64,000 nt of DNA, taken from Vulcanimicrobiota bacterium. Its GTDB lineage: Bacteria > Vulcanimicrobiota > Vulcanimicrobiia > Vulcanimicrobiales > Vulcanimicrobiaceae. The first letter of the stretch is position 1, and each line of letters starts with the position of its first letter. Positions 1 through 64,000 of this stretch are shown one piece after another. The notes beneath the pieces were generated by a model that saw nothing but the letters and a program-made list of their open reading frames with translations, ran no database searches and had not been told where the DNA came from. The stretch is taken from the NCBI GenBank assembly GCA_963714015.1, contig OY970223.1, forward strand, positions 3,424,001 through 3,488,000. The letters are read 5' to 3'. The position numbers were made by a program, and so were the translations under genes.

Positions 1-936
1 CGATCGTGGCGCCCCACTGCACCGTGCGCGCCAGATTGTGCGCTTGATACACTCTTCGGTCGCCCACGCTTCATTGCCGTTCATTCGCGCCACGTACGCG
101 CGATCGACGTGGGCCATCACCTTCCAGGCGACCGCCGGAGCGAGATCCTTGGAGTCTTTGAACAGCCACTGAGCGCGCGCAGCGTGGCCTTCCAGGAACG
201 CTTGCCAGGCCAGGGCGCGTACGCACAAAAATTTGTAGATCTGAAGGTCGGCAGTCCATTCGAACGCGTCGTACAGGGCTTCGCCTTTGGAGACTGCCGC
301 ACGATCGCCCAGTTCGAAAGCCAGCTCCAGCAGTGCATGCAGCGCGACGCCGACCATTGTGAGATCGCAGCGATAGCCGTCCTGCTCGAACATCCGCAGG
401 GCGGCGAGCAGTTCGCGAAGCTGCGCGTGGTAATCTTCCAGGCCGGCATACATCCACGACTGGACGACCTTTGCGGAGAATCGAATCGATGGATCGGCAG
501 CCCGTAAAGCGACGTCGAAAAGACGGTTTTGCGGATCGTAGTTCTTGGTCGACCACAGCAAACGCGCGCGGTTCAGGGCCAGCTGCGATTGCTTCGGATC
601 GTTCGGGCCGTCCAGAAGCGCCTCGGCAGCTTCGAGCATGTCGCCGGCGCCCTCGAAGTTTCGCGAGTTCGTGTAGGCGCGAGCCGAAGCAATGAAGTAT
701 CCGAAGCGGCCTTCCGGTGAGCTAAACGCTTCGGAGTGCGCCGCGAGTTCTTGCAAACCCAGAATCGGGTCGCGGTACGTCAGTACCTGCGCTCGCAAGA
801 GCAATCCTTGCTCGGCGTGCGGATCGGGCCATTCCTCGCACCCGGAGAGGCGCTCTAGCGCTTCATCGCGGCGCGCGCGCCGGTGAGCTTCGAGCGCCGA
901 CTCCAACAGCTCGGCAGCCTGTATGCCGGTAAACAT
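1..936 (-). CDS. Alpha-helical (TPR-like) protein, probably the N-terminal part of a TPR plus LuxR-type HTH regulator; partial, runs off the window start
   Basis: Manually translated from ATG at 936 (MFTGIQAAELLESALEAHRR...RALAWQAFLEGHAARAQWLF...WKVMAHVDRAYVAR); absent from the ORF track because it has no stop in the window; probable 1-bp indel near position 50. The HTH is not visible here and is inferred. Confidence 0.6.
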   Translation of the reverse strand, partial: MFTGIQAAELLESALEAHRRARRDEALERLSGCEEWPDPHAEQGLLLRAQVLTYRDPILGLQELAAHSEAFSSPEGRFGYFIASARAYTNSRNFEGAGDMLEAAEALLDGPNDPKQSQLALNRARLLWSTKNYDPQNRLFDVALRAADPSIRFSAKVVQSWMYAGLEDYHAQLRELLAALRMFEQDGYRCDLTMVGVALHALLELAFELGDRAAVSKGEALYDAFEWTADLQIYKFLCVRALAWQAFLEGHAARAQWLFKDSKDLAPAVAWKVMAHVDRAYVARMNGNEAWATEECIKRTIWRARCSGAPRS

Positions 937-966
937 CAGCTTTGAATCCCTTAAGAGATCGCGCGC

Positions 967-1941
967 TTAGTCCTGAATGTTTCCGGCTTTTGCTTCTTGT
1001 CCGCCTGTAACGGTAACGGACGGTCCGGCGATCACGTTCTGACTCGACGACGAACTGGACTGGAACGTGCGTCCGGTGGCGTTGGTGTAGTTGTTATAGA
1101 CCTGGAGCGTGTACGTTCCCTCAGGAAGCGTCTGCAGTTCGAAGTTCCCGCGAGAATCGGTCGACCCGGTGTTGCCGATGGAACCATCCGCTGCGTAGGC
1201 GACGACGACTGCATTGCTGATGCCGGTTCTCGAATTGCTGCTGTCGACCACGCGCCCGTTGATGGATCCCGATTCGTCGACGGGAGCGACGAACATCGCG
1301 GGGACTGAGACAAGACCGCCTTGCGTCCAGAGATCGAGCGATTCAAAGGCGTTGAAATCGACCCGCACGGCGTTGTGTTCGTCTTGCGGTATCGAGAACG
1401 GCTGGCTGATGACGATGTCGACGGCGCCGTTTCCGTCAGGCGTCGTGGTCGTGGTCGAGCCGGCGCCCACGGTGCTGAACGTCGGCGTATTCGTCAGGAA
1501 GTTGAGCGGCATCGTCGTTCCTCCCTTGAAAACGCCGTCGCTGGCGGCCAGACTTACGACGAGGCGGAGCTGGTCGTACTGCGTTCGCGCGACGTGCGCG
1601 TTCGCGACGAGCTGGCCGTTGTCATCATTGAATTGCAGCACGTTGACGACTAACGGTTTGTCGAACTTGGAAAGGACCGTCGTTTGTCCGTTTTGGATGG
1701 CGTCGACTTCCTCTAGACCCAGATTCAACTTCTCGAGCGTGTGCCCGTACAGATTCGGCGACGCGTCGCCGAGCAAAACCTGCATCGAGGCCGCGCTCGG
1801 GCCTATTCCGCCGTAGACGCCCTGCGGCACGATGTACCGCGAGCCACGGGCTTCGGGAATCGATGATTGACCGGTGTGCGAACACGCGGGCAACACGATT
1901 GCAAAAAGCGAAACCAAAGCCGTTGTAAACAGTCTCTTCAA
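967..1941 (-). CDS. DUF4382-like lipoprotein with C-terminal carboxypeptidase-regulatory-like domain
   Basis: TTG at 1941 with GGAGG upstream; lipobox LPAC; VLLGDASP, YDQLRLVV, VRVDFNAFES; C-terminal GSINGRVVD...TDSRGNFELQTLPEGTYTLQV. Confidence 0.7.
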   Translation of the reverse strand: MKRLFTTALVSLFAIVLPACSHTGQSSIPEARGSRYIVPQGVYGGIGPSAASMQVLLGDASPNLYGHTLEKLNLGLEEVDAIQNGQTTVLSKFDKPLVVNVLQFNDDNGQLVANAHVARTQYDQLRLVVSLAASDGVFKGGTTMPLNFLTNTPTFSTVGAGSTTTTTPDGNGAVDIVISQPFSIPQDEHNAVRVDFNAFESLDLWTQGGLVSVPAMFVAPVDESGSINGRVVDSSNSRTGISNAVVVAYAADGSIGNTGSTDSRGNFELQTLPEGTYTLQVYNNYTNATGRTFQSSSSSSQNVIAGPSVTVTGGQEAKAGNIQD

Positions 1942-2156
1942 CGCCGTTTCCTCCGCGCCGCTCTCCCTTGGGCGCAGCATGATACAAGTTTTCTCTAACC
2001 GCGAATTTCGCGATACAAGTAATTATACGGGAGGTTAAGCGTAAGGCCAGGATTCGTTTACGGTTAATGGACTGTAAACAAGCCGAAACGCGTTAAGTTC
2101 GTGTAAATCAGCGGCAGGCTTTACCGATTCAAAACATTCGAATGGTGCGCAGCCGC

Positions 2157-2180
2157 GACATCTGGACATCTGGACATCTG
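2157..2180. repeat. Tandem repeat (GACATCTG)x3 overlapping the tRNA CCA end
   Basis: gacatctg gacatctg gacatctg read directly. Confidence 0.85.
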
Positions 2181-2269
2181 GAGGAGAGGGTGGGATTCGA
2201 ACCCACGGAAGGCTCATCACCTTCTGCGGTTTTCAAGACCGCTGCATTAAACCGCTCTGCCACCTCTCC
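2179..2269 (-). tRNA. tRNA-Ser(TGA)
   Basis: GGAGAGG/CCTCTCC acceptor stem, anticodon loop CTTGAAA, long variable arm, GGTTCGAATCC T-loop, encoded CCA. Confidence 0.97.
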
Positions 2270-2410
2270 ACGCTTCGCAAACCCTCATTTATCGATGTTT
2301 CCCGAATATCGTCCCGAGACCGGAAGGCTCGCTCGCGGCGATTTGGTCACATTTGGTGACGAACGGAGGGGCGCCCTCCATTTGAAACCGAGTCACGTCC
2401 CCTGCAGCGT

Positions 2411-4546
2411 TTACCACGACGACGACGCCGCTGCCCCATTAAGAAGACCTATGGTGTTGCCGGAAACGAACCACATGCGGCAATCGGGGCCTGTTGCAAG
2501 AGCGTCGATCGGCTTTTCCGTTCGGTATGTCACCGGTGTGTGACCGGCTCGAAAGCGAACGACTACGGGTACGCGTTCGCTGACGTAGACACTGCCGTCG
2601 CATGCTGCAGCGACGCCCTGCGCCGAGAGATCGGCATCCGGTAAAGCAAAGCGCTGCGTTACACGGCGGGGTGTTACACGCAACACTTGCATGCGATTCG
2701 AATACCATATGTCAGCGCCGGACGCGGGAAGGAGTATTGGAGCCCCGCCAACGTCGTTGGGCACCGGAGGGACGGAAAAGCGTTTGATGGCTCCCCCCGG
2801 TGTTACTCGGAGCAGCGTATGGTACGCAACTTCCCAAAGCGAGCCGTCACGCGCGCCGGTCAGCGCGAGCGGTTCACCCAGGCCTGCCGGCAATGCAATA
2901 ACGCGCGTGCCGTCGATGCGCGCAACTTGCGGTCTGCTGCCGCCGCGCGCGAACCAAACGTTTCCGCCGGCATCGACCGCGATCTGCAGCGTCTGCACTG
3001 CCACGCCTGACGGCAAAAACCGCTGCGCGCGCTTTACGCCATTGCGTGTCACCGATACGACGACGCCGTCGTTGTTCTCGAACCATAGCGTCCCGCGACG
3101 ATCCTCGAGCAGCTGCAATCCCGTCGTCGCTTTTGTAAGCACCCGGGTGTACGTTAGGCGCCCATTGGCGGATACACGGGTAACGCCCTCATTGCGGCCA
3201 TAGTAATCGCGACCACTCGAGATGATGGCTTCGCCGTTGGGTTCGGGCACGATGCAATCAACACACCATTGCTCCATGATCTCTGCGATGGTGCGCAGAT
3301 GAAGGTAATGCAAAGGTCTTGCAGGTGGTAGATGCAGCCGCACTTCGCGTATGCTCGGTTCGTGGAACAGCAACGCTTCTTCACCATCGCGGTTCTCGCA
3401 AAAAACCGAAATCCAGCCGGTCCAGACCGAAAGGCTCACGGGAGCCGCGCAGTCAATGGCACCAACGCGGCGAGCGCCTTCACGGTCAAACCTCACGAGA
3501 TCGTGGCCAGCCACCGCATAAACGATTCCATGGGAATCCGTGACCATAGCAGCTGGTGGATTTAGCGCAAATGGTCGATACAGAAGGCGATCGGGCAAGC
3601 TGGTGGCAAGGCCGAGCTTACCGGCGCGAGTCGCGAGCATCGCTCCGGAGGGCAGTGAAGCAAGGAAGTTTGTGCCGTCGATTCGCCAGTGCGGCGAGTC
3701 GTTGCGCGCGTCATAACGGTACCAGCGCCCGTTCACTAAAACGTAGGCATATCCGCCATTCACGAGGGCAGAACCGTGAACGCTGGTATTCGGCGAAATG
3801 TTCAGTTGGCGATCGGGAGCAAATTTCGAAGACCAGAGCGTTTTGCCATCCGAAAGGCGAATGGCGCTAATCATCATCGGATCATAGATGTCGGGAGTGT
3901 GTTCCAACCAAGTGCTGTCGACGACTACTCTGTCCCGATCGATTGCGAGGATGCCGTTCGATCCCGTATACCAACGCAGTCGTCCATTGCCTACATCGAA
4001 GGCAAATAGGAACTGCTCAATCGTCGCGCCGTCTTCGGTGACGTGTTGAAGAATCAAGCGGTCGTCATACACCGGAGTTCCCGTAGCGCTTCCGTCCATT
4101 GCAAATGATTGCCACAACTGCTTGCCGGTAGTGAGATCAAATGCCTCGAAGTCGCCCACGCCAGTGCTTCCCAAGAGGATGCCCGCTGCGACGCCTTCGG
4201 GGTTGAACGTTGATGAAACAGTGCGGCGCCACACGACGCGTCCATTGAGTAAATCGTACGCGCCGATATCGCCATGCAACCTGAACACAGCAAAGCCTGA
4301 ACCGCTTTTTACCGGGTCGACGCCCAGATTCGGCAAACGACGCCGGATCGCCGGCCGCAGCGATGTTCCAACAATTGTCAGCGGCGGACCCGTCACTACC
4401 GGCAGCACCCGTCCTTGAGACGTTGATAGGACGGAATGCAAAACATTGGGAGGCGCAACGGCGGTTGTTAGGGACGATGCAACGCGCTGTAGGCATCCCG
4501 TCGTGGCAATGAGGACCGCTGCGACCGCAAGAATCGCCTTTAACAT
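2411..4546 (-). CDS. Lipoprotein with PQQ-type beta-propeller plus Vgb-like beta-propeller
   Basis: Signal MLKAILAVAAVLIATTGC; repeats AYDLLNGRVVW, AFDLTTGKQLW, AFDVGNGRLRW; Vgb-like blades IAVDAGGNVWF, LTGARDGSLW, LATGPDCRMWF. Confidence 0.75.
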   Translation of the reverse strand: MLKAILAVAAVLIATTGCLQRVASSLTTAVAPPNVLHSVLSTSQGRVLPVVTGPPLTIVGTSLRPAIRRRLPNLGVDPVKSGSGFAVFRLHGDIGAYDLLNGRVVWRRTVSSTFNPEGVAAGILLGSTGVGDFEAFDLTTGKQLWQSFAMDGSATGTPVYDDRLILQHVTEDGATIEQFLFAFDVGNGRLRWYTGSNGILAIDRDRVVVDSTWLEHTPDIYDPMMISAIRLSDGKTLWSSKFAPDRQLNISPNTSVHGSALVNGGYAYVLVNGRWYRYDARNDSPHWRIDGTNFLASLPSGAMLATRAGKLGLATSLPDRLLYRPFALNPPAAMVTDSHGIVYAVAGHDLVRFDREGARRVGAIDCAAPVSLSVWTGWISVFCENRDGEEALLFHEPSIREVRLHLPPARPLHYLHLRTIAEIMEQWCVDCIVPEPNGEAIISSGRDYYGRNEGVTRVSANGRLTYTRVLTKATTGLQLLEDRRGTLWFENNDGVVVSVTRNGVKRAQRFLPSGVAVQTLQIAVDAGGNVWFARGGSRPQVARIDGTRVIALPAGLGEPLALTGARDGSLWEVAYHTLLRVTPGGAIKRFSVPPVPNDVGGAPILLPASGADIWYSNRMQVLRVTPRRVTQRFALPDADLSAQGVAAACDGSVYVSERVPVVVRFRAGHTPVTYRTEKPIDALATGPDCRMWFVSGNTIGLLNGAAASSSW

Positions 4547-4750
4547 TGTGGAAATTGCTCGCAAAAAGAGCGCATTTAACTGCGCGCCTGCCGTAGCGCA
4601 CGCACCGATTCGGCGCGCGTGGTACGCCATAGCATTTGTATCACGGTTTGGTAACGGAATGCGTCACGGCTGGTCCTCGCAAGTCCTAACGCTCCTACAA
4701 TCGAGCGTAAATCGCGGTTTGCGTAGATTCGTTAAGACGGCAGCAAGTGA

Positions 4751-4789
4751 TTTCAAGACCGCTGCATTAAACCACTCTGCCACCTCTCC
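4751..4789 (-). repeat. att-like direct repeat: copy of the 5' half of tRNA-Ser (39 bp, 1 mismatch to 2231-2269)
   Basis: tttcaagaccgctgcattaaacc(a/g)ctctgccacctctcc at both 2231 and 4751; identity stops exactly at the edge of the 7-nt anticodon loop. Confidence 0.9.
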
Positions 4790-4908
4790 GAGTACCCGCA
4801 AGTGCTTATTCTATGCGGGTGTCTACATCTAGCCCTTTCTCACAAGATCAAGGGCATGAGTGTTGACGCCGGGCGAAAATTGACCCACTTTCCTAGCGGA
4901 TCGCCGGT

Positions 4909-6719
<1,811 letters not shown>

Positions 6720-6798
6720 CGCGAACTAGTGTTCGCGCAGAGTCAGGTGGGTCAATTTTCATCCGGCGGGGTGGGTCAATTTTACTCCGGCGCTAACA

Positions 6799-7478
6799 GC
6801 ACTGCAAGATCTCGATTACTATCCAATAAGATAACCATCAATGCGGGTGACACGATCGCCTACTACGTCCTGAGCGGTGGGGGCAGCGATGCGCACACCG
6901 TTTCATTCGTCCCACCCGGACAAAAGATGCCTTCACCGCTCGATCCGAAAGATCTCGTGCCGACCGGAGGGACCACGATCGATGGAAACAAGTTCGTCAA
7001 TTCGGGCATACTTACGGGGGGCCAAACATTCACACTGCTTTTTCCAAAGGCAGGAACGTATCGTATTCTCTGCTTGTTCCATGAACCGGCAATGGAAACG
7101 ACGGCCGTCGTCCAGAGGGCGGGGGTAGCGTATCCGCACGACGCCCAGTACTATCGCGAGACCGGAAATGCGGAAAAGTGGCGAGATTTGGCCGCTGCGG
7201 AGTCTCTCGGTTTCGTCGTTCCCATTCAAAACCGGCGGCACGACGCTTGCGGCTGGAATCGATCCGCAGCTCGTGCAGTATCCTCCGCACGATTCGACGG
7301 TGCTGCGGTTTGTCAACACGAAGAATGCTCAAGAACTAGGGAGGTCGGGCAACTTAACGATCGAGGTGGGAACCGTTGTTTCGTTTGTCAACGAGACGTC
7401 GAACGAGCCGCACACGGTGACGTTGCCGAAAGCAGGGCAGAAGCATTTGCCGAACATTCCGCCCGATCCGCCCACTGA
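6799..7478 (+). pseudogene. Truncated two-domain cupredoxin/plastocyanin-like protein
   Basis: KITINAGDTI...AHTVSF...GTYRILCLFHEPAM copper motif; second domain IEVGTVVSFVN...EPHTVT cut off; no start codon (abuts the IS end); internal indels. Confidence 0.7.
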
Positions 7479-7795
7479 GCGTACTGTTCGCGTGCTGTGT
7501 CCCAGGAGTAACTGCACCTCTTTAATCGGTCGTCCGTCCGCGAGCGTCAGGATGCAAACGCATGCCGTAGGTCATGGAATCGGAAGCTCTTCACGCCGAC
7601 GCTCTTGGCAAGTTCTGCGAACTGCACTGTGAACGTATCGGGAAGTCACGGTTTACCGTCAGGATTGCAGAACACGAGGTCATTGTCCGCGTAGAACGGT
7701 GCGCGCTCCTTCGCCTCGTCCTGCGCGTCTGGGTGAGTCCGTAGCATGTCCACTGCTTCGGGTGCGATTGGAACGAAACGACGTGACGTACCGGC
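7478..7795 (-). pseudogene. Tyrosine recombinase/integrase C-terminal remnant 1
   Basis: Manual translation SRRFVPIAPEAVDML...DNDLVFCNPDGKP*LPD...FRFHDLRHAFAS, then frameshift, ...KEVQLLLGHS; in-frame stop at 7646-7648. Confidence 0.85.
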
Positions 7796-7815
7796 GGCGT
7801 ACGTCAGACTTCCGT

Positions 7816-8193
7816 CTAATGCGATAAGTTGACTTGTAGGAAGTACTCGCCGTCTACAGGCTTACAGTTCACCATCTTTGGAATGAAGTGCAAAGACTTA
7901 GCCGCATTCAGCACGTCTTGCCCTTTCGAGATGTTCACGGATCCGTCTGAGCTGCCATCAACGCGGAGCCCGGTTTCCTTTCCGTCTGCCGAGACTTCTA
8001 TCACGAATTTGGCCCCCGTAGCGGTTCCGGATCCAAAATCTTGCATAATGGCAGCGTTAAAGTTCTCGAACGCGTCGTCGTCCGCAACCTTGGGATCGGC
8101 CACCGGAATTGTACAAGCCGTGGGAGCCGGAGCCGGCGAATCGGGAACGTCGCTAACGGCGAGAATTGCGGAAACGATAAACGGAATCAGCAT
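7816..8193 (-). CDS. Small secreted protein with TonB C-terminal-like domain
   Basis: Signal peptide, Pro-rich linker, FVIEVSADGK...VDGSS...AAKSLHFIPKMVNCKPVDGEY. Confidence 0.6.
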   Translation of the reverse strand: MLIPFIVSAILAVSDVPDSPAPAPTACTIPVADPKVADDDAFENFNAAIMQDFGSGTATGAKFVIEVSADGKETGLRVDGSSDGSVNISKGQDVLNAAKSLHFIPKMVNCKPVDGEYFLQVNLSH

Positions 8194-8744
8194 TTGAATT
8201 CCTTCCGGTTATGCGCGATACTTCGTGGACCTAGGGCAGAGCCCGGCCTTCTTCAGGCGCAACGATGTACCTCTCTCGCGGCCATTTGGTGAAGAACGCT
8301 TCACCGTGCAGGGCCAGTCGACGAATCCTCGCGGCGGCAAATCATCAAATAACTCGTTGTCGATAGACTCCTTTGATCTTGCTGCAGGACGACGAATTCG
8401 ACAATGTCCATATTCCAATCAACGTAAGAAGATTTCAGATCGTGACTCCAGGCGATATTTTACCGCTGAAGCCCCGTGGCATGTCGACGACGACGAGACG
8501 CCGACATTAAATTCCGGACTTTTTCTCTACCAACGCGCAAGAGCACGAAACGTAAAACATAACGACCGGATTCGTATTGAACCAAGAACTTGCTCGGGAA
8601 GTTTCTTGACAGAGCATTTGGATGGGCGGTGGGGACGCTTGTCCCGGATTGTTGAGAGCAGACTACTCGCCTTCGATTTTCTCGGCGGTTGCGCGCCGTG
8701 TAACGATTGGTCCGACAGTGGGCCGCTGACATTTTTCAATACCG

Positions 8745-8885
8745 TCCCGCGAATGCGCGACGCAGATCATGGAAGCGAAAGCCCGCCCCAAGGTTTTGGC
8801 GAGCTCTGCAGACTGCTTCGTGAGCATATCCGGCGGCCACGGGGATCCATTGCGATTGCAAAAAACCAGATCGTTGTCTGGTAAG
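8745..8885 (-). pseudogene. Tyrosine recombinase/integrase remnant 2
   Basis: DNDLVFCNRNGSPWPPDMLTKQSAELAKTLG, then frameshift, GFRFHDLRRAFA; aligns by eye with remnant 1. Confidence 0.75.
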
Positions 8886-8901
8886 GCCGCCCCGCCGGAC
8901 G

Positions 8902-9471
8902 CTGATCGATCGTAGAGTTTCGGCTGAGTTGCTTTTCGTCGCGGCTAGCCGCTCTGAGTGAGAGCTGGACGTCATCGTACCGCGATGGGCGCTCGAGCAC
9001 GCGGACGACCTGGCTGCACACATCTCCGAACGAATCTCGCTGAAGACAACAACGCAAACGTTCGGTGAGATTTTGGAGCGAACGGGCGGCAAGGAGACGA
9101 TCCGCGTGCGCAATATCGAGGCGCAGCGTGAAGCCTTGCCGCTGGGTCGTCTGTACGAAGCCGACGTCGCAGAACCGTTCCGCACGCGCGCCCGCCGCAA
9201 GAGAGAGATTGTGGATTCTGCGTTGGCGTTCGAGGAACGCCTCGAAGCCGGCCGCGATGCGCTATGCGAAATCCGGAGACCGGTTACGGCCGCCTATCGG
9301 AAGCTCCGGTCCCAACCTTTCGGCGAGCTTCACGAGCGGGAGGAGCGGCAAGAGAGGGCGAGTCTACCGGCTGAGCGCTGGGAGCAGTCAGTCGAGCGAG
9401 AAACAGGCGAGGGGATCCGTCGTTCGTGCGGGCGAGGAACTGGTGCAGTCTGGCGTCCCGTTGGGCGGTAA
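8902..9471 (+). pseudogene. Probable C-terminal remnant of a TraA/TrwC-like relaxase-helicase
   Basis: LIDRRVSAELLFVAASRSE*ELDVIVP resembles SF1 helicase motif VI (ELxYVAxSR) of conjugative relaxases; internal TGA at 8959. Confidence 0.5.
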
Positions 9472-9502
9472 GGCGGTGTTCCGAGTGGCTCTTGTGAGGG
9501 GT

Positions 9503-9588
9503 TGTTCACATATACATGTCCTTTTTCTATTGATTTGTTCATATATACATGTTATTTTAGAGCCCGTCAGGACACGTATACATGAACA
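9503..9588 (+). promoter_or_regulatory. sigma70-like promoter (TTGATT-N17-TATTTT) with three 17-bp operator-like repeats
   Basis: TGTTCACATATACATGT 9503-9519, TGTTCATATATACATGT 9536-9552 (exactly the spacer), inverted copy 9572-9588 over the ATG. Confidence 0.7.
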
Positions 9589-10061
9589 AAAAACATACTT
9601 CCCTTGCCCGTAAGCAATTGGAACGGCGCCTGGCCCCTCTCCGGGCTATGGTGCTCGATGCTCCTCCAAAAGGCTGGATCAAGGCCATTCGGGAGTCCCT
9701 AGGTATGACTGCCCGCCAACTTGCCTCTCGCATGGGCGTGGCGCCCTCGCGTATCCCAGCCATCGAGAAAGCGGAGGTTACCGGTGCAACCGAGTTGAGG
9801 ACACTGCGGCAGGCTGCCGCAGCGATGAACTGTGCCCTTGTTTATGCCTTTGTGCCGATCGAGCCACTCGACGACATCCTGCGCGATCGCGCGATGCAAA
9901 AGGCACGGAAGGGCGTCGCGCGCCTGGATCACACGATGCGCCTCGAAAATCAGGCACTCCTCAAATCAGATCTCGACGCCGCACGGCAACGCGCTATCGA
10001 CCTCATCCTGTCCGGCTCACTGCGTGGCCTGTGGGACGATGAAGCGGATCAGCATGCCTGA
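9582..10061 (+). CDS. Mobile mystery protein A (XRE-type HTH)
   Basis: PPKGWIKAIRESLGMTARQLASRMGV...LRTLRQAAAAMNCALVYAFVP...HTMRLENQ. Confidence 0.9.
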   Translation: MNKKHTSLARKQLERRLAPLRAMVLDAPPKGWIKAIRESLGMTARQLASRMGVAPSRIPAIEKAEVTGATELRTLRQAAAAMNCALVYAFVPIEPLDDILRDRAMQKARKGVARLDHTMRLENQALLKSDLDAARQRAIDLILSGSLRGLWDDEADQHA

Positions 10062-10644
10062 TCCCCTGTTCGTTCGTGACGACGACGCCAACACGCCTCT
10101 CACCGGCGAGGAGCGCGAAGCGCTCATCCTGTCCTATATCACGTTGCGACACGAGTTGAACGAAGCAGAGCAGGTCAATATCGATGCGGCTCAACGCTGG
10201 GCCGAATCCCGCAGACGCGATATTCTCGATCGAGCGTTTCTAAGCGAACTGCACCAACGGATGTTCGGCGAAGTATGGCATTGGGCAGGGCAATATCGTA
10301 AGACTCCCCGCAATATCGGCGTCGAGGCCCATAGAATAGTCACGGAAGTGCAACAAGCCGTCGACGATGCACGATACTGGGTCGAACACGCCACCTATCC
10401 GCCGGACGAGATCGCGGTGCGCTTCAGTCACCGACTCGTTTACATTCATCCTTTTCCGAATGGAAACGGGCGCTTTTCGCGTCTTGTCGGCGATCTTCTC
10501 GCGCGTCAGCTCGGGCGGCCGCCCTTCACGTGGGGACGAGCAAACCTGGTCGATGCTGGGCTGACCCGGGCGCGATACGTTGAGACTCTACAGGCTGCCG
10601 ACAATCACGACGTTGGGCCGCTACTGCTTTTTGCCCGCTCTTAG
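10054..10644 (+). CDS. Mobile mystery protein B (Fic domain)
   Basis: NTPLTGEEREAL...ELNEAEQVNI; Fic motif HPFPNGNGRFSR; overlaps the stop of protein A. Confidence 0.92.
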   Translation: MPDPLFVRDDDANTPLTGEEREALILSYITLRHELNEAEQVNIDAAQRWAESRRRDILDRAFLSELHQRMFGEVWHWAGQYRKTPRNIGVEAHRIVTEVQQAVDDARYWVEHATYPPDEIAVRFSHRLVYIHPFPNGNGRFSRLVGDLLARQLGRPPFTWGRANLVDAGLTRARYVETLQAADNHDVGPLLLFARS

Positions 10645-10819
10645 GCGCGTTCGTCACGTACACGTCGCTGCGAACCACGGCCGACCACAGCAACGAGAAC
10701 CAGGTTCGCAGATCTTTAATGACGGCCGCTTCGGCCGAGCAACATAAGCCGAAACATCGTCGGCAATCAAAACCTTTGTAGTACCCGTCGTTACCTGCGA
10801 CGTGCGCGGCGGGCGAAAC

Positions 10820-11551
10820 TTAGAATGCCCGCAACTCGGCCACCAGCCAGGCGGCGGCCGTGATCAGGTAATTGGTGGAGATCTCGTTCCAATTGGAGAG
10901 ATCGCGCGGCTGAGCGGTGATGTGCGGAATCCAAACGATCACGCCGAAGAGCGCCACCATCAACGCCATCAGCCGCAGAGCGAGCCGTGCTTGAACGCCG
11001 GTCAGGATTGCGATAGCCGCAAGCGCGAACGCGATGGTGGTAAGGACCGTCCAAAACATTTGGCTGGGCGGGATCCACGTTGGGACCAACGTTGCCGTGT
11101 ACTGCAGATAGGCAACTTGAGCCCAAGCGAAAGAGACCGTGCAGACTCCCAGGGCTAGGCGAGCCGTCCGCCCGAGCAGCATAGCGCGTGCAGCGTTCGC
11201 TTCGGTCGACGCAAAAGCGGCGAGTGCCCCGCACACCAATGAGAACTGCTCGCCGAAATTCACGAACGATCCCTTGTCGTTCCCGATCATTCCGGGAACG
11301 CAGACCAGTGAAAAGAGCAGATAGACCGCGCCCAGAACAATCGCCGAAATACGCATGGCAGGGGCGAAGAGTATGCCGATTCCGCCGGCCACTTCGGCAA
11401 TACCGACGCACCACGCGATGATGGCGGAAAGCGGCATGCCCATCGCGTGAGCCCGCTGCCACAAATCGGAGCCCGGCCACAGCAGTTGCACGACGCCGTC
11501 CGCGACGGCAAAAACGCCGAAAAGGATGCGCGCATAGGCGGCCGCTTTCAT
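10820..11551 (-). CDS. DoxX-like membrane protein (two repeats)
   Basis: Multiple TM segments; GIAEVAGGIGIL, LVPTWIPPSQMFW; start reassigned to MKAAAY. Confidence 0.7.
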   Translation of the reverse strand: MKAAAYARILFGVFAVADGVVQLLWPGSDLWQRAHAMGMPLSAIIAWCVGIAEVAGGIGILFAPAMRISAIVLGAVYLLFSLVCVPGMIGNDKGSFVNFGEQFSLVCGALAAFASTEANAARAMLLGRTARLALGVCTVSFAWAQVAYLQYTATLVPTWIPPSQMFWTVLTTIAFALAAIAILTGVQARLALRLMALMVALFGVIVWIPHITAQPRDLSNWNEISTNYLITAAAWLVAELRAF

Positions 11552-11681
11552 GCCAAAAGCAACGCCTTCGGTTCGAGGCTTGTGACGGTCGGCAGCGATC
11601 GCGTAAACGACCGGGAACGATACGTTGAGCGTGTAAAACGTTACCAGGCCGTGGGGTGCCGGCGCTTCCGGGAGGCTTTGA

Positions 11682-12527
11682 ATGAATTTTTGGTGGACTC
11701 GAATGACAGCGCTCATGCTGGCCCTGATTGTCACGGCAATGCCCGCATCGGCACAGGCGGGAGGAAAGCGATTGCGCTTCATTCTCAACGGACCGGCCTT
11801 GCAAACGTTCACGACGAACCCCACTGCAGTGTCGTTCTTCGCGGGAAGCCGGCCGTTCGTAGTGGTCTCGAAAAAATTCAGCGCCTCGCGGATTCCGAGT
11901 TCGTGGCAGGCAGTCCCCACGCAGATATTCACGAGCTACCGCTGGTTTCAGGCGGCGATCAAGCATGGCAAGATTCAGCCCGGCGTGAAGGCCGTAATCT
12001 ACGACAACGAAGGGTGGACACTTACGCCGCCGGCCGAGCAGCGCAATTACGCGCAGTTTGCGCAGCGGTTCTACGAGCTCGCGCACCAGCACGGATTTGT
12101 GGTGATACATACTCCGGCGCTCTCGCTCGCGAACGCGGTGCAGGCGGCGGGCGAACGGCGCTTCGATGCATTCATGCGCGCCGGATTTTGGGACGATGCC
12201 GTGCGGTACGCCGATGCCGTCGATTTGCAAATGCAGGGATCGCAAGTTCCGGCGAGCGCTTATGCGAATTTCGTCAAGTCGGCGGCGCAACGGGCGCGAC
12301 AAGCGAACCCCCACGTACTGATTTTGGCGGGCATCAGCACGAATCCGAGCGGACATCACGTCACGGCTCAACAGATCGTCGATGCCATAATGGCCACGCG
12401 CGGCATCGTGGACGGCTACTGGTTCAACGTACCGCAAGCCGGCCCATCGTGCCCGCATTGCACGGATTTCCGCCCGGACATTGCGCTTGACGTACTGCGC
12501 ATGCTGCAAGCGCGGCACGCGCAGTAG
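11682..12527 (+). CDS. Secreted hypothetical protein, possibly TIM-barrel/glycoside-hydrolase-like
   Basis: Signal peptide ending ASA; VIYDNEGWTLTP, AVDLQMQ, ILAGISTNP, DGYWFNVP, CPHC. Confidence 0.55.
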   Translation: MNFWWTRMTALMLALIVTAMPASAQAGGKRLRFILNGPALQTFTTNPTAVSFFAGSRPFVVVSKKFSASRIPSSWQAVPTQIFTSYRWFQAAIKHGKIQPGVKAVIYDNEGWTLTPPAEQRNYAQFAQRFYELAHQHGFVVIHTPALSLANAVQAAGERRFDAFMRAGFWDDAVRYADAVDLQMQGSQVPASAYANFVKSAAQRARQANPHVLILAGISTNPSGHHVTAQQIVDAIMATRGIVDGYWFNVPQAGPSCPHCTDFRPDIALDVLRMLQARHAQ

Positions 12528-12542
12528 CCTCAATTCACGTCG

Positions 12543-13586
12543 TCAGTAAGCCATCGCTTTGAACTGCGGCATATTTGCCAACTTGCGCAGTTCGTCGATT
12601 CCGCCGCAATTGTCGATTCGCCAGTCGAAACGGGGATTCGAATGAGCGTTGTACCATGCCAGCAGATGGATGTTTCTGAATTGCGTGCTGGTCTGCGATT
12701 CGATGTCGCGCATGAATTGCGCTTGACCGTATGAGGAACATCCCGCCTCGCCGAACTCCGCGAGCCCGCAGGGTCTTGAGGTAAACGCGGGCGTGCAGTA
12801 CTCGTTGTAAAGAGCGCCTATCATCGCGGCGAAGCCTGCGCCGTTGCGATCGTAGGCGTCGGGCAAGATCCAATCGACCTGCGAGTCGCCGGGATAGAAA
12901 CCTTCCAAGTGGCGAGCGTTCGTCGGACGCCATCCCAAAGCAACGTTGGTCGCTCCCAAACGGGCGCGTTCGCCGGCGAGGAATGCCCACGCAGCCTTGT
13001 ATTGCGCCTGTTTCTGAGCCAGACTGGTTCCCTGCGTGAAGCAGTTGGGATTGTCGTTATTTCCGTGGCATGTTTTGGTGGCTCCGCGCACGCAGCTGTT
13101 GAACTCGTGGAACCACGTGAAGATGACCGGCCCTGGATATGCCTTCATCGCGGTGAGCGCGTTGTCGATGGAAGCCTGACCGGCTCCGCCGGCACGATAC
13201 TCGTCCAGATTGTAGCCGCATGATTGAGAAACGAGCGGGATGCGGTGAAATTTCAGGTCTCCGATGATCATCGGATCGGAAAGAAACTCACTCTCCGTGA
13301 AGTTACTGAAACTGAAATAAGACGTTTGTACCGCGAAGGGTCTTCCGATCTGATGCTCGAGATTTTCCGTGCATTGCTCCTTTTGATCCTTGGTTGCGCC
13401 TTTGCCCAGGGTGTTGCAGTACATTCCGAGGTAGACGCCGTTCGGGACTGGCGGCGGATGCGCCACAGTGCCGGCCGGGGTAATCGCGCCGAGCGTCTCT
13501 ACGCGCGCGATAGCCGGCGCCGCTAAAGCAATCGCCGCTAAAAGGAATGCAAGTAGCGGCGCGCGGCCGCTTTTGATTTGAGACAT
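12543..13586 (-). CDS. Secreted GH26-like glycoside hydrolase
   Basis: TWFHEFN acid/base region, FYPGDSQVDW, RPCGLAEFG nucleophile region. Confidence 0.75.
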   Translation of the reverse strand: MSQIKSGRAPLLAFLLAAIALAAPAIARVETLGAITPAGTVAHPPPVPNGVYLGMYCNTLGKGATKDQKEQCTENLEHQIGRPFAVQTSYFSFSNFTESEFLSDPMIIGDLKFHRIPLVSQSCGYNLDEYRAGGAGQASIDNALTAMKAYPGPVIFTWFHEFNSCVRGATKTCHGNNDNPNCFTQGTSLAQKQAQYKAAWAFLAGERARLGATNVALGWRPTNARHLEGFYPGDSQVDWILPDAYDRNGAGFAAMIGALYNEYCTPAFTSRPCGLAEFGEAGCSSYGQAQFMRDIESQTSTQFRNIHLLAWYNAHSNPRFDWRIDNCGGIDELRKLANMPQFKAMAY

Positions 13587-13663
13587 TCTTCCCCCTTACG
13601 TTTACGCTTAATCTTACCAGCGCAGGGGCGGCCGTTATCTTAAAATATGGAGAGAGATCGTCC

Positions 13664-14674
13664 CTAGGGCTGGAAGGCCGACATGTACGGCGAATTCGCC
13701 ATTGCTGCGAACGTCGACATCTCGTTGCCGCTGATGACCCAAGTGATCTGCTGAATAGTCTGGACTTTGTTCGCTGAGTCGAAGTAGTTGTACCCTTTTA
13801 TCAGCGGGTATTTCGTCTGAAGGCTTTTCGCAAGGAGCGGAAAGTACGTGCTCTGGTACGGGGGCTGTGCGCCGGTCTCTCCAACCATAATCGGCTTGCC
13901 GTAGGGAACCAAATACCCGTACGCCTGCGTATACGTCTGATCCGGCGGCAGATTGTCGTGATCGTAGAAATCGAATCCCGTCCAATCGACCTCGCCGTTC
14001 CCGGGATAATAAACTGCCGGATTGCGATCGCCGTCCGGGCACCAGAGCCAGATCACGTTGGAGACGCCTTCCTGCGCGAAGATCGCGCGGATGTGATCCC
14101 AAGCTGCGATGTAATACTGCGGAGAGAATACGCCGTTGGGCAAGTCCGTATTCGGATCCCAGCAAATCGACCGGTACGTTTTGGTCGCCGGAATGTTCAT
14201 CTCCCACATGTAACGGATGAACATCGGCTTGCCGAAAGCTTTTATCGCGTCGGCGCGAATGCGAATCGTCGAGTCGACTTTTCCGGAGGCGACTTCGGCA
14301 TTCGAATTCTGGCAATCCCACGAATCGAGCGGAATTCTCCCGTTGGCCTCGTCGTCGGCTTCGTACGCTCCGGGGAATTTATCGTAGAAACCATAGTAGT
14401 GCAGCGAGAGCGCCATGTGCCGTCCGATCTGCTGCTCGAACTGCTGCTGCAGTGTCACCGGCGGATCCACGATTGACAGTGGGTTCACATAGGTGCCCAG
14501 ATAAATCGATCCGGTAGGCGGTTCCAATGAGAGCGGCGGCGGTGTTGCACCGCCGGAAACACTCGCCGGCACCGAAGGCGAAGAGCCGCCCTCGCCGCAA
14601 CCGGCAAGGGCTCCGAGCGCGAACATGCACGTTATCAGCAACCGCGAAGCTTTGCAAAATCCAATGGTACTCAC
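13664..14674 (-). CDS. GH26-like lipoprotein
   Basis: Lipobox LAGC; RYMWEMN, YYPGNGEVDWTGFDFYD, KPIMVGETG. Confidence 0.85.
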   Translation of the reverse strand: MSTIGFCKASRLLITCMFALGALAGCGEGGSSPSVPASVSGGATPPPLSLEPPTGSIYLGTYVNPLSIVDPPVTLQQQFEQQIGRHMALSLHYYGFYDKFPGAYEADDEANGRIPLDSWDCQNSNAEVASGKVDSTIRIRADAIKAFGKPMFIRYMWEMNIPATKTYRSICWDPNTDLPNGVFSPQYYIAAWDHIRAIFAQEGVSNVIWLWCPDGDRNPAVYYPGNGEVDWTGFDFYDHDNLPPDQTYTQAYGYLVPYGKPIMVGETGAQPPYQSTYFPLLAKSLQTKYPLIKGYNYFDSANKVQTIQQITWVISGNEMSTFAAMANSPYMSAFQP

Positions 14675-14687
14675 GTCAATCTCCTGC

Positions 14688-15665
14688 CTACGGCGATCCC
14701 ATAGCCGCCATGTACGGGTCCTGCGCTAAGCGCACGAATGCGGTTGAACCAGGGCCGGGATTGAGCGACCAGTTCGAACCATTGCTGACCCCGTCGTAAT
14801 ACATGAAACCTTTGACCGCCGGAAAATTCGATTGCAAAGCTGAGGCGACGCTTCCCAAGAACGTTGCCTGGCCGAAACTGAGGGTTCCGGTCTCGCCGAT
14901 GAGGATCGGTTTGTTGAAATGCGTCAGCGTGCCGTAGATCGGGCTGAAGAACGTCGGAAAATCCACCCCCTGCGTGTCGAACGCGTCCACCCCGACCCAA
15001 TCGACCTCCGAATCTCCCGGATAATAAGCCGAAGGATTGGAGCCTGCCGCCGAAACGTCCCAGACCCAGATGACGTTGGTCGCGCCGACCTGCGCGAAAA
15101 TCTGGCGAACGTGGGTCCACGCAGCTACGAATTCCTTCGCCGAGAAGGTGCCGTCGGAATTATCCGTGGCCGGATCGTAGCACGCGGTGCGGGGCTGCTT
15201 CGAATACGCGAAAATTGTCGACGACGGCAGATTCATATCCCAGAACCAGCGCATAAAGACCGCATGACCAAAAGCCTTGATTGCGGTCGCGCGCGTCGTT
15301 ATCAGGCCGTCGGCGGCGCCCGATGCAATCTGCGCGTCCGACATGCCGCAATCCCAAGAGTCTACGGAATAGCGCCCGTTCTCCAAATCACCCGTTTCGT
15401 TGAAGTGCGGGAAGAGCGTATTCCAGCTGTAATAGTGCATGTTCAGCGCAACGGGGCGTTCGATCAGCGTCTCGAGCGTCTTTATCGATCCGTTGCCGGG
15501 GTCCACGTACGCGCCGAAGTAAATGCTTCCGGTTCCGGGAGTCTGCGCACCTACCGGCGTCGGCGTCACGACGGGCGCCGGCGTACCCGGCTGACCTTCG
15601 CCGCATCCCGCAAGAACCAAAGCAAAAAGAGCCGCGACGGCAATCGTTGCGGCGCTACGGAACAT
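14688..15665 (-). CDS. GH26-like lipoprotein (acid/base Glu replaced by Asp)
   Basis: Lipobox LAGC; RWFWDMN, YYPGDSEVDWVGVD, KPILIGETG. Confidence 0.8.
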   Translation of the reverse strand: MFRSAATIAVAALFALVLAGCGEGQPGTPAPVVTPTPVGAQTPGTGSIYFGAYVDPGNGSIKTLETLIERPVALNMHYYSWNTLFPHFNETGDLENGRYSVDSWDCGMSDAQIASGAADGLITTRATAIKAFGHAVFMRWFWDMNLPSSTIFAYSKQPRTACYDPATDNSDGTFSAKEFVAAWTHVRQIFAQVGATNVIWVWDVSAAGSNPSAYYPGDSEVDWVGVDAFDTQGVDFPTFFSPIYGTLTHFNKPILIGETGTLSFGQATFLGSVASALQSNFPAVKGFMYYDGVSNGSNWSLNPGPGSTAFVRLAQDPYMAAMGSP

Positions 15666-16704
15666 ACTGCGCTCCCATGTACGGATCGTTGGCGAAAGCG
15701 CTGAATGCCGGGAATGCGCTGGTCGAAACGCGCCAGTCCTGGTTCACGGCCTGTATGTAGTTGATCCCGTCGTAGTAGACGAAGGCCTTTACAGCGGGAA
15801 AGCTCGCCTTCAGCGCCGGCACTGCGCCGCTGAAGAACGCAGGCTGCTGCGCCGCAAGTGCGCCGGTTTCCGCAATCATTATCGGTTTGTTCAACGCGGC
15901 CAACGTCGCGTATGCCGAACTGAACGTTCCGGAGAACGAGCCGCCGTTCACATCGTAAGCGTCCATGCCGACCCAGTCCACCCACTGACTGCCCGGATAA
16001 TACGGCATCGGCGGTTGCGCAGCCGGATTATTGCTGAACGTCCACACCCAAATCACGTTCGTCGCTCCGGCGTTTTGAAAGACGGTGTGCACGTGCTGCC
16101 AGGCCGCGATGAATTCCGAAGGGGAAAAGATGCCCTTGGGAAGATCCCCTTCGCTCGGATCCCAGCAAGGAGTGCGATCGAGCGCGGCATATCCTCCGGA
16201 CATCGCCGTATCGGGCAAGTTCGGATCCCACATGTACCGCAGAAAGACGGGCGCGCCGAAATTCTTCGCTTGAGCCGCCGCGATTTCAAGCTGCGCATCC
16301 CATTGTCCCGAAGCTATTTGCGCGTTGGGGTACTGACAGTTCCACGAGATCACGGGGACGCGAAAATGTTCGTAGTCGTCCAGAAGCTTGTTCCCGGAAA
16401 GACTTCCGTAAAAGGTAAGGTACTGCATATGCAGCGTCAGCAGCCGCCCGAGCTGCGCTTCGACGTCCGCGGCATCCGCGGGCGTGTTGCCGCCGAGCAA
16501 GCCCGTCGTGTTCACGTAAGCACCAAAGTAAATGGAGCCGGGCCGCGGCGTGAAAAGGCCGGCCACGGCGGGCTGCGCCATCGGCGTGCGCAATGCGGAA
16601 GGCGAAGCGCTGGCGAATGAGCTCGGAGCGGAGCCTTCGCCGCAGCCGGCGACGGCAAAGCAGAAAAGAGCGAGCGCCGCCAGTTGCAAGCGTTGGGAGG
16701 ACAC
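15655..16704 (-). CDS. GH26-like lipoprotein (acid/base Glu replaced by Asp)
   Basis: Lipobox VAGC; RYMWDPN, YYPGSQWVDWVGMDAYD, KPIMIAETG. Confidence 0.8.
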   Translation of the reverse strand: MSSQRLQLAALALFCFAVAGCGEGSAPSSFASASPSALRTPMAQPAVAGLFTPRPGSIYFGAYVNTTGLLGGNTPADAADVEAQLGRLLTLHMQYLTFYGSLSGNKLLDDYEHFRVPVISWNCQYPNAQIASGQWDAQLEIAAAQAKNFGAPVFLRYMWDPNLPDTAMSGGYAALDRTPCWDPSEGDLPKGIFSPSEFIAAWQHVHTVFQNAGATNVIWVWTFSNNPAAQPPMPYYPGSQWVDWVGMDAYDVNGGSFSGTFSSAYATLAALNKPIMIAETGALAAQQPAFFSGAVPALKASFPAVKAFVYYDGINYIQAVNQDWRVSTSAFPAFSAFANDPYMGAQYVP

Positions 16705-16764
16705 GCCCGACTCATTAGTCGAGGACCCCCCCTCACCCCGCTTGCCTTGCCCGGACCGCGAAAA

Positions 16765-16794
16765 GAAAAAGCCCGCATTGCTGCGGGCTTTTTC
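16765..16794. terminator. Intrinsic (bidirectional-type) terminator downstream of the PHA locus
   Basis: GAAAAAGCCCGCA-ttgc-TGCGGGCTTTTTC. Confidence 0.85.
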
Positions 16795-16813
16795 GCGCTG
16801 CCCTTAGTGGGCG

Positions 16814-17113
16814 TTAGTTTTTGGCGACGGTCTTCGCGAGATTCTTCGTGCTCTCGGTGAAGAACTCGGCAACCTGAATCGCATACTCTTTGCGCAGTTC
16901 GAGGAACTTGTTGGCGTAGTCGAAGCTCAGCTCGACGAACTTGGTCGGCGAAGGAAGCGTCTCGAGGGTCGGGAGCTTCTCGAACGTTGCGACCTCGGCG
17001 AAGAGTTCGCGGGCCTGCTCGAAGGCGGCGACGTTCGCGTCCTGAGCCTGCTTGACTGCTTTGAGCGTCTCTTCTTGAAAATTGCTTACGTACTGGTTGA
17101 AATCGGTGGCCAC
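16814..17113 (-). CDS. Putative phasin (PHA granule-associated amphipathic helical protein)
   Basis: 99 aa, Ala/Glu/Lys-rich and helical, CAGGAG RBS, last gene of the phaC locus, own promoter. Confidence 0.6.
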   Translation of the reverse strand: MATDFNQYVSNFQEETLKAVKQAQDANVAAFEQARELFAEVATFEKLPTLETLPSPTKFVELSFDYANKFLELRKEYAIQVAEFFTESTKNLAKTVAKN

Positions 17114-17150
17114 GGTGATTGTTACTCCTGCGGTTCTTGCTGCTGCTGTA

Positions 17151-17185
17151 TGCTAAGTATACTTAGCACACGCTGCATTTGTCAA
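17151..17185 (-). promoter_or_regulatory. sigma70 promoter TTGACA-N18-TATACT overlapped by a perfect 18-bp palindrome
   Basis: TGCTAAGTATACTTAGCA 17151-17168; -35 at 17180-17185, -10 at 17156-17161. Confidence 0.8.
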
Positions 17186-17535
17186 GTGCGACCCAAGAAC
17201 CCCCGGTAAATCCGGATCATCGTGTCCTTTTGGTCGGTCGTCAGGTTCCCGTCCAAGCGAATGGCCTGCTCGACGTCCCGGCCGGCGGGTTTGGCGTCTT
17301 CGTCTAAAAGGCCGGCTTGCGTGTACATCGTCTCCGCCGAAATCTGGAGCGCGCTGGCAATGTTTTTCAAAACGTCGGCCGAGGGTTTGTAGAGGCCCTT
17401 CTCCACCTGCCCGAGATACGGATTGGAGATCTTCGACATCTCCGCCAGCTGCCGCAGCGAGAGATTTGCGAGCTCCCGCTGGCTCCGGATGAACTCACCA
17501 AGCCTCTCCCACGCGCGATCGCGCTCAGAGCTCAT
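17182..17535 (-). CDS. XRE-family HTH regulator (Rv0474-like)
   Basis: LGEFIRSQRELANLSLRQLAEMSKISNPYLGQVEKGLYKPSADVL...ISAETMYTQAGLL. Confidence 0.85.
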   Translation of the reverse strand: MSSERDRAWERLGEFIRSQRELANLSLRQLAEMSKISNPYLGQVEKGLYKPSADVLKNIASALQISAETMYTQAGLLDEDAKPAGRDVEQAIRLDGNLTTDQKDTMIRIYRGFLGRT

Positions 17536-19219
17536 TGCGGACGTACCGCCCGGGGGCGGCCTCCCCTTGGGGCAACTCCGCAGGCGCTGCCATCGGTCCT
17601 GCGTGCGCGTCCGCCCACACGGCCCAATCTTCCCACCAACTTCCCGCGAAGCGTTCGGCGCTCGCTCGCCACTGCTCCGGATTCTCTTCTCGCAGAGCGC
17701 GCGGCTTGGTCCAATGCTGCGATTTTGCGCTCCCCGGCGGATTCACGATGCCGGCGATATGGCCCGAATTCGTAAGCGTATAGGTGAGGTCTTCGCTCGA
17801 GACGAGGTTCACGGCGCGATACGTCGAGCGCCAGGGTGCAATGTGATCGGCCTCCGCGCCCAGGACGTAGAGCGGCGTGCGAATCAAACCGAGATCGATC
17901 GGCGTATCCGCGATGACGAAGGCGTTCGGTTTGGCGATGAGATTGTTCAGATAGCAGGCTCGCAGATACTGCGAATGCATCGCCGCGGGCATGCGCGTGG
18001 AGTCGCCGTTCCAGGTTAGGATGTCGAACGCGGGCGGCTGCTTGCCCATGAACCAGTTGCTGACGACGTAACTCCAGATCAAGTCGTTCGCTCGCATCCA
18101 GTCGAAGGTTCCGGCCATCTCGCTCGAGTCCAAGTATCCGCGCTCGTTCATGCGCTTTTCGAGCCGTTCGATCGTTGCTTCGTCCGTGAAGACGCCCAGA
18201 TCGCCGGGTTCCGAGAAGTCGATCAGCGAGTTCGTCAGCGTCGCGGAGTTTACGCGTTCTGCTTCTCCGTGCGCCGCAAGGTACGCCAGAAAGATCAGCG
18301 TCAGCGTTCCGCCCAGGCAAAGCGCCGCGATATTAGTTTTCGTGCTGCCGGTAATGCGTTCGACCGCGCCGAGCGCCTCGAGCAGTCCCAGCCGCAAATA
18401 GTCGTCCATCAACAAGCCCCGCATCGACGCGTCGGGATTGCGATAGCTGATCATGAAGGTCTGGTGCCCATGCCGTACCGCCCACTCCACGAACGAACGG
18501 CCTGGGGCCAAATCCATGATGTAAAACTTATTGATCCATGGCGGACTGCAGAGCAGCGGAATCTCGTGAACCTGCGAGGTCTGCGGCTCGTAAGCGATCA
18601 GCTCGATGAGTTCGTTGCGAAAGACGACGCGCCCGGGAGTTGCGGCGAGATTGACGCCAAGCTCGTGCTTCGAAGTGTCGGCTTGACGCGGCATGCCGCG
18701 GTTCTCGCGCGCGTCGTCCATGAAGTTCTGCATGCCCCGCATCAGGCTGGCGCCGCCAGTATTCATTGCCTCCTTTACGACCGCGGGATTCATCCAGGGA
18801 ACGTTGCTCGGCGCGAACGCGTCGTTGAGCATTTGCATGGCGAACTTGGCTTTGCGTTTGGTTGCTTCCGGAAGACGCGAACTGTCGACCAGCGCCATGG
18901 CGGCGCGCGAACGCGCGAGATACTCTTCCAGCGCGCCTGCCAGCAGCGGATTCTCTTTCCAGCCTGCGTCGGCGAAGCGCCGATCCGAACCGGGCGCAGC
19001 GGTTTCGATTTCTTGTCCGCTCAGGCGCCTCAGCATATTGAAGCCCGCGGCTTGCTGCGCGGCGGCGAGATTCGCAATCCAGAGTCCCATTCGCGCAGGG
19101 TCCGCCATGGCGTCCGCCATCACCGCGCGCAAGGCGTCGCCCAAAGACGCCGGATCCAAACCCGTAACGTCCAGGCCGTACTGCAGATCTTCGGGTGCAA
19201 ACGCTGCGTCGATCATCAC
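17525..19219 (-). CDS. phaC: Polyhydroxyalkanoate synthase (class I/II type)
   Basis: DRRFAD, ATPGRVVFRNELIELI, PPWINKFYIMDL, lipase box ALCLGG, DHIAPW, SGHIAG. Confidence 0.93.
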   Translation of the reverse strand: MMIDAAFAPEDLQYGLDVTGLDPASLGDALRAVMADAMADPARMGLWIANLAAAQQAAGFNMLRRLSGQEIETAAPGSDRRFADAGWKENPLLAGALEEYLARSRAAMALVDSSRLPEATKRKAKFAMQMLNDAFAPSNVPWMNPAVVKEAMNTGGASLMRGMQNFMDDARENRGMPRQADTSKHELGVNLAATPGRVVFRNELIELIAYEPQTSQVHEIPLLCSPPWINKFYIMDLAPGRSFVEWAVRHGHQTFMISYRNPDASMRGLLMDDYLRLGLLEALGAVERITGSTKTNIAALCLGGTLTLIFLAYLAAHGEAERVNSATLTNSLIDFSEPGDLGVFTDEATIERLEKRMNERGYLDSSEMAGTFDWMRANDLIWSYVVSNWFMGKQPPAFDILTWNGDSTRMPAAMHSQYLRACYLNNLIAKPNAFVIADTPIDLGLIRTPLYVLGAEADHIAPWRSTYRAVNLVSSEDLTYTLTNSGHIAGIVNPPGSAKSQHWTKPRALREENPEQWRASAERFAGSWWEDWAVWADAHAGPMAAPAELPQGEAAPGRYVRNEL

Positions 19220-19983
19220 ATGTACATGCCGCCGTTGACGCTGAAGACGGAACCCGTGATGAACCCGCTCTCCTCGTCCAACAAGAACCGTACCGTGCGG
19301 GCAACTTCGGCCGGATCGCCCAAGCGTTTCACCGCGGTTCGCTCCGTGGCGCCTTCGATTGCTGCAGGCGGCATCGCGGCGACCATATCGGTATTGATGA
19401 ATCCCGGCGCGACCGCGTTCACGGTAATGCCTTTCTGCGCCACTTCGAGAGCGACGGTTTTCGTTAGACCGATCAGCCCTGCTTTGGCGGCGCTGTAATT
19501 GGCCTGTCCGATGTTGCCGCTCAGTCCCACCACCGAACTAATGTTGACGATGCGGCCGTAATTCTGCTCGATCATTTTGTCGATCACCGCCTTGATCATG
19601 AAAAACGGCCCCGACAGGTTGACCTGCAGAACCGCATTCCATTCTTCGATCGTCATTTTGCGAATCGTGTGATCCGCGGTGATCCCGGCGTTGTTGACCA
19701 GAAAATCGATTCGGCCGTGGCGTTCCAGAATCGCCTCCACCGCCATGCGGCAGCGCTCGTATTCGCCGACGTCTCCCTCGTAAAAAACGACGTTCTCGGC
19801 ACTGCCGTTCAGCGAACTGCGCAGACGCTCCGTCCGATCGCGATCGGCTTCCAAGCCGACGACCGCAACGATCGCGCCGTCACCGGCTAAACTGCGGGTG
19901 ATGGCGCCGCCGATGCCGCGCGCACCGCCGGTAACGATGCCGACGCGGCCGGCCAAAGACGTAAGGGTTGTGGAAGATCTCAT
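19216..19983 (-). CDS. phaB: Acetoacetyl-CoA reductase (SDR)
   Basis: TGGARGIG, NNAGIT, GQANYSAAKAG, VNAVAPGFINTDM; coupled to phaC. Confidence 0.85.
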   Translation of the reverse strand: MRSSTTLTSLAGRVGIVTGGARGIGGAITRSLAGDGAIVAVVGLEADRDRTERLRSSLNGSAENVVFYEGDVGEYERCRMAVEAILERHGRIDFLVNNAGITADHTIRKMTIEEWNAVLQVNLSGPFFMIKAVIDKMIEQNYGRIVNISSVVGLSGNIGQANYSAAKAGLIGLTKTVALEVAQKGITVNAVAPGFINTDMVAAMPPAAIEGATERTAVKRLGDPAEVARTVRFLLDEESGFITGSVFSVNGGMYM

Positions 19984-19984
19984 G

Positions 19985-20002
19985 TGCTAGGCTTACCTAG
20001 CA
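19985..20002. promoter_or_regulatory. Palindromic operator TGCTAGG-CTTA-CCTAGCA directly upstream of the phaB start
   Basis: Same arm consensus (TGCTARG-N4-CYTAGCA) as the site at 17151. Confidence 0.75.
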
Positions 20003-20026
20003 CCGCGCTTTGTCCCTCTTCGTGAC

Positions 20027-20768
20027 TTACATGTCTAAGCCGCCGTTTACGGTGTAAACGGCGCCCGTGATGTCAGCTCGATTCGTCGTCCAAAAGAAAC
20101 TTCACGACGCGCGCGACCTCCTCGGGCTGACCCAGCCGCCGCACCGGAATCTTTTCGATCACTTTCGCCAGCGCCGCTTCGGGCACAGCCGCCACCATCT
20201 CGGTGTTGATGAAACCCGGCGCCACGCAGTTGACGGTAATGCCCTTGGTGGCCATCTCAAGCGCCAGGCTTTTGCTCAATCCGAACAACCCGGCCTTGGA
20301 TGCCGCATAATTGGCCTGCCCGACGTTACCGGTTTCTCCGATGACCGAGCTGATGTTCACGATGCGTCCGGAGCCGCGTTCGATCATGTGCTCCAGTACG
20401 GCTTTCGTCATCGCGAACGCGCCGAACAAGTTGACGTTGAGAACCGCCTGCCAGTCTTCCGGCGTCATCTTGCGCACGGTTTTGTCGACAGTTATGCCGG
20501 CGTTGTTGACGAGCCAGTCGACTCGGCCGTAGCGGTCGAGAACTTCACGTACGACGCGCACGCAATCCTCGGGCTCGTCAACGCGGCCCTGATGAATCGA
20601 AACCGTCGCGCCTTCTTTTTCAAGATCGTGTTGATGTTTCTCGGCCGCCTCTCGGCCCCGGCTGTATCCCGCGGCCACGCGGTGTCCGGCGGCGGCCAGG
20701 AGCGTCGTAATGGCGCCTCCGATTCCGCGCGTCCCGCCGGTGACAATCGCAACCTTACCGTCGGACAT
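20027..20768 (-). CDS. phaB: Second acetoacetyl-CoA reductase (SDR); 1-bp insertion near 20074 hides the C-terminus
   Basis: TGGTRGIG, GQANYAASKAG; the shifted frame continues ITGAVYTVNGGLDM*. Confidence 0.85.
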
Positions 20769-20843
20769 ACTGTGCCTCCGCTAGGATCGTGTCGTGTGCC
20801 GCAAAGTTATCCGCTCGCGCACCAGCCCCTTTGAATTCAAACC

Positions 20844-20873
20844 GAAAGAAGGCCGCCGATGCGGCCTCCTTTC
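20844..20873 (-). terminator. Intrinsic terminator-like hairpin
   Basis: GAAAGAAGGCCGC-cgat-GCGGCCTCCTTTC. Confidence 0.6.
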
Positions 20874-20897
20874 ATTACATGCTTCTATAGGACGTTT

Positions 20898-21283
20898 TTA
20901 GTAAATCGACGTCGCGTAGAACGTTCCGCCGTCCCAATACCCGTACGCCACTACTTGACGTCCGACGGCGACTTTACCGCTCGCCTGATGATCGAGCGCC
21001 GGTTGATCGTTGATCACGACGCTGCGGCTGGACTGCTGCAGCGTTACGAGGTGACCTTTGACGTCCGTGATCGTACCGGCAACGCTGTCGTGCCGATAGC
21101 GCGTGGCATCAGCCGTACACTCCCGTTCGGCACCCAAACGTCGTTTTGCCACGTTCCGCAGTGCCAGTCATTGTAAGGCTGCGTATCAGGCGGCGGAGGC
21201 GGCGGCTGCTGCGCACGAGCAACACCGGCAGCTGCGCTAAAAGCCAAGACCGCGGTCGCAAGCAGGCTGTAGAAGTATTTCAA
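20898..21283 (-). CDS. Secreted hypothetical protein with OB-fold-like C-terminus (frameshift near 21125)
   Basis: AAAGGAG RBS plus TTG; signal peptide, poly-Pro; joins to VAGTITDVKGHLVTLQ...VVAYGYWDGGTFYATSI. Confidence 0.6.
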
Positions 21284-21371
21284 AGTGCGTCTCCTTTCGG
21301 CGTTGCTCCGAAACGGAGCAGGCTTCCGAAAGTTCATACCCAGCTTACGGCGCGCATCGCGGAAGCGTGCG

Positions 21372-23372
21372 CTACGTTGCGCGCGGCCGCATGCTTCCGA
21401 CCAATCGGTAGAGCAAGACGCCGAGCGCGACGAACGCTATTCCGCCGATGACGTCGGCTGCCGTCGCAAAGTTGTCTCCCACGAGGGCGAGCGGCGAGCT
21501 GTTGCCGGATAACACGATAATGCCCGCCAGCAAAACACCGAACAAGCTCTCACCGACGATGAGTCCCGACGCGAGCAAAACGCCCAAGCGTTTCGCTGCT
21601 TCCGCATGCGGCTTACGCTCGACCCAATCGTTGTAAAAGCGTCCGGCGAGCGCTCCGGCGACTACCGGAAAGATCGTTGAGGCGGGCAGATAGATGCCGA
21701 GCCCCACGGCCAGCGGCGGCAGTTTGACGCGATCGTTCGTAGATCGGCGCAGAACCTCGTCGATGATGATGATAACGATGCCCGCCAGCACGCCTATTCC
21801 GATTAAGTTCCACGGCGCTTGTCCCCCGATCACGCCTTTGGCAAGCGCCGAGATCAGCGTTGCTTGGGGAGCCGGAAGCGGCTGCGCGGCCGGCGACGTG
21901 TTGGGATGCGGCGCACCGGCAAAGCCATACGCAGCGTTGAGCAGGCCCAGAATCGGCGGTATGACGATCGCGCCGAAAATGACGCCGACGACCAGCGCGA
22001 TTTGCTGGCGCCACGGCGTTGCGCCGACGAGTTGACCGGTCTTCAGATCCTGAAGATTATCGTTGGAGATCGTAGCGACGCACAGCACGACGGCGGTGAC
22101 GAAGAGTGCGAAGGCGATCAGCGCCGGCTTGACTGCCGGATTTGCGGCGTGTGCCATTCCCAGCAAAATGAGCGACGCGCCGATGACGGTCAAAATCGCT
22201 AGGCCCGAAACCGGGCTGTTCGACGATCCGATGAGTCCCGCCATGTATCCGCATACCGCCGCGACCAAAAAACCCGCGATGACGGTGTAAACTATGGCAA
22301 CGATAATCAGCGGCACCATGATCGGCGCGAGCGCTCCTCCACGCAAGAAGTACGTAAAAAGCGCGGCGAGCGGAATCAAACACAGAATACTGACCAGCGC
22401 GACTTGATTGATCGGAATGTCGCGTTCGGTAATCGGTAATCCGGCCTGCCCGGCGATACGGCGCTGCTGCGTTGCCGCGAGCGCCGACTGCAGTCCGTTC
22501 CACACCGGTAAGGCGAGCTTTCCGAGCGTCCAAATTGCCGAGATGCCGATCGCGCCGGCCCCGATGAAGCGGACTTGATGCGACCAAATCGCCGTCGCAA
22601 CGGTGGCGGCATCGCCTGCGGCAGGGTGCAGCGCAGTCAAAATCGGCGTTGCGATTCCCCAAGCAATGACCAGCCCCGTGAACATCGCAAGGCCTACGGA
22701 GAGTCCGATCAGATGTCCGGCTCCAAGCAGCGCAAACGAGAGCCCGAAACCGATTCCCGTTGCGGACGATCCCGCGCGAAAGAACGCGTCGATTTCGCCC
22801 GTGAAGATCTTCGTTGCCGCAACCGCCGCGAACCCTGCTGATGCGACCGAGCCGAGGATGACCGCTAAAACGCCCGCGGTGCCCTCGGCGGCGCCTTCGC
22901 GCGTCCCGACGCCGACCCGCAGAACTTCGGCAGCGGCCACGCCTTCGGGATAAGGCAGATCGGACTCCGTAACCAGCGCCCGCCGCAGCGGAATCGAGTA
23001 CATCACGCCCAGAATTCCGCCGATTGCGCAAATTGAGAAGCTCTCCCAGAACGGAAATCCGGTCCACCAGCCGACCATAACCAAACCGGGCAAAACGAAA
23101 ATAATCGATGAAAGCGTCCCCGCCGCGGAAGCGACGGTTTGCACGATATTGTTCTCCCAGATCGTCGACGTGCGAAACGCGCGCAGACACGCCATGGAGA
23201 TAACGGCGGCGGGAATGGACGATGCGAAGGTCAGCCCGACCTTGAGTCCGAGATAAACGTTGGCCGCCGTGAAGACGAGCGTAATTGCGGCGCCCAGGAT
23301 GAGCCCGCGGACGGTAAGCTCGACGCGGGAATCTGAGACGGCAGCGGCATCGGTCGAGGTCGTTGCTTCCAT
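21372..23372 (-). CDS. OPT-family oligopeptide transporter
   Basis: ELTVRGLILG, YLGLKVGLTFASSIPAAVIS, ENNIVQTVASA, LPYPEG, LQDLKTG, APQA. Confidence 0.93.
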   Translation of the reverse strand: MEATTSTDAAAVSDSRVELTVRGLILGAAITLVFTAANVYLGLKVGLTFASSIPAAVISMACLRAFRTSTIWENNIVQTVASAAGTLSSIIFVLPGLVMVGWWTGFPFWESFSICAIGGILGVMYSIPLRRALVTESDLPYPEGVAAAEVLRVGVGTREGAAEGTAGVLAVILGSVASAGFAAVAATKIFTGEIDAFFRAGSSATGIGFGLSFALLGAGHLIGLSVGLAMFTGLVIAWGIATPILTALHPAAGDAATVATAIWSHQVRFIGAGAIGISAIWTLGKLALPVWNGLQSALAATQQRRIAGQAGLPITERDIPINQVALVSILCLIPLAALFTYFLRGGALAPIMVPLIIVAIVYTVIAGFLVAAVCGYMAGLIGSSNSPVSGLAILTVIGASLILLGMAHAANPAVKPALIAFALFVTAVVLCVATISNDNLQDLKTGQLVGATPWRQQIALVVGVIFGAIVIPPILGLLNAAYGFAGAPHPNTSPAAQPLPAPQATLISALAKGVIGGQAPWNLIGIGVLAGIVIIIIDEVLRRSTNDRVKLPPLAVGLGIYLPASTIFPVVAGALAGRFYNDWVERKPHAEAAKRLGVLLASGLIVGESLFGVLLAGIIVLSGNSSPLALVGDNFATAADVIGGIAFVALGVLLYRLVGSMRPRAT

Positions 23373-23421
23373 GCGGCTGCATTGGCAGTAACCAAGCAGC
23401 CCGCCTGCAACGATCCGGCGG

Positions 23422-23577
23422 TTACGGCTGCGCGGGCGGGTCGCTCGCGGGGAACGAGTCCGCTACGGCCTTATCGTAGTCGTCGAGTTTCTTGTCGCCT
23501 TCCTTGGCGTCGCGCACTTCCTTTTTGATCTCCGCGTGCTCCGCTGGAGGGATCGTCCGGGACTGTTGCTTATCCAT
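23422..23577 (-). CDS. Small protein (51 aa) with SFPASDPP motif
   Basis: MDKQQSRT...YDKAVADSFPASDPPAQP; widespread small-protein motif. Confidence 0.65.
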   Translation of the reverse strand: MDKQQSRTIPPAEHAEIKKEVRDAKEGDKKLDDYDKAVADSFPASDPPAQP

Positions 23578-23584
23578 TGGCACG

Positions 23585-24058
23585 TTGTACCCAAAAGAAC
23601 GCGCGGCGGTTCCGACACCGCTGGGCGCGGTATTGCTCGTCGAAGCCGGCGCTGAAGCGATTACCGGCGCCCGCTTTGCGCGCAAGACTGCGCTTTCGGC
23701 CGCGCGCCCGAAGCACGATCTGCTCCGTGAAGCCGCCGCGCAAGTGCGCGCATACTTTCGCGGACGGCTGCGGCGGTTCGATCTGCCGCTGCACTTCGAT
23801 GGAACCGAGTTTCAGATCGACGTTTGGCGGATGGTGTCGAGCTTGGAGTTCGGCGAAATCGTGTCATACGGGGATGTGGCGCGCATCATCGGCCGGCGGG
23901 GTGCGCACCGCGGCGTCGCAGCGGCGATGGCAAAGACGCCGATCGACTTGTTCGTTCCTGCACATCGTGTGGTCGGCGCAGACGGCACCGTCCGAGGTGC
24001 CGGACCAAACTCGCTGCGGCGTCGATTGCTTCGATTAGAGGGAATACGGCTTCGCTGA
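23585..24058 (+). CDS. Methylated-DNA-protein-cysteine methyltransferase homolog lacking the catalytic Cys (ATL-like)
   Basis: YFRGRLRRFDLPL..GTEFQIDVW...GEIVSYGDVA...PAHRVV in place of PCHRV. Confidence 0.8.
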   Translation: MYPKERAAVPTPLGAVLLVEAGAEAITGARFARKTALSAARPKHDLLREAAAQVRAYFRGRLRRFDLPLHFDGTEFQIDVWRMVSSLEFGEIVSYGDVARIIGRRGAHRGVAAAMAKTPIDLFVPAHRVVGADGTVRGAGPNSLRRRLLRLEGIRLR

Positions 24059-24073
24059 AACTCCGGTGCGCGG

Positions 24074-24220
24074 TCAGTCGCGGGCAATGACGATGAGCGC
24101 CAGCGCCCAGCCGGACGGCGTGCGCAGACGGGCGAGATAACCGTCGTCCGTCTTTCCGTAAATGTGATAGCCAGCCCTGAGTGCGTCCGCAACCGAACTG
24201 AACACGACTACACCGGTCAT
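24074..24220 (-). CDS. Small hypothetical protein (48 aa)
   Basis: Manually found MTGVVVFSSVADALRAGYHIYGKTDDGYLARLRTPSGWALALIVIARD with GAGG RBS; below the ORF-track cutoff. Confidence 0.6.
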   Translation of the reverse strand: MTGVVVFSSVADALRAGYHIYGKTDDGYLARLRTPSGWALALIVIARD

Positions 24221-24315
24221 AGAATGCCTCTACTCCGCGCGCGGGGAGCAGTCCCTGTCTAACGGGTTGGATAGATTCCAACAACTTGCGAACAACGTGT
24301 GGACGCAGCTGTGTA

Positions 24316-25065
24316 TTACCTGTCGACAAAGCGGCGCCATTCCAGGAGCGCGCCGCCGCCGTTGTTGCGATCTCCGGCAAGCCCGGTAGCCGTGTACTTC
24401 GCCGAAAAATCGATGGTGCGAATCCCGAACAGCCACTCGCTGTCGCGTTTGCGAAAGCCCCATGTTACGGCCGCATCCTCCTCGGCCGCAGCTTCGGCTT
24501 TCACGACCGGAGCAACGGGGATGCTGTACGCATAATAATCGCTTCCGCTCAAGTGCGGTGTCGCACCTACCACGACTTCCCAAAAGCGCCGCGCGGTGTA
24601 CGAACTGCGATACACGGCTTCCAAACGAAGTCCCGCCAGACGCGAAGATACGACTTGACTGATATTCGGAAGGGGCGTTCGCTGGTTGATCACCGTCTCG
24701 CCGGCGCCCAGCCAATATCGCGCGCGGCGATCGAGCGCCGCGCGAAGCGCACCATCGAGCAGGCTGAGCTGCGGGGTGGCCTGTCCGTAATACGAAGATG
24801 CACGCTGCGGCAGCGAGACCGGCGGAATACCTTCGAGGTGTAAGCCGAATCGTCTCAAGCGGACGCCGGCTTCGACGATCGCGCCGAGCGCGGTGCCGTG
24901 CTGCGTGCCGGCGATGTCCTTGTGAGCGCCGGTAAGCAGAATGCCTTGCAAGCCGACGTAGACTTTCGGATCCGCCGATGCCGTTGCCGGCGAGATCGAA
25001 AACAATCCCATCGCGAAAGCGAGGGCAAGGGCCGGTCCTCGGCAGTTAGCGCTTCGCGGCGTCAA
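24316..25065 (-). CDS. Putative outer-membrane beta-barrel protein
   Basis: Signal peptide (ASA), alternating amphipathic strands, C-terminal LLEWRRF. Confidence 0.55.
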   Translation of the reverse strand: MTPRSANCRGPALALAFAMGLFSISPATASADPKVYVGLQGILLTGAHKDIAGTQHGTALGAIVEAGVRLRRFGLHLEGIPPVSLPQRASSYYGQATPQLSLLDGALRAALDRRARYWLGAGETVINQRTPLPNISQVVSSRLAGLRLEAVYRSSYTARRFWEVVVGATPHLSGSDYYAYSIPVAPVVKAEAAAEEDAAVTWGFRKRDSEWLFGIRTIDFSAKYTATGLAGDRNNGGGALLEWRRFVDR

Positions 25066-25726
25066 TAAGAACGATTCCGCGCGTGTCCTTGTGTTCGAAT
25101 TGATCGAGCGCCGAGAGTGCTGCTCCGATCGGGCTCTCGGGCTGAGTCGCTTGCGTGAGCGTCATGCCGATCCGTTGTTTTGCCATATTGTCCACCGGAG
25201 CGCGCATCACGTCCGGAAGCGATCGGTATCTCGAGATCAAATTCAGCACGAATCCGAAGTGCTCGTTCACCAGCGGCGGATCCATGACCATGACGAGCAG
25301 GCCTCGGGTCTTGCCGCCGGCTTTTTTCACGAACAGCGCGTAATCCAAACCATTGCGCTCCGCTTGCGCGCGTTGCTCTGGGTTGTTTCCCGTTTCCAAT
25401 GCGGCATATCCCGGCGGCGGAGATGCGTTGACGCGGTCCACCCACGCCGAGAGCTCCGGAAATGCTGCGTCGCTCGACGCGATCACTTCGCGGCCCGCAT
25501 ACGTTCCGTTCCCGTTATCGAAGATGGAACTCCCCACCGGCGCCTTCGCATCGATCGCCTGCACGAACGTGTGGGAGGCGACAAGAGCAGCTCCGGGATA
25601 AATCGGAAAATCTATCGGATTGTGCAGCGCGCTGGACGAGGACCCGCTTTGCTGCCCGTTTTGCCCCGACGAACACGCCGCCACCGCCGCGGCCGCCAGG
25701 ACCGCCCCAATGATCCTTCTGAGCAT
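25046..25726 (-). CDS. Hypothetical lipoprotein
   Basis: Lipobox VAAC; NPIDFPIYPGA. Confidence 0.65.
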   Translation of the reverse strand: MLRRIIGAVLAAAAVAACSSGQNGQQSGSSSSALHNPIDFPIYPGAALVASHTFVQAIDAKAPVGSSIFDNGNGTYAGREVIASSDAAFPELSAWVDRVNASPPPGYAALETGNNPEQRAQAERNGLDYALFVKKAGGKTRGLLVMVMDPPLVNEHFGFVLNLISRYRSLPDVMRAPVDNMAKQRIGMTLTQATQPESPIGAALSALDQFEHKDTRGIVLIDAAKR

Positions 25727-25791
25727 ACCGCGCTGTTGTTCGAGGAGAACCGCCTGCGGCCCCGTAAGGCTGCCGAGGGGGAGATCTTCGT

Positions 25792-26106
25792 ATGCCGTTC
25801 GACGAATTTTGGCCGCACTACCTCAACGCGCATCGCGATCCGCGCACGCGGATGTTCCACGTAACGGGGACTCTGGCCGCTGCCGGACTGATGGTCGCGG
25901 CGCTCGCAGCCCGCAAACCATGGCTTGCGGCTGCGGCGCTCGCCGCGGGATACGGCCCCGCGTGGTTTTCGCATGCATTCTTCGAACGAAACAGGCCCGA
26001 AACGTTTCGCGCGCCGTTCGCCTCGCTCGGCGCGGACTTTGTGATGGCTTGGCACGTTCTTCGAGGCACTATCGATCAACAGCTTGCCGGTCAACGGGAG
26101 GAGTAG
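25792..26106 (+). CDS. DUF962/Mpo1-like membrane protein
   Basis: FDEFWPHYLNAHRDP..R.FHV.GT, GYGPAWFSHAFFERNRPETF..P..SL..DF. Confidence 0.85.
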   Translation: MPFDEFWPHYLNAHRDPRTRMFHVTGTLAAAGLMVAALAARKPWLAAAALAAGYGPAWFSHAFFERNRPETFRAPFASLGADFVMAWHVLRGTIDQQLAGQREE

Positions 26107-26109
26107 ACT

Positions 26110-26886
26110 CTGCAACGCGAACCGCTTTCCTACGGATCGTATCTGCACATCGACGACCTGCTCGCGCTGCAGCAGCCGCTCTCGTCGCCGGCGCATCACG
26201 ACGAGATGCTTTTCATCGTCATTCACCAAGTGTACGAACTGTGGTTCAAGCAGCTGCTCCATGAATTAGATGCGGTCGTGCGCGCATTGGAACGTTCCGA
26301 GCTGCTTCTCGTGGCGAAACATTTTCGGCGCATCCACACGATTCAGCGCTTGCTGGAGCAGCAGGTCGACGTCCTGGAAACGATGACGCCGCAAGAATTC
26401 AATGCTTTTCGCGAACATCTCAATCCGGCTAGCGGATTCCAATCAATCCAGTTCCGCGAGATGGAGTTCGCTGTAGGTGTCCGGCGCACCGAAACGCTCA
26501 AATATCTCCAATTGACTGGCGAGCAGCGCGCCCGGCTCGAGCAGCGCCTTGCCGATCCGTCGCTCTATGATTACGTCAAAGATCTGCTGCGCAAGCGTAA
26601 ATTCGCGGCGGACTCTTCCGAGCAACTCGTCCTGACGTTCAAGAGCATCTACGAGAATCCGTACGAAAACTACGATCTTTACCTGCTGCTCGAGGACTTG
26701 ATTGAGTTCGACGAACGGCTGCTGCTCTGGCGCGGCCGGCACGTTCGTATGGTCGAACGGATGATCGGCGCCAAACGCGGCACAGGCGGATCGCTCGGAG
26801 CCCAATACCTGGCAACCACTCTGGAAAACCGCATGTTCCCGGAACTGTGGGAGATGCGCACGCTTCTAGGCAAGGACTACGGCTGA
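26110..26886 (+). CDS. kynA: Tryptophan 2,3-dioxygenase
   Basis: LSYGSYLHIDDLLALQ, HDEMLFIVIHQVYELWFK, ASGFQS, VERMIGAKRGTGGS; conserved N-terminus extends upstream to a CTG at 26110. Confidence 0.92.
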   Translation: MQREPLSYGSYLHIDDLLALQQPLSSPAHHDEMLFIVIHQVYELWFKQLLHELDAVVRALERSELLLVAKHFRRIHTIQRLLEQQVDVLETMTPQEFNAFREHLNPASGFQSIQFREMEFAVGVRRTETLKYLQLTGEQRARLEQRLADPSLYDYVKDLLRKRKFAADSSEQLVLTFKSIYENPYENYDLYLLLEDLIEFDERLLLWRGRHVRMVERMIGAKRGTGGSLGAQYLATTLENRMFPELWEMRTLLGKDYG

Positions 26887-28025
26887 TGCAAACGACGACG
26901 CAAGCGGTCCTGCGGGATCGATTTCCGATTCTAAGCAATTCCACGTTCTTGGTGAGCCATTCGATGGGCGCGGCTCCGATTGGGGCCAAAACGGCGCTGG
27001 AAAAGTACTTCGATCTATGGGCCGAGCAAGGCGCCGAAGCGTGGGAGGAATGGCTGCCCGGCATCGGCAGCATTGCGGACGGCATCGGAGAGCTGATCGG
27101 CGCGCCGTCCGGCTCGATCTTCCTGGGGCCGAACGTTTCCGTGCTGCAAGCGGCGCTTGCGAGTTCGCTGAAGTTTACCGCCGGCCGGAACGAAGTCGTG
27201 TACGAAGCGCTGCAATTTCCGTCGTTGACGTACGTCTGGAGCGAATGGCAGCGTTTCGGCGCGGTGCCGCGCATCGTGCCTTCGGACGATGGGCGCACGA
27301 TTCAAACCGAACGCCTCATCGAAGCGATCACCGAGCGTACGCTCATTGCGGTGCTCTCTCACGCGTACTACGTTTCCGGTGCGCTCTGCGACGTTCGCGC
27401 GGTTCAACAGCATTGCCGCAAGACCGGCACGCTGCTGTGCGTCGACGCTTATCAAACGACGGGCGTCTTTCCGTATGACGTGGTCGAGTGGGATCTCGAC
27501 ATGGTGACGGGCGGCAGCCACAAATGGCTCTGCGGCGGTCCGGGCTGCGCTTGGATTTACGTCAAGCCCGAGCTGCGGGCAAAGTTGGAACCTGCCGTCA
27601 CCGGCTGGATGGCGCATGCGCGTCCGTTCTCGTTCGAGCCGGCACCTATGACGTGGGCGCCGAGCATGTATCGTTTCGGCACGGGCACGCCGACCATTCC
27701 CGGGTATGTGGCGGCCAAGCCTGGACACGATTTGGTCAAGCAAGTCGGCGTGGCAAAGATCCGCGAACACAACGTTCGCTTGACGACCGTCATTGCGCAG
27801 AAGGCGCTCGAGAGCGGGTTCACCGTCAATACGCCGCTCGATCCGCAGAAACGCACCGGGTGGATCGGCATCGATTTTCCGGACTCGCGGCTTGCGTACG
27901 AAAAATTGATTGCGCGCCGCGTATTCGTCGACTATCGCCCGGGATGCGGCATCCGCGTGAGTCCGCATTTTTACACCACTGACGACGAAGTCTCGGCGTT
28001 CTTCGATGCGCTCGGAGCGGGATGA
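26886..28025 (+). CDS. kynU: Kynureninase-like PLP enzyme (class V aminotransferase fold)
   Basis: SHSMG, FPSL, DAYQTTG, GGSHKWLCGGPG, PAVTGW, VDYRPG..IRVSPHFY; coupled to kynA. Confidence 0.82.
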   Translation: MQTTTQAVLRDRFPILSNSTFLVSHSMGAAPIGAKTALEKYFDLWAEQGAEAWEEWLPGIGSIADGIGELIGAPSGSIFLGPNVSVLQAALASSLKFTAGRNEVVYEALQFPSLTYVWSEWQRFGAVPRIVPSDDGRTIQTERLIEAITERTLIAVLSHAYYVSGALCDVRAVQQHCRKTGTLLCVDAYQTTGVFPYDVVEWDLDMVTGGSHKWLCGGPGCAWIYVKPELRAKLEPAVTGWMAHARPFSFEPAPMTWAPSMYRFGTGTPTIPGYVAAKPGHDLVKQVGVAKIREHNVRLTTVIAQKALESGFTVNTPLDPQKRTGWIGIDFPDSRLAYEKLIARRVFVDYRPGCGIRVSPHFYTTDDEVSAFFDALGAG

Positions 28026-29377
28026 TGGCGACGTCCGCAATGATCGTCGACCATCGAAACATAGGCGCCGCATTCCGGCGCCTTTCTCTTCCCAACGCCG
28101 TGGCGATGCTCGGCGATCAGCTGCTTGGAATCGTCGACACGATCGCGATAGGAACGCTCGGTACGGTCGCGCTCGCCGGCGTTACCGGCGCCACGACCGT
28201 ATTCGTCGCGGTCGCTTTCGGAGCGTTTGGGTTCAGCAACGGCCTGGGAATCGTCGCGGCTCAGCGCATCGGTGCAGGAGACGTCGAAGGGTTTGCGCGG
28301 ACGGTGCGCGCCGGGTTCGTGATCCCGTTTGCTGCGGCGGTGCTGACGGCTGCGGTGAGCATCTTTTTCGGCCGCCCGATCGTAGGCGCGATGGTCGGCC
28401 ACTTGGCTTCTTCGCACGCAAGCGGCACCTATTTGATCTTGCGTTGCTTCTCGCTGCTGCCGATCGTCGTTTCCGTGACTGTCATCAACGGCTTGAGTGC
28501 TGCCGGCAACCGCAAAATCGCCGTCATCATCTTGGCGATCGTCAACCTCGTGCATATTCCGCTGCTGCTGATTCTGGCGCTCGGATGGTTCACGCATCAT
28601 CCGCTCGGCATCGTCGGAGCGGGGATATCCTCGCTGCTCTCTGAGTGCACCGCCGCAATCTACGCGATCGTCTACGTGATACGGCGCCCGATCTACCGGG
28701 TACTCTCGAGTCTGAGCGTGGATTTGCGCTTGGCATTCGAGTGCGCGCGTTTGGGACTTCCGGAAGCCGTCTTTCTGTTCTGCGTCATCGCGCCGGACGC
28801 GTTCATCGTGGCAATGCTCGCGCCGTTCGGTCCCACCGCAATCTCCGCATTCCGCGCGCTCAACGTCGTCTCGGACCTCACCTTCGTCGTTCCCAGTCCG
28901 CTGCAAGCCGCGGTGCAGACGGTCATCGGCCAGCGTTTAGGCGCAGGCGACGTTGAAGGGGCGCAGTGGTTCTTTCGTCGCGCACGCGTATTGGCGTTCC
29001 GCATCACCGCTGCAACCGGCGTCGTCTGCGCTTCGCTCGCATGGCCCTTGGCATATCTGTTCACGCTCAATGGGCCGGTGGCTTCCGTAGCGGCGCTTCC
29101 GCTCGCGCTCCACATGGCCACGCTGCCGATCAAGGGATGGGCGATGGTTTCAATGGCGCCGATCCGCGCATCGGGCGACACGCGCTTCTCCATGACGGTG
29201 GGTATCGTGAGCAGCGCGCTGGTGATCCCGGCGGCGTACGTCTGCATCTACGTGCTGCGCATCGGGCTTTACGGCGTTCCGGTGGGCTGGATCTTCGCTT
29301 GGCTTGCGCGTTCGGTGCTTACGCTGTTCAAGTTGCGCGGCGAATCGTGGACGCGCCGCAGCTTGATTGCGGTTTAG
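28022..29377 (+). CDS. MATE-family efflux transporter
   Basis: About 12 TM; LGIVDTIAIGTLG, QRIGAGD twice, RASGDTR. Confidence 0.88.
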   Translation: MMATSAMIVDHRNIGAAFRRLSLPNAVAMLGDQLLGIVDTIAIGTLGTVALAGVTGATTVFVAVAFGAFGFSNGLGIVAAQRIGAGDVEGFARTVRAGFVIPFAAAVLTAAVSIFFGRPIVGAMVGHLASSHASGTYLILRCFSLLPIVVSVTVINGLSAAGNRKIAVIILAIVNLVHIPLLLILALGWFTHHPLGIVGAGISSLLSECTAAIYAIVYVIRRPIYRVLSSLSVDLRLAFECARLGLPEAVFLFCVIAPDAFIVAMLAPFGPTAISAFRALNVVSDLTFVVPSPLQAAVQTVIGQRLGAGDVEGAQWFFRRARVLAFRITAATGVVCASLAWPLAYLFTLNGPVASVAALPLALHMATLPIKGWAMVSMAPIRASGDTRFSMTVGIVSSALVIPAAYVCIYVLRIGLYGVPVGWIFAWLARSVLTLFKLRGESWTRRSLIAV

Positions 29378-29383
29378 CGCGCG

Positions 29384-29424
29384 AAAAAAAGGCCGGAGAG
29401 GCGTCATTAGCGCCGCTCCGGCCT
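29384..29424 (-). terminator. Intrinsic terminator of the fimbrial-like operon
   Basis: Stem AGGCCGGAG...CTCCGGCCT followed on the minus strand by a U-tract. Confidence 0.7.
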
Positions 29425-29453
29425 CGCGTGCAGCAGCACGTCTCGGCTAACCG

Positions 29454-32400
29454 CTAGTTTTCGATCCAGGTGTAGGTCACAATCGACGTCTCGGGTGTAA
29501 CCGGTTCCGCTCCGACGCTGATCTTGCAGCTCTGGACGATATCGAACGGATTGCGCGTCGGATTGACGGTAGTGGGCGCGTGCGATAGCAGGATGCCGTT
29601 TCCGCTCGTCGGGATCACGGTGAACGAAGTCGTATCCCAGCCCAGGCCCATGGCCTGCGAAGAGTTGGCGGAGTCCACTTCGGTCAGCATCTCGTTCGTC
29701 GGGCTTCCGGTGCTGTTCACCGGGTTGTTGTCCGTCGAAACGTACAGGCCCCATCCGGCGGGGTTGCCGACGTCCGTGTAGACGCTTACCGTTGCGATAT
29801 CGCTGCCGGTTACTGATTGATTGTTGGCGACGCCGCCCATATTGATACTCGAGGCGGCGAAGGCACAGCCCGGACAATTGGGCGAGGGATGCGACGGATT
29901 CGCACCGGGTCCCGTGCCGGGATCGACGACGATGACCAAACTCGCGTTCGGAACAACCTCGACGTCCGTATCGTTGGGCCAAGCCGAGGCGGCGCTCACG
30001 CCGTTCGTCGTGCCGCCCGCCGCCAGGACGCTGAACGTCGCCGGGAAGTTGAAGATGTCGTTCACTTTGTACGGTGCTTGCGCGTTGAACGTGATCGTCA
30101 TCGAATCGCCCGGAGCAATATAGCAGCCGGCGCCGCCCGTAACGGTAATGTTTCCGTTCGACGTGGGTGCGCCCAGCGGCACGGGATTGGTGACGGTTGC
30201 AGTGCACGCCTTGCCGCCGGCTTGGCTGCCGTTGATCGTAACGGTTGCCGTCGGTGCTGCCTTCGGCGTAATTTGCCAATCGATACCCGTCGTGTCCGTA
30301 CCGGTGACGCCGTTGATGTCCTGGTACGGAATCGTCACTTGGACCTTCGTGAGGCTGTTGCACGGGATGCCGCCCGCGCAGTTGCCCGCGCTTGCACCGG
30401 TGTTCGTAATCGTGTACTGAAACGTGTTGCCGTACGTCGTGTCACTGTCCGCGCCGACCGTCGGTATGTTCGGCGCCGTCACCGGGACTATCGAGCCGCT
30501 ATAGGGATAGACTGCAGAGAATCCCGCCGTTGCACCGGTGGCGCTGATGCTCAGGGTGATCGTCTTGCCGTTGCCGTTCCAGCCGTCGCCGTTCGCGCCG
30601 TGCGTCCAGATGGTGCCGGTAATCGGACCCGCAACTCCGTTCGGAACGTTCAGAGCGCCCGTTGCATTGAACGTCTCACTGGGCTGCAGCGCGTGCGCCT
30701 GCTCGGTCGCCGTTGCGCACGCCGTCATATTGTTGCCGGTCGGCGGGTTCCAGGTTCCCGTGTTGCCGGGTTTCTGCGCCGCGCACAATCCGAACCAGTA
30801 ACGCGTGGTTCCCGCAACCGGCGTCGTCGATCCGAGATAGCTCCATCCGGCGGACGGCGCGCTGACTGCCGGATTGCTCCATGCCTCGTTGCTGGGAATA
30901 TCGACCGCGATGGCGTCGATCTCGTCCGGGAACGTTCCGCTGGTTGACGCATTAGAAAGCGCCACGGTTACGTTGTTGTCGGACGGCGAGCCCACCGAAT
31001 TCGGTGCGAACGATCCGGTCATCAGCGAGTTGTCGAGCGAATAAGAACCGATCGCCGTGCTGTCGATCGATTGCGGATTCGTCTGTCCGACGAACACGGT
31101 ATTGGTTCCGTCCGGAGCAATCGTGAAGATGTTGTTCGCTCCGCCGGTCTGCACCGTCTCGAGCGTAAAGTCCACGTAGGCGAAGGCCGACTCCGCACCC
31201 GGATTGAGGTCGAAGTACAGGTCCTGCGATGCGCCGGGTGCGATTCCGGCGTTACCGTTCCCCACTTGGAAGCAGTTCACGTCCGCCGGCAGACCGTTGG
31301 GACAATTGACGATGTTCCACTTCGTCGGCGAATTACCGTCGATGTTGATGGTCACGTTGCCGCCCGACATCGGCGGCGGTTCGCCCAGCTCGAATTCGGT
31401 GATATTCGCCGAACCGGCGGTGGACGTGTTCTTGATGTGGATATCCCAAACGTCGCTTCCGGCTGATGCCGAACCCTGCGGCTCGTTCTGCGCGTACATG
31501 CCCTGCATCGTACCTGCTACGACGCTGCGCGGCGTAAAGCCGTGAATGTCCGGACCCAGCGTGAGTCCGCCGTTTTGGTTGCCGACGAAGTAGACGTGTC
31601 CGGTCCCGGACCACGTGGTCGCGTTGCCGAAGTTGACGCTGACGTAATTCGTCGCCTGTGTCTGATTGGCGGCCGACCAGTCGGCGCCGTCGACGGGTAG
31701 CACCGTCGTCGTTCCATTACAGCCCGTCTTACAGTTGGTGTCGGCGACCGGAACGCTCCATGTGATGTTGGGGATCGTGACGTACGTGTTGTTCGGCGCC
31801 AAGCTGTTGCCGGCAGTGGTCGGAAGGCCCAGCACGTTGCAGCCGGCCGCGTTGCCGGCTCCCGCGCACTTTACCGTAAACGTCCAAGAGACGCCGCTCG
31901 AATCGACGACCGTCTGCGTTTGGCAGTTTGCTCCGCACGAAGAGCTGCCCGCGCCAAGCGCCATCGTGACGCCGGACGTGCCGGTGTTGAAGTCGATCTC
32001 GGCGATCGCATCCGCGTTCTGCGTATTCCAATTGACGCTGCCGCCGTCGTTTTGGAACTCCAAACCCGACGTTGCGGTTCCGCCTGCGCTGAGTGTAATT
32101 GCCGTACCGTTGGGATTGGTAAATATCGTCGAGACGTTGTAGCCCACGATCTGAAAAGCTTTGGATGCCGCGACGTCCCCGGCGTTCGGCGCCGTTCCGG
32201 CGGCCCCGGTGATGCCGGCCTTGTCGTAGAGCGTCAGGGTATAAGCGTCGTTGGGATAATTCGTGGGCGTCTGATTGTTCGTGAACGTCCAGTTGACGTT
32301 GGTCGTCGTTCCGGCCAGATTATTTACGTCGTTGCTGTAGACGACCAATCCGTTCGGATCGCTGATGATCTCGCGGTAGCTGTGCCCGTTCGTGAGACCG

Positions 32401-33530
32401 GTTACCTTCGCGGCAAAACCGGAGTCCGAGTTTTCGGTCGTCGAGTCGAAGGCAAATATGGCGGAAGGCGTCGGTGCAGCCGGTGCCGGGGACGGCGCTG
32501 CCGTACCGCTCGCACCCGCTACGCCGGTCATGCTTATCGCGCCCGATGCGCCGTTCTTGACGACGGAAAACTGAATTTGCGCGACGCGCTGATTTGCGGT
32601 CGTGTCGTAAAGCACGAGCGAATACGTGCCCGTAGCCTCCGCCGCCGGAATCGTCCAGGAGCCGTTGAAGGTCCCGAGCGCCGGCAGACGCGCAACGGCG
32701 GAGTCCGGATTACACAGCCCTGCCGGCGGGTTGCCGCCCGGCGAGGGGAACAGGAAAACGCAGGTCGGCGAGGTCGACGTCGATTCGATGTAATACGCGT
32801 AGTCGTCGGCGCCTTGCAAGCCGCTGTCGCTGAAGTACACCGTCTGTCCGCCGGTGAAATTCGTCTCCGGCACGGTGTCGTACTGATCGGAGAACGTCTG
32901 CAGCGTATTCGTGTTTCCGACCTGAATGTACGCGACGTCGATCCAGAAACTTCCCGTCTTGTCGTATGTCCCGAGCACATACGTGCCGTCGACGTTCAGC
33001 GTTTGAATGTTGCCGCCGTCGCCGTTCTTGACCAAGTAAGCCGCATAGGCATTGAACGCCGTCGGGTCGTTCGGCGGCAGATAGACGTCTTCGACGGAGT
33101 CGTTACCGTTGAGCGCGCCGTTGCCGAACGTCGACCACCATTGGATCGTACAAGGATTGCCGAAGATGTAGTTTCCGTATTCCAGACAGCCCGTGTTGAT
33201 GTTGACGGTACTGCCGGTCGCGGACATCGGATGCCGGTGTCCGGAAAGAATGTCCGCTGCGCTGAAGGTGTTGGCGCGCGTTTGCTTAGGCAGCGGTGCG
33301 AGTTGCCAACGCGGAAGCCGCGCGACCACCGTTCGCTGCATGCGCACCGCACTGGGAACGTTCGTTCCCGAAAGGCCTTGGAGCGGGGCAAGGGTCGCAA
33401 CCGGCCTTACGGGGGCGGGACTAGGATGCGCGATAACGTGCAGCGTGGGGCCGACGGCGGCCACAGCGACTGCGCCGCCGACGAGCGCCAGGAATCCCGC
33501 GATGAGCGCTGCGCGCACGTTACTGAACAT
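29454..33530 (-). CDS. Large secreted beta-rich adhesin (1358 aa) with C-terminal pilin/WxL-like domain
   Basis: Signal MFSNVRAALIAG; Gly/Thr/Asn-rich Ig-like repeats with Cys pairs; C-terminal INMGG...GWGLYVS...TSIVTYTWIEN; TGATG coupling to the upstream gene. Confidence 0.7.
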   Translation of the reverse strand: MFSNVRAALIAGFLALVGGAVAVAAVGPTLHVIAHPSPAPVRPVATLAPLQGLSGTNVPSAVRMQRTVVARLPRWQLAPLPKQTRANTFSAADILSGHRHPMSATGSTVNINTGCLEYGNYIFGNPCTIQWWSTFGNGALNGNDSVEDVYLPPNDPTAFNAYAAYLVKNGDGGNIQTLNVDGTYVLGTYDKTGSFWIDVAYIQVGNTNTLQTFSDQYDTVPETNFTGGQTVYFSDSGLQGADDYAYYIESTSTSPTCVFLFPSPGGNPPAGLCNPDSAVARLPALGTFNGSWTIPAAEATGTYSLVLYDTTANQRVAQIQFSVVKNGASGAISMTGVAGASGTAAPSPAPAAPTPSAIFAFDSTTENSDSGFAAKVTGLTNGHSYREIISDPNGLVVYSNDVNNLAGTTTNVNWTFTNNQTPTNYPNDAYTLTLYDKAGITGAAGTAPNAGDVAASKAFQIVGYNVSTIFTNPNGTAITLSAGGTATSGLEFQNDGGSVNWNTQNADAIAEIDFNTGTSGVTMALGAGSSSCGANCQTQTVVDSSGVSWTFTVKCAGAGNAAGCNVLGLPTTAGNSLAPNNTYVTIPNITWSVPVADTNCKTGCNGTTTVLPVDGADWSAANQTQATNYVSVNFGNATTWSGTGHVYFVGNQNGGLTLGPDIHGFTPRSVVAGTMQGMYAQNEPQGSASAGSDVWDIHIKNTSTAGSANITEFELGEPPPMSGGNVTINIDGNSPTKWNIVNCPNGLPADVNCFQVGNGNAGIAPGASQDLYFDLNPGAESAFAYVDFTLETVQTGGANNIFTIAPDGTNTVFVGQTNPQSIDSTAIGSYSLDNSLMTGSFAPNSVGSPSDNNVTVALSNASTSGTFPDEIDAIAVDIPSNEAWSNPAVSAPSAGWSYLGSTTPVAGTTRYWFGLCAAQKPGNTGTWNPPTGNNMTACATATEQAHALQPSETFNATGALNVPNGVAGPITGTIWTHGANGDGWNGNGKTITLSISATGATAGFSAVYPYSGSIVPVTAPNIPTVGADSDTTYGNTFQYTITNTGASAGNCAGGIPCNSLTKVQVTIPYQDINGVTGTDTTGIDWQITPKAAPTATVTINGSQAGGKACTATVTNPVPLGAPTSNGNITVTGGAGCYIAPGDSMTITFNAQAPYKVNDIFNFPATFSVLAAGGTTNGVSAASAWPNDTDVEVVPNASLVIVVDPGTGPGANPSHPSPNCPGCAFAASSINMGGVANNQSVTGSDIATVSVYTDVGNPAGWGLYVSTDNNPVNSTGSPTNEMLTEVDSANSSQAMGLGWDTTSFTVIPTSGNGILLSHAPTTVNPTRNPFDIVQSCKISVGAEPVTPETSIVTYTWIEN

Positions 33531-34240
33531 CACCAGTACACCGTGTAAGTAGCGGTCGTGCTGTAAGATCCGGTCGGAACGGAGGCGGGAATCACGATGC
33601 TGAGATCGACGCAGTAGGTCTTCATGCCGCCGGCGGTCGCGACGTTCTGCCACGCCGTAGGATATACGGTGAAGGGCGAAGCCGTCGGCTGCGGCGTCGC
33701 GCCGGCGTAATTATCGCGGCTCACGTTCTTCCCGGGAAAGCTCGTTGCCGACGAAGACGGATTCTGCGCTAGCCCGTCCTTCAGAGTCCATGAGGTCTGC
33801 GCGCTGTCGACAGTGACTTGATACGCGCACGACTGCTTGAGCGTCGTGCCCGCGGTGCCGTTCAGCGTGACGATCGGGTTGTTGGTATAGAGCAGGGTCC
33901 CCATTGGATTGGGGGAGACTTCCGCTTCGACTTTGAGCGCCGACTGCGTCTGCTGCGCAACGAGCACGCTGCCGCGTTCGAATGCGTTGCCGTCGACGTA
34001 GCCGGCCGACCCCTTCGCGCGCAGCGCGATGTGCGCGGCGATCTGCGGAGCCGATACGGGCGGCCCTGCGTCTGCCGGAGCGGGCGCCTTTGCGACGCCG
34101 GTGATGTTCATGAGAATCGTGACTTGGATCTGGTCGCGCTGAGTCTGCCCGACGCCGGCTTGCGAATGACCGCCGAACGCCGCGAAGATCGCTGCCACCG
34201 CCAGTGCTGCGAAAGCTCCTCGCTTGAGCGGCCGGTTCAC
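33530..34240 (-). CDS. Putative minor fimbrial subunit
   Basis: Signal peptide; SWTLKD; C-terminal VIPASVPTGSYSTTATYTVYW; GTGA coupling. Confidence 0.65.
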   Translation of the reverse strand: MNRPLKRGAFAALAVAAIFAAFGGHSQAGVGQTQRDQIQVTILMNITGVAKAPAPADAGPPVSAPQIAAHIALRAKGSAGYVDGNAFERGSVLVAQQTQSALKVEAEVSPNPMGTLLYTNNPIVTLNGTAGTTLKQSCAYQVTVDSAQTSWTLKDGLAQNPSSSATSFPGKNVSRDNYAGATPQPTASPFTVYPTAWQNVATAGGMKTYCVDLSIVIPASVPTGSYSTTATYTVYW

Positions 34241-34896
34241 GACGCCACCACCGTGTAGACGATCCAAACGTAGTAATTCACGGTGCCGGACGTAGCGGCC
34301 GCATTGGGAACTTTGAGCTCGTAATCCTGATAGATGTCGCCGCTCTCCGAAGACGAGCTGTCGATCGGAGCCGGATACGTCCCGTAGGTGATCGTCGGCG
34401 GAACTCCGGATTCGGGCTGCGCGGGATTGACCGCTCCACCCGTGACGTTAAACGGAAAACCTGCGCTGAAACCGGTATTGCCGTCGCCGCTGGCGACGGA
34501 GGGGACCCAATATAATGTTTGATTCAGATTCATGGTGTTGGCGCCGCCGTCCGAAAAGTTTGCGGCGCCTTCGCCGTAGAGGTTGAATCCCGAGCTGTCG
34601 TTGCTGCTGACGTTCACGTGAGCGGCGTACTTGTAGAGGTAGTCCACGCCGGCTTCGATCGCGCCGAAGTCGACCGCGCAACTGTTCGCGCACGATCCGG
34701 GTCCGGGCGCGGGCGTCGGCTGGGTGCCGAGCGCGGCCTTAACTGTTCCGTAACCTGCGTTATAGTTGGGCGTCAGCGTCATCGTGATAATCGCGTTGGT
34801 ATACCACGCAACTTTCACGCTACCGGCTGCCGAGGCCGGCGCGATTGTCAAAACCGCAGCCAGCGCCACCACACAGGAGCCAATCCAGGCTCGCAA
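34237..34896 (-). CDS. Putative minor fimbrial subunit (spore coat U/Csu-like)
   Basis: AAGGAG RBS plus TTG; signal (ASA); CANSCAVDFGAI; C-terminal DYELKVP...IVYTVVAS. Confidence 0.65.
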   Translation of the reverse strand: MRAWIGSCVVALAAVLTIAPASAAGSVKVAWYTNAIITMTLTPNYNAGYGTVKAALGTQPTPAPGPGSCANSCAVDFGAIEAGVDYLYKYAAHVNVSSNDSSGFNLYGEGAANFSDGGANTMNLNQTLYWVPSVASGDGNTGFSAGFPFNVTGGAVNPAQPESGVPPTITYGTYPAPIDSSSSESGDIYQDYELKVPNAAATSGTVNYYVWIVYTVVAS

Positions 34897-34935
34897 CGCG
34901 CACACTCCTTTGTTAGTTGTACTGCTTGGTCTGAA

Positions 34936-35739
34936 CTAGTGCGTTTCGAAAGCGACCTCGCCGCCCGTCATCGATTTCCCGCCGTAATCCACCATCGCGA
35001 TTACTTGATACTTTCCGGGAGGCAGCGGTTTGCCCGAAACCTCGATCAGACGTTCTCCGCCGCGTTCGACCAACTCGTTGTTCGGAAGCGAGATCCGATC
35101 GACCGTTGCGCCATCCTTCTGGACCTCCAGTTGTCCGTTCAGATAGACGTGCATGTTGCCGGTATTCTTGAAAACGACCCGGTAGTTCTCGTCGCTCGGT
35201 TCGCTCACCACGTTCATCTTGGCAATCGCACCATCGATTTTTTCGGTGCCTGCGATCGTCAAGTAAATCTTGGTGGCGATTCGAGCCGAGAACGCTACCG
35301 CTCCCGCCCGGCGAACTGCTCGCGTTTGAAAGAAGACGATGCCCGAATACTCACCGCTGAGCGTTTTGTCGTCCGGCAAGTGCAGACTGAGCTGAACTTG
35401 CTGCGACGTTCCCGCCGGAAGGTCGAACTCGCGAGGGTTGATGAAGGCCCAACGCATCAGCGAGTTAAGTCGGCTTCCGACTGCCGCGATCTTGTATCCG
35501 CCGCTTCGATCGACCGTGAAGTCGACCATCGAGGCTTGAATGTGGGTCGCCGCCCCCGATTGATTCGACACGGTAACCGGTATGTTGTAACTCGTACCGG
35601 TAGGCGCCGAAAGATCCAGTTTTGCGGGCGAGACCGAGATTCCTAAGACACCGGCAGTTTGAGCAGGTGCTCCGGATCCCATAAGAAGTGTCGCAAACAG
35701 TAACGCTATCGCTGAGATAATGACGCGAGAATGCTTCAT
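34936..35739 (-). CDS. Putative periplasmic fimbrial chaperone (PapD/DUF916-like two Ig domains)
   Basis: Signal; ISVSPAKLDL...VTVSN...WAFINPREFDLPAGTSQQV...GEYSGIVFF; second domain FKNTGNMH...LPPGKY...VDYG. Confidence 0.75.
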   Translation of the reverse strand: MKHSRVIISAIALLFATLLMGSGAPAQTAGVLGISVSPAKLDLSAPTGTSYNIPVTVSNQSGAATHIQASMVDFTVDRSGGYKIAAVGSRLNSLMRWAFINPREFDLPAGTSQQVQLSLHLPDDKTLSGEYSGIVFFQTRAVRRAGAVAFSARIATKIYLTIAGTEKIDGAIAKMNVVSEPSDENYRVVFKNTGNMHVYLNGQLEVQKDGATVDRISLPNNELVERGGERLIEVSGKPLPPGKYQVIAMVDYGGKSMTGGEVAFETH

Positions 35740-35804
35740 ATGAGATCGTTTCGGTCGCAGGGACACCCGACCCCGCAGCCTTTCGAGCTTTCCTTCGTTC
35801 AGAT

Positions 35805-36554
35805 TTAGTTTGTAACGACCGTGTAAGTAACGGTTCCGGAGTCGTTGGCCGTCTTGCCGGCGTTGGCCGGAAGCACGACCGCGTAATCCTCGCCGAAGTA
35901 TGCCGGGTTGGTCGTGTTGTCGCTCGTGTCGAACACAGTCGTGGCCGCACCGCCGGGAACGGTTTGCGCGTTCACGCCGGAACCGCCGTACTGCAGACCG
36001 GCACACGTCGCTCCCGACCAGTTCGCAGCGGTCGTGTCCGTGGTGTCGGTGGCTTTAGCAGCCGTGTAGTTCGAAGAGGAGACGCCCGCTGCAGCCCATG
36101 CAACCGGCGCGTTCGATTTGATCGCGATGCCGCAGATCGCCGCTCCGGCTTGAGCCGGTGCAGCCGTCAGCTGCTCTTGAACCACGACGCCGGAGGTGTC
36201 GTTCGTATTGATTTGTGCTTCCGCCGCGTTGAGACCGACGCAAACGGTCGGGGCCGACGCGCTCGGCGTGATGCCGCCGAAGTCCAGCGTCAAGGCCTGC
36301 GTGCCGTTGCCGGCGCCGCCCGCGCCGGGGCTCACGTTGCAGGTGCCGCCGCCGGGAACGGTGAGCGGCGCAAGGTTGTCGCTGCCGCCGGCGCCGGCGT
36401 TGTTGTAGTTACCTTCGAGAACCATCGTCGCGACTGCGGAGATGTTCCATTGAATTTTCACGGTGCCCGTTGCTGCCGCCGCTGCGGATGCGGGGGCCGG
36501 CAGACAGGCGGAGATTGCCACGAGTGCCGTTGCGAGCGTTAAGAGCTTTTTCAC
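35805..36554 (-). CDS. Putative major fimbrial subunit
   Basis: Ala/Thr/Gly-rich; signal; TCNV...LTLDFGGITP; C-terminal EDYAVVLP...GTVTYTVVTN; own promoter upstream and stem-loop downstream. Confidence 0.7.
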   Translation of the reverse strand: MKKLLTLATALVAISACLPAPASAAAAATGTVKIQWNISAVATMVLEGNYNNAGAGGSDNLAPLTVPGGGTCNVSPGAGGAGNGTQALTLDFGGITPSASAPTVCVGLNAAEAQINTNDTSGVVVQEQLTAAPAQAGAAICGIAIKSNAPVAWAAAGVSSSNYTAAKATDTTDTTAANWSGATCAGLQYGGSGVNAQTVPGGAATTVFDTSDNTTNPAYFGEDYAVVLPANAGKTANDSGTVTYTVVTN

Positions 36555-36557
36555 TTT

Positions 36558-36651
36558 TGAGATCCTTTCACAATGCGCAATTTAAATGCCGTCCATGGCA
36601 AATGCGAAAAGCGTTACCTCAACGTTATCGGCACCTTCGATAGCCTAGTTA
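36558..36651 (-). promoter_or_regulatory. sigma28-type promoter TAAC-N15-GCCGATAA plus CsrA-like sites in the 5' UTR
   Basis: -35 at 36648-36651, -10 at 36625-36632; hairpin TGCC-ATGGAC-GGCA 36587-36600; AAGGA in the RBS. Confidence 0.7.
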
Positions 36652-39600
36652 GTAAGAGACCGTGGTAAGGCTGTTCAGATATCTTTACAGTGAATACGAA
36701 TATATGCGGCGCGTTCGGCTTGGGTAAAGTCGTCGTCTGACCGTCCTGCCAAACGATGCGATCGCCTTCGTGCGCGGCGGCCAGAAAGCGCGCGTGCACC
36801 ACGACGTATTGGCCTTTGATGGGATGCTCCGGGGATGAGCTCGAAAGTATCCGGCCGGCGCATCGGGATCGACCACCAGCGTAGCGGACGCCGACAAAAG
36901 TCGTTTGCCGTGAATCGTGGCCGCTATCTTGTACGATCCGCTTTTCGCTGCCGCGGGAACGTCGATCTCACCTTCCCAACGCGACGTTAAGCGAGAGTAA
37001 TTCAGCGGATGCGTTTCGCCGAATGCAATTGCGGCGACCGACGTCGCTTCCTCGCCGGCCGTCACCGAAACGAGCGTTTCACCGCCGGGCGGCAGGCGAT
37101 CGTGCGCGATCTCCATCATCGCCGCTTCCGAGTCTTCGGTGGCTTTGAACGAGAACACGATGTTCTTCTGCTCCTTGCCGATCGTGAAGAGCAGGCCGTC
37201 ATGGCGTTCACCGGGCTCCAGCTCGACGCTCACAGGCGGCGATTCGTTGCCCGTTCCGTCCGGAAGGGTTTCCGGATCGACGTTGACGTTGTACGTTCCG
37301 GCCGGGAGATCGTCGATGAGGAAGCTGCCGTCGTCGTTCGTGATCACCGCGTGTTCGCCCGGCTCGGCGACGACGTAAGCGTTGGTGACGCCTTGATTTG
37401 CGAGATCTTTGCCCAGAGCGGGATCGTACACGAGTTTTCCGGCAATGGACCCGAGCGCGCTCGCGGTGAAATCAACGGGCGTGTATTGACCGTTTTGCAC
37501 GATCACGTCCTTGACTGCATCCGATGACGGAAATGACGCGTCCGCAGGCAGCGAGGCCATGTCGATAGCGACGGTGTGCTTTCCGGGCGCGAGGCGGCCG
37601 AACCCGAATGTGCCGAGCGCAGTCGTCGTTACCGTCGTTATCTGATCCAGTTTGATCTGCGCACCCGAAATGGGGTAGAGATCGCCGCTCGGCGTGCGGC
37701 CCATCACGTGCCCTTCGATTCCGCCGAAACTGCCGATTTGGAAGAGCACCTGCGCGCTCTGACCGCCTTGCACGTCGATTGGCGCATACGGTTGATCCGC
37801 CGTCACACCGCGCGGAAGGGACGCCGTCTCGATTCGGACTTCGTGGTGCCCGGGCGAAACCAAGTTGAATTGAAAATGGCCGAGCAGATCGGTTCGTTGC
37901 ACTTGCGACTCGTCGAGCACCACTTCGACGTTTGAGATGCCGTTCGAAGAAGCTGCGGATCCGACGAAGTTGGTGGCTCCGGCGACGCTGACGACACTGC
38001 CCGCGATCGTCGCCGGAAGATGCGGATTGGGCCTTCCGCTGACGGCGCCGGTTCCGAACGAGAAGGGCGCATCTACCTCCAAATTGATGATGCGCGAATG
38101 TCCGTCGACCGAAGGGTTGATCGGATCGTGCGTGAACTGTTCGCCGACGTTTAATCCGAGCGTCAGGGCCGGGGATATTGCGCGGCTGAAATTTACCAGC
38201 GGCGTAATCTGCAGCGCATCGCTCGCGGCCGTGCGCGTGTGCGTAAACGACGTACCGAACGAGACCGTATTGCGCAGTCCGATCTGCGTCGAGGTGTTGA
38301 TGCTGTTCGAAAGGATCACGGACCCGGCGCCCGACGACGTGCTGTTCAGCACCTGGCCGTTGTACGTAAACGCGAGTCTGCCGAGCTGCCGCTGCAGTGA
38401 GACGCCGTACTGCGAGTTCGATCCGGGCGCAAGGCCGGTCAGCCGCTGCAGCTGCCCCTGAAACAGCGCGTTCGTGCCGAACAATTCGGTCTGAAGTTGA
38501 CCCGAGACTCCGCCGGTCCACTGCGCCGGCGCACCTGCTTGCAACTGATGCTCGTCTTGCAGAGCCAAGCTGTAATCGACAGTGCCGCGCGAGCCCGTAA
38601 ACGTTAAAGAATCGCGGCGGGTCAGGATTTGGTCGGCGCCCTCTCCCGCTTTGTCCATCGATCCGTCGAAGGAGAGTGAGGAATTCGAAAGCGTCTTTCG
38701 GAACGACGTGTCGGCAAAGTCGTCGGCACTGACCACGCCGCCGCCGAGCGCCACGAAGCCGTCGCTTTGATGCCGCAGCGTCAAGCTGCCGTACGTGAGC
38801 GCCGATCCGAAGTCGCTGCGGAACTGGTAAGCCGAACCGGATGCCGGAGCGTCCGCGCCGGCGTTCTTCCGATTTTCGAACGCTGCCTCGAGCGTTTCGT
38901 CCAGGGGCCCCGACGCATGCGAAAAACCGAAAAGCGCCAAGCCTTCGCGCTCCGGCGTGGACTCCGACGCGGCTTGCATATAGCCGGCCTCGTAGATCGT
39001 CGAGCCGGTCGTCTTGCGGGCGCGAATACCGGCGAGCCGCGCCGTAAGCCCGTCCTCAATCGCAATCGGGCCTTGGAACGTCGTCAGATCGCCGCCGGCA
39101 AACGGTACGATGACTCCGAATCCCGACAGCGTGGAGCCGAGCGGGATCTGTCCGAGCAGTCCCAGCGGCTGCGCCTGATAGGTCAGGCCGACCTTCGGCG
39201 TGGCATACGTGATCTGAGGAAAGCCCAATCGAGTGGGACCCGAGCTCGTCACACCGAGAGGGACGTTCAACTGCGTCATCGTCGAGCCGGTCCGCCGGGA
39301 AAGCTGCAGCAGGATGCCGGCATTGCCTTCAGTTTGACTCTGACCGGTGGCGCCCGTGTCGGACCCCGCGAAACTGCTGCTCAGCATGTGCTCTCCCAGC
39401 GCGAGGTTGCCGCTCATTGCGAAGGTCAACGGCCCGCCCCGCGAGGCAGCCTTCTCTGAAGGCTTGGGAGTAGACGGAAGAATGGGGGCGGGCGTGGAGC
39501 CCGCGCTTGCAGCGATGGGCGCAGCCGGGAGCGCCTGCGCCGCAATCTGGGCGAGCGCCTGAATCGGGGCCGCAATTGCGGCGGGGATGTCGGAGCGAAG

Positions 39601-39690
39601 CCCGGCCGCTGTAAGCGAGCCGGCCATCATCGTCAATCCGGTAAAGCGCAGCCCGCGGGCGAGGCGCCGTTGGAAGTCCCGTCCCCTCAT
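36614..39690 (-). CDS. Putative atypical usher-like outer-membrane protein with C-terminal SdrD-B/carboxypeptidase-regulatory domains (indels near 36830-36845)
   Basis: Long amphipathic beta-strand region, then TDLLGHFQF..VSPGHHEVRIETASLP, TALGTFGFGRLAPGKHTVAIDMASLP, TNDDGSFLIDDLPAGTYNVNVDPETLP; true C-terminus in ORF 36614-36802. Confidence 0.65.
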
Positions 39691-39705
39691 CTGTGGTCCT
39701 TTACG

Positions 39706-39732
39706 TGTTCGGAGGAGGACGAACGGCGGTTA
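39706..39732 (-). promoter_or_regulatory. Weaker sigma28-like promoter upstream of the usher-like gene
   Basis: TAAC-N15-TCCGAACA. Confidence 0.35.
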
Positions 39733-39754
39733 AGCCCCGGTTCTTAATATTGAC

Positions 39755-39814
39755 GCAATTTTTTCGGCTGGCGGCCGATAGTTGAGAATACAGAGATAGT
39801 TTCACGGAGGAAAC
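39755..39814 (+). promoter_or_regulatory. sigma28-like promoter (GCAA-N15-GCCGATAG) and CsrA-type hairpin over the flagellin RBS
   Basis: GCCGATAG 39774-39781; GTTTC-ACGGAG-GAAAC 39799-39814. Confidence 0.6.
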
Positions 39815-39823
39815 CGCCTCTTC

Positions 39824-41221
39824 ATGGATGTGCTCGGAGGCGCGAATCAGGTACAGCTAAACCTGTTTCGCACCCAAATGGATGAACGGACGCAGATTAA
39901 CGCGCTGGCCAGCGGCCTACGCGTTAATAATGCTTCTGACGATCCTTCCGGCTACGCCATCGCCGAAACCATCCAGTCCAAGGTCAGCGGACTGCAGCAA
40001 GGCGTGCAAAACGTCCAGGAAACCGGCAACCTGCTCAATGTGGCGGACTCGACGCTGAGCAACGTACAGCTCATCCTTCAGCGCGTCCACTCACTCGTCG
40101 TCGAAGCGGCTTCCACGCTCAACTCGCCCCAGCAGCTGCAATCGGTCCAGGACGAGATCGACGAGCTGCTTCAGGAAGTCAACAAGATTTCTTCCGGGAC
40201 CAAGTTCAACGGCATCAGCCTTCTGGACGGCTCCCTGAGCGACGCGCCGGCACAGCCCGGCTACTTTGAAATCATCAATCCGGACAGCAATCCGGACGGC
40301 TCGGTTCCTAGTCAGGACGTCTCCGATTCGCAAAACCCGGGACAAGCGCAGCCCGGTCCGCTCATTTTTCAGGATCCGAACTACCCGATGTTCGACACGA
40401 ACGCGCACTACGTCTCGGGTTACACCGAGATGCAGGTGGTCAGCTACAGCGACAATCCGACGCCCCCCGGCGGATCGCCGCTGGGAGTGCCCGGCGTCGT
40501 GATCAAATTCACGCAGTTCAGCACCGATCCCAACTTCGGCGGCACGAACGGCGCGCAAGAACAGGTTTCCTACGGCGCATACGCGGTCGACGCCGGACAG
40601 GTCGGACCGGGCTCGCCGCCTGGACTGAACATCAATAACGCGAGCGGTTCGGCGCCGATGCTGACGCCGGATCTCGCGAATCTTTCGGCGCAAGACGTCG
40701 GTGTCGCAATGGCGGTCGAAACGTTCTATGGGGCGCCGGCCGGCACGGGGACGCCGCTGACCGTCAACACCGGCGGATCGGAAGGCGATCAAATCTCCAT
40801 CAGTCTGCCGAACGTGAACACGAGCGCGCTCGACATCGCCGGCATCAGCGTTTTGCAGCCGGTCTACGTCGACGGAAACAACAACGTCATCGGAACCGGC
40901 GACAACACGCAGGCCGTCGACGACGCCGAGGCGCGCGTGAACAATGCAATCAACTTGATCGATCAGGCCCTCGCGCAGGTGGGAGCGCAAAACGTCGCCA
41001 TGCAGGAAGAAGCGGACGGCGCTTCGCAGCAGATCGTCAACCAGGTCGCCAGCGAGAGCGCGATCCGCGACGACGACGTGGCGCAATCCACGACGCAGCT
41101 CACCAAAGATCAGGTACTCTCCCAAGTTGGAACGAGCGTGCTCGCACAGATGCAGAGCAGCGCGAAATTGGTCATTCGGCTCGTGACGGGATCGGCGATC
41201 GGCGGAGCGGGCCAAATCTAA
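39824..41221 (+). CDS. Divergent flagellin-like protein
   Basis: LASGLRVNNASDDPSGYAIA, LLNVADSTL, TKFNGISLLDG; C-terminal SAIRDDDVA...VLSQVGTSVLAQ. Confidence 0.88.
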   Translation: MDVLGGANQVQLNLFRTQMDERTQINALASGLRVNNASDDPSGYAIAETIQSKVSGLQQGVQNVQETGNLLNVADSTLSNVQLILQRVHSLVVEAASTLNSPQQLQSVQDEIDELLQEVNKISSGTKFNGISLLDGSLSDAPAQPGYFEIINPDSNPDGSVPSQDVSDSQNPGQAQPGPLIFQDPNYPMFDTNAHYVSGYTEMQVVSYSDNPTPPGGSPLGVPGVVIKFTQFSTDPNFGGTNGAQEQVSYGAYAVDAGQVGPGSPPGLNINNASGSAPMLTPDLANLSAQDVGVAMAVETFYGAPAGTGTPLTVNTGGSEGDQISISLPNVNTSALDIAGISVLQPVYVDGNNNVIGTGDNTQAVDDAEARVNNAINLIDQALAQVGAQNVAMQEEADGASQQIVNQVASESAIRDDDVAQSTTQLTKDQVLSQVGTSVLAQMQSSAKLVIRLVTGSAIGGAGQI

Positions 41222-41297
41222 GAGCGGAACGCGGCGGCACGTTTCAGCCTTTCTTCAGAGTTTACGATTAGTTACTCTGTGGAGAGGACTTTAGCGT

Positions 41298-42512
41298 ATG
41301 AATGCGTCTGCAATCCCCAAACTGCCGTTATTACCGGTTTTTATTGCCGTCGCTGCGATCGCCGGCTGTCACGGCGCAGGCCCGCCGTCCGGCGGCACGT
41401 CCACCATACCGCAGACCGACGCGCGGCACGCCGCGGTACCGGCGCGCGTGGGACTCGGAAAAGTGCTGAGCGCGAAAGACGGCGGCCAAATCTACGGATT
41501 CGACATCGATCGGAGCGGCAGCGACGGCGTTCTGGCCTCCGCCACGTCAAGCAGCAGGCCGAAGGTCTCCGTGCAGACGTTCGATGAGGATTCGGGCCGG
41601 ATCGTCAGCTTGGTCAAGGTCGACACCGCGGACGGCAGCTCGTACGGGGCGGACGGCATCTTCAATAGCGACACCGCGCTGCTCACGCACTACGTCATAC
41701 CGAAAGGCGGCATCTACGCTAAACGATTTTACCAAGTCATGGATCCGGTGACCGGAAACTCGATCACCGGTAAGTGGACGCCGCCGATCGAGGACGTCGA
41801 CGTGCAGCAGGCCGGCGTGAATCAATCGACGCCGCAGAGCGTACTCTTCGCCATCGAACTGCGCAATCAGGATGCGCCGGATCTCTTCGTCACCGATATC
41901 GCGGCAAACACCTTCGGCAAAGTCATCCATCTCGATCCGAATCTGTTCGGGTTAGCCGATGCCCCGCAGCTGGCGCAATTTATCTCGAAGAACGAAGCCG
42001 TCATGGCGCTTTCGCCGGACGGCGGCGCGGCCGGAGGAAAGCCTCCGCTCAATTTTCTCTTCGATCTTCAGACCGGCAAATCGACGCAGTTCGGCGGTTA
42101 CAACAACGGCCCGTTTCACGCCGGAGACGTCAACGGCGCAGCCGTCGACCCCAACACCGGCATAGAAGCGACCGACACCGAGCTCAATGCACAGGTCGAA
42201 TTCTACGACGACAACAAGAAATTGGGGGTTATCGCCGTGCAACTGCCGTGCACGAACGACGCCGACCAACTGAACAGCGGTTCCGGCATCGCCGTGGACC
42301 CCGTGCACAAGTTGTTCCTCGTCACCGAAGAGTACTACGCGTGCGGCTCCGGAAGCGCGATCGCGGTATACGACGAAACCGGCGCGTTGAAGGAAACGAT
42401 TACCGGATTTTCGTTCTACGTGGGAGAGCCCGCGCCGGTGCTCAATCCGTCCAAGCGCATGGGCTGGGTATTCGGCCCGAAGGTGAGCCAGCTGCAGCAG
42501 TTCTTCTACTGA
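41298..42512 (+). CDS. Secreted lipoprotein, probable beta-propeller
   Basis: Lipobox IAGC; GAAVDPNTG, GIAVDPVHKLFLV, IAVYDETG. Confidence 0.6.
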   Translation: MNASAIPKLPLLPVFIAVAAIAGCHGAGPPSGGTSTIPQTDARHAAVPARVGLGKVLSAKDGGQIYGFDIDRSGSDGVLASATSSSRPKVSVQTFDEDSGRIVSLVKVDTADGSSYGADGIFNSDTALLTHYVIPKGGIYAKRFYQVMDPVTGNSITGKWTPPIEDVDVQQAGVNQSTPQSVLFAIELRNQDAPDLFVTDIAANTFGKVIHLDPNLFGLADAPQLAQFISKNEAVMALSPDGGAAGGKPPLNFLFDLQTGKSTQFGGYNNGPFHAGDVNGAAVDPNTGIEATDTELNAQVEFYDDNKKLGVIAVQLPCTNDADQLNSGSGIAVDPVHKLFLVTEEYYACGSGSAIAVYDETGALKETITGFSFYVGEPAPVLNPSKRMGWVFGPKVSQLQQFFY

Positions 42513-42630
42513 ACGGCCCCGCGCTTGTGCAGACCCCTGAGCTAAAACGGAAGGCTCCGCCCCGACGCGCGGCCCCTGCCGCGCTCCGCGGCACCGCGGG
42601 GTTGACGCGTCCGCCTATACTGAAGAAGGA

Positions 42631-42795
42631 TACCTCGCTAGGTGAGGCGTCCACGCAATACACAGGCCGCTGCCCAGAAACGTCGAGAGACGCCAACCGG
42701 GTAGACCAGACTGCGCCGAGACAAGGCGATGTCTAACGCGGCTAAACCCGATGGGTTTTACGGTGCGTGGTGCCAAAGCAATCGCGACTGGGGTA
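42631..42795 (+). ncRNA. M-box (ykoK) Mg2+ riboswitch
   Basis: CGCTAGGTGAGGC...GCTGCCCAGAAACGTCGAGAGACGCCAA..GGGT...AAGG...TGCCAAAGC pattern; upstream of Mg transport genes. Confidence 0.88.
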
Positions 42796-42826
42796 TCGGC
42801 CGAGCATGCTCCGCCGCCGCACCACG

Positions 42827-42861
42827 ACCGATCGCCGCCTTGCGGGATCGGTTTTTCTTTT
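42827..42861 (+). terminator. Riboswitch expression-platform terminator
   Basis: ACCGATC-gCCGC-ctt-GCGG-GATCGGT-TTTTCTTTT. Confidence 0.8.
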
Positions 42862-42900
42862 GTCTGCGCTGCAGCGCGGATTTCGAGGGAGGTGATGGCA

Positions 42901-44196
42901 ATGTTCCAGGAAGGCTTCGTCTCCGAGTTGGTTGGACGCCGGGCCACGGTGAACGACTTGCCGATCGGCAAAGTTGCGGACTTTCTCGTGAACAAACCGG
43001 ACGATACTTTCCCGCAGATCGACGGTCTCATCATCAAGACGGCGCAAGGGCAGCGCTTTGCTCCGATGTACACTGTGGCGGACGTCGACGATCGCGGGAC
43101 CGTGGCGCTCACCGCCGCGCCGAAGACCGCCGCACCTCCCGACGAAGAAGCGCTCTATCTCGTCAGCGACTTGCTCGACAAGCAGATCGTCGACGTGGAC
43201 GGACGCAAGGTGGTGCGCATCAACGACATCGAGCTTGCCAAGACCGGCGGCAAGCTGCGGGTCGTCGCAGCCGACGTCGGCGTGAGCGGACTGCTGCGCC
43301 GCCTTGGCCTAAAGTCGTTCGGCAAGCGCTTCACGCCGTGGATCTACGAAAACGTCCCGCGCACGATGATCGCCTGGAGCTCGGTCGCCCCCATCCGCGA
43401 CACCAACCCCTCGCAAGTGCAGCTCTCCGTCAAAGAGAGCAAACTCTCGCGTCTGCATCCCAGCGAACTTGCCGACATCATCACCGATCTCTCCGCGCCG
43501 GAAGCAGTAGCCGTGATCCAGCAATTGGACGACGAGACCGCGGCGGACGCCTTCGAACATCTGGACGCGGAAAAACAGCGTTCGCTGATCGACGACATCG
43601 GAACGGAACGCGCCGCCGACATCATCGAAGAGATGGACTCGGACGACGCTGCGGATCTGCTCGCAGAGCTTCCGGAAGAACGCCAATCCGAGCTGCTCGC
43701 CGAGATGAACGAATACACCGCCGGCGAGCTGCGGGCACTCGTCAAGTACGAAGACGACACGGCGGGCGGCCTCATGACGACGGACTACGTGTGGATCTAT
43801 CAGCATCGGACCGCCGAGCAGACGATTCGCAAGATCCGGGAGATCGCTCCTGAGTCCGAGTTCATTTACTACCTTTACGTCGTGGACAAGCAGGACGAGC
43901 TGCTCGGCGTCCTTACGCTGCGCGACTTGCTGCTGGCCGAACCGAACGCTTCGATCGACAAGATCATGCGCGGTGAGCTGGTCACGGTCGGCACCGAAAC
44001 GCCCGCGAGCGACGTCGTCGCAACGATCGCGCGGTACGATCTTCTCGCCGTTCCGGTCGTGGACGAAGCGGGCAAAATGCTCGGCATCGTCACTGTCGAC
44101 GATGCTATCGATGCCATCGTGCCGGAGCGCCTGGTGAGGAATCTGCCGCGCCTGACGCACAGGAAGCGCGAAGCCAGGGCGAGCGCCCGGGGATGA
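42901..44196 (+). CDS. Soluble MgtE-like protein (PRC-barrel, MgtE_N, CBS pair; no TM domain)
   Basis: LLDKQIVDVDGRKVVRINDI, LHPSELADII, EMDSDDAADLL, TAGGLMTTDY, GIVTVDD; GGAGG RBS. Confidence 0.88.
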   Translation: MFQEGFVSELVGRRATVNDLPIGKVADFLVNKPDDTFPQIDGLIIKTAQGQRFAPMYTVADVDDRGTVALTAAPKTAAPPDEEALYLVSDLLDKQIVDVDGRKVVRINDIELAKTGGKLRVVAADVGVSGLLRRLGLKSFGKRFTPWIYENVPRTMIAWSSVAPIRDTNPSQVQLSVKESKLSRLHPSELADIITDLSAPEAVAVIQQLDDETAADAFEHLDAEKQRSLIDDIGTERAADIIEEMDSDDAADLLAELPEERQSELLAEMNEYTAGELRALVKYEDDTAGGLMTTDYVWIYQHRTAEQTIRKIREIAPESEFIYYLYVVDKQDELLGVLTLRDLLLAEPNASIDKIMRGELVTVGTETPASDVVATIARYDLLAVPVVDEAGKMLGIVTVDDAIDAIVPERLVRNLPRLTHRKREARASARG

Positions 44197-45512
44197 CGCT
44201 CGCCAAGGGCCGGCGGCTCTCGCTGCGCCGGTCCATGCGCACGCTGGCGATGTTTTTCTCCATCGTCGGTCCCGGCATCATTACCGCGAACGCCGACAAC
44301 GACGTCGGCGGCATAGCGACGTACTCGCTCGCCGGCGCGCAGTTCGGGTACGAGCTGCTCTGGTTGCTGATACCGGTGACGATCGCGCTGATCGTGACGC
44401 AGGAGATGTGCGCCCGCATGGGAGCGATTACCGGTAAGGGGCTTGCGGATTTGATCCGGGAGAACTTCGGCGTAAAGGTGACGTTCTGGGTTCTTCTGCT
44501 CTTCGTGTTCGGCGATCTCGGGAACACGGCGGCGGAGTTCGCCGGCATCGCAACGTCGGCACCCATTTTTCACAGTTACATTCCGCACGTGCTCAGCAAG
44601 GACGTCTTCACCGATCTGCTCGTGGCGCTGGCCGCGGCCGGCGTCTTCTCCGCCGTTACGCGCGGGAATTACAAGACCGTCGAGCGGGTCTTTTTCTTTT
44701 TCTGCTTCGTTTACGTCAGCTATGTCGTCAGCGGCATTCTGGTGCACCCCGACTGGGGGCAGGTATTCCGCCAAACGATCGTCCCGCACTTCACGCCGAC
44801 CAAGGCCTACGTCCTGATGGCAGTCGGCGTGATTGGAACGACGATCTCCCCGTGGATGCAGTTCTACATTCAGGCCGCGGTCGTCGACAAGGGCGTGGGC
44901 GAGGAGGAGTACGCGTACTCACGGACCGACGTCGTAGTGGGCTCGTTCGTCACGGATATCATCGCCTATTTCATTATCGTGTCGAGCGCCGCCACGATTT
45001 TCTTTCATAATCTCCACGCGGCCCATCCGCTGATGATCAATACCGTCGCGGACGTGGCCGCGGCGCTCGCGCCCTTGGCCGGCAAGTTCTCGGCGCTGCT
45101 CTTCGCGCTCGGTTTGCTGAACGCGGCGATCTTTACCGCCTCCATACTGCCGCTTTCGACGGCATACTACGTCTGCGAAGCGTTCGGATTCGAGCGCGGG
45201 GTCGATCACCGCTTCAAAGACGCGCGCGTTTTCTACATACTCTACGCCGCCCTCATTTTTATTGGGGCGGTCGCAGTCATCGTCCCGGGATCTCCGCTGC
45301 TCTTCATCATCTTCGGATCGCAGGTCCTCAACGGGATGCTGCTGCCCATCGTGCTCGTGCTCATGCTGCTTTTGATCAACAACAAGCGCCTAATGGGCCG
45401 TTGGACGAATGGGGTCGCATTCAACGTGATTGCTTGGACGACCGTAGTCATCGTCGGAATTCTGACGCTCGTCTCTACCGTTCAGTTGATCTTCCCCTCT
45501 GCGGGTTCTTAG
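44193..45512 (+). CDS. Nramp-related (NRMT-type) divalent cation/Mg2+ transporter
   Basis: GPGIITANADNDVGGIATYS, QEMCARMG, GTTISPWMQF. Confidence 0.87.
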   Translation: MTLAKGRRLSLRRSMRTLAMFFSIVGPGIITANADNDVGGIATYSLAGAQFGYELLWLLIPVTIALIVTQEMCARMGAITGKGLADLIRENFGVKVTFWVLLLFVFGDLGNTAAEFAGIATSAPIFHSYIPHVLSKDVFTDLLVALAAAGVFSAVTRGNYKTVERVFFFFCFVYVSYVVSGILVHPDWGQVFRQTIVPHFTPTKAYVLMAVGVIGTTISPWMQFYIQAAVVDKGVGEEEYAYSRTDVVVGSFVTDIIAYFIIVSSAATIFFHNLHAAHPLMINTVADVAAALAPLAGKFSALLFALGLLNAAIFTASILPLSTAYYVCEAFGFERGVDHRFKDARVFYILYAALIFIGAVAVIVPGSPLLFIIFGSQVLNGMLLPIVLVLMLLLINNKRLMGRWTNGVAFNVIAWTTVVIVGILTLVSTVQLIFPSAGS

Positions 45513-47286
45513 GCCAGTCCAGACGAGGCGCCTCGTCGTTGAAGAACAGCCAGCGGTTGCGCCCGGCATGTTTGGCGCGATACAGCGCGCGGTCGGCCCG
45601 ATCCATCAGTTCGTCCGGAGAAGTCCCGTCGTGGGGATAAAGCGCGATGCCGATGCTCGTGTGCACCGCGCGGCTCGCGCCTTCGATATCGAGCGGCGCC
45701 TGCATCGTGGAGACGATCTTGCGCGCCAGATCCGCTGCATCGTTCGCCCCGTTCACGACCGGTTGAAGAATGACGAATTCGTCGCCTCCGAACCGCGCCA
45801 CCGTATCGCTTTCGCGCAGCGTTGAAAGCAGACGATCCGCCACGGCCTTGAGAACGAGGTCACCCGCGCCGTGCCCGTCGCGGTCGTTGATCTCTTTGAA
45901 GTTGTCGAGGTCCAAATACATGACGGCAAAGCCGCGGTTGTAGCGTTTCGCGGCCCCCATCGTTTGGCGTATCCGGTCGCTGAAGAGCACGCGATTGGGC
46001 AGACCCGTGAGCGAATCGTAGAACGCGAGCTGTTCGATACGATCCGCGTGCTGCACGCGTTCGATGGCGGCGGCGACGAACAGGGCCATCAGCTGCAGCA
46101 GGTCCCGGTCGAGTTCCTGAAGCGCGCCGCTGTGCGGCATGCGGCCGGCGAAGACCAAAGCGCCGAATTCGCGATTGTTCACGACCAATTTGGTACCGAA
46201 ATAGGAGCGCCATGGGACGCTGCTGCGCGCCGGATCTTCGTCCCACGGCGGTTCGTCCAAATTCGGAACGAACAGCGTCTGCCGCTCTCCCACCAGGAAT
46301 CGCGAGATCGCCGTCTCGGTGGGGAAAACGCTGCCCGGCTTTACGGTCGACCCTTCACCTGCGGCATTCAGCACGGTCAGCGTCGCTTCGTCGAAGCGCG
46401 CGACGTACCCGTAGTCGAAACCGAACATCCGGCAGCCGATCGCCAGCGTGTTGTTGAGCTGGTCCTCCGGCGAGTCGCCGCGAGCCGCAGCTACGAGGTA
46501 GAGTTCGCGGATGCGTTCCCCTTGAAGCGCGATGGCGCGTTCGGCACTGCGCTGGGCATCAACGTTTTTCGCAATGGCGTAGGCGCCTTCGATCTCTTCG
46601 CCGACGCGGAGCGGCACTAATTTGAGCTGCACGTCGCTTCGATTGCCCAGCCGATCCAGCAACAGCGAGTCGAATTCGGTCGCTTCGCCCCTGCTGACGA
46701 GCTGGAAAGCCTCGTCCGCCGCTTCTCGGCATTCGGGCGAGACGATGATCGTCCAGGGCTTGCCGATGATCTGCTCGCCGTAGAATCCGGTCGCCGCTTC
46801 CAAAGCGACGTTCACCCGCGAAATCTCGCCGCTCGACTTGAGCGCCATGATCGCGTCCGGATGGTATTCGAAGAGCGATCGCGCGCGCTCTTGATTGATC
46901 CCCAGCGAGTGCTCCGCCGATCGAAGCGCAACGATGTCCCGGGCTTGAGCGAACACGCCGGCGATACCGTTTTGCGCGCGCGCCGGAAATAGGTACACCT
47001 CGACGGGTACGATCGTACCGTGACGATCGCGGATCGTCGTTTCAAAGTGCTCGGTAAATCCGGCGAGCGCCGTTTGGAAGGCGTTCGCGACGATCTCTCG
47101 ATCGCGCCCGTACACGTGCTCCCAATACGGCGTGCCGCGCATCTGCTCCAGCGGATATCCGGCAAGCTCGCACGTGCCGCGGTTGCACGACACGAGCAAA
47201 CCATTGCGGTCGTAGACGGCGACGGCATCGGGGTTGTCCTGGTAAAACGAGGACAGCAGGGCTTCGAGCAAAGGCTCCGTTTGCAT
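45475..47286 (-). CDS. Diguanylate cyclase (PAS-PAS-GAF-GGDEF)
   Basis: DSLTGLPNR, DLDNFK, I-site RESD, intact GGDEF. Confidence 0.92.
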   Translation of the reverse strand: MQTEPLLEALLSSFYQDNPDAVAVYDRNGLLVSCNRGTCELAGYPLEQMRGTPYWEHVYGRDREIVANAFQTALAGFTEHFETTIRDRHGTIVPVEVYLFPARAQNGIAGVFAQARDIVALRSAEHSLGINQERARSLFEYHPDAIMALKSSGEISRVNVALEAATGFYGEQIIGKPWTIIVSPECREAADEAFQLVSRGEATEFDSLLLDRLGNRSDVQLKLVPLRVGEEIEGAYAIAKNVDAQRSAERAIALQGERIRELYLVAAARGDSPEDQLNNTLAIGCRMFGFDYGYVARFDEATLTVLNAAGEGSTVKPGSVFPTETAISRFLVGERQTLFVPNLDEPPWDEDPARSSVPWRSYFGTKLVVNNREFGALVFAGRMPHSGALQELDRDLLQLMALFVAAAIERVQHADRIEQLAFYDSLTGLPNRVLFSDRIRQTMGAAKRYNRGFAVMYLDLDNFKEINDRDGHGAGDLVLKAVADRLLSTLRESDTVARFGGDEFVILQPVVNGANDAADLARKIVSTMQAPLDIEGASRAVHTSIGIALYPHDGTSPDELMDRADRALYRAKHAGRNRWLFFNDEAPRLDWPKNPQRGRSTER

Positions 47287-47324
47287 CAGAATGTCCGGCT
47301 ACTCATTCGACCGAAGTAGCTCGG

Positions 47325-48491
47325 ATGACTGCAGACGAGATCGTCGCGTTTGCGGAGGGTCTTGCCGGAATTGCCGGCTCGGGAGGCGGCGCAAAGGCGC
47401 TAGCCGACCACCTTGCAAGGCGTATTCAAGCCGCCGTTCTGGTCGAGGACGCGCAGTGGCGGCACGTCGCCGCCTGCGGCGGGCCCGTGCCGAACAGCGT
47501 CCGATCGATGACCCGCAGCGACGATCCGGAGTTCTCGCCGCTGCTCGACGGACGCGCGGGCCGAACGATTGCAATAATCGGCGGAGAGCTGCGGCTCGGC
47601 CGGCTCTCGATTTTCGGCGAAGGGAATCTCGATCGCTTCGAATACTTCGTGCGCCTTACGGCCGGCGCAATAGGCGTCGAACTGGCGCGCGAGGCGACCG
47701 GTCAGCCCGCCGGGCGCCGCGCCTTTTGGGAGCGGTTGGCCGATCGCGCATACGTCGATGCGGCGGCCGCGCGCGACGATGCTGCGGCACACGGGATCGC
47801 GCTCGCTTCCCATTACGTCGCGGTCGCGATCGAGCCCGAATCGCAAAGCGGTGCGGCCGGCTCGCCCGCGCAAGAGATCGTGCGCAGCGCAGACTCTGCA
47901 GACGTTTCGATCAGGCCACGCGCAGCCCGGAATGCTCGAACGAGGCGGGACCATTTTGGTGTTGGTTCCGGCGTCGCGTGAAATCGATGCAGCGAACGCG
48001 CGGACCGCCGCATCGTTGATGCCGCGAGGATTGACGAAGAAACATCCGGACCTGATCGTCGGAGCCGGCGCCGGCACTCGCGTGGCGATGATCGATCTGC
48101 CGCAGTCGATCGACGAGGCGCTGGCCGCACTGACGATTGCGCGAAGGCTCCACGGCACGGGACAAGCCGGGATTTACGACGATCTCGGCGTCTATCCGCT
48201 GCTTCTGCAGGGCGCGGCGCAGCAGCAGTCTGCGGGAGTTTGCCGCGCGAACGCTTGCACCGCTGCGATCCTACGACGAAAAGCACCAAACCGAACTGGA
48301 AAGAACCTTACGTCTGTACTTCGAGGCCGGCGAGAACGTTAAAACGGCCGCCGCGAAACTCAACGTGCACCGGCACACGGTGTTTTATCGACTGCGGCAG
48401 ATCGGCGAGCTTTGCGGTTGCAAGACTCGGCGATCCGCATGACCAGCTTACGCTGAGAACGGCAATGGCTATCGATGCACTCACCAACTAA
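47325..48491 (+). CDS. PucR/CdaR-family transcriptional regulator (several indels)
   Basis: YDDLGVYPLL, LAPLRSYDEKHQTELERTL, AAAKLNVHRHTVFYRLRQI spread over shifted frames. Confidence 0.82.
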
Positions 48492-49767
48492 ACGCGAAGT
48501 CTTGCGGCTTGCGAAGGAATCGAACGTGCAGTTCGTCCGTCTTTCGTTCGCGGACGTTCTCGGCGTGGGAAAAAACGTCTCCATTCCCGTCGCGCAGCTC
48601 GACGCGGCGCTCGACGGAAAGGTGACCTTCGACGGCGGCTCCATCGACGGATTCGTTCGGGGAGAAGAGCTGGACATGGTGCTGCGGCCCGATCCGTCGA
48701 CGTTCGCGCTTTATCCGTGGTCTACGCCGCAAGCCGGCGAAGCGCGTCTTCTGTGCGACATCGCCATGCCCGACGGGTCGCCGTTCGAAGGGTGTCCCCG
48801 CACGACGCTGCGCCGTGCGGTCGATCGAACGGATTCGACACTGGGTTCGCTGAGCGTCGGACTGGAAGTAGAATTCTATCTCTTCGATGCGCGCGAGAGC
48901 GAGTTCGGGTCGACGGCGACCGCCGACGTCGGGTCGTATTTCGACTACTCTGCCAGCGACCGCGGCGAGGACGCCCGCAGCGCGATCGTCAGCGCACTGC
49001 AATCGATGGGCGCGCGGGTGGCAAGCGCGCATCACGAACATGGTGCCGCGCAGCACGAGATCGACCTTCAGCCCGTGGGTATTTTGGAAGCTGCGGACGC
49101 ACTGCTGACGTTGAGGACGATCGCTAAACACATCGCGGCGCGATACGGTTTGGAAGCGACGTTCATGCCCAAGCCCATCGAAGATCGCGCCGGAAACGGT
49201 CTGCACGCCGGCTTTGAATTTCCGGCCGGCGAAGATCGCGATACGGTGCTCTACGCCATCGGGGGTTTGCTCGCACATGCGCCTGCCGCCACCGCGGTGT
49301 GCAATCCCACGGTCAACTCCTACAAGCGTTTGGTCGCCGCGTGGGACGCGCCGATCTACACGGTCTGGTCAGCGCGCAGCGCCAACGCTTTGGTTCGCGT
49401 TCCGAGCACCGAAGGCGCACAGCTCGTCGAGATGCGCAGCCCGGATCCCGCGTGCAATCCGTACCTCGCGCTGGCCGTGCTGATCGGTGCAATCGCGGAC
49501 GGCGTCACGAACCGCGCGCTCCCCGGAGATCCGCTCGCCGGTTCGACGTACGAATTGAGCGAACGCGATCGCCGCGAACGGGGAATCGGCACGCTGCCCA
49601 AGTCGCTGCGCCAGGCCATCGCGGAGCTCGACGGCGATCCGGTCATGCGATCGGCACTGGGCGATCACATCTATCATGCCTTTCGCGACGCCAAGCTTGC
49701 GGAGTACGAACGGTACCGTCGTGCCGTGCATCCGTGGGAGCACCGGGCTTACCTGCGTTTGTACTAA
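48475..49767 (+). CDS. Glutamine synthetase family protein (GlnA-like, divergent active site)
   Basis: FDGGSIDGF, GLEVEFY, HHE...QHEI, TFMPKP, NSYKRL, EMRSPDPACNPYL. Confidence 0.85.
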   Translation: MHSPTKREVLRLAKESNVQFVRLSFADVLGVGKNVSIPVAQLDAALDGKVTFDGGSIDGFVRGEELDMVLRPDPSTFALYPWSTPQAGEARLLCDIAMPDGSPFEGCPRTTLRRAVDRTDSTLGSLSVGLEVEFYLFDARESEFGSTATADVGSYFDYSASDRGEDARSAIVSALQSMGARVASAHHEHGAAQHEIDLQPVGILEAADALLTLRTIAKHIAARYGLEATFMPKPIEDRAGNGLHAGFEFPAGEDRDTVLYAIGGLLAHAPAATAVCNPTVNSYKRLVAAWDAPIYTVWSARSANALVRVPSTEGAQLVEMRSPDPACNPYLALAVLIGAIADGVTNRALPGDPLAGSTYELSERDRRERGIGTLPKSLRQAIAELDGDPVMRSALGDHIYHAFRDAKLAEYERYRRAVHPWEHRAYLRLY

Positions 49768-51657
49768 GCGCCCCTTGGAATACGGGCGGCATCCGCTTCG
49801 TGAATCGCCGCCTGCAAGTCAGTCCCAAGGAACGGATTGGTCAAGCATGCGTTCCACGCCGCTCCGCCGTCCGAGTTGCCGCCGATGGCGATGAGCCCGA
49901 TGGCCGGCGTAGCCGAGGCGGCGCGTTTGACGAGCGGCGAGGCGTCGGCGGTAATAGTGTCGCGGTCGACGATGACGATGTCCGCCTGTTCCACGTCCAA
50001 ACGCTCGAGTGCGGCCGTAAGCGTCTTGTCGCGCCGCGAGGCATACCCGTGCGTGCGAAGTTCGTGGGAGAGATACTGGCCCAACGTGTCGTCCGCGGTT
50101 ATGGCGAGCACCCGCAGAACGCCGCCGCGTCCGTCGCGCATCCGCGGAAGCACGATCGTGAACGTGCTGCCTTCTCCCAGATTGCTTTGCACCTGAATGT
50201 TTCCGCCATGACGCTCGACCAGCGTCTTGGACAAGTAGAGTCCCAGGCCAGTGCCTTTGACGGGAGATCGCTTAGCGTTGGACGCGCGCGAAAAACGTTC
50301 GAACAAGAACTTCATCTCGTCCGGCGGAATTCCCATACCGCGGTCGTGCACCGCTACGCGCACGGTGGAATCGGTCTCCGTCACGCGCACTTCGATGGGC
50401 GCATCTTCAGCGGAATACTTGATTGCGTTGCCGATGACGTTCTCGAACACTTGCCGCAGTCTGGCGGGATCCCCCCGGACGACGGGGTCGGCGGCCTGAA
50501 CCGCCAGCTCGAATCTGGCGTTGGGGCAAGAGTGAGTCGACGGTATCCTTCACGATTTCGGCGACGTTCACCGGATCGGCCGCCAGATTCAGTTCACCTT
50601 GCTCCACGCGCGAGAGCGCAAGGGTGTCGTTCGCCATGTTCGCCAAGCGCATCGCCGACTGCCGTATCGTCCGCAGTGCACCGTCGGCCTCGTTGCCTTC
50701 GAGCGCGTGCTGCTCGAGCAGTTCCGTGAAGCCGATGATCGTCGTGAGCGGTCCCTTGAAATCGTGCGCGAGCACCGCAATCAGATCGTCCTTGAGTTGA
50801 TTCAATTGGATGACGCTGGCGCGCTGAGACTGGAGTTCGCCGAAGAGCGCGACGTTCTGTACGGCGATTCCGACGTACTGACGCAGCAGTTCCAACGCGA
50901 AGACGTCGTTTTCTCCGAACGGTTCTTCGACGTTGCTGATATCGAGAATCCATTCGTTGCGGCCGCTCGTGCCCGGGATCGGCAGCGCGAGCCGGCGCCG
51001 GTCTTTGGCGAGCTTGGGCTTGCGCGATTTGAATGCGTCGAGCAGAAAAGCATCTGCGGCGCTGCGCGAGCCTCCGGAAGATTCCGTGCAAACCAGTTCG
51101 CCCGAGCCGCGAAGCGCGTACAGCGAGACGTTTCCGCCCCACAAGCGGCGCGCTTCCGCCGCCAGCAGACCCACGACCGCGCGCACGTCGAGCGTCGCGA
51201 AGACCCGCCCGGCCGCATCCGCAAGGCGCCGCAGAATCTTGTTCTCTTCCTGCAGACGAGCCTCACCCGCTTCGAGACGATCCAGCAGCTGCTGCCGTTC
51301 GATTGCGTAGCGCAGCGCTCGGCGAAGTCCGGCATCGTCCACGCGGCCCTTGATCAAATAATCTTGAGCGCCCGCCTGCATCGCCGCCAGCGCCGTCTCC
51401 TCGTCGTCACGGCCGCTCAAAACGACGATCGGAACGCGTGGAAGCGCCTCGCGGACGCGTTTGACGCCTTCCGCGCCTTCGGCATCGGGCAGCGTGATGT
51501 CGAGCAGCACCGCGTCGAACGGCGACTCCTGCGCAAGCGAAAGCGCTTCATGGAGCCGCTTCGCAACTACGGTTTGGGGAGCATCGTCTCCGTGACGCAA
51601 ATATTGCGCCACGATGCGTGCGTCGGTCGAGCTGTCCTCAACGATCAGGACGCGCAT
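49764..51657 (-). CDS. Hybrid sensor kinase REC-GAF-HisKA-HATPase-(pseudo)REC (indel near 50500)
   Basis: RVLIVED...LLDITLPD...QDYLIK; LAHDFKGPLT; NVIGNAIKYS, DRGMGI, GTGLGL. Confidence 0.85.
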
Positions 51658-53060
51658 TCGGCTCGCACTTCGGCTGTGCGCAGGATTTCCCATGCCCGGG
51701 CTACGTCGGCACGAGTCGTGCGCAGGTTTCCGATGGCCAAACGCAGCGCGAAGCGTCCGTCAACCTTCGTGTGCGAGAGGAAGATCTCGCCGCTCGCGTT
51801 CGCGCTTTCCATGATTCGCTGGTTCATCGCATCCAGCGCCGCTTGCGCAATCCCCGCCGGCGCATAACGAAAACACACGACGGAGAACGGGTGCGGCGCG
51901 AGGATCTCCCAATCCGGCTCCGACGCAACCCACGACGCAAATTCCTGCGCGAGCCGGATATGGCCGCGAAGATGCTCGCGCAGTCCCTCGGCGCCGAAAT
52001 ACCGCAGCACGAACCACAGTTTCAGCGCGCGAAAGCGCCTGCCGAGCTGCAAGCCGTAATCCATGTAGTTGCGCACGGACTCTTCGGGCGTGCGCAGATA
52101 CTCGGGCACCAGGCTGAAGGTGCGGCGCAGCAGCTCGGGATCCCGCACGTAGAGCGCCGAGCAGTCCATCGGAACGAAAAGCCACTTGTGCGGATTGACC
52201 ACCAGCGAATCCGCAGCCTCGGCGCCCGCCAGCACCCAGCGAAACTCGGGCATGATCGCCGCGACGCCGGCGTATGCGGCGTCGACGTGAAACCAAACTC
52301 CCCGTTCCCGAGCGATCTCGCCGATCGATTCAAGCGGATCGCGCGAAGTCGTGGACGTCGTTCCGGCGGTTGCGACGATGCACATGGGGCGCATCCCCGC
52401 GCCGGCGTCCGCGTCGATCCGCGCGCGCAGGTCGTCCGGACGCATCCGGAACTCTGCATCACATGCGATCGGGACGACGTTTTCCCGTCCGATTCCAAGG
52501 GCGATGCACGCCTTTTCGATATGCGAATGCGTGTGCTCGGTGATATATACGCGGAGCTCGGGAAGATCGCGGCCGGTCATTCCATGCGCGCGAATTCCAA
52601 GGTCCAGCGCTTCTCGCGCGGCTGCCAGCGCGGTGAACCCGCCGATGGACGCCGTGTCGTAAATGATTCCGGTAAACGTTTCGGGCAGTCCCATTAGCCG
52701 CCGCAGCCAAGTCATGACCACTTCTTCCAATTCCGTCGCCGCCGGCGAAGTGCGCCAGAGCATCGCCTTGACGTCCAATGCAGCAGCGAGCGCTTCCGCA
52801 GCCACGCCCACCGGCGCCGCGCTGGTGGCAAAGTAGGCAAAAAAGCGCGGACTGTTCCAATGCGTGATTCCCGGCAGGATAACGCGTTCGAAATCCGCCA
52901 TCAGTCCGTCGAAGGATTCGGCCCCCTCCGGAGCCGTTTGCGGAAGCTGCGCGGCGATTTCGCCGGGCTGCGTCTGCGCAAGCACCGGGTACGCTATCTC
53001 TCCGGAGAGGTAGCGGTCGATCCAGGCGTTGACGGCGGCGAACTCGTCCGTATAAGTCAC
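51645..53060 (-). CDS. PLP-dependent group II (aromatic L-amino acid) decarboxylase
   Basis: PGITHWNSP, SPAATELE, HVDAAYAG, NPHKW, LGRRFRALKLW. Confidence 0.9.
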   Translation of the reverse strand: MTYTDEFAAVNAWIDRYLSGEIAYPVLAQTQPGEIAAQLPQTAPEGAESFDGLMADFERVILPGITHWNSPRFFAYFATSAAPVGVAAEALAAALDVKAMLWRTSPAATELEEVVMTWLRRLMGLPETFTGIIYDTASIGGFTALAAAREALDLGIRAHGMTGRDLPELRVYITEHTHSHIEKACIALGIGRENVVPIACDAEFRMRPDDLRARIDADAGAGMRPMCIVATAGTTSTTSRDPLESIGEIARERGVWFHVDAAYAGVAAIMPEFRWVLAGAEAADSLVVNPHKWLFVPMDCSALYVRDPELLRRTFSLVPEYLRTPEESVRNYMDYGLQLGRRFRALKLWFVLRYFGAEGLREHLRGHIRLAQEFASWVASEPDWEILAPHPFSVVCFRYAPAGIAQAALDAMNQRIMESANASGEIFLSHTKVDGRFALRLAIGNLRTTRADVARAWEILRTAEVRAECAS

Positions 53061-53092
53061 GCCTATCCATACAACGGAGGAGTGCAGAGTTC

Positions 53093-53470
53093 ATGGCGCA
53101 AGCCGTACGTTCGCAGCAGGCGCCCGAGCCAATCGGGCCCTACAGCCAAGCCGTCAAGACGGGCGACGAGCTCTTTTGCAGCGGTCAGGTCGCCCTCGAT
53201 CCGCAGAGCGGCGAACTGGTCGGCAGCGATGCCGCCTCCCAAGCGCGTCAGGCGCTGCGCAACCTTGGCGCGGTTCTGGAAGCGGGCGGTTTCGGCTACG
53301 CCGACGTCGTCAAAACGACGATCTTCTTAGTCGATATGCACGACTTCGCCGCCGTGAACGAGGTCTACGCCGAATGTTTCGACGCCGTTAAACCGGCAAG
53401 GTCGACCGTAGCAGTCGCGGGATTGCCGAAAGGAGCCCGCGTCGAGATCGACGCGATCGCAAAGCGCTAG
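53093..53470 (+). CDS. ridA: RidA family enamine/imine deaminase
   Basis: APEPIGPYSQA, CSGQ, VKTTIFL, PARSTVAV..LP....VEID. Confidence 0.9.
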   Translation: MAQAVRSQQAPEPIGPYSQAVKTGDELFCSGQVALDPQSGELVGSDAASQARQALRNLGAVLEAGGFGYADVVKTTIFLVDMHDFAAVNEVYAECFDAVKPARSTVAVAGLPKGARVEIDAIAKR

Positions 53471-53487
53471 CGTAACGGTACGCGCGA

Positions 53488-54676
53488 TCAGGGTTTCGCG
53501 GGCGGCGACGCAATCCGTCCGAGCGTTGCGAGCGATTCGCGCGCGAGGTCGCGGAACGTCGGCCAAATGTCTTGGGCTTCGGCCTGGCGATACTGGTCCT
53601 GCGCTTGCGCGTTCTGTCCCAGGCGGCGGTACGTTTCACCGAGCACGAAATGGAGTCGCCCGTCTTGCGGTGCGACGGCAAGTCCCTTGACTAGGGCGGC
53701 CTGCGCGAGTTGGTACAACCCGTGGTCGTCGTACGTCGTGCCCAGATCGATGTACGCTTCCGGTTGATACGGGTCGACGGTCATCGCCTGGACGTAATAC
53801 GCAATCGCCTTCTTCCAATCACCGCCGTCGTCTATGACGTTCCCCATGTTCACGAGAGCTTCCGCGCGCTCGGGTTCCAAGTTGCGCGCGACGGACAGCG
53901 CCTTTGCGGCATCCACGTCCTGGTGCATATCCAGGTACGTCGCTCCCATGTTCGTCCAGCAGTCGTAGTTGTAAGAGTCGTACAGCACGCACAGCTTGAA
54001 CTCGGTAATCGCTTCGTCGTCGGCGTGCTTGTCCTCGAGCGACATTCCCAGACCGTTGAGCGCGAAGAGCGAGCGCGGTTCGTAGTCGAGCACGCGCTGG
54101 AAGTACTGCATGGCCAGATCCGGCTGATTGATCGACTCGTACAGCTGCGCCAATTCCAGGATGGCCTCGTCGTCCCCAGGATAGTCGCGCACCATTTGTT
54201 GGCGTTCGCGTTTGTATTCGGGAAAGTCGCCCTTACGCAGATGCAGTTCCACCAGATTAGGAACGGAATCGGTGCCCGGCAGGCTGCGATTGAACTCTTG
54301 AATGGCGAGATCGATTTTGTTCTCGGTTGCGTACACGGATCCGAGGCGGCTGTGCGTCACTTTGTCGTTCGGCGCGTACTGCAGGATGCGTTGATACGAC
54401 GCTTGCGCCTGTTGAAGGTCGCCGTGACGAAAATAGAGATCGCCCAAGAGCCGTTCGGGTTCGGTATCCGTCGGGTGCGCCGCGACGAATGCAGCCGAGC
54501 TGCTTGAGTGCCCCGTCCAAATCGCCCGCGGCCACGCGCTCGCGAGCGGAGTCCATCGCCGACTGATCGGAAACCGTCGTTTGAGCCGGCCCGGCGGCAC
54601 AAATTCCCGGAGCCGCTACGATAACCCACAGAAGTGCGCCGGCCGCAAGGCCCGTCAAACGGCGCATGAAGATCAT
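53488..54676 (-). CDS. Secreted tetratricopeptide-repeat protein (indel near 54495)
   Basis: Signal peptide, then many TPR motifs (LLGDLYF, RLGSVY, ALNGLG, EALVNMG, AYIDLG). Confidence 0.8.
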
Positions 54677-54763
54677 CCTTTCAGGTCCATTCTATCGCGA
54701 AAGCGCTTAGGACGATAGCGTCGTGACCGAATGAGCGCGGCGCAAACTCGCGAAGCCATCCGC

Positions 54764-55066
54764 ATGAACACTGCGGAACTGGCTGCTTTGCTGGCGTCGT
54801 TCGTTTTCGGTGCCATTTTTGCGTTTATTTCGGCATTTCCCAGGAAAGCGCCGTCAGCCCGTCCGCCCCAGGCGAGCGAGCCCGCGATAACGTGGCCTGC
54901 GATGCTGGGGCTGGACGCGCGCTTGCGCATAGCGCTGGAGTTGGCGGCGCGGCAAGACCCGGCCGACATTCCGATGCTGCGGCAAGCCGTTTCCGAGGAG
55001 CAGGATCCCCGCATTCGCAGTCTTCTGGATCGGGCGTTGGCCCCGGTCATGGGTGAGCCCAAATGA
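54764..55066 (+). CDS. Small membrane-anchored protein with HEAT-like helix pair
   Basis: N-terminal TM; IPMLRQAVSEEQDPRIR. Confidence 0.45.
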   Translation: MNTAELAALLASFVFGAIFAFISAFPRKAPSARPPQASEPAITWPAMLGLDARLRIALELAARQDPADIPMLRQAVSEEQDPRIRSLLDRALAPVMGEPK

Positions 55067-55509
55067 GCTCGCAGAGTTGGCTCGTGGTCGCGTTTGCCGG
55101 TACATCCGCCGGCGCCTATGCGGGAAATCTCGCCGCCGTCTTCTTCGGACGCCGCCGCATTACCGGACTGCCGTTCCCGGAGATCGTTACGGGCGGCGTC
55201 TTCTTCGCTGCGCAGCGCGGCTTTCCGAACGTCGAGCCGCTTACGATCCTTGCGGCGCTGTTTCTGACGATGGCCTGCGTGCAAATAGTTCGCGCTCGTG
55301 AAACGGCGGCGGACGCAAGGATACTGGCATTCGTTCCGCTCGCCGCGATGCTGCTGATCTGCATTCAGCAGATCTGTCCGCCGCAAACGGCCCCGCGATT
55401 GGAAGACGCGGTAGCGATTCTATTATGCGCCCCCGCGCCCGCGGCAGCAGTGTTCGGGCTAAGGAACCTTTACCTGGTACGAGAAGTCGCCTTCGATCGC
55501 GTTCGTTGA
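55063..55509 (+). CDS. Hypothetical membrane protein
   Basis: Hydrophobic segments; overlaps the upstream stop codon. Confidence 0.45.
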   Translation: MSSQSWLVVAFAGTSAGAYAGNLAAVFFGRRRITGLPFPEIVTGGVFFAAQRGFPNVEPLTILAALFLTMACVQIVRARETAADARILAFVPLAAMLLICIQQICPPQTAPRLEDAVAILLCAPAPAAAVFGLRNLYLVREVAFDRVR

Positions 55510-57273
55510 ACTCGCGGGAGCGACTGCGTTCTTCAGCGTCCAGTCCAGCAGCGTCCCTTGACCTTGGAGCGAGGAAGCAAAGGCCGCGCTATTTGCCGAC
55601 GTTGGATTGGAGCAGCACGTGAACGCTTGCGTGCCGCTTTGATATATATAGTTCGGCGAAAGGAGATCTTCAAGAGCGGGTCCGCCCGAGCATGTTCCGC
55701 CGCCGCTCGCCGAACCGCACGCGTTTGCGTGCCGGTATTCGAAAAATAGACAGTGTACGTAACCAGATCGCCCGGATCGATGTTGGTCGTGGACGCGGTG
55801 CCGCTCAGGCCGGGCGAGCTTCCCGGATCGGGCGTCGGCGTAATCGTCTGCGGCGTGGAGTTGCCGTAGGAACGGACGATCTGCGTGATGCGTTTCCAAA
55901 TCGACATGAAGGGCGAGGCGGCGCCCACGTCGACGCTGTCGGTCGAACAGTCGGTGTAAGTTGCGCCGGTCGCGCTATACATGTCCGCGGAATAGACGCA
56001 GGCGGTATTGGCAATGACGCCGTTCGAGGTCGGTTTGACGGTCAAGGTGATCGCCGGAAGCGCGGTTCCGCTCGAGACGCCGGCAGGGTACGTGCATTGC
56101 ACCGGTGAGGCGGAATTGCACGTCCAGCCGCTCCCCGAGACGCTTACGAAGGTCTCTTTCGCCGGCAGCGTATCGGTCACGTAGATCGTCTGATCCGCGT
56201 TTCCGCCGCTGTTGTTCACGCCCGCTTGGATCGTGTACGCCTCGTTAGTGTTCCGGGTGAACGGCCCGTCGTGCTGTTTGGTAATCGTGAGATCCGGCGG
56301 GGCGTTATTCGCCACGAAGTTGCGGACTTCGTGAATGTCGTTTGCGCCTCCGGTGGACGCGGCCCAGCCGAATTTGAACGTCGGAGGGAATGCGGGTTGA
56401 CCGGCGATCGCGCTCAAATTCGTCGCGGGAATGACGTTTTGATAAGTCGCCCCCGTGCCGTTGGGATCCATGTCGACGGTAAGCACGTTCGAGGTGGAAA
56501 GAATGATCCGCACGCGAACTGCCGTCGGACGCGAAGTGCTCGAGTTGTTCGTCATGGTGAAGGGGAGCGATGATGCGACTCCGCCGCTCAAATATCCGGT
56601 AACGTAGTCGTACGACGTCGAAGCCGCGCCGCGCAGCGCGACGGTTTCGGAGACTTGCCCGGGGCCGCCAACTCGTCCCTCGGTGGGATTGGAGTAGTTG
56701 CCGTACGAATCGAAGCCGACGCCGACGAACCCGCCGACCAACCCCGGCGCGTCGCAGCAGCCCGTTCCGGATTTTTGCGCGTAGCCCAGCGATCCGCCGT
56801 TTGCGCCGGCGACCGTGGGTGAGTACGATCCGTCGATCAAAAAGAACGAGATGCCGTCGGCGCCCGTCCCGTTGTACATGAACATGTCGAAGATGACTTC
56901 GAGGCCCTGCAATTCGTTGAGCGACGTATTGTAGATCACGAAACCCGACTGATTGCCGCTGTTGTTCGTCAGGCGCAGCGCGCCGCTTCCCGACGTGTCG
57001 ATCGCGGGGCTCTGACATCCCGGAATTATCCCCGGCTGTGGCGACGGAGGCGGCGTGGCCGCAGTCAAACACGGAAACGCGCTGCTTCCGGTCGTACCGT
57101 AAATGAATCCGGGCGCCGCGCCGGTCATGAAAACTCGTTTGAAAGATCTGCGGCGGCGAGGTTGGCGCCGGCGTCGCCGCGATCGCGGGCATGCTGCCGA
57201 ACGGCGAACGTCCGAGCGCACAGGCACAGAAGAGGGCGGCGCCAAAAATCCCGGCCGCCGCGAGGCGGCGCAC
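55459..57273 (-). CDS. Secreted adhesin: legume (L-type) lectin domain plus DUF11 domains (indels near 57130 and 55700)
   Basis: ALRLTNN...GADGISFFL...GGSLGY...GVGFDSYGN...FGWAASTGG..DIHEV; DLTITK...VTDTLP...IANTA. Confidence 0.78.
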
Positions 57274-60200
57274 TATTTATTTCCCCAGCCGAAAATGCGA
57301 TCGACCAGAGTGGTCACGATCACGTAAAAGCCTCGATGCACGGCCTGACCCGTGAGCGTTGGATCGACGCTTCCCCGGAAGGAGTATCCGACCGCGGCGC
57401 GGGTGCCTTGACCGATGGCGTAGCCCGCTTCGGCCGCCAAGTCCGACGATTGAGCTGCCCGCAACGCCGGGAACGGCGAGGGTTCGAAACTCGGCGCCCA
57501 AGTCCGCGCGGCGGGAAACGTTCTTGCGCACGCGCAGTCCGAAAAGCGACGTATGCGCGACGTAGGTTCCATCGCCGTCCAATTTGTATGCGGCGCGTCC
57601 TGCAACCTCGATGCCCCATCCCGGACGCCAGAACTGTTCGAAGGAAAGCACGTCCGTCTGCGTGCCGGCGGAGATCGCGCCGGTTCCGCTCATACGGTCC
57701 CATCCGAAGAGTGAGATGAAACGATCGTTTTCATCGGGGCGAAATGCGAGCGAGAATCGATCGTCGGCGGACGTGACGCCGCCTGCCGTTGCTTGCTGAA
57801 TTGCCGCGACGGCGGAGACGTTGGGCGATACCGATCCTGCTAGGCCGGCGTCGATCGTGCTGCCGCCGCCGAGACCGCCGCGCGTTTGAAATGCCAGTCC
57901 ACCGCGCAGTTTGTCCGAGTTCGAGTAGGCCAGCGAGAATCCGGAAACCGAGAAACCGCCGGCGCCCGGGCCGGTCGCGTTGGCCGACTGCACGAAGAAA
58001 TTTCCCGCCAAGTGCGATGAAAGTTTGATCTTCTGCTGCACTCCGAGTGCGGAATAGATGTTCTCGCCGCTGCCGGTCTGATCGAGCAAATACTCGGAAC
58101 TAACCGTGGTGTCGCTGCCGATGGCGCGTTCGACGCCGATCGCGGTCGATCGCGTCGCCATTGCGCCGACCGTCAGATCGGAGGAAGACTGCGCAAAGCT
58201 CGCCACCGGCGCTCCGCTGATCAATTCCCGGATGAAGAGACGTCCCCGGGCGTCCATGTCGTAGTTCAGTCTGCGCCGTTGTTTCGTCCGGCTGCGTGGT
58301 GTCCTGATCGTTGCCGGTGACGGTCATCGATCGCTGCACCGTCAGTGAAACGCGCGAACCGGCTTTGACGTCGACGCCCGCGACGGCCTGCGTATTCGTT
58401 CCGCTCGCCGTACCAAGTGTGGGCGCCGGGGAGGACTGCCCGGCTTGTGCAAGCGAGACGTTGCTCTGCGTGTGCGAAGCTCAGCCCAAGCAGAACGGTC
58501 GCCGCCGAGCCGATCGCGTGCCGCCAATTGACCGATTCGGAGCGCTGCGCATCGGAGATGCCCAAGCCATGGTTCATCTGTCCGTCGAACTCAACCGCCA
58601 GGTTGTCGTTCTTGGGATCGCTGTGCGCCCACGCGGCACGGTACGAGGTGAAGCCGGGTACCGAGAGGCCGCCGAACGGATTGGCAAAGCCCGCAGAGGT
58701 GTCGGTAAAGTTGAGCGCCGTCTGATCCGAACCGGTCTTTTGGTTGTACTGAAACGCGAGTGCATCACCGCCGTTTCCGGGCGTCAGTTGCGAGGTAACG
58801 ATTCCAGGCGCAACACCGCTGCTCGAAGAGTGCGAGAGCGTCCAGCCGCCGCCGTTCACTTGACCGCTGAGCGTTTGGGAGAAGAGCGCAAAATTGTTCG
58901 ATCCCGTTGCGTCGTTCACGTAGCCGGCTTGGAGCCGCATGCTTTGCTGCGGCCCGAAATCTGCATGCACTACCGCGCCCGTCGTTTGCGAAGCGGTCGA
59001 AGGCCCCTGGTAAGCGTACTGCACGAGCACCGATTGCGGATTGAAATTATCGTCGAACGGCAACGGCACGTTGATGAAGCGCAGTACGCCCGTCGCGTAG
59101 TCGATGGTGTAGTCGACGTTGCGCTCCAGCGGCGTTTGGGAAACGACGCCTCCGGTGCGGCGATCGAGCGCAACCAGCGTCAGATAGTCGGAACCTACGA
59201 CGATGCCGGCGTGCAGCGGCTGCGCGAGCATCGAGAGCCCGCTCGCGGGAAAGACGAGTGAAACATAAGCCGTCGTATTCTTGGCCGTAAAAAGTTCCGC
59301 TTTTGCCGCGCCGCCCGGCATCGTATATCCCGCTTTGGCGCCCCCGAGCAGCTCGTGAAACGATCCCACGCCCGACGCATCCGGTATGTCTTCGTTGAAC
59401 TGTCCCAGCGTCAGATTGCTGCGTCCGGAATCTAGACGCGCAAACAGGCGCGTGTCGGAGTGGAAGTCGCTGGAGAGCGTCGAGGAATCGCCGTAAGTGA
59501 GATAAGGGCGCTCGTTCGGATCGTCGACGAACGGCCCATACGAAGACACGGGCGAGAGACGATTCTGCGACTCGTACGCGAGCGTCAAACTGCTCTGTTT
59601 GCCGACGCGTCCTTGCGCAAATAGCCCGATGCGTCCACGCCGGGCGCCGCCCTCGTCCGCCACGCCGTCGCCGTCCACCGTAATCGGCACGGCGCCCGCA
59701 CCGGCCGCAACGATTCCATTCACGAACGGCTTGCGCAAATACGGCTGCACGAAAAACGTCTGACTCTGCTCGATGTCGCCGCACGTAAGCTGAACCCGGA
59801 CGTCGCCGGCGAGCATGCCGGGAACGATTGGAACGGTTGCGCCTCCGCCAACGTCGAGCGAGATGTCGGAAAGGTGCGAGGGATCCGGCTGAGCCCCCGG
59901 CGTGCCGTCAGGCGGGGGCGATGCGCTGCTGAAAGGTTCGGGCGTCGGAAGCAGCGGCTTTTGAGACGTGGCGACGATAGTCGTCGCGGGATTGGAGAAG
60001 TGCGCTTCTCCCTCGGTGATTGCAATGTGAATGTCGGAACCGGGCTGCGCGGGGTGCCCCCAGCGATCGAGCGCGGTGATCGAGAGCGAGCGCGGCGTGC
60101 GTCCGTCCGCGACGAGCGGGCTATCGAGCTGCGCGCGCAAACTCGCCGGAACGCCTGGGCCGTAGATCGTGGCTCGCACCTGGGGGCCGCGCGCGCCGTT

Positions 60201-60596
60201 CAATCCCACCGGCGTAATCGTCACGTCGTTCGGGCCCGGTTTGAGCACGACGCCGTAATACTCGTACTGCGTCGCTCCCGATTTCACCGCGACGACGCGT
60301 TTGCCGATCTTGCTCGACGGCACGACTTCGCCGTCAATCTTCAGTTCCACGCCCGCGTCTCGCACCGTCGAGAGCACGAAGCGAACGGCGATGGTCGGGC
60401 TTGCGAATCCGTCGCTGGGAAAAACGAACGCTGCGTGCAGCGCCCCGGTTGCAGTGTACGTCAGGTGCGAGAGATCGCCGTAGACCGTCTTGTTGACGCC
60501 TGAATCGGCGCGCGTGAAAAGCACGCCGCAAAGCACAAACGTCGCTCCGACCAACACGAGCCCCGCATGCCGCAGCGCAGAGGCAAGACGCATCAT
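57273..60596 (-). CDS. Large outer-membrane beta-barrel protein of the DUF11 operon (several indels)
   Basis: Signal; Ig-like N-terminus; GRIGLFAQG...YLTYGDSS...LFARLD; LERNVDYTIDYATGVLRF; long amphipathic strand series across ORFs 58266-60596, 57277-58257 and 57273-57605. Confidence 0.7.
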
Positions 60597-62753
60597 GGTC
60601 CGCTCTCCACTGCGAAATTCACGTCCTGCATCAACCCGTCGTCAAAAATGCCATGCACCAACTGCTGGGCTTGGACGGGGTGAACGATTCCCGGCAGCGT
60701 TGTGAGGTCCAGCCGCAGCACGTGTTCGCCGGGGCGCACGCCCGGGAACGAAAAGCGCCCTTGACGATCCGTAGTGACGGACGATCCGTCTTCGAGATAG
60801 ATCCGGACGTTCTCAACGCCGCGGTCGCCGTAAGTGAAATGCCCGGTCTTGCGTTCGTCCAAAAAGACGCGGCCCGTGATGATGGAGCGATCGGTGAAGG
60901 CACCGGAGATCACCTGAACCGTTGCGGTCGCACTTGCCGTGGTCTGCGCCTGCGTGGCAGGCACACCGGCTTCAACCGTCACCGTATTGGCAAGTGACGT
61001 GTTCGCGGAAACGCTGGGATAGACGACGGCGTAATAGGTTATCGTATGACTCTCGCCGGCTGCAAGTCCCGAACGCGTCCATATCAGCGTATTTCCTTGA
61101 ACGCTCGGTTCGAGCGGCGCGCCGTCGAGTTTTGCCGTTCCGGAAGCGTACACCAATCCCGGCGGCATCACGTCGACAATCTTCACGGCCCCCAGCGGCG
61201 CGTGCGATTGATTGGAGAAACCTACCGTGTATCCAACCCGATCGCCCGCTTCCACGACTTGGCGATCGACGGTCTTCTGCACCTGAATCGTGCGCGTCGA
61301 GAAAAGCGGCAGATTGCCGAACAAGCCGAAGACGTTCTGAAGCTGCACGGAGTTGCTGGTAAGCGCATAACCTCCGGCAATCGCGAGCGGTTGGCCGTCC
61401 AGCGCGGTAGCGCGCACGTCGTAAAGCAGGCTCTGTTCGTCGAGCCTGATGTCGAGCTGAATGCGCCGGTTCAGATATCCCGGCGCGTTGATGAGCAGGT
61501 AAAAGCGCGAACCGGCCGATGCGATTTGCGCAGGCTGCAGCGCAAAACCGTACGTGCCGTTCGTCCCCGTGACGACCGGGTTCTGCGTCCCCGGCGTCTG
61601 CGAGCCGCCGGATTGCGTCTTTGAAGATCCCGATTCTCCCGAGTTCAGATTCACGGGACTCCCCGCGGAGTCGAGCAGCGTCACGACCGCTCCGGAGACC
61701 GGCATCCCGGCGCCGCCGTAGCCGTCGAATACCACGTTGGTCGAACCGAGCAGCACGGACGCGGGCGTCGTCGTAATCGGCGTGATGCCGTCCGCGGCGA
61801 TCGTGGCGACGTTCACGAACGTCGCTCCAAGGGACTGTTCATTCTGCACGACGGCGTTGAACGAAAAATCCAACTGCGCGCCGGGGCCGACTGACGGGAC
61901 TTTCAGCGTTGATGGTCTGGCCGGAAAGGGACGCTTCCGATCCGGCAGGCTGGCCGTTGACTTCGGCGCTGGAGAGTACCGGCGCAAGACCTTGCGGCAC
62001 GGCGTCGCTGACGATCACGCCGGTTGCCGCCGATCCGCCCGAGTTTTCGGCCGTCACGTCAAACGTCACGGTCGATCCGCCGCCGGACTGCACGCTGACC
62101 TGGTGGTCGACCGTCTTTGTAACCTTCGTGTCGGCGCCGCCCGGGCCGTTGAGCGATGCGCCTGCGGCGATCGCGATCCACGCCTCTCCCGTGTCGCTCT
62201 GCAGCCCGTTCGACGTACCGCTTGCGGTGGTTTGGGCGCTAAGCGTCACTTCGATAGCGATTGCCCGATCGCCAGTCCGTTTGTGACGACCGTCACCCGA
62301 ACCGCGATCGTTCCGCCGGCCGGCACCATCGGCGAAATGGAGGATCCCACGGCGATCGGGAGCGGTCCGCCGGGGGTGATGAAGACCAGAGATGCGATCT
62401 TTCCCGCCGAGACGTTTGCCGCAGTAATGCGGTACGCATCCGTGATGTTGCTCGTATTGGAAATCGTGAACGTGCGTACGGCGCTCTGTCCCTGCGGCAC
62501 TGCGTCCGCGGGCGCGGCTTTGCTTTCCTTCGGCGAGACGACGATCGAGCCGACTTGTGCGACGGTACTGTCGATATCGGTTCGATTCGGTCACGTACGT
62601 GCGGCCTTCGCGGTCCTGAAACGTGGCCGTGGCAGCGTTAATCAGCACCGTTCCGCCCGGCGTAGAAGACGCTGCGCCGTGTCCGCTCGCTGCAAGCACG
62701 AACAAGAACACGGCGCACGCTGTCGATGGCCCTCTGCGGCGAAGGCGATTCAC
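60593..62753 (-). CDS. Secreted DUF11 plus SdrD-B-like domain protein (several indels)
   Basis: TPGGTVLINAATATF; KTVD...GDRVGYTV..SN...VDVMPPGL; ITGRVFLD...TDRQGRFSF.GVRPGEHVLRLD. Confidence 0.75.
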
Positions 62754-62774
62754 GACTCTCCGTTAGACCGCGAT

Positions 62775-64000
62775 CTACTTCACCACGACGGAGAAAGCGA
62801 TCGTCCCGAATTGGCCTGCGCCGAGCGAGAAGCCGGCACCGCCGATGGTTACTGAGAATGCTGCAGAACCGATGTTGTTGGTCGTCCAAACGTCGCCGCT
62901 GTTCCAGGTTCCGCCGCCGCCCGGCATATCGGTTGCAGCCGCGGAGAGGCCGTTCGTATTGGCCGCCCAAGTGTTGCCGATCGTCGTGCCGTCATCGGTA
63001 AGGGTGAGTTGTCCCGGCTTTGGTTGCGACGAAGGCATTCGCAGGCTCGGTGTTGCCGCTGCCGCCCGGTTACTGCGACGTTGCGATAGTCGATCGAGTA
63101 CGTGAGCGTTCCGCCCGGGCAGAGCGAACCGGCGGCGTAACCCGGAGAAGTGCCCGCGGGACATCCGGACGAAGTGACCGTTACGCTCTTCGTCAAGGCG
63201 ATGAACCCGCTATACAGCTCGTTGTGCGTCGTATTGGCTTGCGTGTTGTCATTCACCGACGTGGCGGCGATCGACGCATCGAAGCGCGAGAACGTGGCGA
63301 TGCCGGACGGCGAATTGTAGACCGCCCAGTACTGGATCGCTTGCCCCGATCCGACTGCAATGGTGGCGGTACAGGTCGCGGCAGGACTCGTACACCCCGC
63401 GTACGGGCTCGCTGCCGGGCCCGGTTCCGGAACCGTTGTCCGGGAACAGTTGCACGGTCCATCCGCCCGACGGGGCGGCTGCAACGACGGTATACGAGTC
63501 GTCTTTGTTTCCCGAGTTGTAGAGCGCGTTGGCAACGTTCGATGCCGTTGACTGCGGAGGTGTACGTATTTCCGCTCGGCGCGCCTATAACGGTGCTCGA
63601 ATTGATCGACGTGAAGCGCGATCGGCGTGAACGAGACTTGCGTGAAGTCGTCGTTGGCGTTGACTCCGACGCTGCCGTCATACGAACCGGTCGCCTGCGA
63701 GTTGGTGATCAGCGTCGACATGGTGCGTGGGCGTCGAGCTCGACGGTCCGTTGAAAACGCCGGCGGCCAAATGCGCCGTAGTTCACCGTCGTGTTGGACC
63801 AGCCGTTTCCGCCGCTGCTTCCCGATCCGGGCGGTACCACGGGCGGGTAGTTGATGCCCTGGTTGGCTGCGTAGATTGGCGCCGCGCCGCCGCTGTCGGC
63901 AGTGCCGGCCGGGATGTTGCCGCCGTCGATGTGTTCGGTGGGTTGGTTGTCGCCGAAAATCGACGTCGCGACGTTTTGATAAGCGTTCGGATTGGCGGAA
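62775..64000 (-). CDS. DUF11-type beta-rich secreted protein; partial (5' end outside the window), several indels
   Basis: IALTKSV...PGGTLTYSIDYRN...LTLTDDG...GTIAFSVVVK pieced from shifted frames. Confidence 0.65.

Follow-up and report, generated by a model that had tools for sequence, protein, structure and literature searches.

The six-gene operon analysed here most likely builds an adhesive surface fibre. We consider this fibre to be probably a donor-strand-exchange pilus of the chaperone-usher type in a two-membrane cell, akin to the Elr/WxL pilus and made of other protein families than the chaperone-usher pili described so far. The combination of a WxL-type helper with an usher-shaped outer-membrane pore has not yet been described in print. 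Our reading draws on the operon, its conservation, the folds of its products and the geometry of a chaperone-subunit model, all shown computationally. An initial annotation, made from the sequence, had proposed an atypical pilus system here; its observation was confirmed and its interpretation supported, none of the three results that it had named as refuting having arisen, with all of the support coming from prediction. Positions are those of the window, i.e., the whole 64,000-nucleotide stretch of DNA that was analysed:

29454-39690, minus strand: six-gene operon, all products secreted (ORFs and terminator)
36614..39690, minus strand: usher-like outer-membrane protein (ORF 36685-39690, 1001 aa, plus a frameshifted tail)
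38053..39429, minus strand: predicted 24-strand transmembrane beta-barrel, residues 88-546 (AF2, Foldseek, VIA)
37141..38013, minus strand: three CarboxypepD_reg / SdrD_B-like (transthyretin-like) beta-sandwich domains, residues 560-850 (Pfam)
36614..37119, minus strand: two more C-terminal beta-sandwich domains, the second in the shifted frame (AF2; matched in a Deinococcus protein)
35805..36554, minus strand: pilin-like subunit A, 249 aa, four conserved Cys, homologue of subunit B (alignment, hhalign)
36435..36467, minus strand: candidate donor strand of subunit A, its N-terminal extension GTVKIQWNISA at residues 30-40 (conservation)
34936..35739, minus strand: soluble two-domain chaperone-like protein, distant relative of DUF916/WxLIP_PGBD without a membrane anchor (Pfam, models)
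35278..35298, minus strand: chaperone strand V149-I155, which in the complex model runs parallel to subunit B's final strand
34237..34905, minus strand: pilin-like subunit B, 222 aa, Ig-like beta-sandwich (AF2, fold searches)
34789..34824, minus strand: subunit B N-terminal extension GSVKVAWYTNAI, residues 28-39, conserved and no strand of the monomer model
34243..34269, minus strand: subunit B C-terminal strand, residues 213-221, touching the chaperone strand in the model (AF2, complex)
33530..34267, minus strand: subunit C, 245 aa, start codon uncertain (hhalign, alignment)
29454..33530, minus strand: large secreted protein, 1358 aa, presumed adhesin (ORF)
29457..30083, minus strand: adhesin C-terminal domain, candidate pilin domain (Cys...INMG motif and terminal strand IVTYTWI)
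29385..29426, minus strand: operon terminator, a GC-rich hairpin followed by a U run, directly 3' of the adhesin stop codon

The initial annotation had seen six co-oriented secreted proteins in this region, and there are indeed six ORFs, all on the minus strand, separated by gaps of at most 130 nt or overlapping one another, e.g., the ATG of the adhesin shares one base with the subunit C stop codon. Each of the six products begins with a basic stretch followed by a hydrophobic one, as judged by eye only rather than by a signal-peptide program. The hairpin at 29385..29426 is a strong terminator closing the operon: the 81-nt stretch has a folding energy of -41.7 kcal/mol (z -4.48), and 1 of 200 shuffles was equally stable. 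Based on the co-orientation, the tight spacing or overlap and the terminator after the last gene, we regard the six genes as an operon.

BlastP searches identified the complete set of six genes in 33 of 66 related Eremiobacterota loci and five of the six in 19 more, the other 14 being mostly short and interrupted by contig ends. The 33 six-gene loci have three gene orders (23, 6 and 4 loci) of the same six genes, and the set is therefore retained while its order varies. The barrel gene was found in 48 of the 52 loci with five or six genes, and its position is unchanged across the three rearrangements. The chaperone has a mean column identity of 46–62%, subunit B 48%, the usher-like protein 42%, subunit A 33% and the last domain of the adhesin 30%, a ranking that fits conserved periplasmic machinery with more variable exposed parts. 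Among the products of the genome is an Omp85/BamA homologue (69.6 bits, cut-off 24), which points to an outer membrane. The host lives in soil and belongs to the Eremiobacterota, a phylum of which little is known. Two Deinococcus plasmids have a chaperone-like gene two genes upstream of a gene for a product of ~1000–1090 aa, and the C-terminal half of one of these products matched the profile of the usher-like protein (probability 95.2%, E 2.5e-8).

The chaperone-like protein has 267 aa when counted from its ATG; our residue numbering starts one codon upstream (268). In an alignment of 12 orthologues, conservation is complete or at least 90% at F151, S152, R154, A156, K158 and Y160. PF06030 was matched by 15 of 16 family members at E-values up to 1 (the best being 2.1e-7) and by 35 of 93 distant representatives at up to 1e-3, 11 of the 93 scoring above the Pfam cut-off; the window's own chaperone is below it (13.6 bits versus 27.3). 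PapD_N was found in a single one of the 93 (P0077, 1.5e-4), which matches PF06030 as well. The chaperone-like protein has neither a PF11797 match nor a transmembrane helix, and a hydrophobic C-terminal segment occurs in only 2 of the top 150 representatives. Of the resemblance to WxL plus DUF916 clusters proposed by the initial annotation, the part concerning the chaperone stood and the part concerning the subunits did not, with 0 of 58 subunit sequences matching the WxL domain.

By hhalign, subunit A is a homologue of subunit B (probability 99.3%, E 1.8e-20), and on this ground the features they share exceed chance; the relation of subunit C to subunit B is confined to its C-terminal half (93.7%, E 2e-7). 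After their signal peptides A and B have the alike strands GTVKIQWNISA and GSVKVAWYTNA that had been pointed out at the outset. In the 45 sequences of A, W36 is invariant and conservation reaches at least 90% at V32 and N37; in the 58 sequences of B the Trp is conserved to at least 90%. The four similar C-terminal strands also occur as quoted, the proteins ending in GTVTYTVVTN, VWIVYTVVAS, TATYTVYW and SIVTYTWIEN, and the three-protein motif Cys...[LVI][DN][FM]G was recovered in subunit A (C72...LDFG), subunit B (C72..VDFG) and the last domain of the adhesin (C1219...INMG), with an extra copy at C604 of the adhesin. These motifs make the last domain of the adhesin a candidate relative of the subunits, and its proposed kinship failed to appear at the level of profiles (probabilities of 7% and 20%). 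A language-model lead went from this domain to WxL. The suggested membership in the Csu/spore coat U pilins did not hold up either, as the subunits matched neither Spore Coat Protein U, the Csu pilin family, nor any other Pfam family.

The AF2 model of subunit B (pLDDT 89.7, pTM 0.78) leaves the conserved residues 28-39 outside the monomer fold. At a Foldseek E-value of 1e-3 the subunits had no PDB match, and the weak top matches of subunit B were mostly to subunits of donor-strand-exchange fibres (FimG, AbpA, TLP-1, TasA, Caf1, CsuA/B and CfaB). In the multimer model of chaperone and subunit B, which the initial annotation had named as a check for donor-strand complementation, three runs gave an ipSAE of 0.72, 0.71 and 0.71 (the best of three controls being 0.00), with contacts agreeing in at least 85% between runs and a partner pLDDT of 81. 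When the tool was calibrated, 116 of 157 solved complexes attained the ipSAE mark, as did 2 of 215 mismatched pairs. This calibration is only rough here because the complex was folded from alignments of our own making, and the pass could mirror likeness of fold type, since chaperone-pilin and WxLIP-WxL complexes are present in the PDB. The lowest-error contacts pair chaperone residues 149-154 with residues 213-218 of subunit B in register, so that the strands are parallel; chaperone residue 151 touches residues 44 and 46 of the first strand, and the chaperone strand sits between the first and last strands of the subunit. The modelled geometry is that of donor-strand complementation and, with the N-terminal strand of B outside the fold, differs from the complete Ig domains with no acceptor groove that would have refuted the initial annotation.

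The AF2 model of the 1001-aa usher-like protein opens with a signal-like helix and an Ala/Pro-rich stretch lacking order, together residues 1-87 (residues 32-83 disordered), then has 24 long strands over residues 88-546 and then beta-sandwich domains, with pLDDT mostly 80–92 across residues 160-540 and lower upstream of 160. A beta-barrel in this protein had been set beforehand as a test of the proposal. Classical ushers have 24 barrel strands. We recognise neither a plug nor an N-terminal docking domain in the model, the sole insertion in the barrel being ~40 residues. Foldseek placed FimD best (E 3.3e-15), with PapC at 5.6e-12, and FimD and PapC chains made up 13 of the first 14 matches listed (3.3e-15 to 2.9e-9); the isolated PapC pore matched at 5.9e-7. 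VIA ranked MtrB first (Z 13.7), followed by FimD (Z 13.1; 369 residues aligned, model 78-547 on chain 131-656), and gave porins, VDAC and TonB-dependent receptors Z-scores of 10–12, so by this measure the likeness is generic to barrels and not usher-specific. The Pfam Usher family had no match to the window's protein at E-values up to 10. For its 37 orthologues 25 of 48 families were listed, the Usher family not being one of them; Porin_4 matched one orthologue (3.8e-5). The three SdrD-B-like domains ascribed to the usher were borne out by PF13620 in three stretches (1.1e-17) and PF17210 (8.7e-10); these domains are presumed to be periplasmic. The 1001-aa ORF is ended early by a frameshift in the assembly, where two extra bases, at 36837 and 36840, shift the frame; the conserved last ~60 residues lie in another frame, reaching a stop at 36614. 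This shifted tail has no stop codons and agrees with the orthologue consensus, and an independent soil-metagenome contig (one contig, depth 2.5) lacks one base at each of the two positions, restoring the frame.

From these components we infer that the subunits polymerise in a given order, that they leave the cell through the barrel and that the fibre is adhesive. All six proteins would be exported by Sec, and the two-domain chaperone, soluble and distantly related to WxLIP/DUF916, would take up each subunit in the periplasm, its strand V149-I155 entering the groove between the first and last strands of the subunit parallel to the last. The periplasmic beta-sandwich domains of the 24-strand barrel may be the docking place of the chaperone-subunit complexes, with the large adhesin probably the first to go. 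Each subunit that arrives would then oust the chaperone strand with its conserved N-terminal extension (G-[ST]-V-K-[IV]-x-W), joining the subunits by donor-strand exchange, and the growing fibre would pass outward through the barrel.

The strongest competitor, which we nonetheless hold to be unlikely, is a static surface-display complex without a fibre, in which the chaperone stays bound and the barrel exports or anchors single small proteins and the adhesin. Our complex modelling covers the chaperone-subunit pair alone, the fold matches of the subunits to pilins are weak, and WxL clusters were first read as a 'platform', according to the Discussion of the Elr preprint (bioRxiv 10.64898/2026.10.17.759780). 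However, a conserved N-terminal extension with an invariant Trp outside the monomer fold is hard to explain without a partner groove, the cited sections of the same preprint give a parallel complementing strand as the primed state in both known systems (bioRxiv 10.64898/2026.10.17.759780), and an ordered fibre suits three paralogous subunits and a large protein with the same terminal strand. It is somewhat less probable still that the operon belongs to the classical chaperone-usher pathway after all, as a very divergent member, with homologues of FimD/PapC and PapD and a WxLIP likeness due to the PapD-like fold alone. The Foldseek ranking of FimD and PapC for the whole protein and the strand count speak for this, as do the PapD_N match of P0077 and the positive result for PapD_N in Deinococcus radiodurans among our controls. 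The proteins themselves argue otherwise: PF00577 and PF00345 are unmatched in the whole genome, solved ushers and chaperones have no sequence match, the Usher family is missing from the searches above, the chaperone family favours PF06030 over PapD_N (35 versus 1 of 93), and by VIA the barrel is as near to MtrB as to FimD. In keeping with this, no gene of the operon matches a characterised chaperone-usher family, as the initial annotation had expected.

We give little credence to the barrel being an anchor or porin with periplasmic domains instead of the export pore, the subunits being assembled by the chaperone alone, remaining periplasmic or exiting otherwise. This would suit the generic fold likeness and the lack of a visible plug or docking domain, and Elr and Pam pili form without any pore in the parts of their descriptions cited here; set against it are the near-constant presence and fixed place of the barrel gene through three reorderings, the similar arrangement on the two Deinococcus plasmids with its one profile match, and the need of a diderm cell for a route across the outer membrane. 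Decay of the locus in this genome, which the frame change near 36837 might suggest, is very improbable, given that the remaining five genes are intact, that the shifted tail lacks stops and is consensus-like, and that the metagenome contig, though weak evidence, restores the frame.

The preferred pilus shares with the chaperone-usher pili (Fim, Pap, CFA/I and Csu/CupE) a periplasmic two-domain chaperone, an N-terminal extension of the subunits, a large adhesin and a 24-strand outer-membrane barrel followed by beta-sandwich domains. Unlike those pili, its proteins fall outside Usher, PapD_N and all Pfam pilin families, its usher-like protein has no recognisable plug or N-terminal domain and a C-terminal module of five beta-sandwich domains (three of them CarboxypepD_reg-like), and its adhesin, at 1358 aa, is far larger than the typical two-domain adhesins. 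With the Elr/WxL pilus of Enterococcus faecalis and the WxL-WxLIP (Csc) systems of Bacillota, as far as the cited sections of the preprint describe them, it has the DUF916/WxLIP_PGBD chaperone superfamily in common; in Elr/WxL the chaperone complements the pilin with a strand parallel to its last strand, as in our model (bioRxiv 10.64898/2026.10.17.759780). Further likenesses to Elr/WxL are the small pilins with a conserved N-terminal extension, the large adhesin, whose C-terminus bears both the shared terminal strand and the shared Cys motif, and the encoding of all parts in one operon. In contrast to Elr/WxL as given there, the chaperone here is soluble, without a transmembrane helix or PF11797, the pilins have no PF13731 match or dual WxL motif, an LPxTG protein is absent, an outer-membrane barrel is present and the host is a diderm of the Eremiobacterota; the same sections report that pilus as restricted to Bacillota and without an usher, from a survey that called components at Pfam gathering thresholds (bioRxiv 10.64898/2026.10.17.759780). 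The Pam pilus of the Candidate Phyla Radiation is also a donor-strand-exchange fibre with Ig-like pilins and PapD-like chaperones from one and the same operon, but in the cited parts of its description the chaperones are membrane-anchored, the pilins have two domains and are exclusive to CPR bacteria, and PamR fixes the fibre to the inner membrane without a trans-envelope pore (bioRxiv 10.64898/2026.03.03.709456). TasA fibres and archaeal bundling pili (AbpA), with Ig-like or jelly-roll subunits joined by donor-strand exchange, were among the weak fold matches (Z 4.9–5.9). The best structural match to subunit B was to the TLP-1a/b fibrils from pond water (CryoSeek), which aligned over 151 residues, nearly the full length of both, at Z-scores of 8.2 and 8.0, a range that is common according to the tool and typical of models without a clear match; in a wide search TLP-1b was the sole chain of 48,161 with a Z of at least 8. 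While the two have no sequence likeness, and the donor in TLP-1 is protomer n+4 of a tubular fibril whose producer and assembly genes the cited part of its description gives as unknown, its protomer is likewise secreted and Ig-like, with an N-terminal strand that is disordered in the monomer prediction and completes the fold of a neighbour (PMC11494351).

The initial annotation had read the region at 29454-39690 as a six-gene pilus operon, and our analysis confirmed the gene arrangement: six ORFs on the minus strand, with small gaps or overlaps, encode proteins of 1001 aa (the usher-like barrel protein, hereafter the usher), 249 aa (subunit A), 268 aa (the chaperone-like protein), 222 aa (subunit B), 245 aa (subunit C) and 1358 aa (the putative adhesin); the sequence motifs it had quoted are all present in these proteins. 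The host genome is closed (3,562,638 bases). Upstream, the operon is bordered by a divergent gene with which the usher gene shares a 133 nt intergenic region:

39824-41221, plus strand, flagellin gene (Flagellin_N, E-value 4.5e-26; Flagellin_C, 2.1e-7), divergent from the usher gene
41298-42512, after the flagellin gene, gene for a 404-aa protein with no Pfam match

The downstream border is a convergent MatE gene, and a GC-rich hairpin with a U-run lies directly after the adhesin stop codon (-41.7 kcal/mol over an 81-nt stretch, z -4.48); hairpins in the three internal intergenic regions were no better than those of shuffled sequences (z -0.32, -0.88 and +0.71). A promoter scan found two sites against 2.2 expected by chance and so gave no evidence for promoters. 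Among 66 related loci fetched by likeness to the chaperone, BlastP identified the complete six-gene set in 33 and five of the genes in 19 more, most of the other 14 being cut by contig ends. The 33 complete sets occur in three gene orders (23, 6 and 4 loci), and two more loci have the usher after subunit C; that the gene set is kept while its order changes argues for a functional unit. Of 401 genomes sampled from the phylum, 110 have a chaperone orthologue (E-value of 1e-30 or less), a tally that includes five genomes flagged as unpublished, all positive (105 of 396 without them). By family, the counts were 105 of 296 in the host's own family, four of five in a second family of the same order and, with this query, none of 99 across 19 other families of the phylum. 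Five loci (L052, L082, L091, L092 and L093) are in MAGs labelled Acidiferrales, Acidoferrum, Dormiibacterota or Acidobacteria, and their proteins are 45-54% identical to those of Eremiobacterota; these labels reflect either mislabelled binning or gene transfer.

Searches with the six proteins identified no NCBIfam match near a cut-off, and in Pfam only three CarboxypepD_reg/SdrD_B-like domains in the usher (residues 560-850), with weak matches elsewhere; PDB sequence searches with profiles of the subunits, chaperone and usher gave chance-level matches only. The pilus interpretation of the initial annotation is supported by structure prediction. The AF2 model of the usher (pLDDT 75.3, pTM 0.46) has a signal-like helix, a disordered Ala/Pro-rich stretch, 24 long strands (residues 88-546, the pLDDT of the block being mostly 80-92 from about residue 160) and then beta-sandwich domains, i.e., the predicted fold is that of an usher, a 24-strand barrel followed by periplasmic beta-sandwich domains. 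FimD or PapC made up 13 of the first 14 matches listed by Foldseek (3.3e-15 to 2.9e-9; PapC 5.6e-12), the remaining one being the Bacillus anthracis TIE protein. VIA-align with the barrel gave MtrB (Z 13.7), FimD (13.1-11.6) and PapC (11.8), together with porins, VDAC and TonB-dependent receptors (10-12), which shows the modelled barrel on its own to be less specific to ushers. The sole insertion in the predicted barrel is of ~40 residues (149-190), residues 32-83 are predicted to be disordered, and neither a plug domain nor an N-terminal domain was recognisable. The Pfam Usher family (PF00577) did not match the window protein at an E-value of 10 or less, had no match in the host genome and was absent from the 25 of 48 families listed for 37 usher orthologues, and no solved usher was found by sequence. 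A word-indexed search with the barrel region returned only four proteins, all close relatives, and thus added no alignment depth. As the genome encodes an Omp85/BamA homolog, an outer membrane is expected.

Near 36837 the usher ORF shifts into another reading frame. Extra single bases are apparent in the assembly at 36837 and 36840, where they shift the usher's last 60 or so codons, and at 35777, which is intergenic and lies between the genes for subunit A and the chaperone. Independent soil-metagenome contigs (one contig each, depth 2.5-3.2) are without the bases at all three positions, and since the loss of 36837 and 36840 in a soil contig restores the frame, the usher frameshift probably reflects an error of assembly or a difference between strains. 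A single DNA run contained part of the stretch, with 13 of 30 bins covered in short contigs, and no RNA run was listed as containing it.

The chaperone has two beta-sandwich domains and ends in one of them, with no hydrophobic tail and no membrane anchor. Its own match to WxLIP_PGBD (PF06030, DUF916) is weak (0.068, 13.6 bits vs. a cut-off of 27.3), while 15 of 16 members of its family match at an E-value of 1 or less (best 2.1e-7) and, among 93 scanned distant representatives, 35 match at 1e-3 or less and 11 score above the cut-off; the chaperone is thus a distant WxLIP relative, and by the curated rule not a member. The host genome has no PF06030 match at 1e-3 or less. Among control genomes, PF06030 scored above the cut-off in Thermotoga maritima and Lactococcus lactis, and its presence in T. 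maritima indicates that, even at the curated threshold, the domain extends beyond Bacillota. WxLIP_HBD (PF11797) matched neither the window chaperone nor 16 relatives and was weak in two of the 93 representatives; PapD_N (PF00345) likewise had no match to the window chaperone, the 16 relatives or the host genome, and among the 93 representatives matched one, P0077 (1.5e-4, 22.1 bits vs. a cut-off of 23). This protein also matches WxLIP_PGBD (4.1e-4) and, judged from its sequence, is a possible bridge between the PapD_N and WxLIP_PGBD chaperone families. A chaperone profile search of 1.84 billion representatives gave 14,673 matches at 1e-3 or less, 6,151 at 1e-10 or less and 273 at 1e-30 or less, and only two of the top 150 have a hydrophobic C-terminal segment. 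Of these best 150 (P0005-P0154), 53 exceed 450 aa, most of which match the profile in at least two stretches; in many of the long representatives one match is N-terminal and another C-terminal, suggesting tandem duplication of the chaperone. C-terminal TPR repeats occur in a few representatives (P0046, P0150).

Subunits A and B are homologous (hhalign probability 99.3%, 1.8e-20), B and C are related across the C-terminal half (93.7%), and A and C have only the last strand in common. The shared pilin motif and terminal strand are present in the adhesin's last domain, and its last 230 residues align only weakly with B and A (hhalign probability 7% and 20%, respectively). None of 58 subunit B sequences matched WxL or any other pilus family in Pfam, the WxL domain (PF13731) being absent from all 58 at an E-value of 10 or less and unmatched in the host genome, and none of the six proteins has the dual WxL motif. 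Language-model features placed subunit B (0.94) and the last domain of the adhesin (6 of 30 matches) closest to WxL among annotated families, which we take as a lead only. A word-indexed search with the subunit B alignment returned 407 proteins; none of the 120 listed has a Pfam domain, and wherever a name was given it was 'hypothetical protein', from MAGs of Eremiobacterota type.

Subunit B was modelled by AF2 with confidence (pLDDT 89.7, pTM 0.78). Its first strand begins at residue 40, placing the conserved segment at residues 28-39 (GSVKVAWYTNAI) outside the modelled fold; this predicted position of a conserved N-terminal extension is the one line of support for the proposed donor-strand exchange between subunits. 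Foldseek gave no match for subunit B at an E-value of 1e-3 or less, and its weak top matches were mostly fibre subunits assembled by donor-strand exchange. VIA-align ranked TLP-1a and TLP-1b highest (Z 8.2 and 8.0; rmsd 5.5 and 5.2 Å; 151 residues aligned), next the GH123 N-terminal domains (about 7), the CEP192 PapD-like domain (7.0) and the E. faecium WxLIP (6.8), and then CfaB, a Sulfolobus thread and FimG (6.0-6.4). In PDB 9i25 the best chain listed against subunit B was the WxLIP chain (C, Z 6.0), and the entry was not among the first 50 of the wide search. Because such Z values are common, as the tool itself warns, these matches of the modelled fold are consistent with a pilin fold and do not prove it. 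All 45 subunit A sequences compared keep the cysteines C72, C105, C141 and C184, a pattern suggestive of two disulfide bonds that would form in the periplasm; the cysteine pair of subunit B (C72, C76) is not conserved.

When modelled together, chaperone residues 28-268 and subunit B residues 27-222 passed the complex test (ipSAE 0.72, 0.71 and 0.71 vs. 0.00 for the top-scoring of three controls), a mark that 116 of 157 solved complexes but also two of 215 mismatched pairs attain; the prediction used our own alignments, and like complexes exist in the PDB. The runs agreed in at least 85% of contacts, with a partner pLDDT of 81. The contacts of lowest error pair chaperone residues 149-154 with subunit B residues 213-218, in register and in the same direction, and chaperone residue 151 contacts residues 44 and 46 in the subunit's first strand. 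The model thus inserts a chaperone strand between the subunit's first and last strands, running parallel to the latter, and this modelled geometry is that of donor-strand complementation. Complementation by a parallel chaperone strand is described, in the available part of the Elr preprint, for chaperone-usher pili and for ElrE-ElrD (bioRxiv 10.64898/2026.10.17.759780). We consider the following assembly mechanism reasonably probable: the soluble chaperone would hold each exported subunit by donor-strand complementation, the barrel's periplasmic sandwich domains would serve as docking site for the chaperone-subunit complexes, subunits would join through exchange of their conserved N-terminal extension, and the fibre, probably with the 1358-aa protein at its tip, would leave the cell through the barrel. 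In this scheme, the folds and the geometry of the chaperone with its subunit come from models, and we infer the exchange step, the order of the subunits and their export.

The initial annotation had placed this putative pilus between archaic chaperone-usher pili and WxL systems, and the predicted components share features with both. The logic and the predicted usher shape are those of classical chaperone-usher pili (Fim/Pap/Csu); however, those pili have the Usher and PapD_N families, to which the operon's proteins do not belong by sequence, as well as a plug and an N-terminal docking domain of which the predicted usher has no recognisable counterpart. With the Elr/WxL pilus the operon appears to share the chaperone superfamily and, as modelled, the parallel complementing strand. 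In the available excerpts of that preprint, the Elr/WxL chaperone is membrane-anchored in 96.7% of cases, the fibre is sortase-anchored and has, according to the authors, no usher, and the components were detected at Pfam gathering thresholds, which the window locus would fail, with operons in Bacillota only (48 of 4,698 genera) (bioRxiv 10.64898/2026.10.17.759780). The Elr/WxL chaperone carries PF11797 and a C-terminal transmembrane helix, whereas the window chaperone has neither; the Elr/WxL pilins have the WxL domain, which the window subunits do not match, and none of the six operon proteins has the LPxTG base-subunit motif (LP.[TSA]G). The Elr/WxL adhesin is a large protein that ends in a pilin domain. 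The Pam pili of CPR bacteria have anchored PapD-like chaperones and neither a pore nor an outer-membrane component, as far as the available text of that preprint describes them (bioRxiv 10.64898/2026.03.03.709456), in contrast to the soluble chaperone and barrel gene found here. TLP-1, an orphan fibril of environmental origin, assembles by donor-strand exchange according to its report (PMC11494351); it has no sequence likeness to subunit B. According to an excerpt of a bioinformatic paper, more than 91% of WxL sequences are in Firmicutes. Literature searches for DUF916 with an usher returned the Elr preprint only, those for Eremiobacterota with chaperone-usher systems returned nothing, and those for new donor-strand-exchange classes a general review only.

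With the two 2026 preprints, donor-strand-exchange pili became known also from bacteria that lack an outer membrane (Elr/WxL in Bacillota, bioRxiv 10.64898/2026.10.17.759780; Pam in CPR, bioRxiv 10.64898/2026.03.03.709456), and both preprints stress membrane-anchored chaperones and the absence of an usher, Elr being reported as confined to Bacillota. The operon described here is predicted to combine, in a poorly known soil phylum, a soluble relative of the WxL chaperone family with an usher-shaped outer-membrane barrel. We speculate, very tentatively and with doubt outweighing belief, that the operon represents a widespread and undescribed two-membrane branch of donor-strand-exchange pili, sister or ancestral to Gram-positive WxL/Elr and possibly to CPR Pam. 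The barrel would then be a true FimD/PapC homolog, so that chaperone-usher, WxL and Pam systems would have one origin, the usher having been lost from the monoderm systems, whose chaperone became membrane-tethered, and operons of this kind would produce TLP-1-like orphan environmental fibrils. If the assembly mechanism proposed above for the operon is right, a common origin of chaperone-usher and WxL pili becomes directly testable, a large set of 'hypothetical proteins' gains a function, orphan environmental fibrils gain candidate assembly genes, and an adhesion organelle is indicated in Eremiobacterota.

A tblastn search of plasmids with the chaperone identified chaperone-like genes on two Deinococcus plasmids (28.5% and 24.2% identity; 6e-11 and 3e-6, respectively):

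L095 (NZ_CP140100.1), 7888-17339, Deinococcus plasmid locus with a chaperone-like gene
L096 (CP058536.1), 6870-15231, Deinococcus plasmid locus with a chaperone-like gene

These genes are flanked by genes for small hypothetical proteins and lie two genes upstream of a gene for a 1090- or 1018-aa protein. The C-terminal half of the 1090-aa protein aligned with the usher profile (probability 95.2%, 2.5e-8, 350 columns), and its N-terminal part did not. A distant cluster in a class-level relative (locus L027, G034:C19, 4848-16019) has two chaperone-like genes (22-24% identity). It also encodes a 719-aa protein that contains a CarboxypepD_reg-like stretch, two proteins rich in Big_2 (1056 and 864 aa) and two small proteins that match no Pfam family. 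The only ties of this cluster to the operon were the chaperone and that single CarboxypepD_reg-like stretch; it may represent a second type of the same system.

Follow-up and report, generated by a model that had tools for sequence, protein, structure and literature searches.

A conserved operon of DUF11-domain proteins beside a predicted giant outer-membrane barrel, and a proposed split-domain joint between its subunits

Genes at the locus

The window, by which we mean the whole 64,000-nt stretch of DNA analysed here, ends in four genes that run in the same direction on the minus strand, U2, U1, B and Lec, as established by ORF reading and tblastn. Their positions, with the basis of each assignment, are:

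62775..64000, minus strand: U2, putative shaft subunit, 3' part only (family by phmmer)
60593..62753, minus strand: U1, putative base or terminator subunit (Pfam, NCBIfam, tblastn, reading of start and stop)
62545..62657, minus strand: orphan donor hairpin of U1, GGTVLINAATATFQD... (hairpin HMM and sequence)
57276..60596, minus strand: B, predicted giant outer-membrane beta-barrel protein of ~1100 aa, unnamed family (identity to P0004, AlphaFold2, Foldseek)
59076..59129, minus strand: B motif LERNVDYTIDYATGVLRF, the most conserved stretch of the B family
55459..57273, minus strand: Lec, putative tip protein (ORF reading, Pfam, hairpin HMM, tblastn)
56322..56990, minus strand: L-type-lectin-like domain of Lec (Pfam PF18483)

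Residues 391-795 of the intact U2 from locus L001 map onto the window U2 across three frames (tblastn), with at least two frameshifts, and the protein ends ...GTIAFSVVVK. The 5' end of U2 and a small DUF11 gene, S, lie beyond base 64000, where the window end cuts the operon. U1 encodes a signal peptide and the N-terminal orphan hairpin, followed by two DUF11/CLIPPER domains, then an SdrD_B/CarboxypepD_reg-like domain and finally the tail LVHGIFDDGLMQDVNFAVE, and it contains a single frameshift near 61902-61909; the 464-aa and 304-aa DUF11 genes that the initial annotation counted separately are both parts of this one gene. B is 74% identical to the intact relative P0004, spread over four frames by three frameshifts (near 58425-58495, 58271-58299 and 57463-57473). 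In Lec the signal peptide is followed by the L-type-lectin-like domain and then by one complete DUF11 domain, and the protein closes with an incomplete DUF11-like domain whose last residues are ...GDFSYQVKVP; it has at least two frameshifts (near 57150 and near 55683-55731).

The four genes are as tightly coupled as had been described: 21 nt separate U2 and U1, an ATGA overlap joins U1 and B, the GTG start of Lec lies 2 bases after the B stop, and signal-peptide-like N-termini were seen in U1, B and Lec. All four carry frameshifts, at least eight in 8.5 kb, whereas many other genes in the window are full-length by Pfam. The genes are real, and this copy of the operon is either decayed or mis-assembled. 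The region represents the distal four-fifths of a conserved diderm operon, S-U2-U1-B-tip.

The operon and its predicted barrel family

The order S-U2-U1-B is kept in most of 64 loci of the Eremiobacterota type, a group described in PMC9758169 as diderms with an LPS-bearing outer membrane. Among 78 loci plus the window, phmmer searches of ORFs recovered B in all 79 sources, U1 in 67, U2 in 56-57 and S in 54, and the order of the genes is fixed. No chaperone-like gene is kept beside the operon, the largest flanking cluster being an upstream one present at 11 of 45 loci. With the B profile, an exhaustive HMMER search returned 3191 cluster representatives at E<=1e-3; 65 of the 150 best matches are at least 1300 aa long, and in those listed among them the B module lies near the C-terminus. 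The family is without a name in the Pfam and NCBIfam libraries searched. The operon is widespread and unnamed, and the view of the initial annotation that such operons are annotated only as hypothetical holds, relatives bearing labels no more specific than 'hypothetical' or 'DUF11 domain-containing'. Of the dedicated export and assembly pathway outside Bacteroidota that it proposed, the conserved operon of secreted DUF11 proteins with a predicted giant barrel stands, whereas export through that barrel would be a further step.

The AlphaFold2 model of P0004 (69 sequences; pLDDT 76.8, pTM 0.62) backs the earlier description of the ~1100-aa protein as a barrel. It contains a signal helix, beta-sandwiches at about 55-300, and then 44 strand elements between 293 and 1102, 41 of them 7-17 residues long, the strand count and barrel closure being read from the DSSP string alone. 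B is therefore modelled as at least two N-terminal beta-sandwiches followed by about 40 long strands in a predicted outer-membrane barrel. The general features of such barrels are found in the prediction: a signal peptide, an all-beta hairpin meander and a C-terminal beta-signal-like strand, the last seen in family C-termini such as GPYLKLRFKFDE and GFYVTFTTLVDRIFGWGK.

Among the best 49 of at least 500 Foldseek matches, the closest interpretable solved folds are LptD (probability 1.0, target TM-score 0.24-0.31) and TonB-dependent receptors (probability 1.0), with query TM-scores of 0.12-0.19 that indicate generic large-barrel similarity only. Neither SprA nor ushers, the folds with which the initial annotation had proposed to compare the barrel, are among the 49 matches listed, and LptD is the nearest. 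No PDB chain matches B by sequence, even at E<=10, and no Pfam family was found for B in 6 proteins at E<=1 or in 20 proteins at E<=0.1. Distant members approach OMP_b-brl (28.0 bits against a cut-off of 28.7) and give weak matches to DUF2490, Porin_7 and BBP2_2, and the N-terminal part has weak Big_1/Invasin_D3-like matches, as in intimin and invasin. As an usher, B was rejected, with no Usher profile match and no usher chain among the 49 matches. It was likewise rejected as a TonB-dependent receptor, the match that the initial annotation had named as speaking against its reading: Pfam detects no Plug or TonB_dep_Rec, the query TM-score is 0.12-0.14, and about 41 long strands are predicted for B, whereas a TonB-dependent receptor barrel has 22 strands.

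The motif LERNVDYTIDYATGVLRF is the best-conserved stretch of the whole family, with R494, D497, Y498, D501, G505 and F509 invariant (P0004 numbering), and its region (486-509) is modelled as short strands at a pLDDT of about 63-67. The initial annotation had likened it to the DYxxDYxxG segment of SprA. The motif is indeed present and conserved, but the likeness to SprA finds no support in any profile or listed fold match: no Pfam SprA model was detected in 26 B-family proteins, nor the NCBIfam SprA model in P0004.

In Proteobacteria and Nitrospirota, U1 and B form one protein of ~2000 aa. At Photobacterium, Rhodanobacter-like and Nitrospirota loci, U1-like domains and B lie in a single protein of 1964-2199 aa, flanked by S-like and DUF11 proteins. 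Some fusions have OmpA or SLH peptidoglycan-binding domains inserted just ahead of the B module, and the Photobacterium operon has a separate OmpA lipoprotein gene. At locus L051 a 2450-aa protein combines a lectin N-terminus (40% identity to the window Lec over 359 residues, E 8e-73), 15 DUF11 stretches and, at 39% identity over 456 residues (E 1e-86), a U1 C-module, and its gene overlaps the start of B by 4 nt. This fusion of lectin, stalk and U1 module provides Rosetta-stone evidence for a tip-shaft-base fibre beside B.

DUF11 domains and a proposed split domain

DUF11 (PF01345) passes the Pfam cut-off of 24.6 bits in U1 (51.2 and 36.4 bits) and in Lec (37.3 bits), the NCBIfam model TIGR01451 is matched at 40.6, 34.6 and 28.2 bits against a cut-off of 24, and U1 matches TIGR04226, 'isopeptide-forming domain-containing fimbrial protein' (32.1 bits, cut-off 30). 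The K(TV)D...D.[LMV]P...N pattern that the initial annotation had read in these domains and associated with intramolecular isopeptide bonds can be followed in three domains of the window: as QKTVD / IVDVMP / LANTVTV in U1, as ITKQHD / VTDTLP / IANTACV in Lec, and as TKTVD / VSDAVP in the first U1 domain, up to the point where the frameshift interrupts it. The triad of CLIPPER domains, as given in PMC12617251, is a first-strand Lys, a mid-domain Asp and a last-hairpin Asn; K, D and N are kept at 80% or more in the consensus of 76 second domains of U1. The absence of sortase signals also holds, with no LPXTG in the four window frames checked and C-termini in the window that end in a beta-strand (...VVVK, ...QVKVP, ...FAVESGP). 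S has an acceptor-like end but no conserved Lys or Asp. It is modelled with very high confidence as a complete sandwich (pLDDT 90.1), for which RrgB (E 4.2e-3) and the CLIPPER domain 9IFR (target TM-score 0.57) are the top fold matches. For U2 and the ~950-aa proteins, Pfam gives no match of any kind.

Beyond such putative stabilisation from within, a split DUF11 domain seems to link one subunit to the next. What is new here is that U1 and U2 start, right behind the signal peptide, with an orphan hairpin bearing the isopeptide Asn of a DUF11/CLIPPER domain, and that U2 and the tip proteins end in a complementary domain with the Lys and Asp, incomplete for want of the final hairpin. The window U1 hairpin, which carries the candidate Asn, is matched by the hairpin HMM at residue 33 of ORF 61839-62753 with 32 bits. 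One N-proximal match occurs in 47 of 48 full-length U1 proteins and in each complete upstream U2 listed; there were zero matches in S, standalone B, downstream tip-like proteins or Lec. The hairpin Asn is invariant in 40 of 40 U2 proteins and absent in 2 of 48 U1 proteins. On the acceptor side, 43 of 46 upstream U2 proteins and all 21 downstream proteins have K in the Lys column, D or E fills the acid column in 68 of 74 cases, and one Photobacterium subunit is without the Lys in the alignment used. Two proteins stop before the Asn strand, judged from Pfam profiles and the triad positions given in PMC12617251: the lectin protein of locus L022 at position 95 of 132 of DUF7927, and a subunit of locus L067 at position 83 of 114 of DUF11. 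This proposed split-domain joint of N-terminal hairpin and C-terminal incomplete domain had been missed by the initial annotation.

A complex prediction pairing the C-terminal domain of the L001 U2 (636-795) with its own N-terminal hairpin (48-92) scored 0.78 (runs 0.78, 0.80 and 0.74), against 0.00 for the best of three controls; 116 of 157 solved complexes reach the score mark used, as do 2 of 215 mismatched pairs, counts that are only roughly valid with our own alignments. The runs share at least 89% of contacts, with partner pLDDT of at least 76. In the model, both the Lys strand (653-661) and the VITDDG strand (718-725) are paired with strands of the hairpin, N56 contacting Y689 and W732, and A58 contacting L657 and D723. 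The pass may reflect only that the two pieces resemble one intact CLIPPER domain, already solved (9IFR). In hhalign the pieces align weakly to a CLIPPER domain, at probabilities of 12% and 5%, with Lys aligned to Lys and Asn to Asn. The multimer modelling of strand exchange that the initial annotation had suggested yields a predicted fit of hairpin to domain that does not distinguish intramolecular from intermolecular complementation. We hypothesize that the complementation would occur between molecules and that a Lys-Asn covalent bond may form at the junction.

A proposed fibre, its alternatives and its tip

On balance, we favor a reading in which the operon encodes a surface fibre of tip, shaft and base, assembled by hairpin complementation, possibly covalent, and tied to the giant barrel B. 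Its computational support comprises operon conservation, the complementary distribution of the motifs, triad conservation, the predicted hairpin fit, the fusions and the predicted barrel. Sec would export all the proteins (signal peptides were read by eye), and multidomain DUF11 ('CLIPPER') subunits would then join head to tail through the split domain. The acceptor would be a C-terminal domain with a first-strand Lys and a mid-domain Asp or Glu, ending just short of its final hairpin, and the donor would be that missing Asn-bearing hairpin, orphaned at the mature N-terminus of the next subunit. Acceptor-only proteins would form the distal tip, the lectin protein here and the ~950-aa or ~500-aa proteins elsewhere. 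Because U2 has both donor and acceptor it is the putative shaft, and because U1 has the donor only it is the putative base, whose C-terminal module would dock on the N-terminus of B or, in other phyla, is fused to it. B would present at least two periplasmic Ig-like domains, followed by the roughly 40-strand barrel, and may be an export pore for folded subunits, not an anchor alone.

A stronger version of this proposal, which we put forward only tentatively, is that the operon represents a new class of diderm pilus without sortase or chaperone, in which a hairpin completes the neighbor's CLIPPER domain, an intermolecular Lys-Asn lock forms spontaneously and the folded, cross-linked chain exits through a single-chain barrel of ~40 strands, in a family found in Eremiobacterota, Proteobacteria, Nitrospirota and others.

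It is unlikely, in our estimation, that B serves only as an anchor or, like an autotransporter or inverse autotransporter, exports no more than its own base, while the other DUF11 proteins leave by another route or are independent, co-encoded adhesins. The U1-B fusions and the L051 protein show that a single polypeptide can make up the entire fibre, the invasin-like matches at the N-terminus of B are of the kind this reading expects, and the passage of subunits through B is something that we infer. However, the strict co-occurrence and order of S, U2, U1 and B, the complementary distribution of donors and acceptors and the predicted hairpin fit all argue for joined subunits, and a ~40-strand barrel would far exceed the need of one unfolded chain.

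Less probable again is that the hairpin completes the C-terminal domain of its own molecule, as in the nested domains of Gram-positive tip pilins, which would make U2 a closed monomer and leave no polymer. U2 does have both pieces, to whose placement in one chain or two the complex score is blind, and discontinuous isopeptide domains are known, the GBS104-like_Ig domain being given in PMC12617251 as 137-211 plus 587-717. Self-completion is difficult to reconcile with U1 and all U1-B fusions, which have a donor and no acceptor, or with Lec and the downstream ~950-aa and ~500-aa proteins, which have an acceptor-type end and no donor; these orphans need partners on other molecules.

We consider it very improbable that the fibre is a periplasmic or envelope tether running from the outer-membrane barrel, with the lectin-like domain binding cell-wall glycan. 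The OmpA and SLH modules that some fusions carry after the U1-like part and ahead of B, and the OmpA lipoprotein gene of Photobacterium, would suit a tether, and surface exposure is likewise inferred, but several Ig-like-domain subunits, each 700-950 aa in length, would far outreach the periplasm, variable tip genes suit adhesins, and DUF11 stalks are described in surface fibrillar adhesins (PMC12617251). Finally, taking the SprA likeness literally, with B as a SprA relative in a T9SS-like export route, is hardly credible, for although the DYxxDYxxG-like motif is the most conserved part of B and the predicted strand number is of the order of the 36 strands of SprA, no member scanned matches SprA_N (Pfam) or SprA (NCBIfam), PDB sequence matches at E<=10 number zero, SprA is absent from the 49 Foldseek matches listed and no DUF11 protein scanned has a T9SS C-terminal sorting domain (Pfam).

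The fibre that we favor would most resemble chaperone-usher pili of type 1 or P, in which Sec-exported subunits have an incomplete Ig-like domain completed by the N-terminal segment of the next subunit (here predicted), the tip combines a lectin domain with an acceptor-only domain, and the last subunit anchors the fibre to an outer-membrane barrel. It differs in having no conserved PapD-like chaperone gene (no PapD-like Pfam match in S, U2, U1, Lec or neighbors), a donor that is a two-stranded hairpin and not a single strand, and multidomain subunits of 340-950 aa with isopeptide-type domains. B also has no Usher profile match, FimD and PapC are absent among the 49 Foldseek matches listed, and about 40 strands are predicted for it against the 24 of an usher barrel. 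In the type 1 pilus the corresponding roles are those of FimH as tip, FimI as terminator and FimD as usher (PMC12122975); its rod is FimA.

Sortase pili (RrgB, GBS pilins) share large pilins of CnaA/CnaB-type isopeptide domains, the S model coming nearest to RrgB and 9IFR and U1 matching TIGR04226, but here the host is a diderm, the four window frames checked lack LPXTG, and polymerization would proceed by domain complementation instead of by sortase. Sulfolobus archaeal threads and the BsaA fibres of C. perfringens combine donor-strand complementation with intersubunit isopeptide bonds (10.1101/2022.04.26.489512, PMC9715654, PMC11580942); they are archaeal or monoderm, without an outer-membrane barrel, and built from other subunit families, and the covalent bond here is putative. 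DUF11/CLIPPER adhesins (9IFR; Acinetobacter silvestris B9T28_05395) share the domain family and the Lys/Asp/Asn triad and are described as Gram-negative surface stalks with an OmpA-like anchor (PMC12617251). There the bond lies within one domain of a single long polypeptide, whereas here the domain would be split over two gene products and tied to a giant barrel, of which the accessible part of PMC12617251 makes no mention. SprA and LptD, the latter the best interpretable fold match to B, are also very large single-chain outer-membrane barrels, but there is no sequence or profile relationship, TM-scores are only 0.17-0.31, and the operon is without LptE or T9SS partner genes. In SpyTag/SpyCatcher, engineered from split CnaB2, a peptide and a domain piece reconstitute and lock covalently (PMC6539128); that pair is man-made from a Gram-positive adhesin, whereas the one proposed here would be natural, encoded in the genome and based on a CnaA-like domain.

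If correct, our proposal would add a route of fibre assembly across the outer membrane with parts non-homologous to ushers, secretins and SprA, and would supply a role for a barrel family with thousands of members, nameless in the libraries searched, whose ~40-strand single-chain barrel would be among the largest known. It would also explain the shared motif right behind the signal peptide in many Gram-negative 'DUF11 domain-containing' proteins. If the junction is covalent, it would amount to a natural protein ligation pair that catalyses its own joining. Such a pair would be useful to know for protein engineering and would shed light on the very robust adhesion fibres of soil and peat bacteria.

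The tip is a candidate sugar binder through its L-type-lectin-like domain. PF18483 matches Lec over profile positions 21-212 of 215 (E 9.2e-10), so the L-type lectin domain of the initial annotation has near-full coverage, but its 39.2 bits lie below the cut-off of 78.3, as do the 47.1 bits of the intact relative at L022, and the domain has no solved relative by sequence in the PDB. Nor is the lectin a fixed part of the system. Lectin-type tips occur in few of 79 sources, namely the window, L022, L001 (first 70 residues, at its end), and in fused form L051 and L058; most other loci carry different tip-like genes downstream, and the lectin protein is an optional tip.

The operon and its copy in the window

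The second surface system proposed in the initial annotation is real, and it belongs to a conserved operon. A genome scan found 78 related loci besides the window, and phmmer across all ORFs of these loci gave a fixed gene order: S (~165 aa, a small DUF11-type protein), U2 (~800 aa, a putative shaft subunit), U1 (~720 aa, a putative base) and B (~1100 aa, a predicted giant outer-membrane beta-barrel protein). A word-indexed search returned 155 relatives of B; those with a named source are listed as hypothetical proteins from Candidatus Baltobacteraceae, Vulcanimicrobiaceae or Eremiobacteraeota. P0004, the best of the intact relatives, shares 74% identity with B of the window. Sufficient downstream sequence is available for 50 loci, and in 23 of them a strict pattern finds a same-strand downstream gene that lacks an N-terminal hairpin and has an acceptor-type end strand (both described in the next section); seven more were recognized by eye. 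At least three types can be told apart among these genes (lectin-type, ~950 aa and ~500 aa). The lectin, which had been taken as a fixed part of the operon, was overrated. No flanking genes are conserved beyond the operon, the largest upstream cluster being present in 11 of 45 loci. A homologous TPR gene lies 3' of the operon in 10 related loci (e.g., L002 12073-13257), with a window counterpart at 53488-54600 (-).

Several genomes carry the operon more than once (L039; L030 and L063; L035 and L036; L038 and L039): two copies stand in tandem in L039, and those of L030 and L063 share a chromosome record. Eremiobacterota-type operons with 36-46% identity to P0004 are also found on contigs (L013, L043, L044, L046, L047, L052 and L056) whose bins are labelled Verrucomicrobiia, Rhodospirillales, Janthinobacterium, Acidiferrales or Binatus. 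This reflects either wrong binning or transfer of the operon.

In the window all operon genes are on the minus strand. Their limits were set by tblastn with intact proteins of the closest relatives and by reading the junctions.

Operon genes in the window (from tblastn with intact relatives and junction reading)
beyond 64000 to 62775, minus strand: U2, in three frames
62753 to 60593, minus strand: U1, one frameshift near 61.9 kb
60596 to 57276, minus strand: B, three frameshifts
57273 to 55459, minus strand: Lec, the putative lectin-like tip, at least two frameshifts

U1 and B overlap by ATGA, and a gap of two bases separates the stop of B from the start of Lec. The DUF11 genes first annotated here are real, except that those of "304 aa" and "464 aa" are two halves of one frameshifted U1. 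The 8.5 kb of the operon contain at least eight frameshifts; many window genes outside it match their Pfam models at full length (e.g., OPT, PhaC, glutamine synthetase, Nramp and a GGDEF protein). Inspection of the homopolymer context at the frameshift sites gave no explanation, and split operon copies also occur in the long-read MAG loci L015, L020, L024, L026, L049 and L064. The frameshifts may reflect decay or consensus error.

Elsewhere in the window, a tryptophan 2,3-dioxygenase ORF (26206-26886, +) aligns to its profile in two segments from position 45 onwards, and may contain a further indel outside the operon. An IS21-type element at 4909-6355 (-) pairs an IstB-like ATPase (full Pfam match, 3-238 of 238) with a truncated integrase-core ORF of 219 aa. 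The 337-aa protein at 967-1980 (-), with DUF4382 and a CarboxypepD_reg domain, is a small secreted-looking beta-sandwich unrelated to the operon. The cluster at 29454-39690 (-) includes a 1399-aa ORF with no Pfam match, a 1001-aa protein in which CarboxypepD_reg/SdrD_B-like domains recur, and several ORFs left unassigned, and is followed on the opposite strand by a flagellin gene (39824-41221, +); together these are probably the "first surface system" of the initial annotation.

Putative donor hairpins and acceptor ends

The DUF11 domain was recently renamed CLIPPER and, according to its description, forms an internal isopeptide bond from a first-strand Lys to an Asn of the last hairpin with the help of a mid-domain Asp (Lys715/Asp748/Asn806 in PDB 9IFR; PMC12617251). 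A few residues past the signal peptide, U1, U2, fusions of U1 with B and the Photobacterium proteins of 1087 and 918 aa carry the motif GT.I.N.A.A.Y.D..G..Y...SN.V...V. The C-terminal ending ...G...F.V.VK is common to S, U2, Lec and the downstream proteins. Judged by sequence, the N-terminal motif looks like the last CLIPPER hairpin with no domain before it (hereafter the donor), and the C-terminal domains resemble a CLIPPER domain ending just short of that hairpin (the acceptor). The alternative that the N-terminal motif is a universal secretion signal was set aside, as tip proteins and S lack it.

Hairpins were detected by HMM, as a strict regular expression had missed many true cases; the HMM is Eremiobacterota-trained and misses divergent hairpins of Rhodanobacter-type subunits that show by eye. 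It gave one N-proximal match in 47 of 48 full-length U1 proteins and in each complete upstream U2 listed, and no match in S, standalone B, downstream proteins or Lec. The hairpin Asn is present in all 40 U2 proteins compared and in all but 2 of the 47 U1 proteins with an HMM match. On the acceptor side (74 domains), 43 of 46 upstream U2 and all 21 downstream proteins have the first-strand Lys, and 68 of the 74 domains carry D or E at the acidic position. Pfam alignments end short of the Asn strand both in the L022 lectin protein (DUF7927 position 95 of 132) and in an L067 subunit (DUF11 position 83 of 114). The motif falls within the first 110 residues of 38 of 65 long B-family representatives, compared with 8 of 65 in a control stretch. 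Aligned by hhalign to a complete U1 CLIPPER domain, the split pieces place Lys on Lys and Asn on Asn, at weak probabilities of 12% and 5%.

Complex prediction was applied to the C-terminal domain of U2 from locus L001 (residues 636-795) and its own N-terminal hairpin (48-92). The pair scored 0.78 (runs of 0.78, 0.80 and 0.74), against 0.00 for the best of three controls, and passed a mark that is reached by 116 of 157 solved complexes versus 2 of 215 mismatched pairs; contact agreement among runs was at least 89% and partner pLDDT at least 76. In the model, strand one of the hairpin is paired with VITDDG (718-725) and strand two with the Lys strand (653-661). N56 contacts Y689 and W732, and A58 contacts L657 and D723. 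A Lys659/Asp723/Asn56 cluster is compatible with these predicted contacts, though they fall short of showing it. Simple likeness to an intact CLIPPER domain may be what lets the pair pass. We consider a split-domain junction between subunits the most likely mechanism at work.

DUF11 exceeds the Pfam cut-off in U1 and Lec of the window, and U1 also matches the NCBIfam model TIGR04226, "isopeptide-forming domain-containing fimbrial protein" (32.1 bits, cut-off 30); against the PDB, U1 gave only chance-level matches to FKBP and antibodies. The lectin match of the window Lec is sub-threshold and nearly full-length (Pfam), and its intact L022 homologue scores 47.1 bits.

S is universal in the operon and lacks the triad. 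Its model (pLDDT 90.1) looks complete and has a fold like those of pilins and CLIPPER domains, with RrgB, TTHA1873 and 9IFR among the Foldseek matches. Searched against the PDB, the S profile matched only sialidases, through their Asp-boxes, and, weakly, 9IFR (E 0.046). It may act as a cap, an initiator or a chaperone; a PapD-like chaperone was set aside, as profile support is lacking and the model is a complete domain. S proteins share a conserved Asp-box-like turn (S.DGKTW; e.g., L002 2993-3496), which is the source of weak BNR/sialidase matches, and the S model is similar to TTHA1873, a hypothetical protein of Thermus thermophilus (7wwo/7wrk), at a TM-score of about 0.4. The ESM Atlas has no structure for P0004 or S, and the look-alike clusters that came up there are all unnamed or carry generic names.

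The large protein B and its family

B belongs to no Pfam or NCBIfam family, and its profile had 0 sequence matches in the PDB even at E<=10. The AlphaFold2 model of P0004, built from 69 aligned sequences (mean pLDDT 76.8, pTM 0.62), has a signal helix at the start, beta-sandwich domains at ~55-300, where weak Big_1/Invasin_D3 matches recur, and 44 strand elements between 293 and 1102, 41 of them 7-17 residues long. The best interpretable Foldseek match in the PDB is LptD (probability 1.0; TM-score 0.17-0.19 by query and 0.24-0.31 by target), followed by TonB-dependent receptors (0.12-0.14). Distant members have near-threshold Pfam matches to outer-membrane barrel families, and B C-termini look like beta-signals. 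On the strength of the model, the fold matches, these Pfam matches and the C-termini, B is predicted to be an outer-membrane barrel of very large size that represents a separate family; its ~40 strands and its closure as one barrel were read from the DSSP string rather than measured. The barrel first proposed for this protein is supported by the model. Its suggested kinship to the translocon SprA is not supported: there is no profile match, and neither SprA nor an usher is among the 49 Foldseek matches listed against the PDB. The conserved RNVDYTIDYxTGxLRF segment is modelled as three short strands at middling confidence.

An exhaustive HMMER search with the B profile recovered 3191 cluster representatives at E<=1e-3, of which 1274 remain at E<=1e-30. 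Proteins of at least 1300 aa make up 65 of the best 150, with the B module near the C-terminus in those listed. Contigs of Photobacterium, Rhodanobacter-type bacteria, Nitrospirota and Caulobacterales encode a protein of 1964-2199 aa in which B is the C-terminal half and the N-terminal half is U1-like, with DUF11, SpaA and SdrD_B/CarboxypepD_reg domains; these fusion genes are flanked by genes for S-like and DUF11 proteins. In some fusions an OmpA domain immediately precedes the B module, and SLH domains are inserted instead in one unnamed representative. Public names for the family are limited to "DUF11 domain-containing", "hypothetical", "beta strand repeat-containing" and "OmpA family". In Photobacterium damselae (L068), a small OmpA-family lipoprotein gene (12364-12885) is flanked by the U1-B fusion on one side and the last of the DUF11 subunit genes on the other, whereas in L067 the OmpA domain is built into the fusion (residues 804-902).

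Polarity of the proposed fibre and related systems

U1 and the U1-B fusions are donor-only; Lec and the ~950-aa and ~500-aa proteins are acceptor-only; U2 alone has both ends. From this distribution the fibre would be a chain tip-U2(n)-U1-B, with N-termini facing away from the cell. A fused gene is an independent check on this predicted polarity:

L051 2523-9875: fused gene for a single 2450-aa protein (lectin, DUF11 and U1-module matches)

The protein, also encoded in L058, joins a lectin N-terminus (40% identity to the window Lec over 359 residues), 15 DUF11 stretches and a U1 C-terminal module (39% over 456 residues), and its gene immediately precedes that of a shorter, 981-aa B, with a 4-nt overlap. 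Together with the U1-B fusions, it establishes the order lectin, stalk, U1 module, barrel. L051 and L058 are two copies about 15 kb apart on the same contig.

Because peptidoglycan-binding inserts occur at the U1/B junction, we place this junction in the periplasm, and the stalk would then have to cross the barrel to lie outside. The outer membrane of Eremiobacterota is LPS-covered, according to PMC9758169. Export through B and a covalent bond between subunits are proposed parts of the fibre model.

Full-text literature searches turned up no description of the operon, the barrel family or a split DUF11 junction; a haloarchaeal tafi paper and a Shewanella fitness paper proved to be word matches only. 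Chaperone-usher pili follow the same logic, with a lectin at the tip that has only an acceptor, followed by a shaft, a terminator and a barrel; none of their defining families is present in the operon. The building blocks are like those of Gram-positive sortase pilins, but no sortase signals were found in the four window frames checked. Precedents for complementation combined with isopeptide bonds between subunits are archaeal threads and BsaA of C. perfringens (10.1101/2022.04.26.489512, PMC9715654 and PMC11580942).
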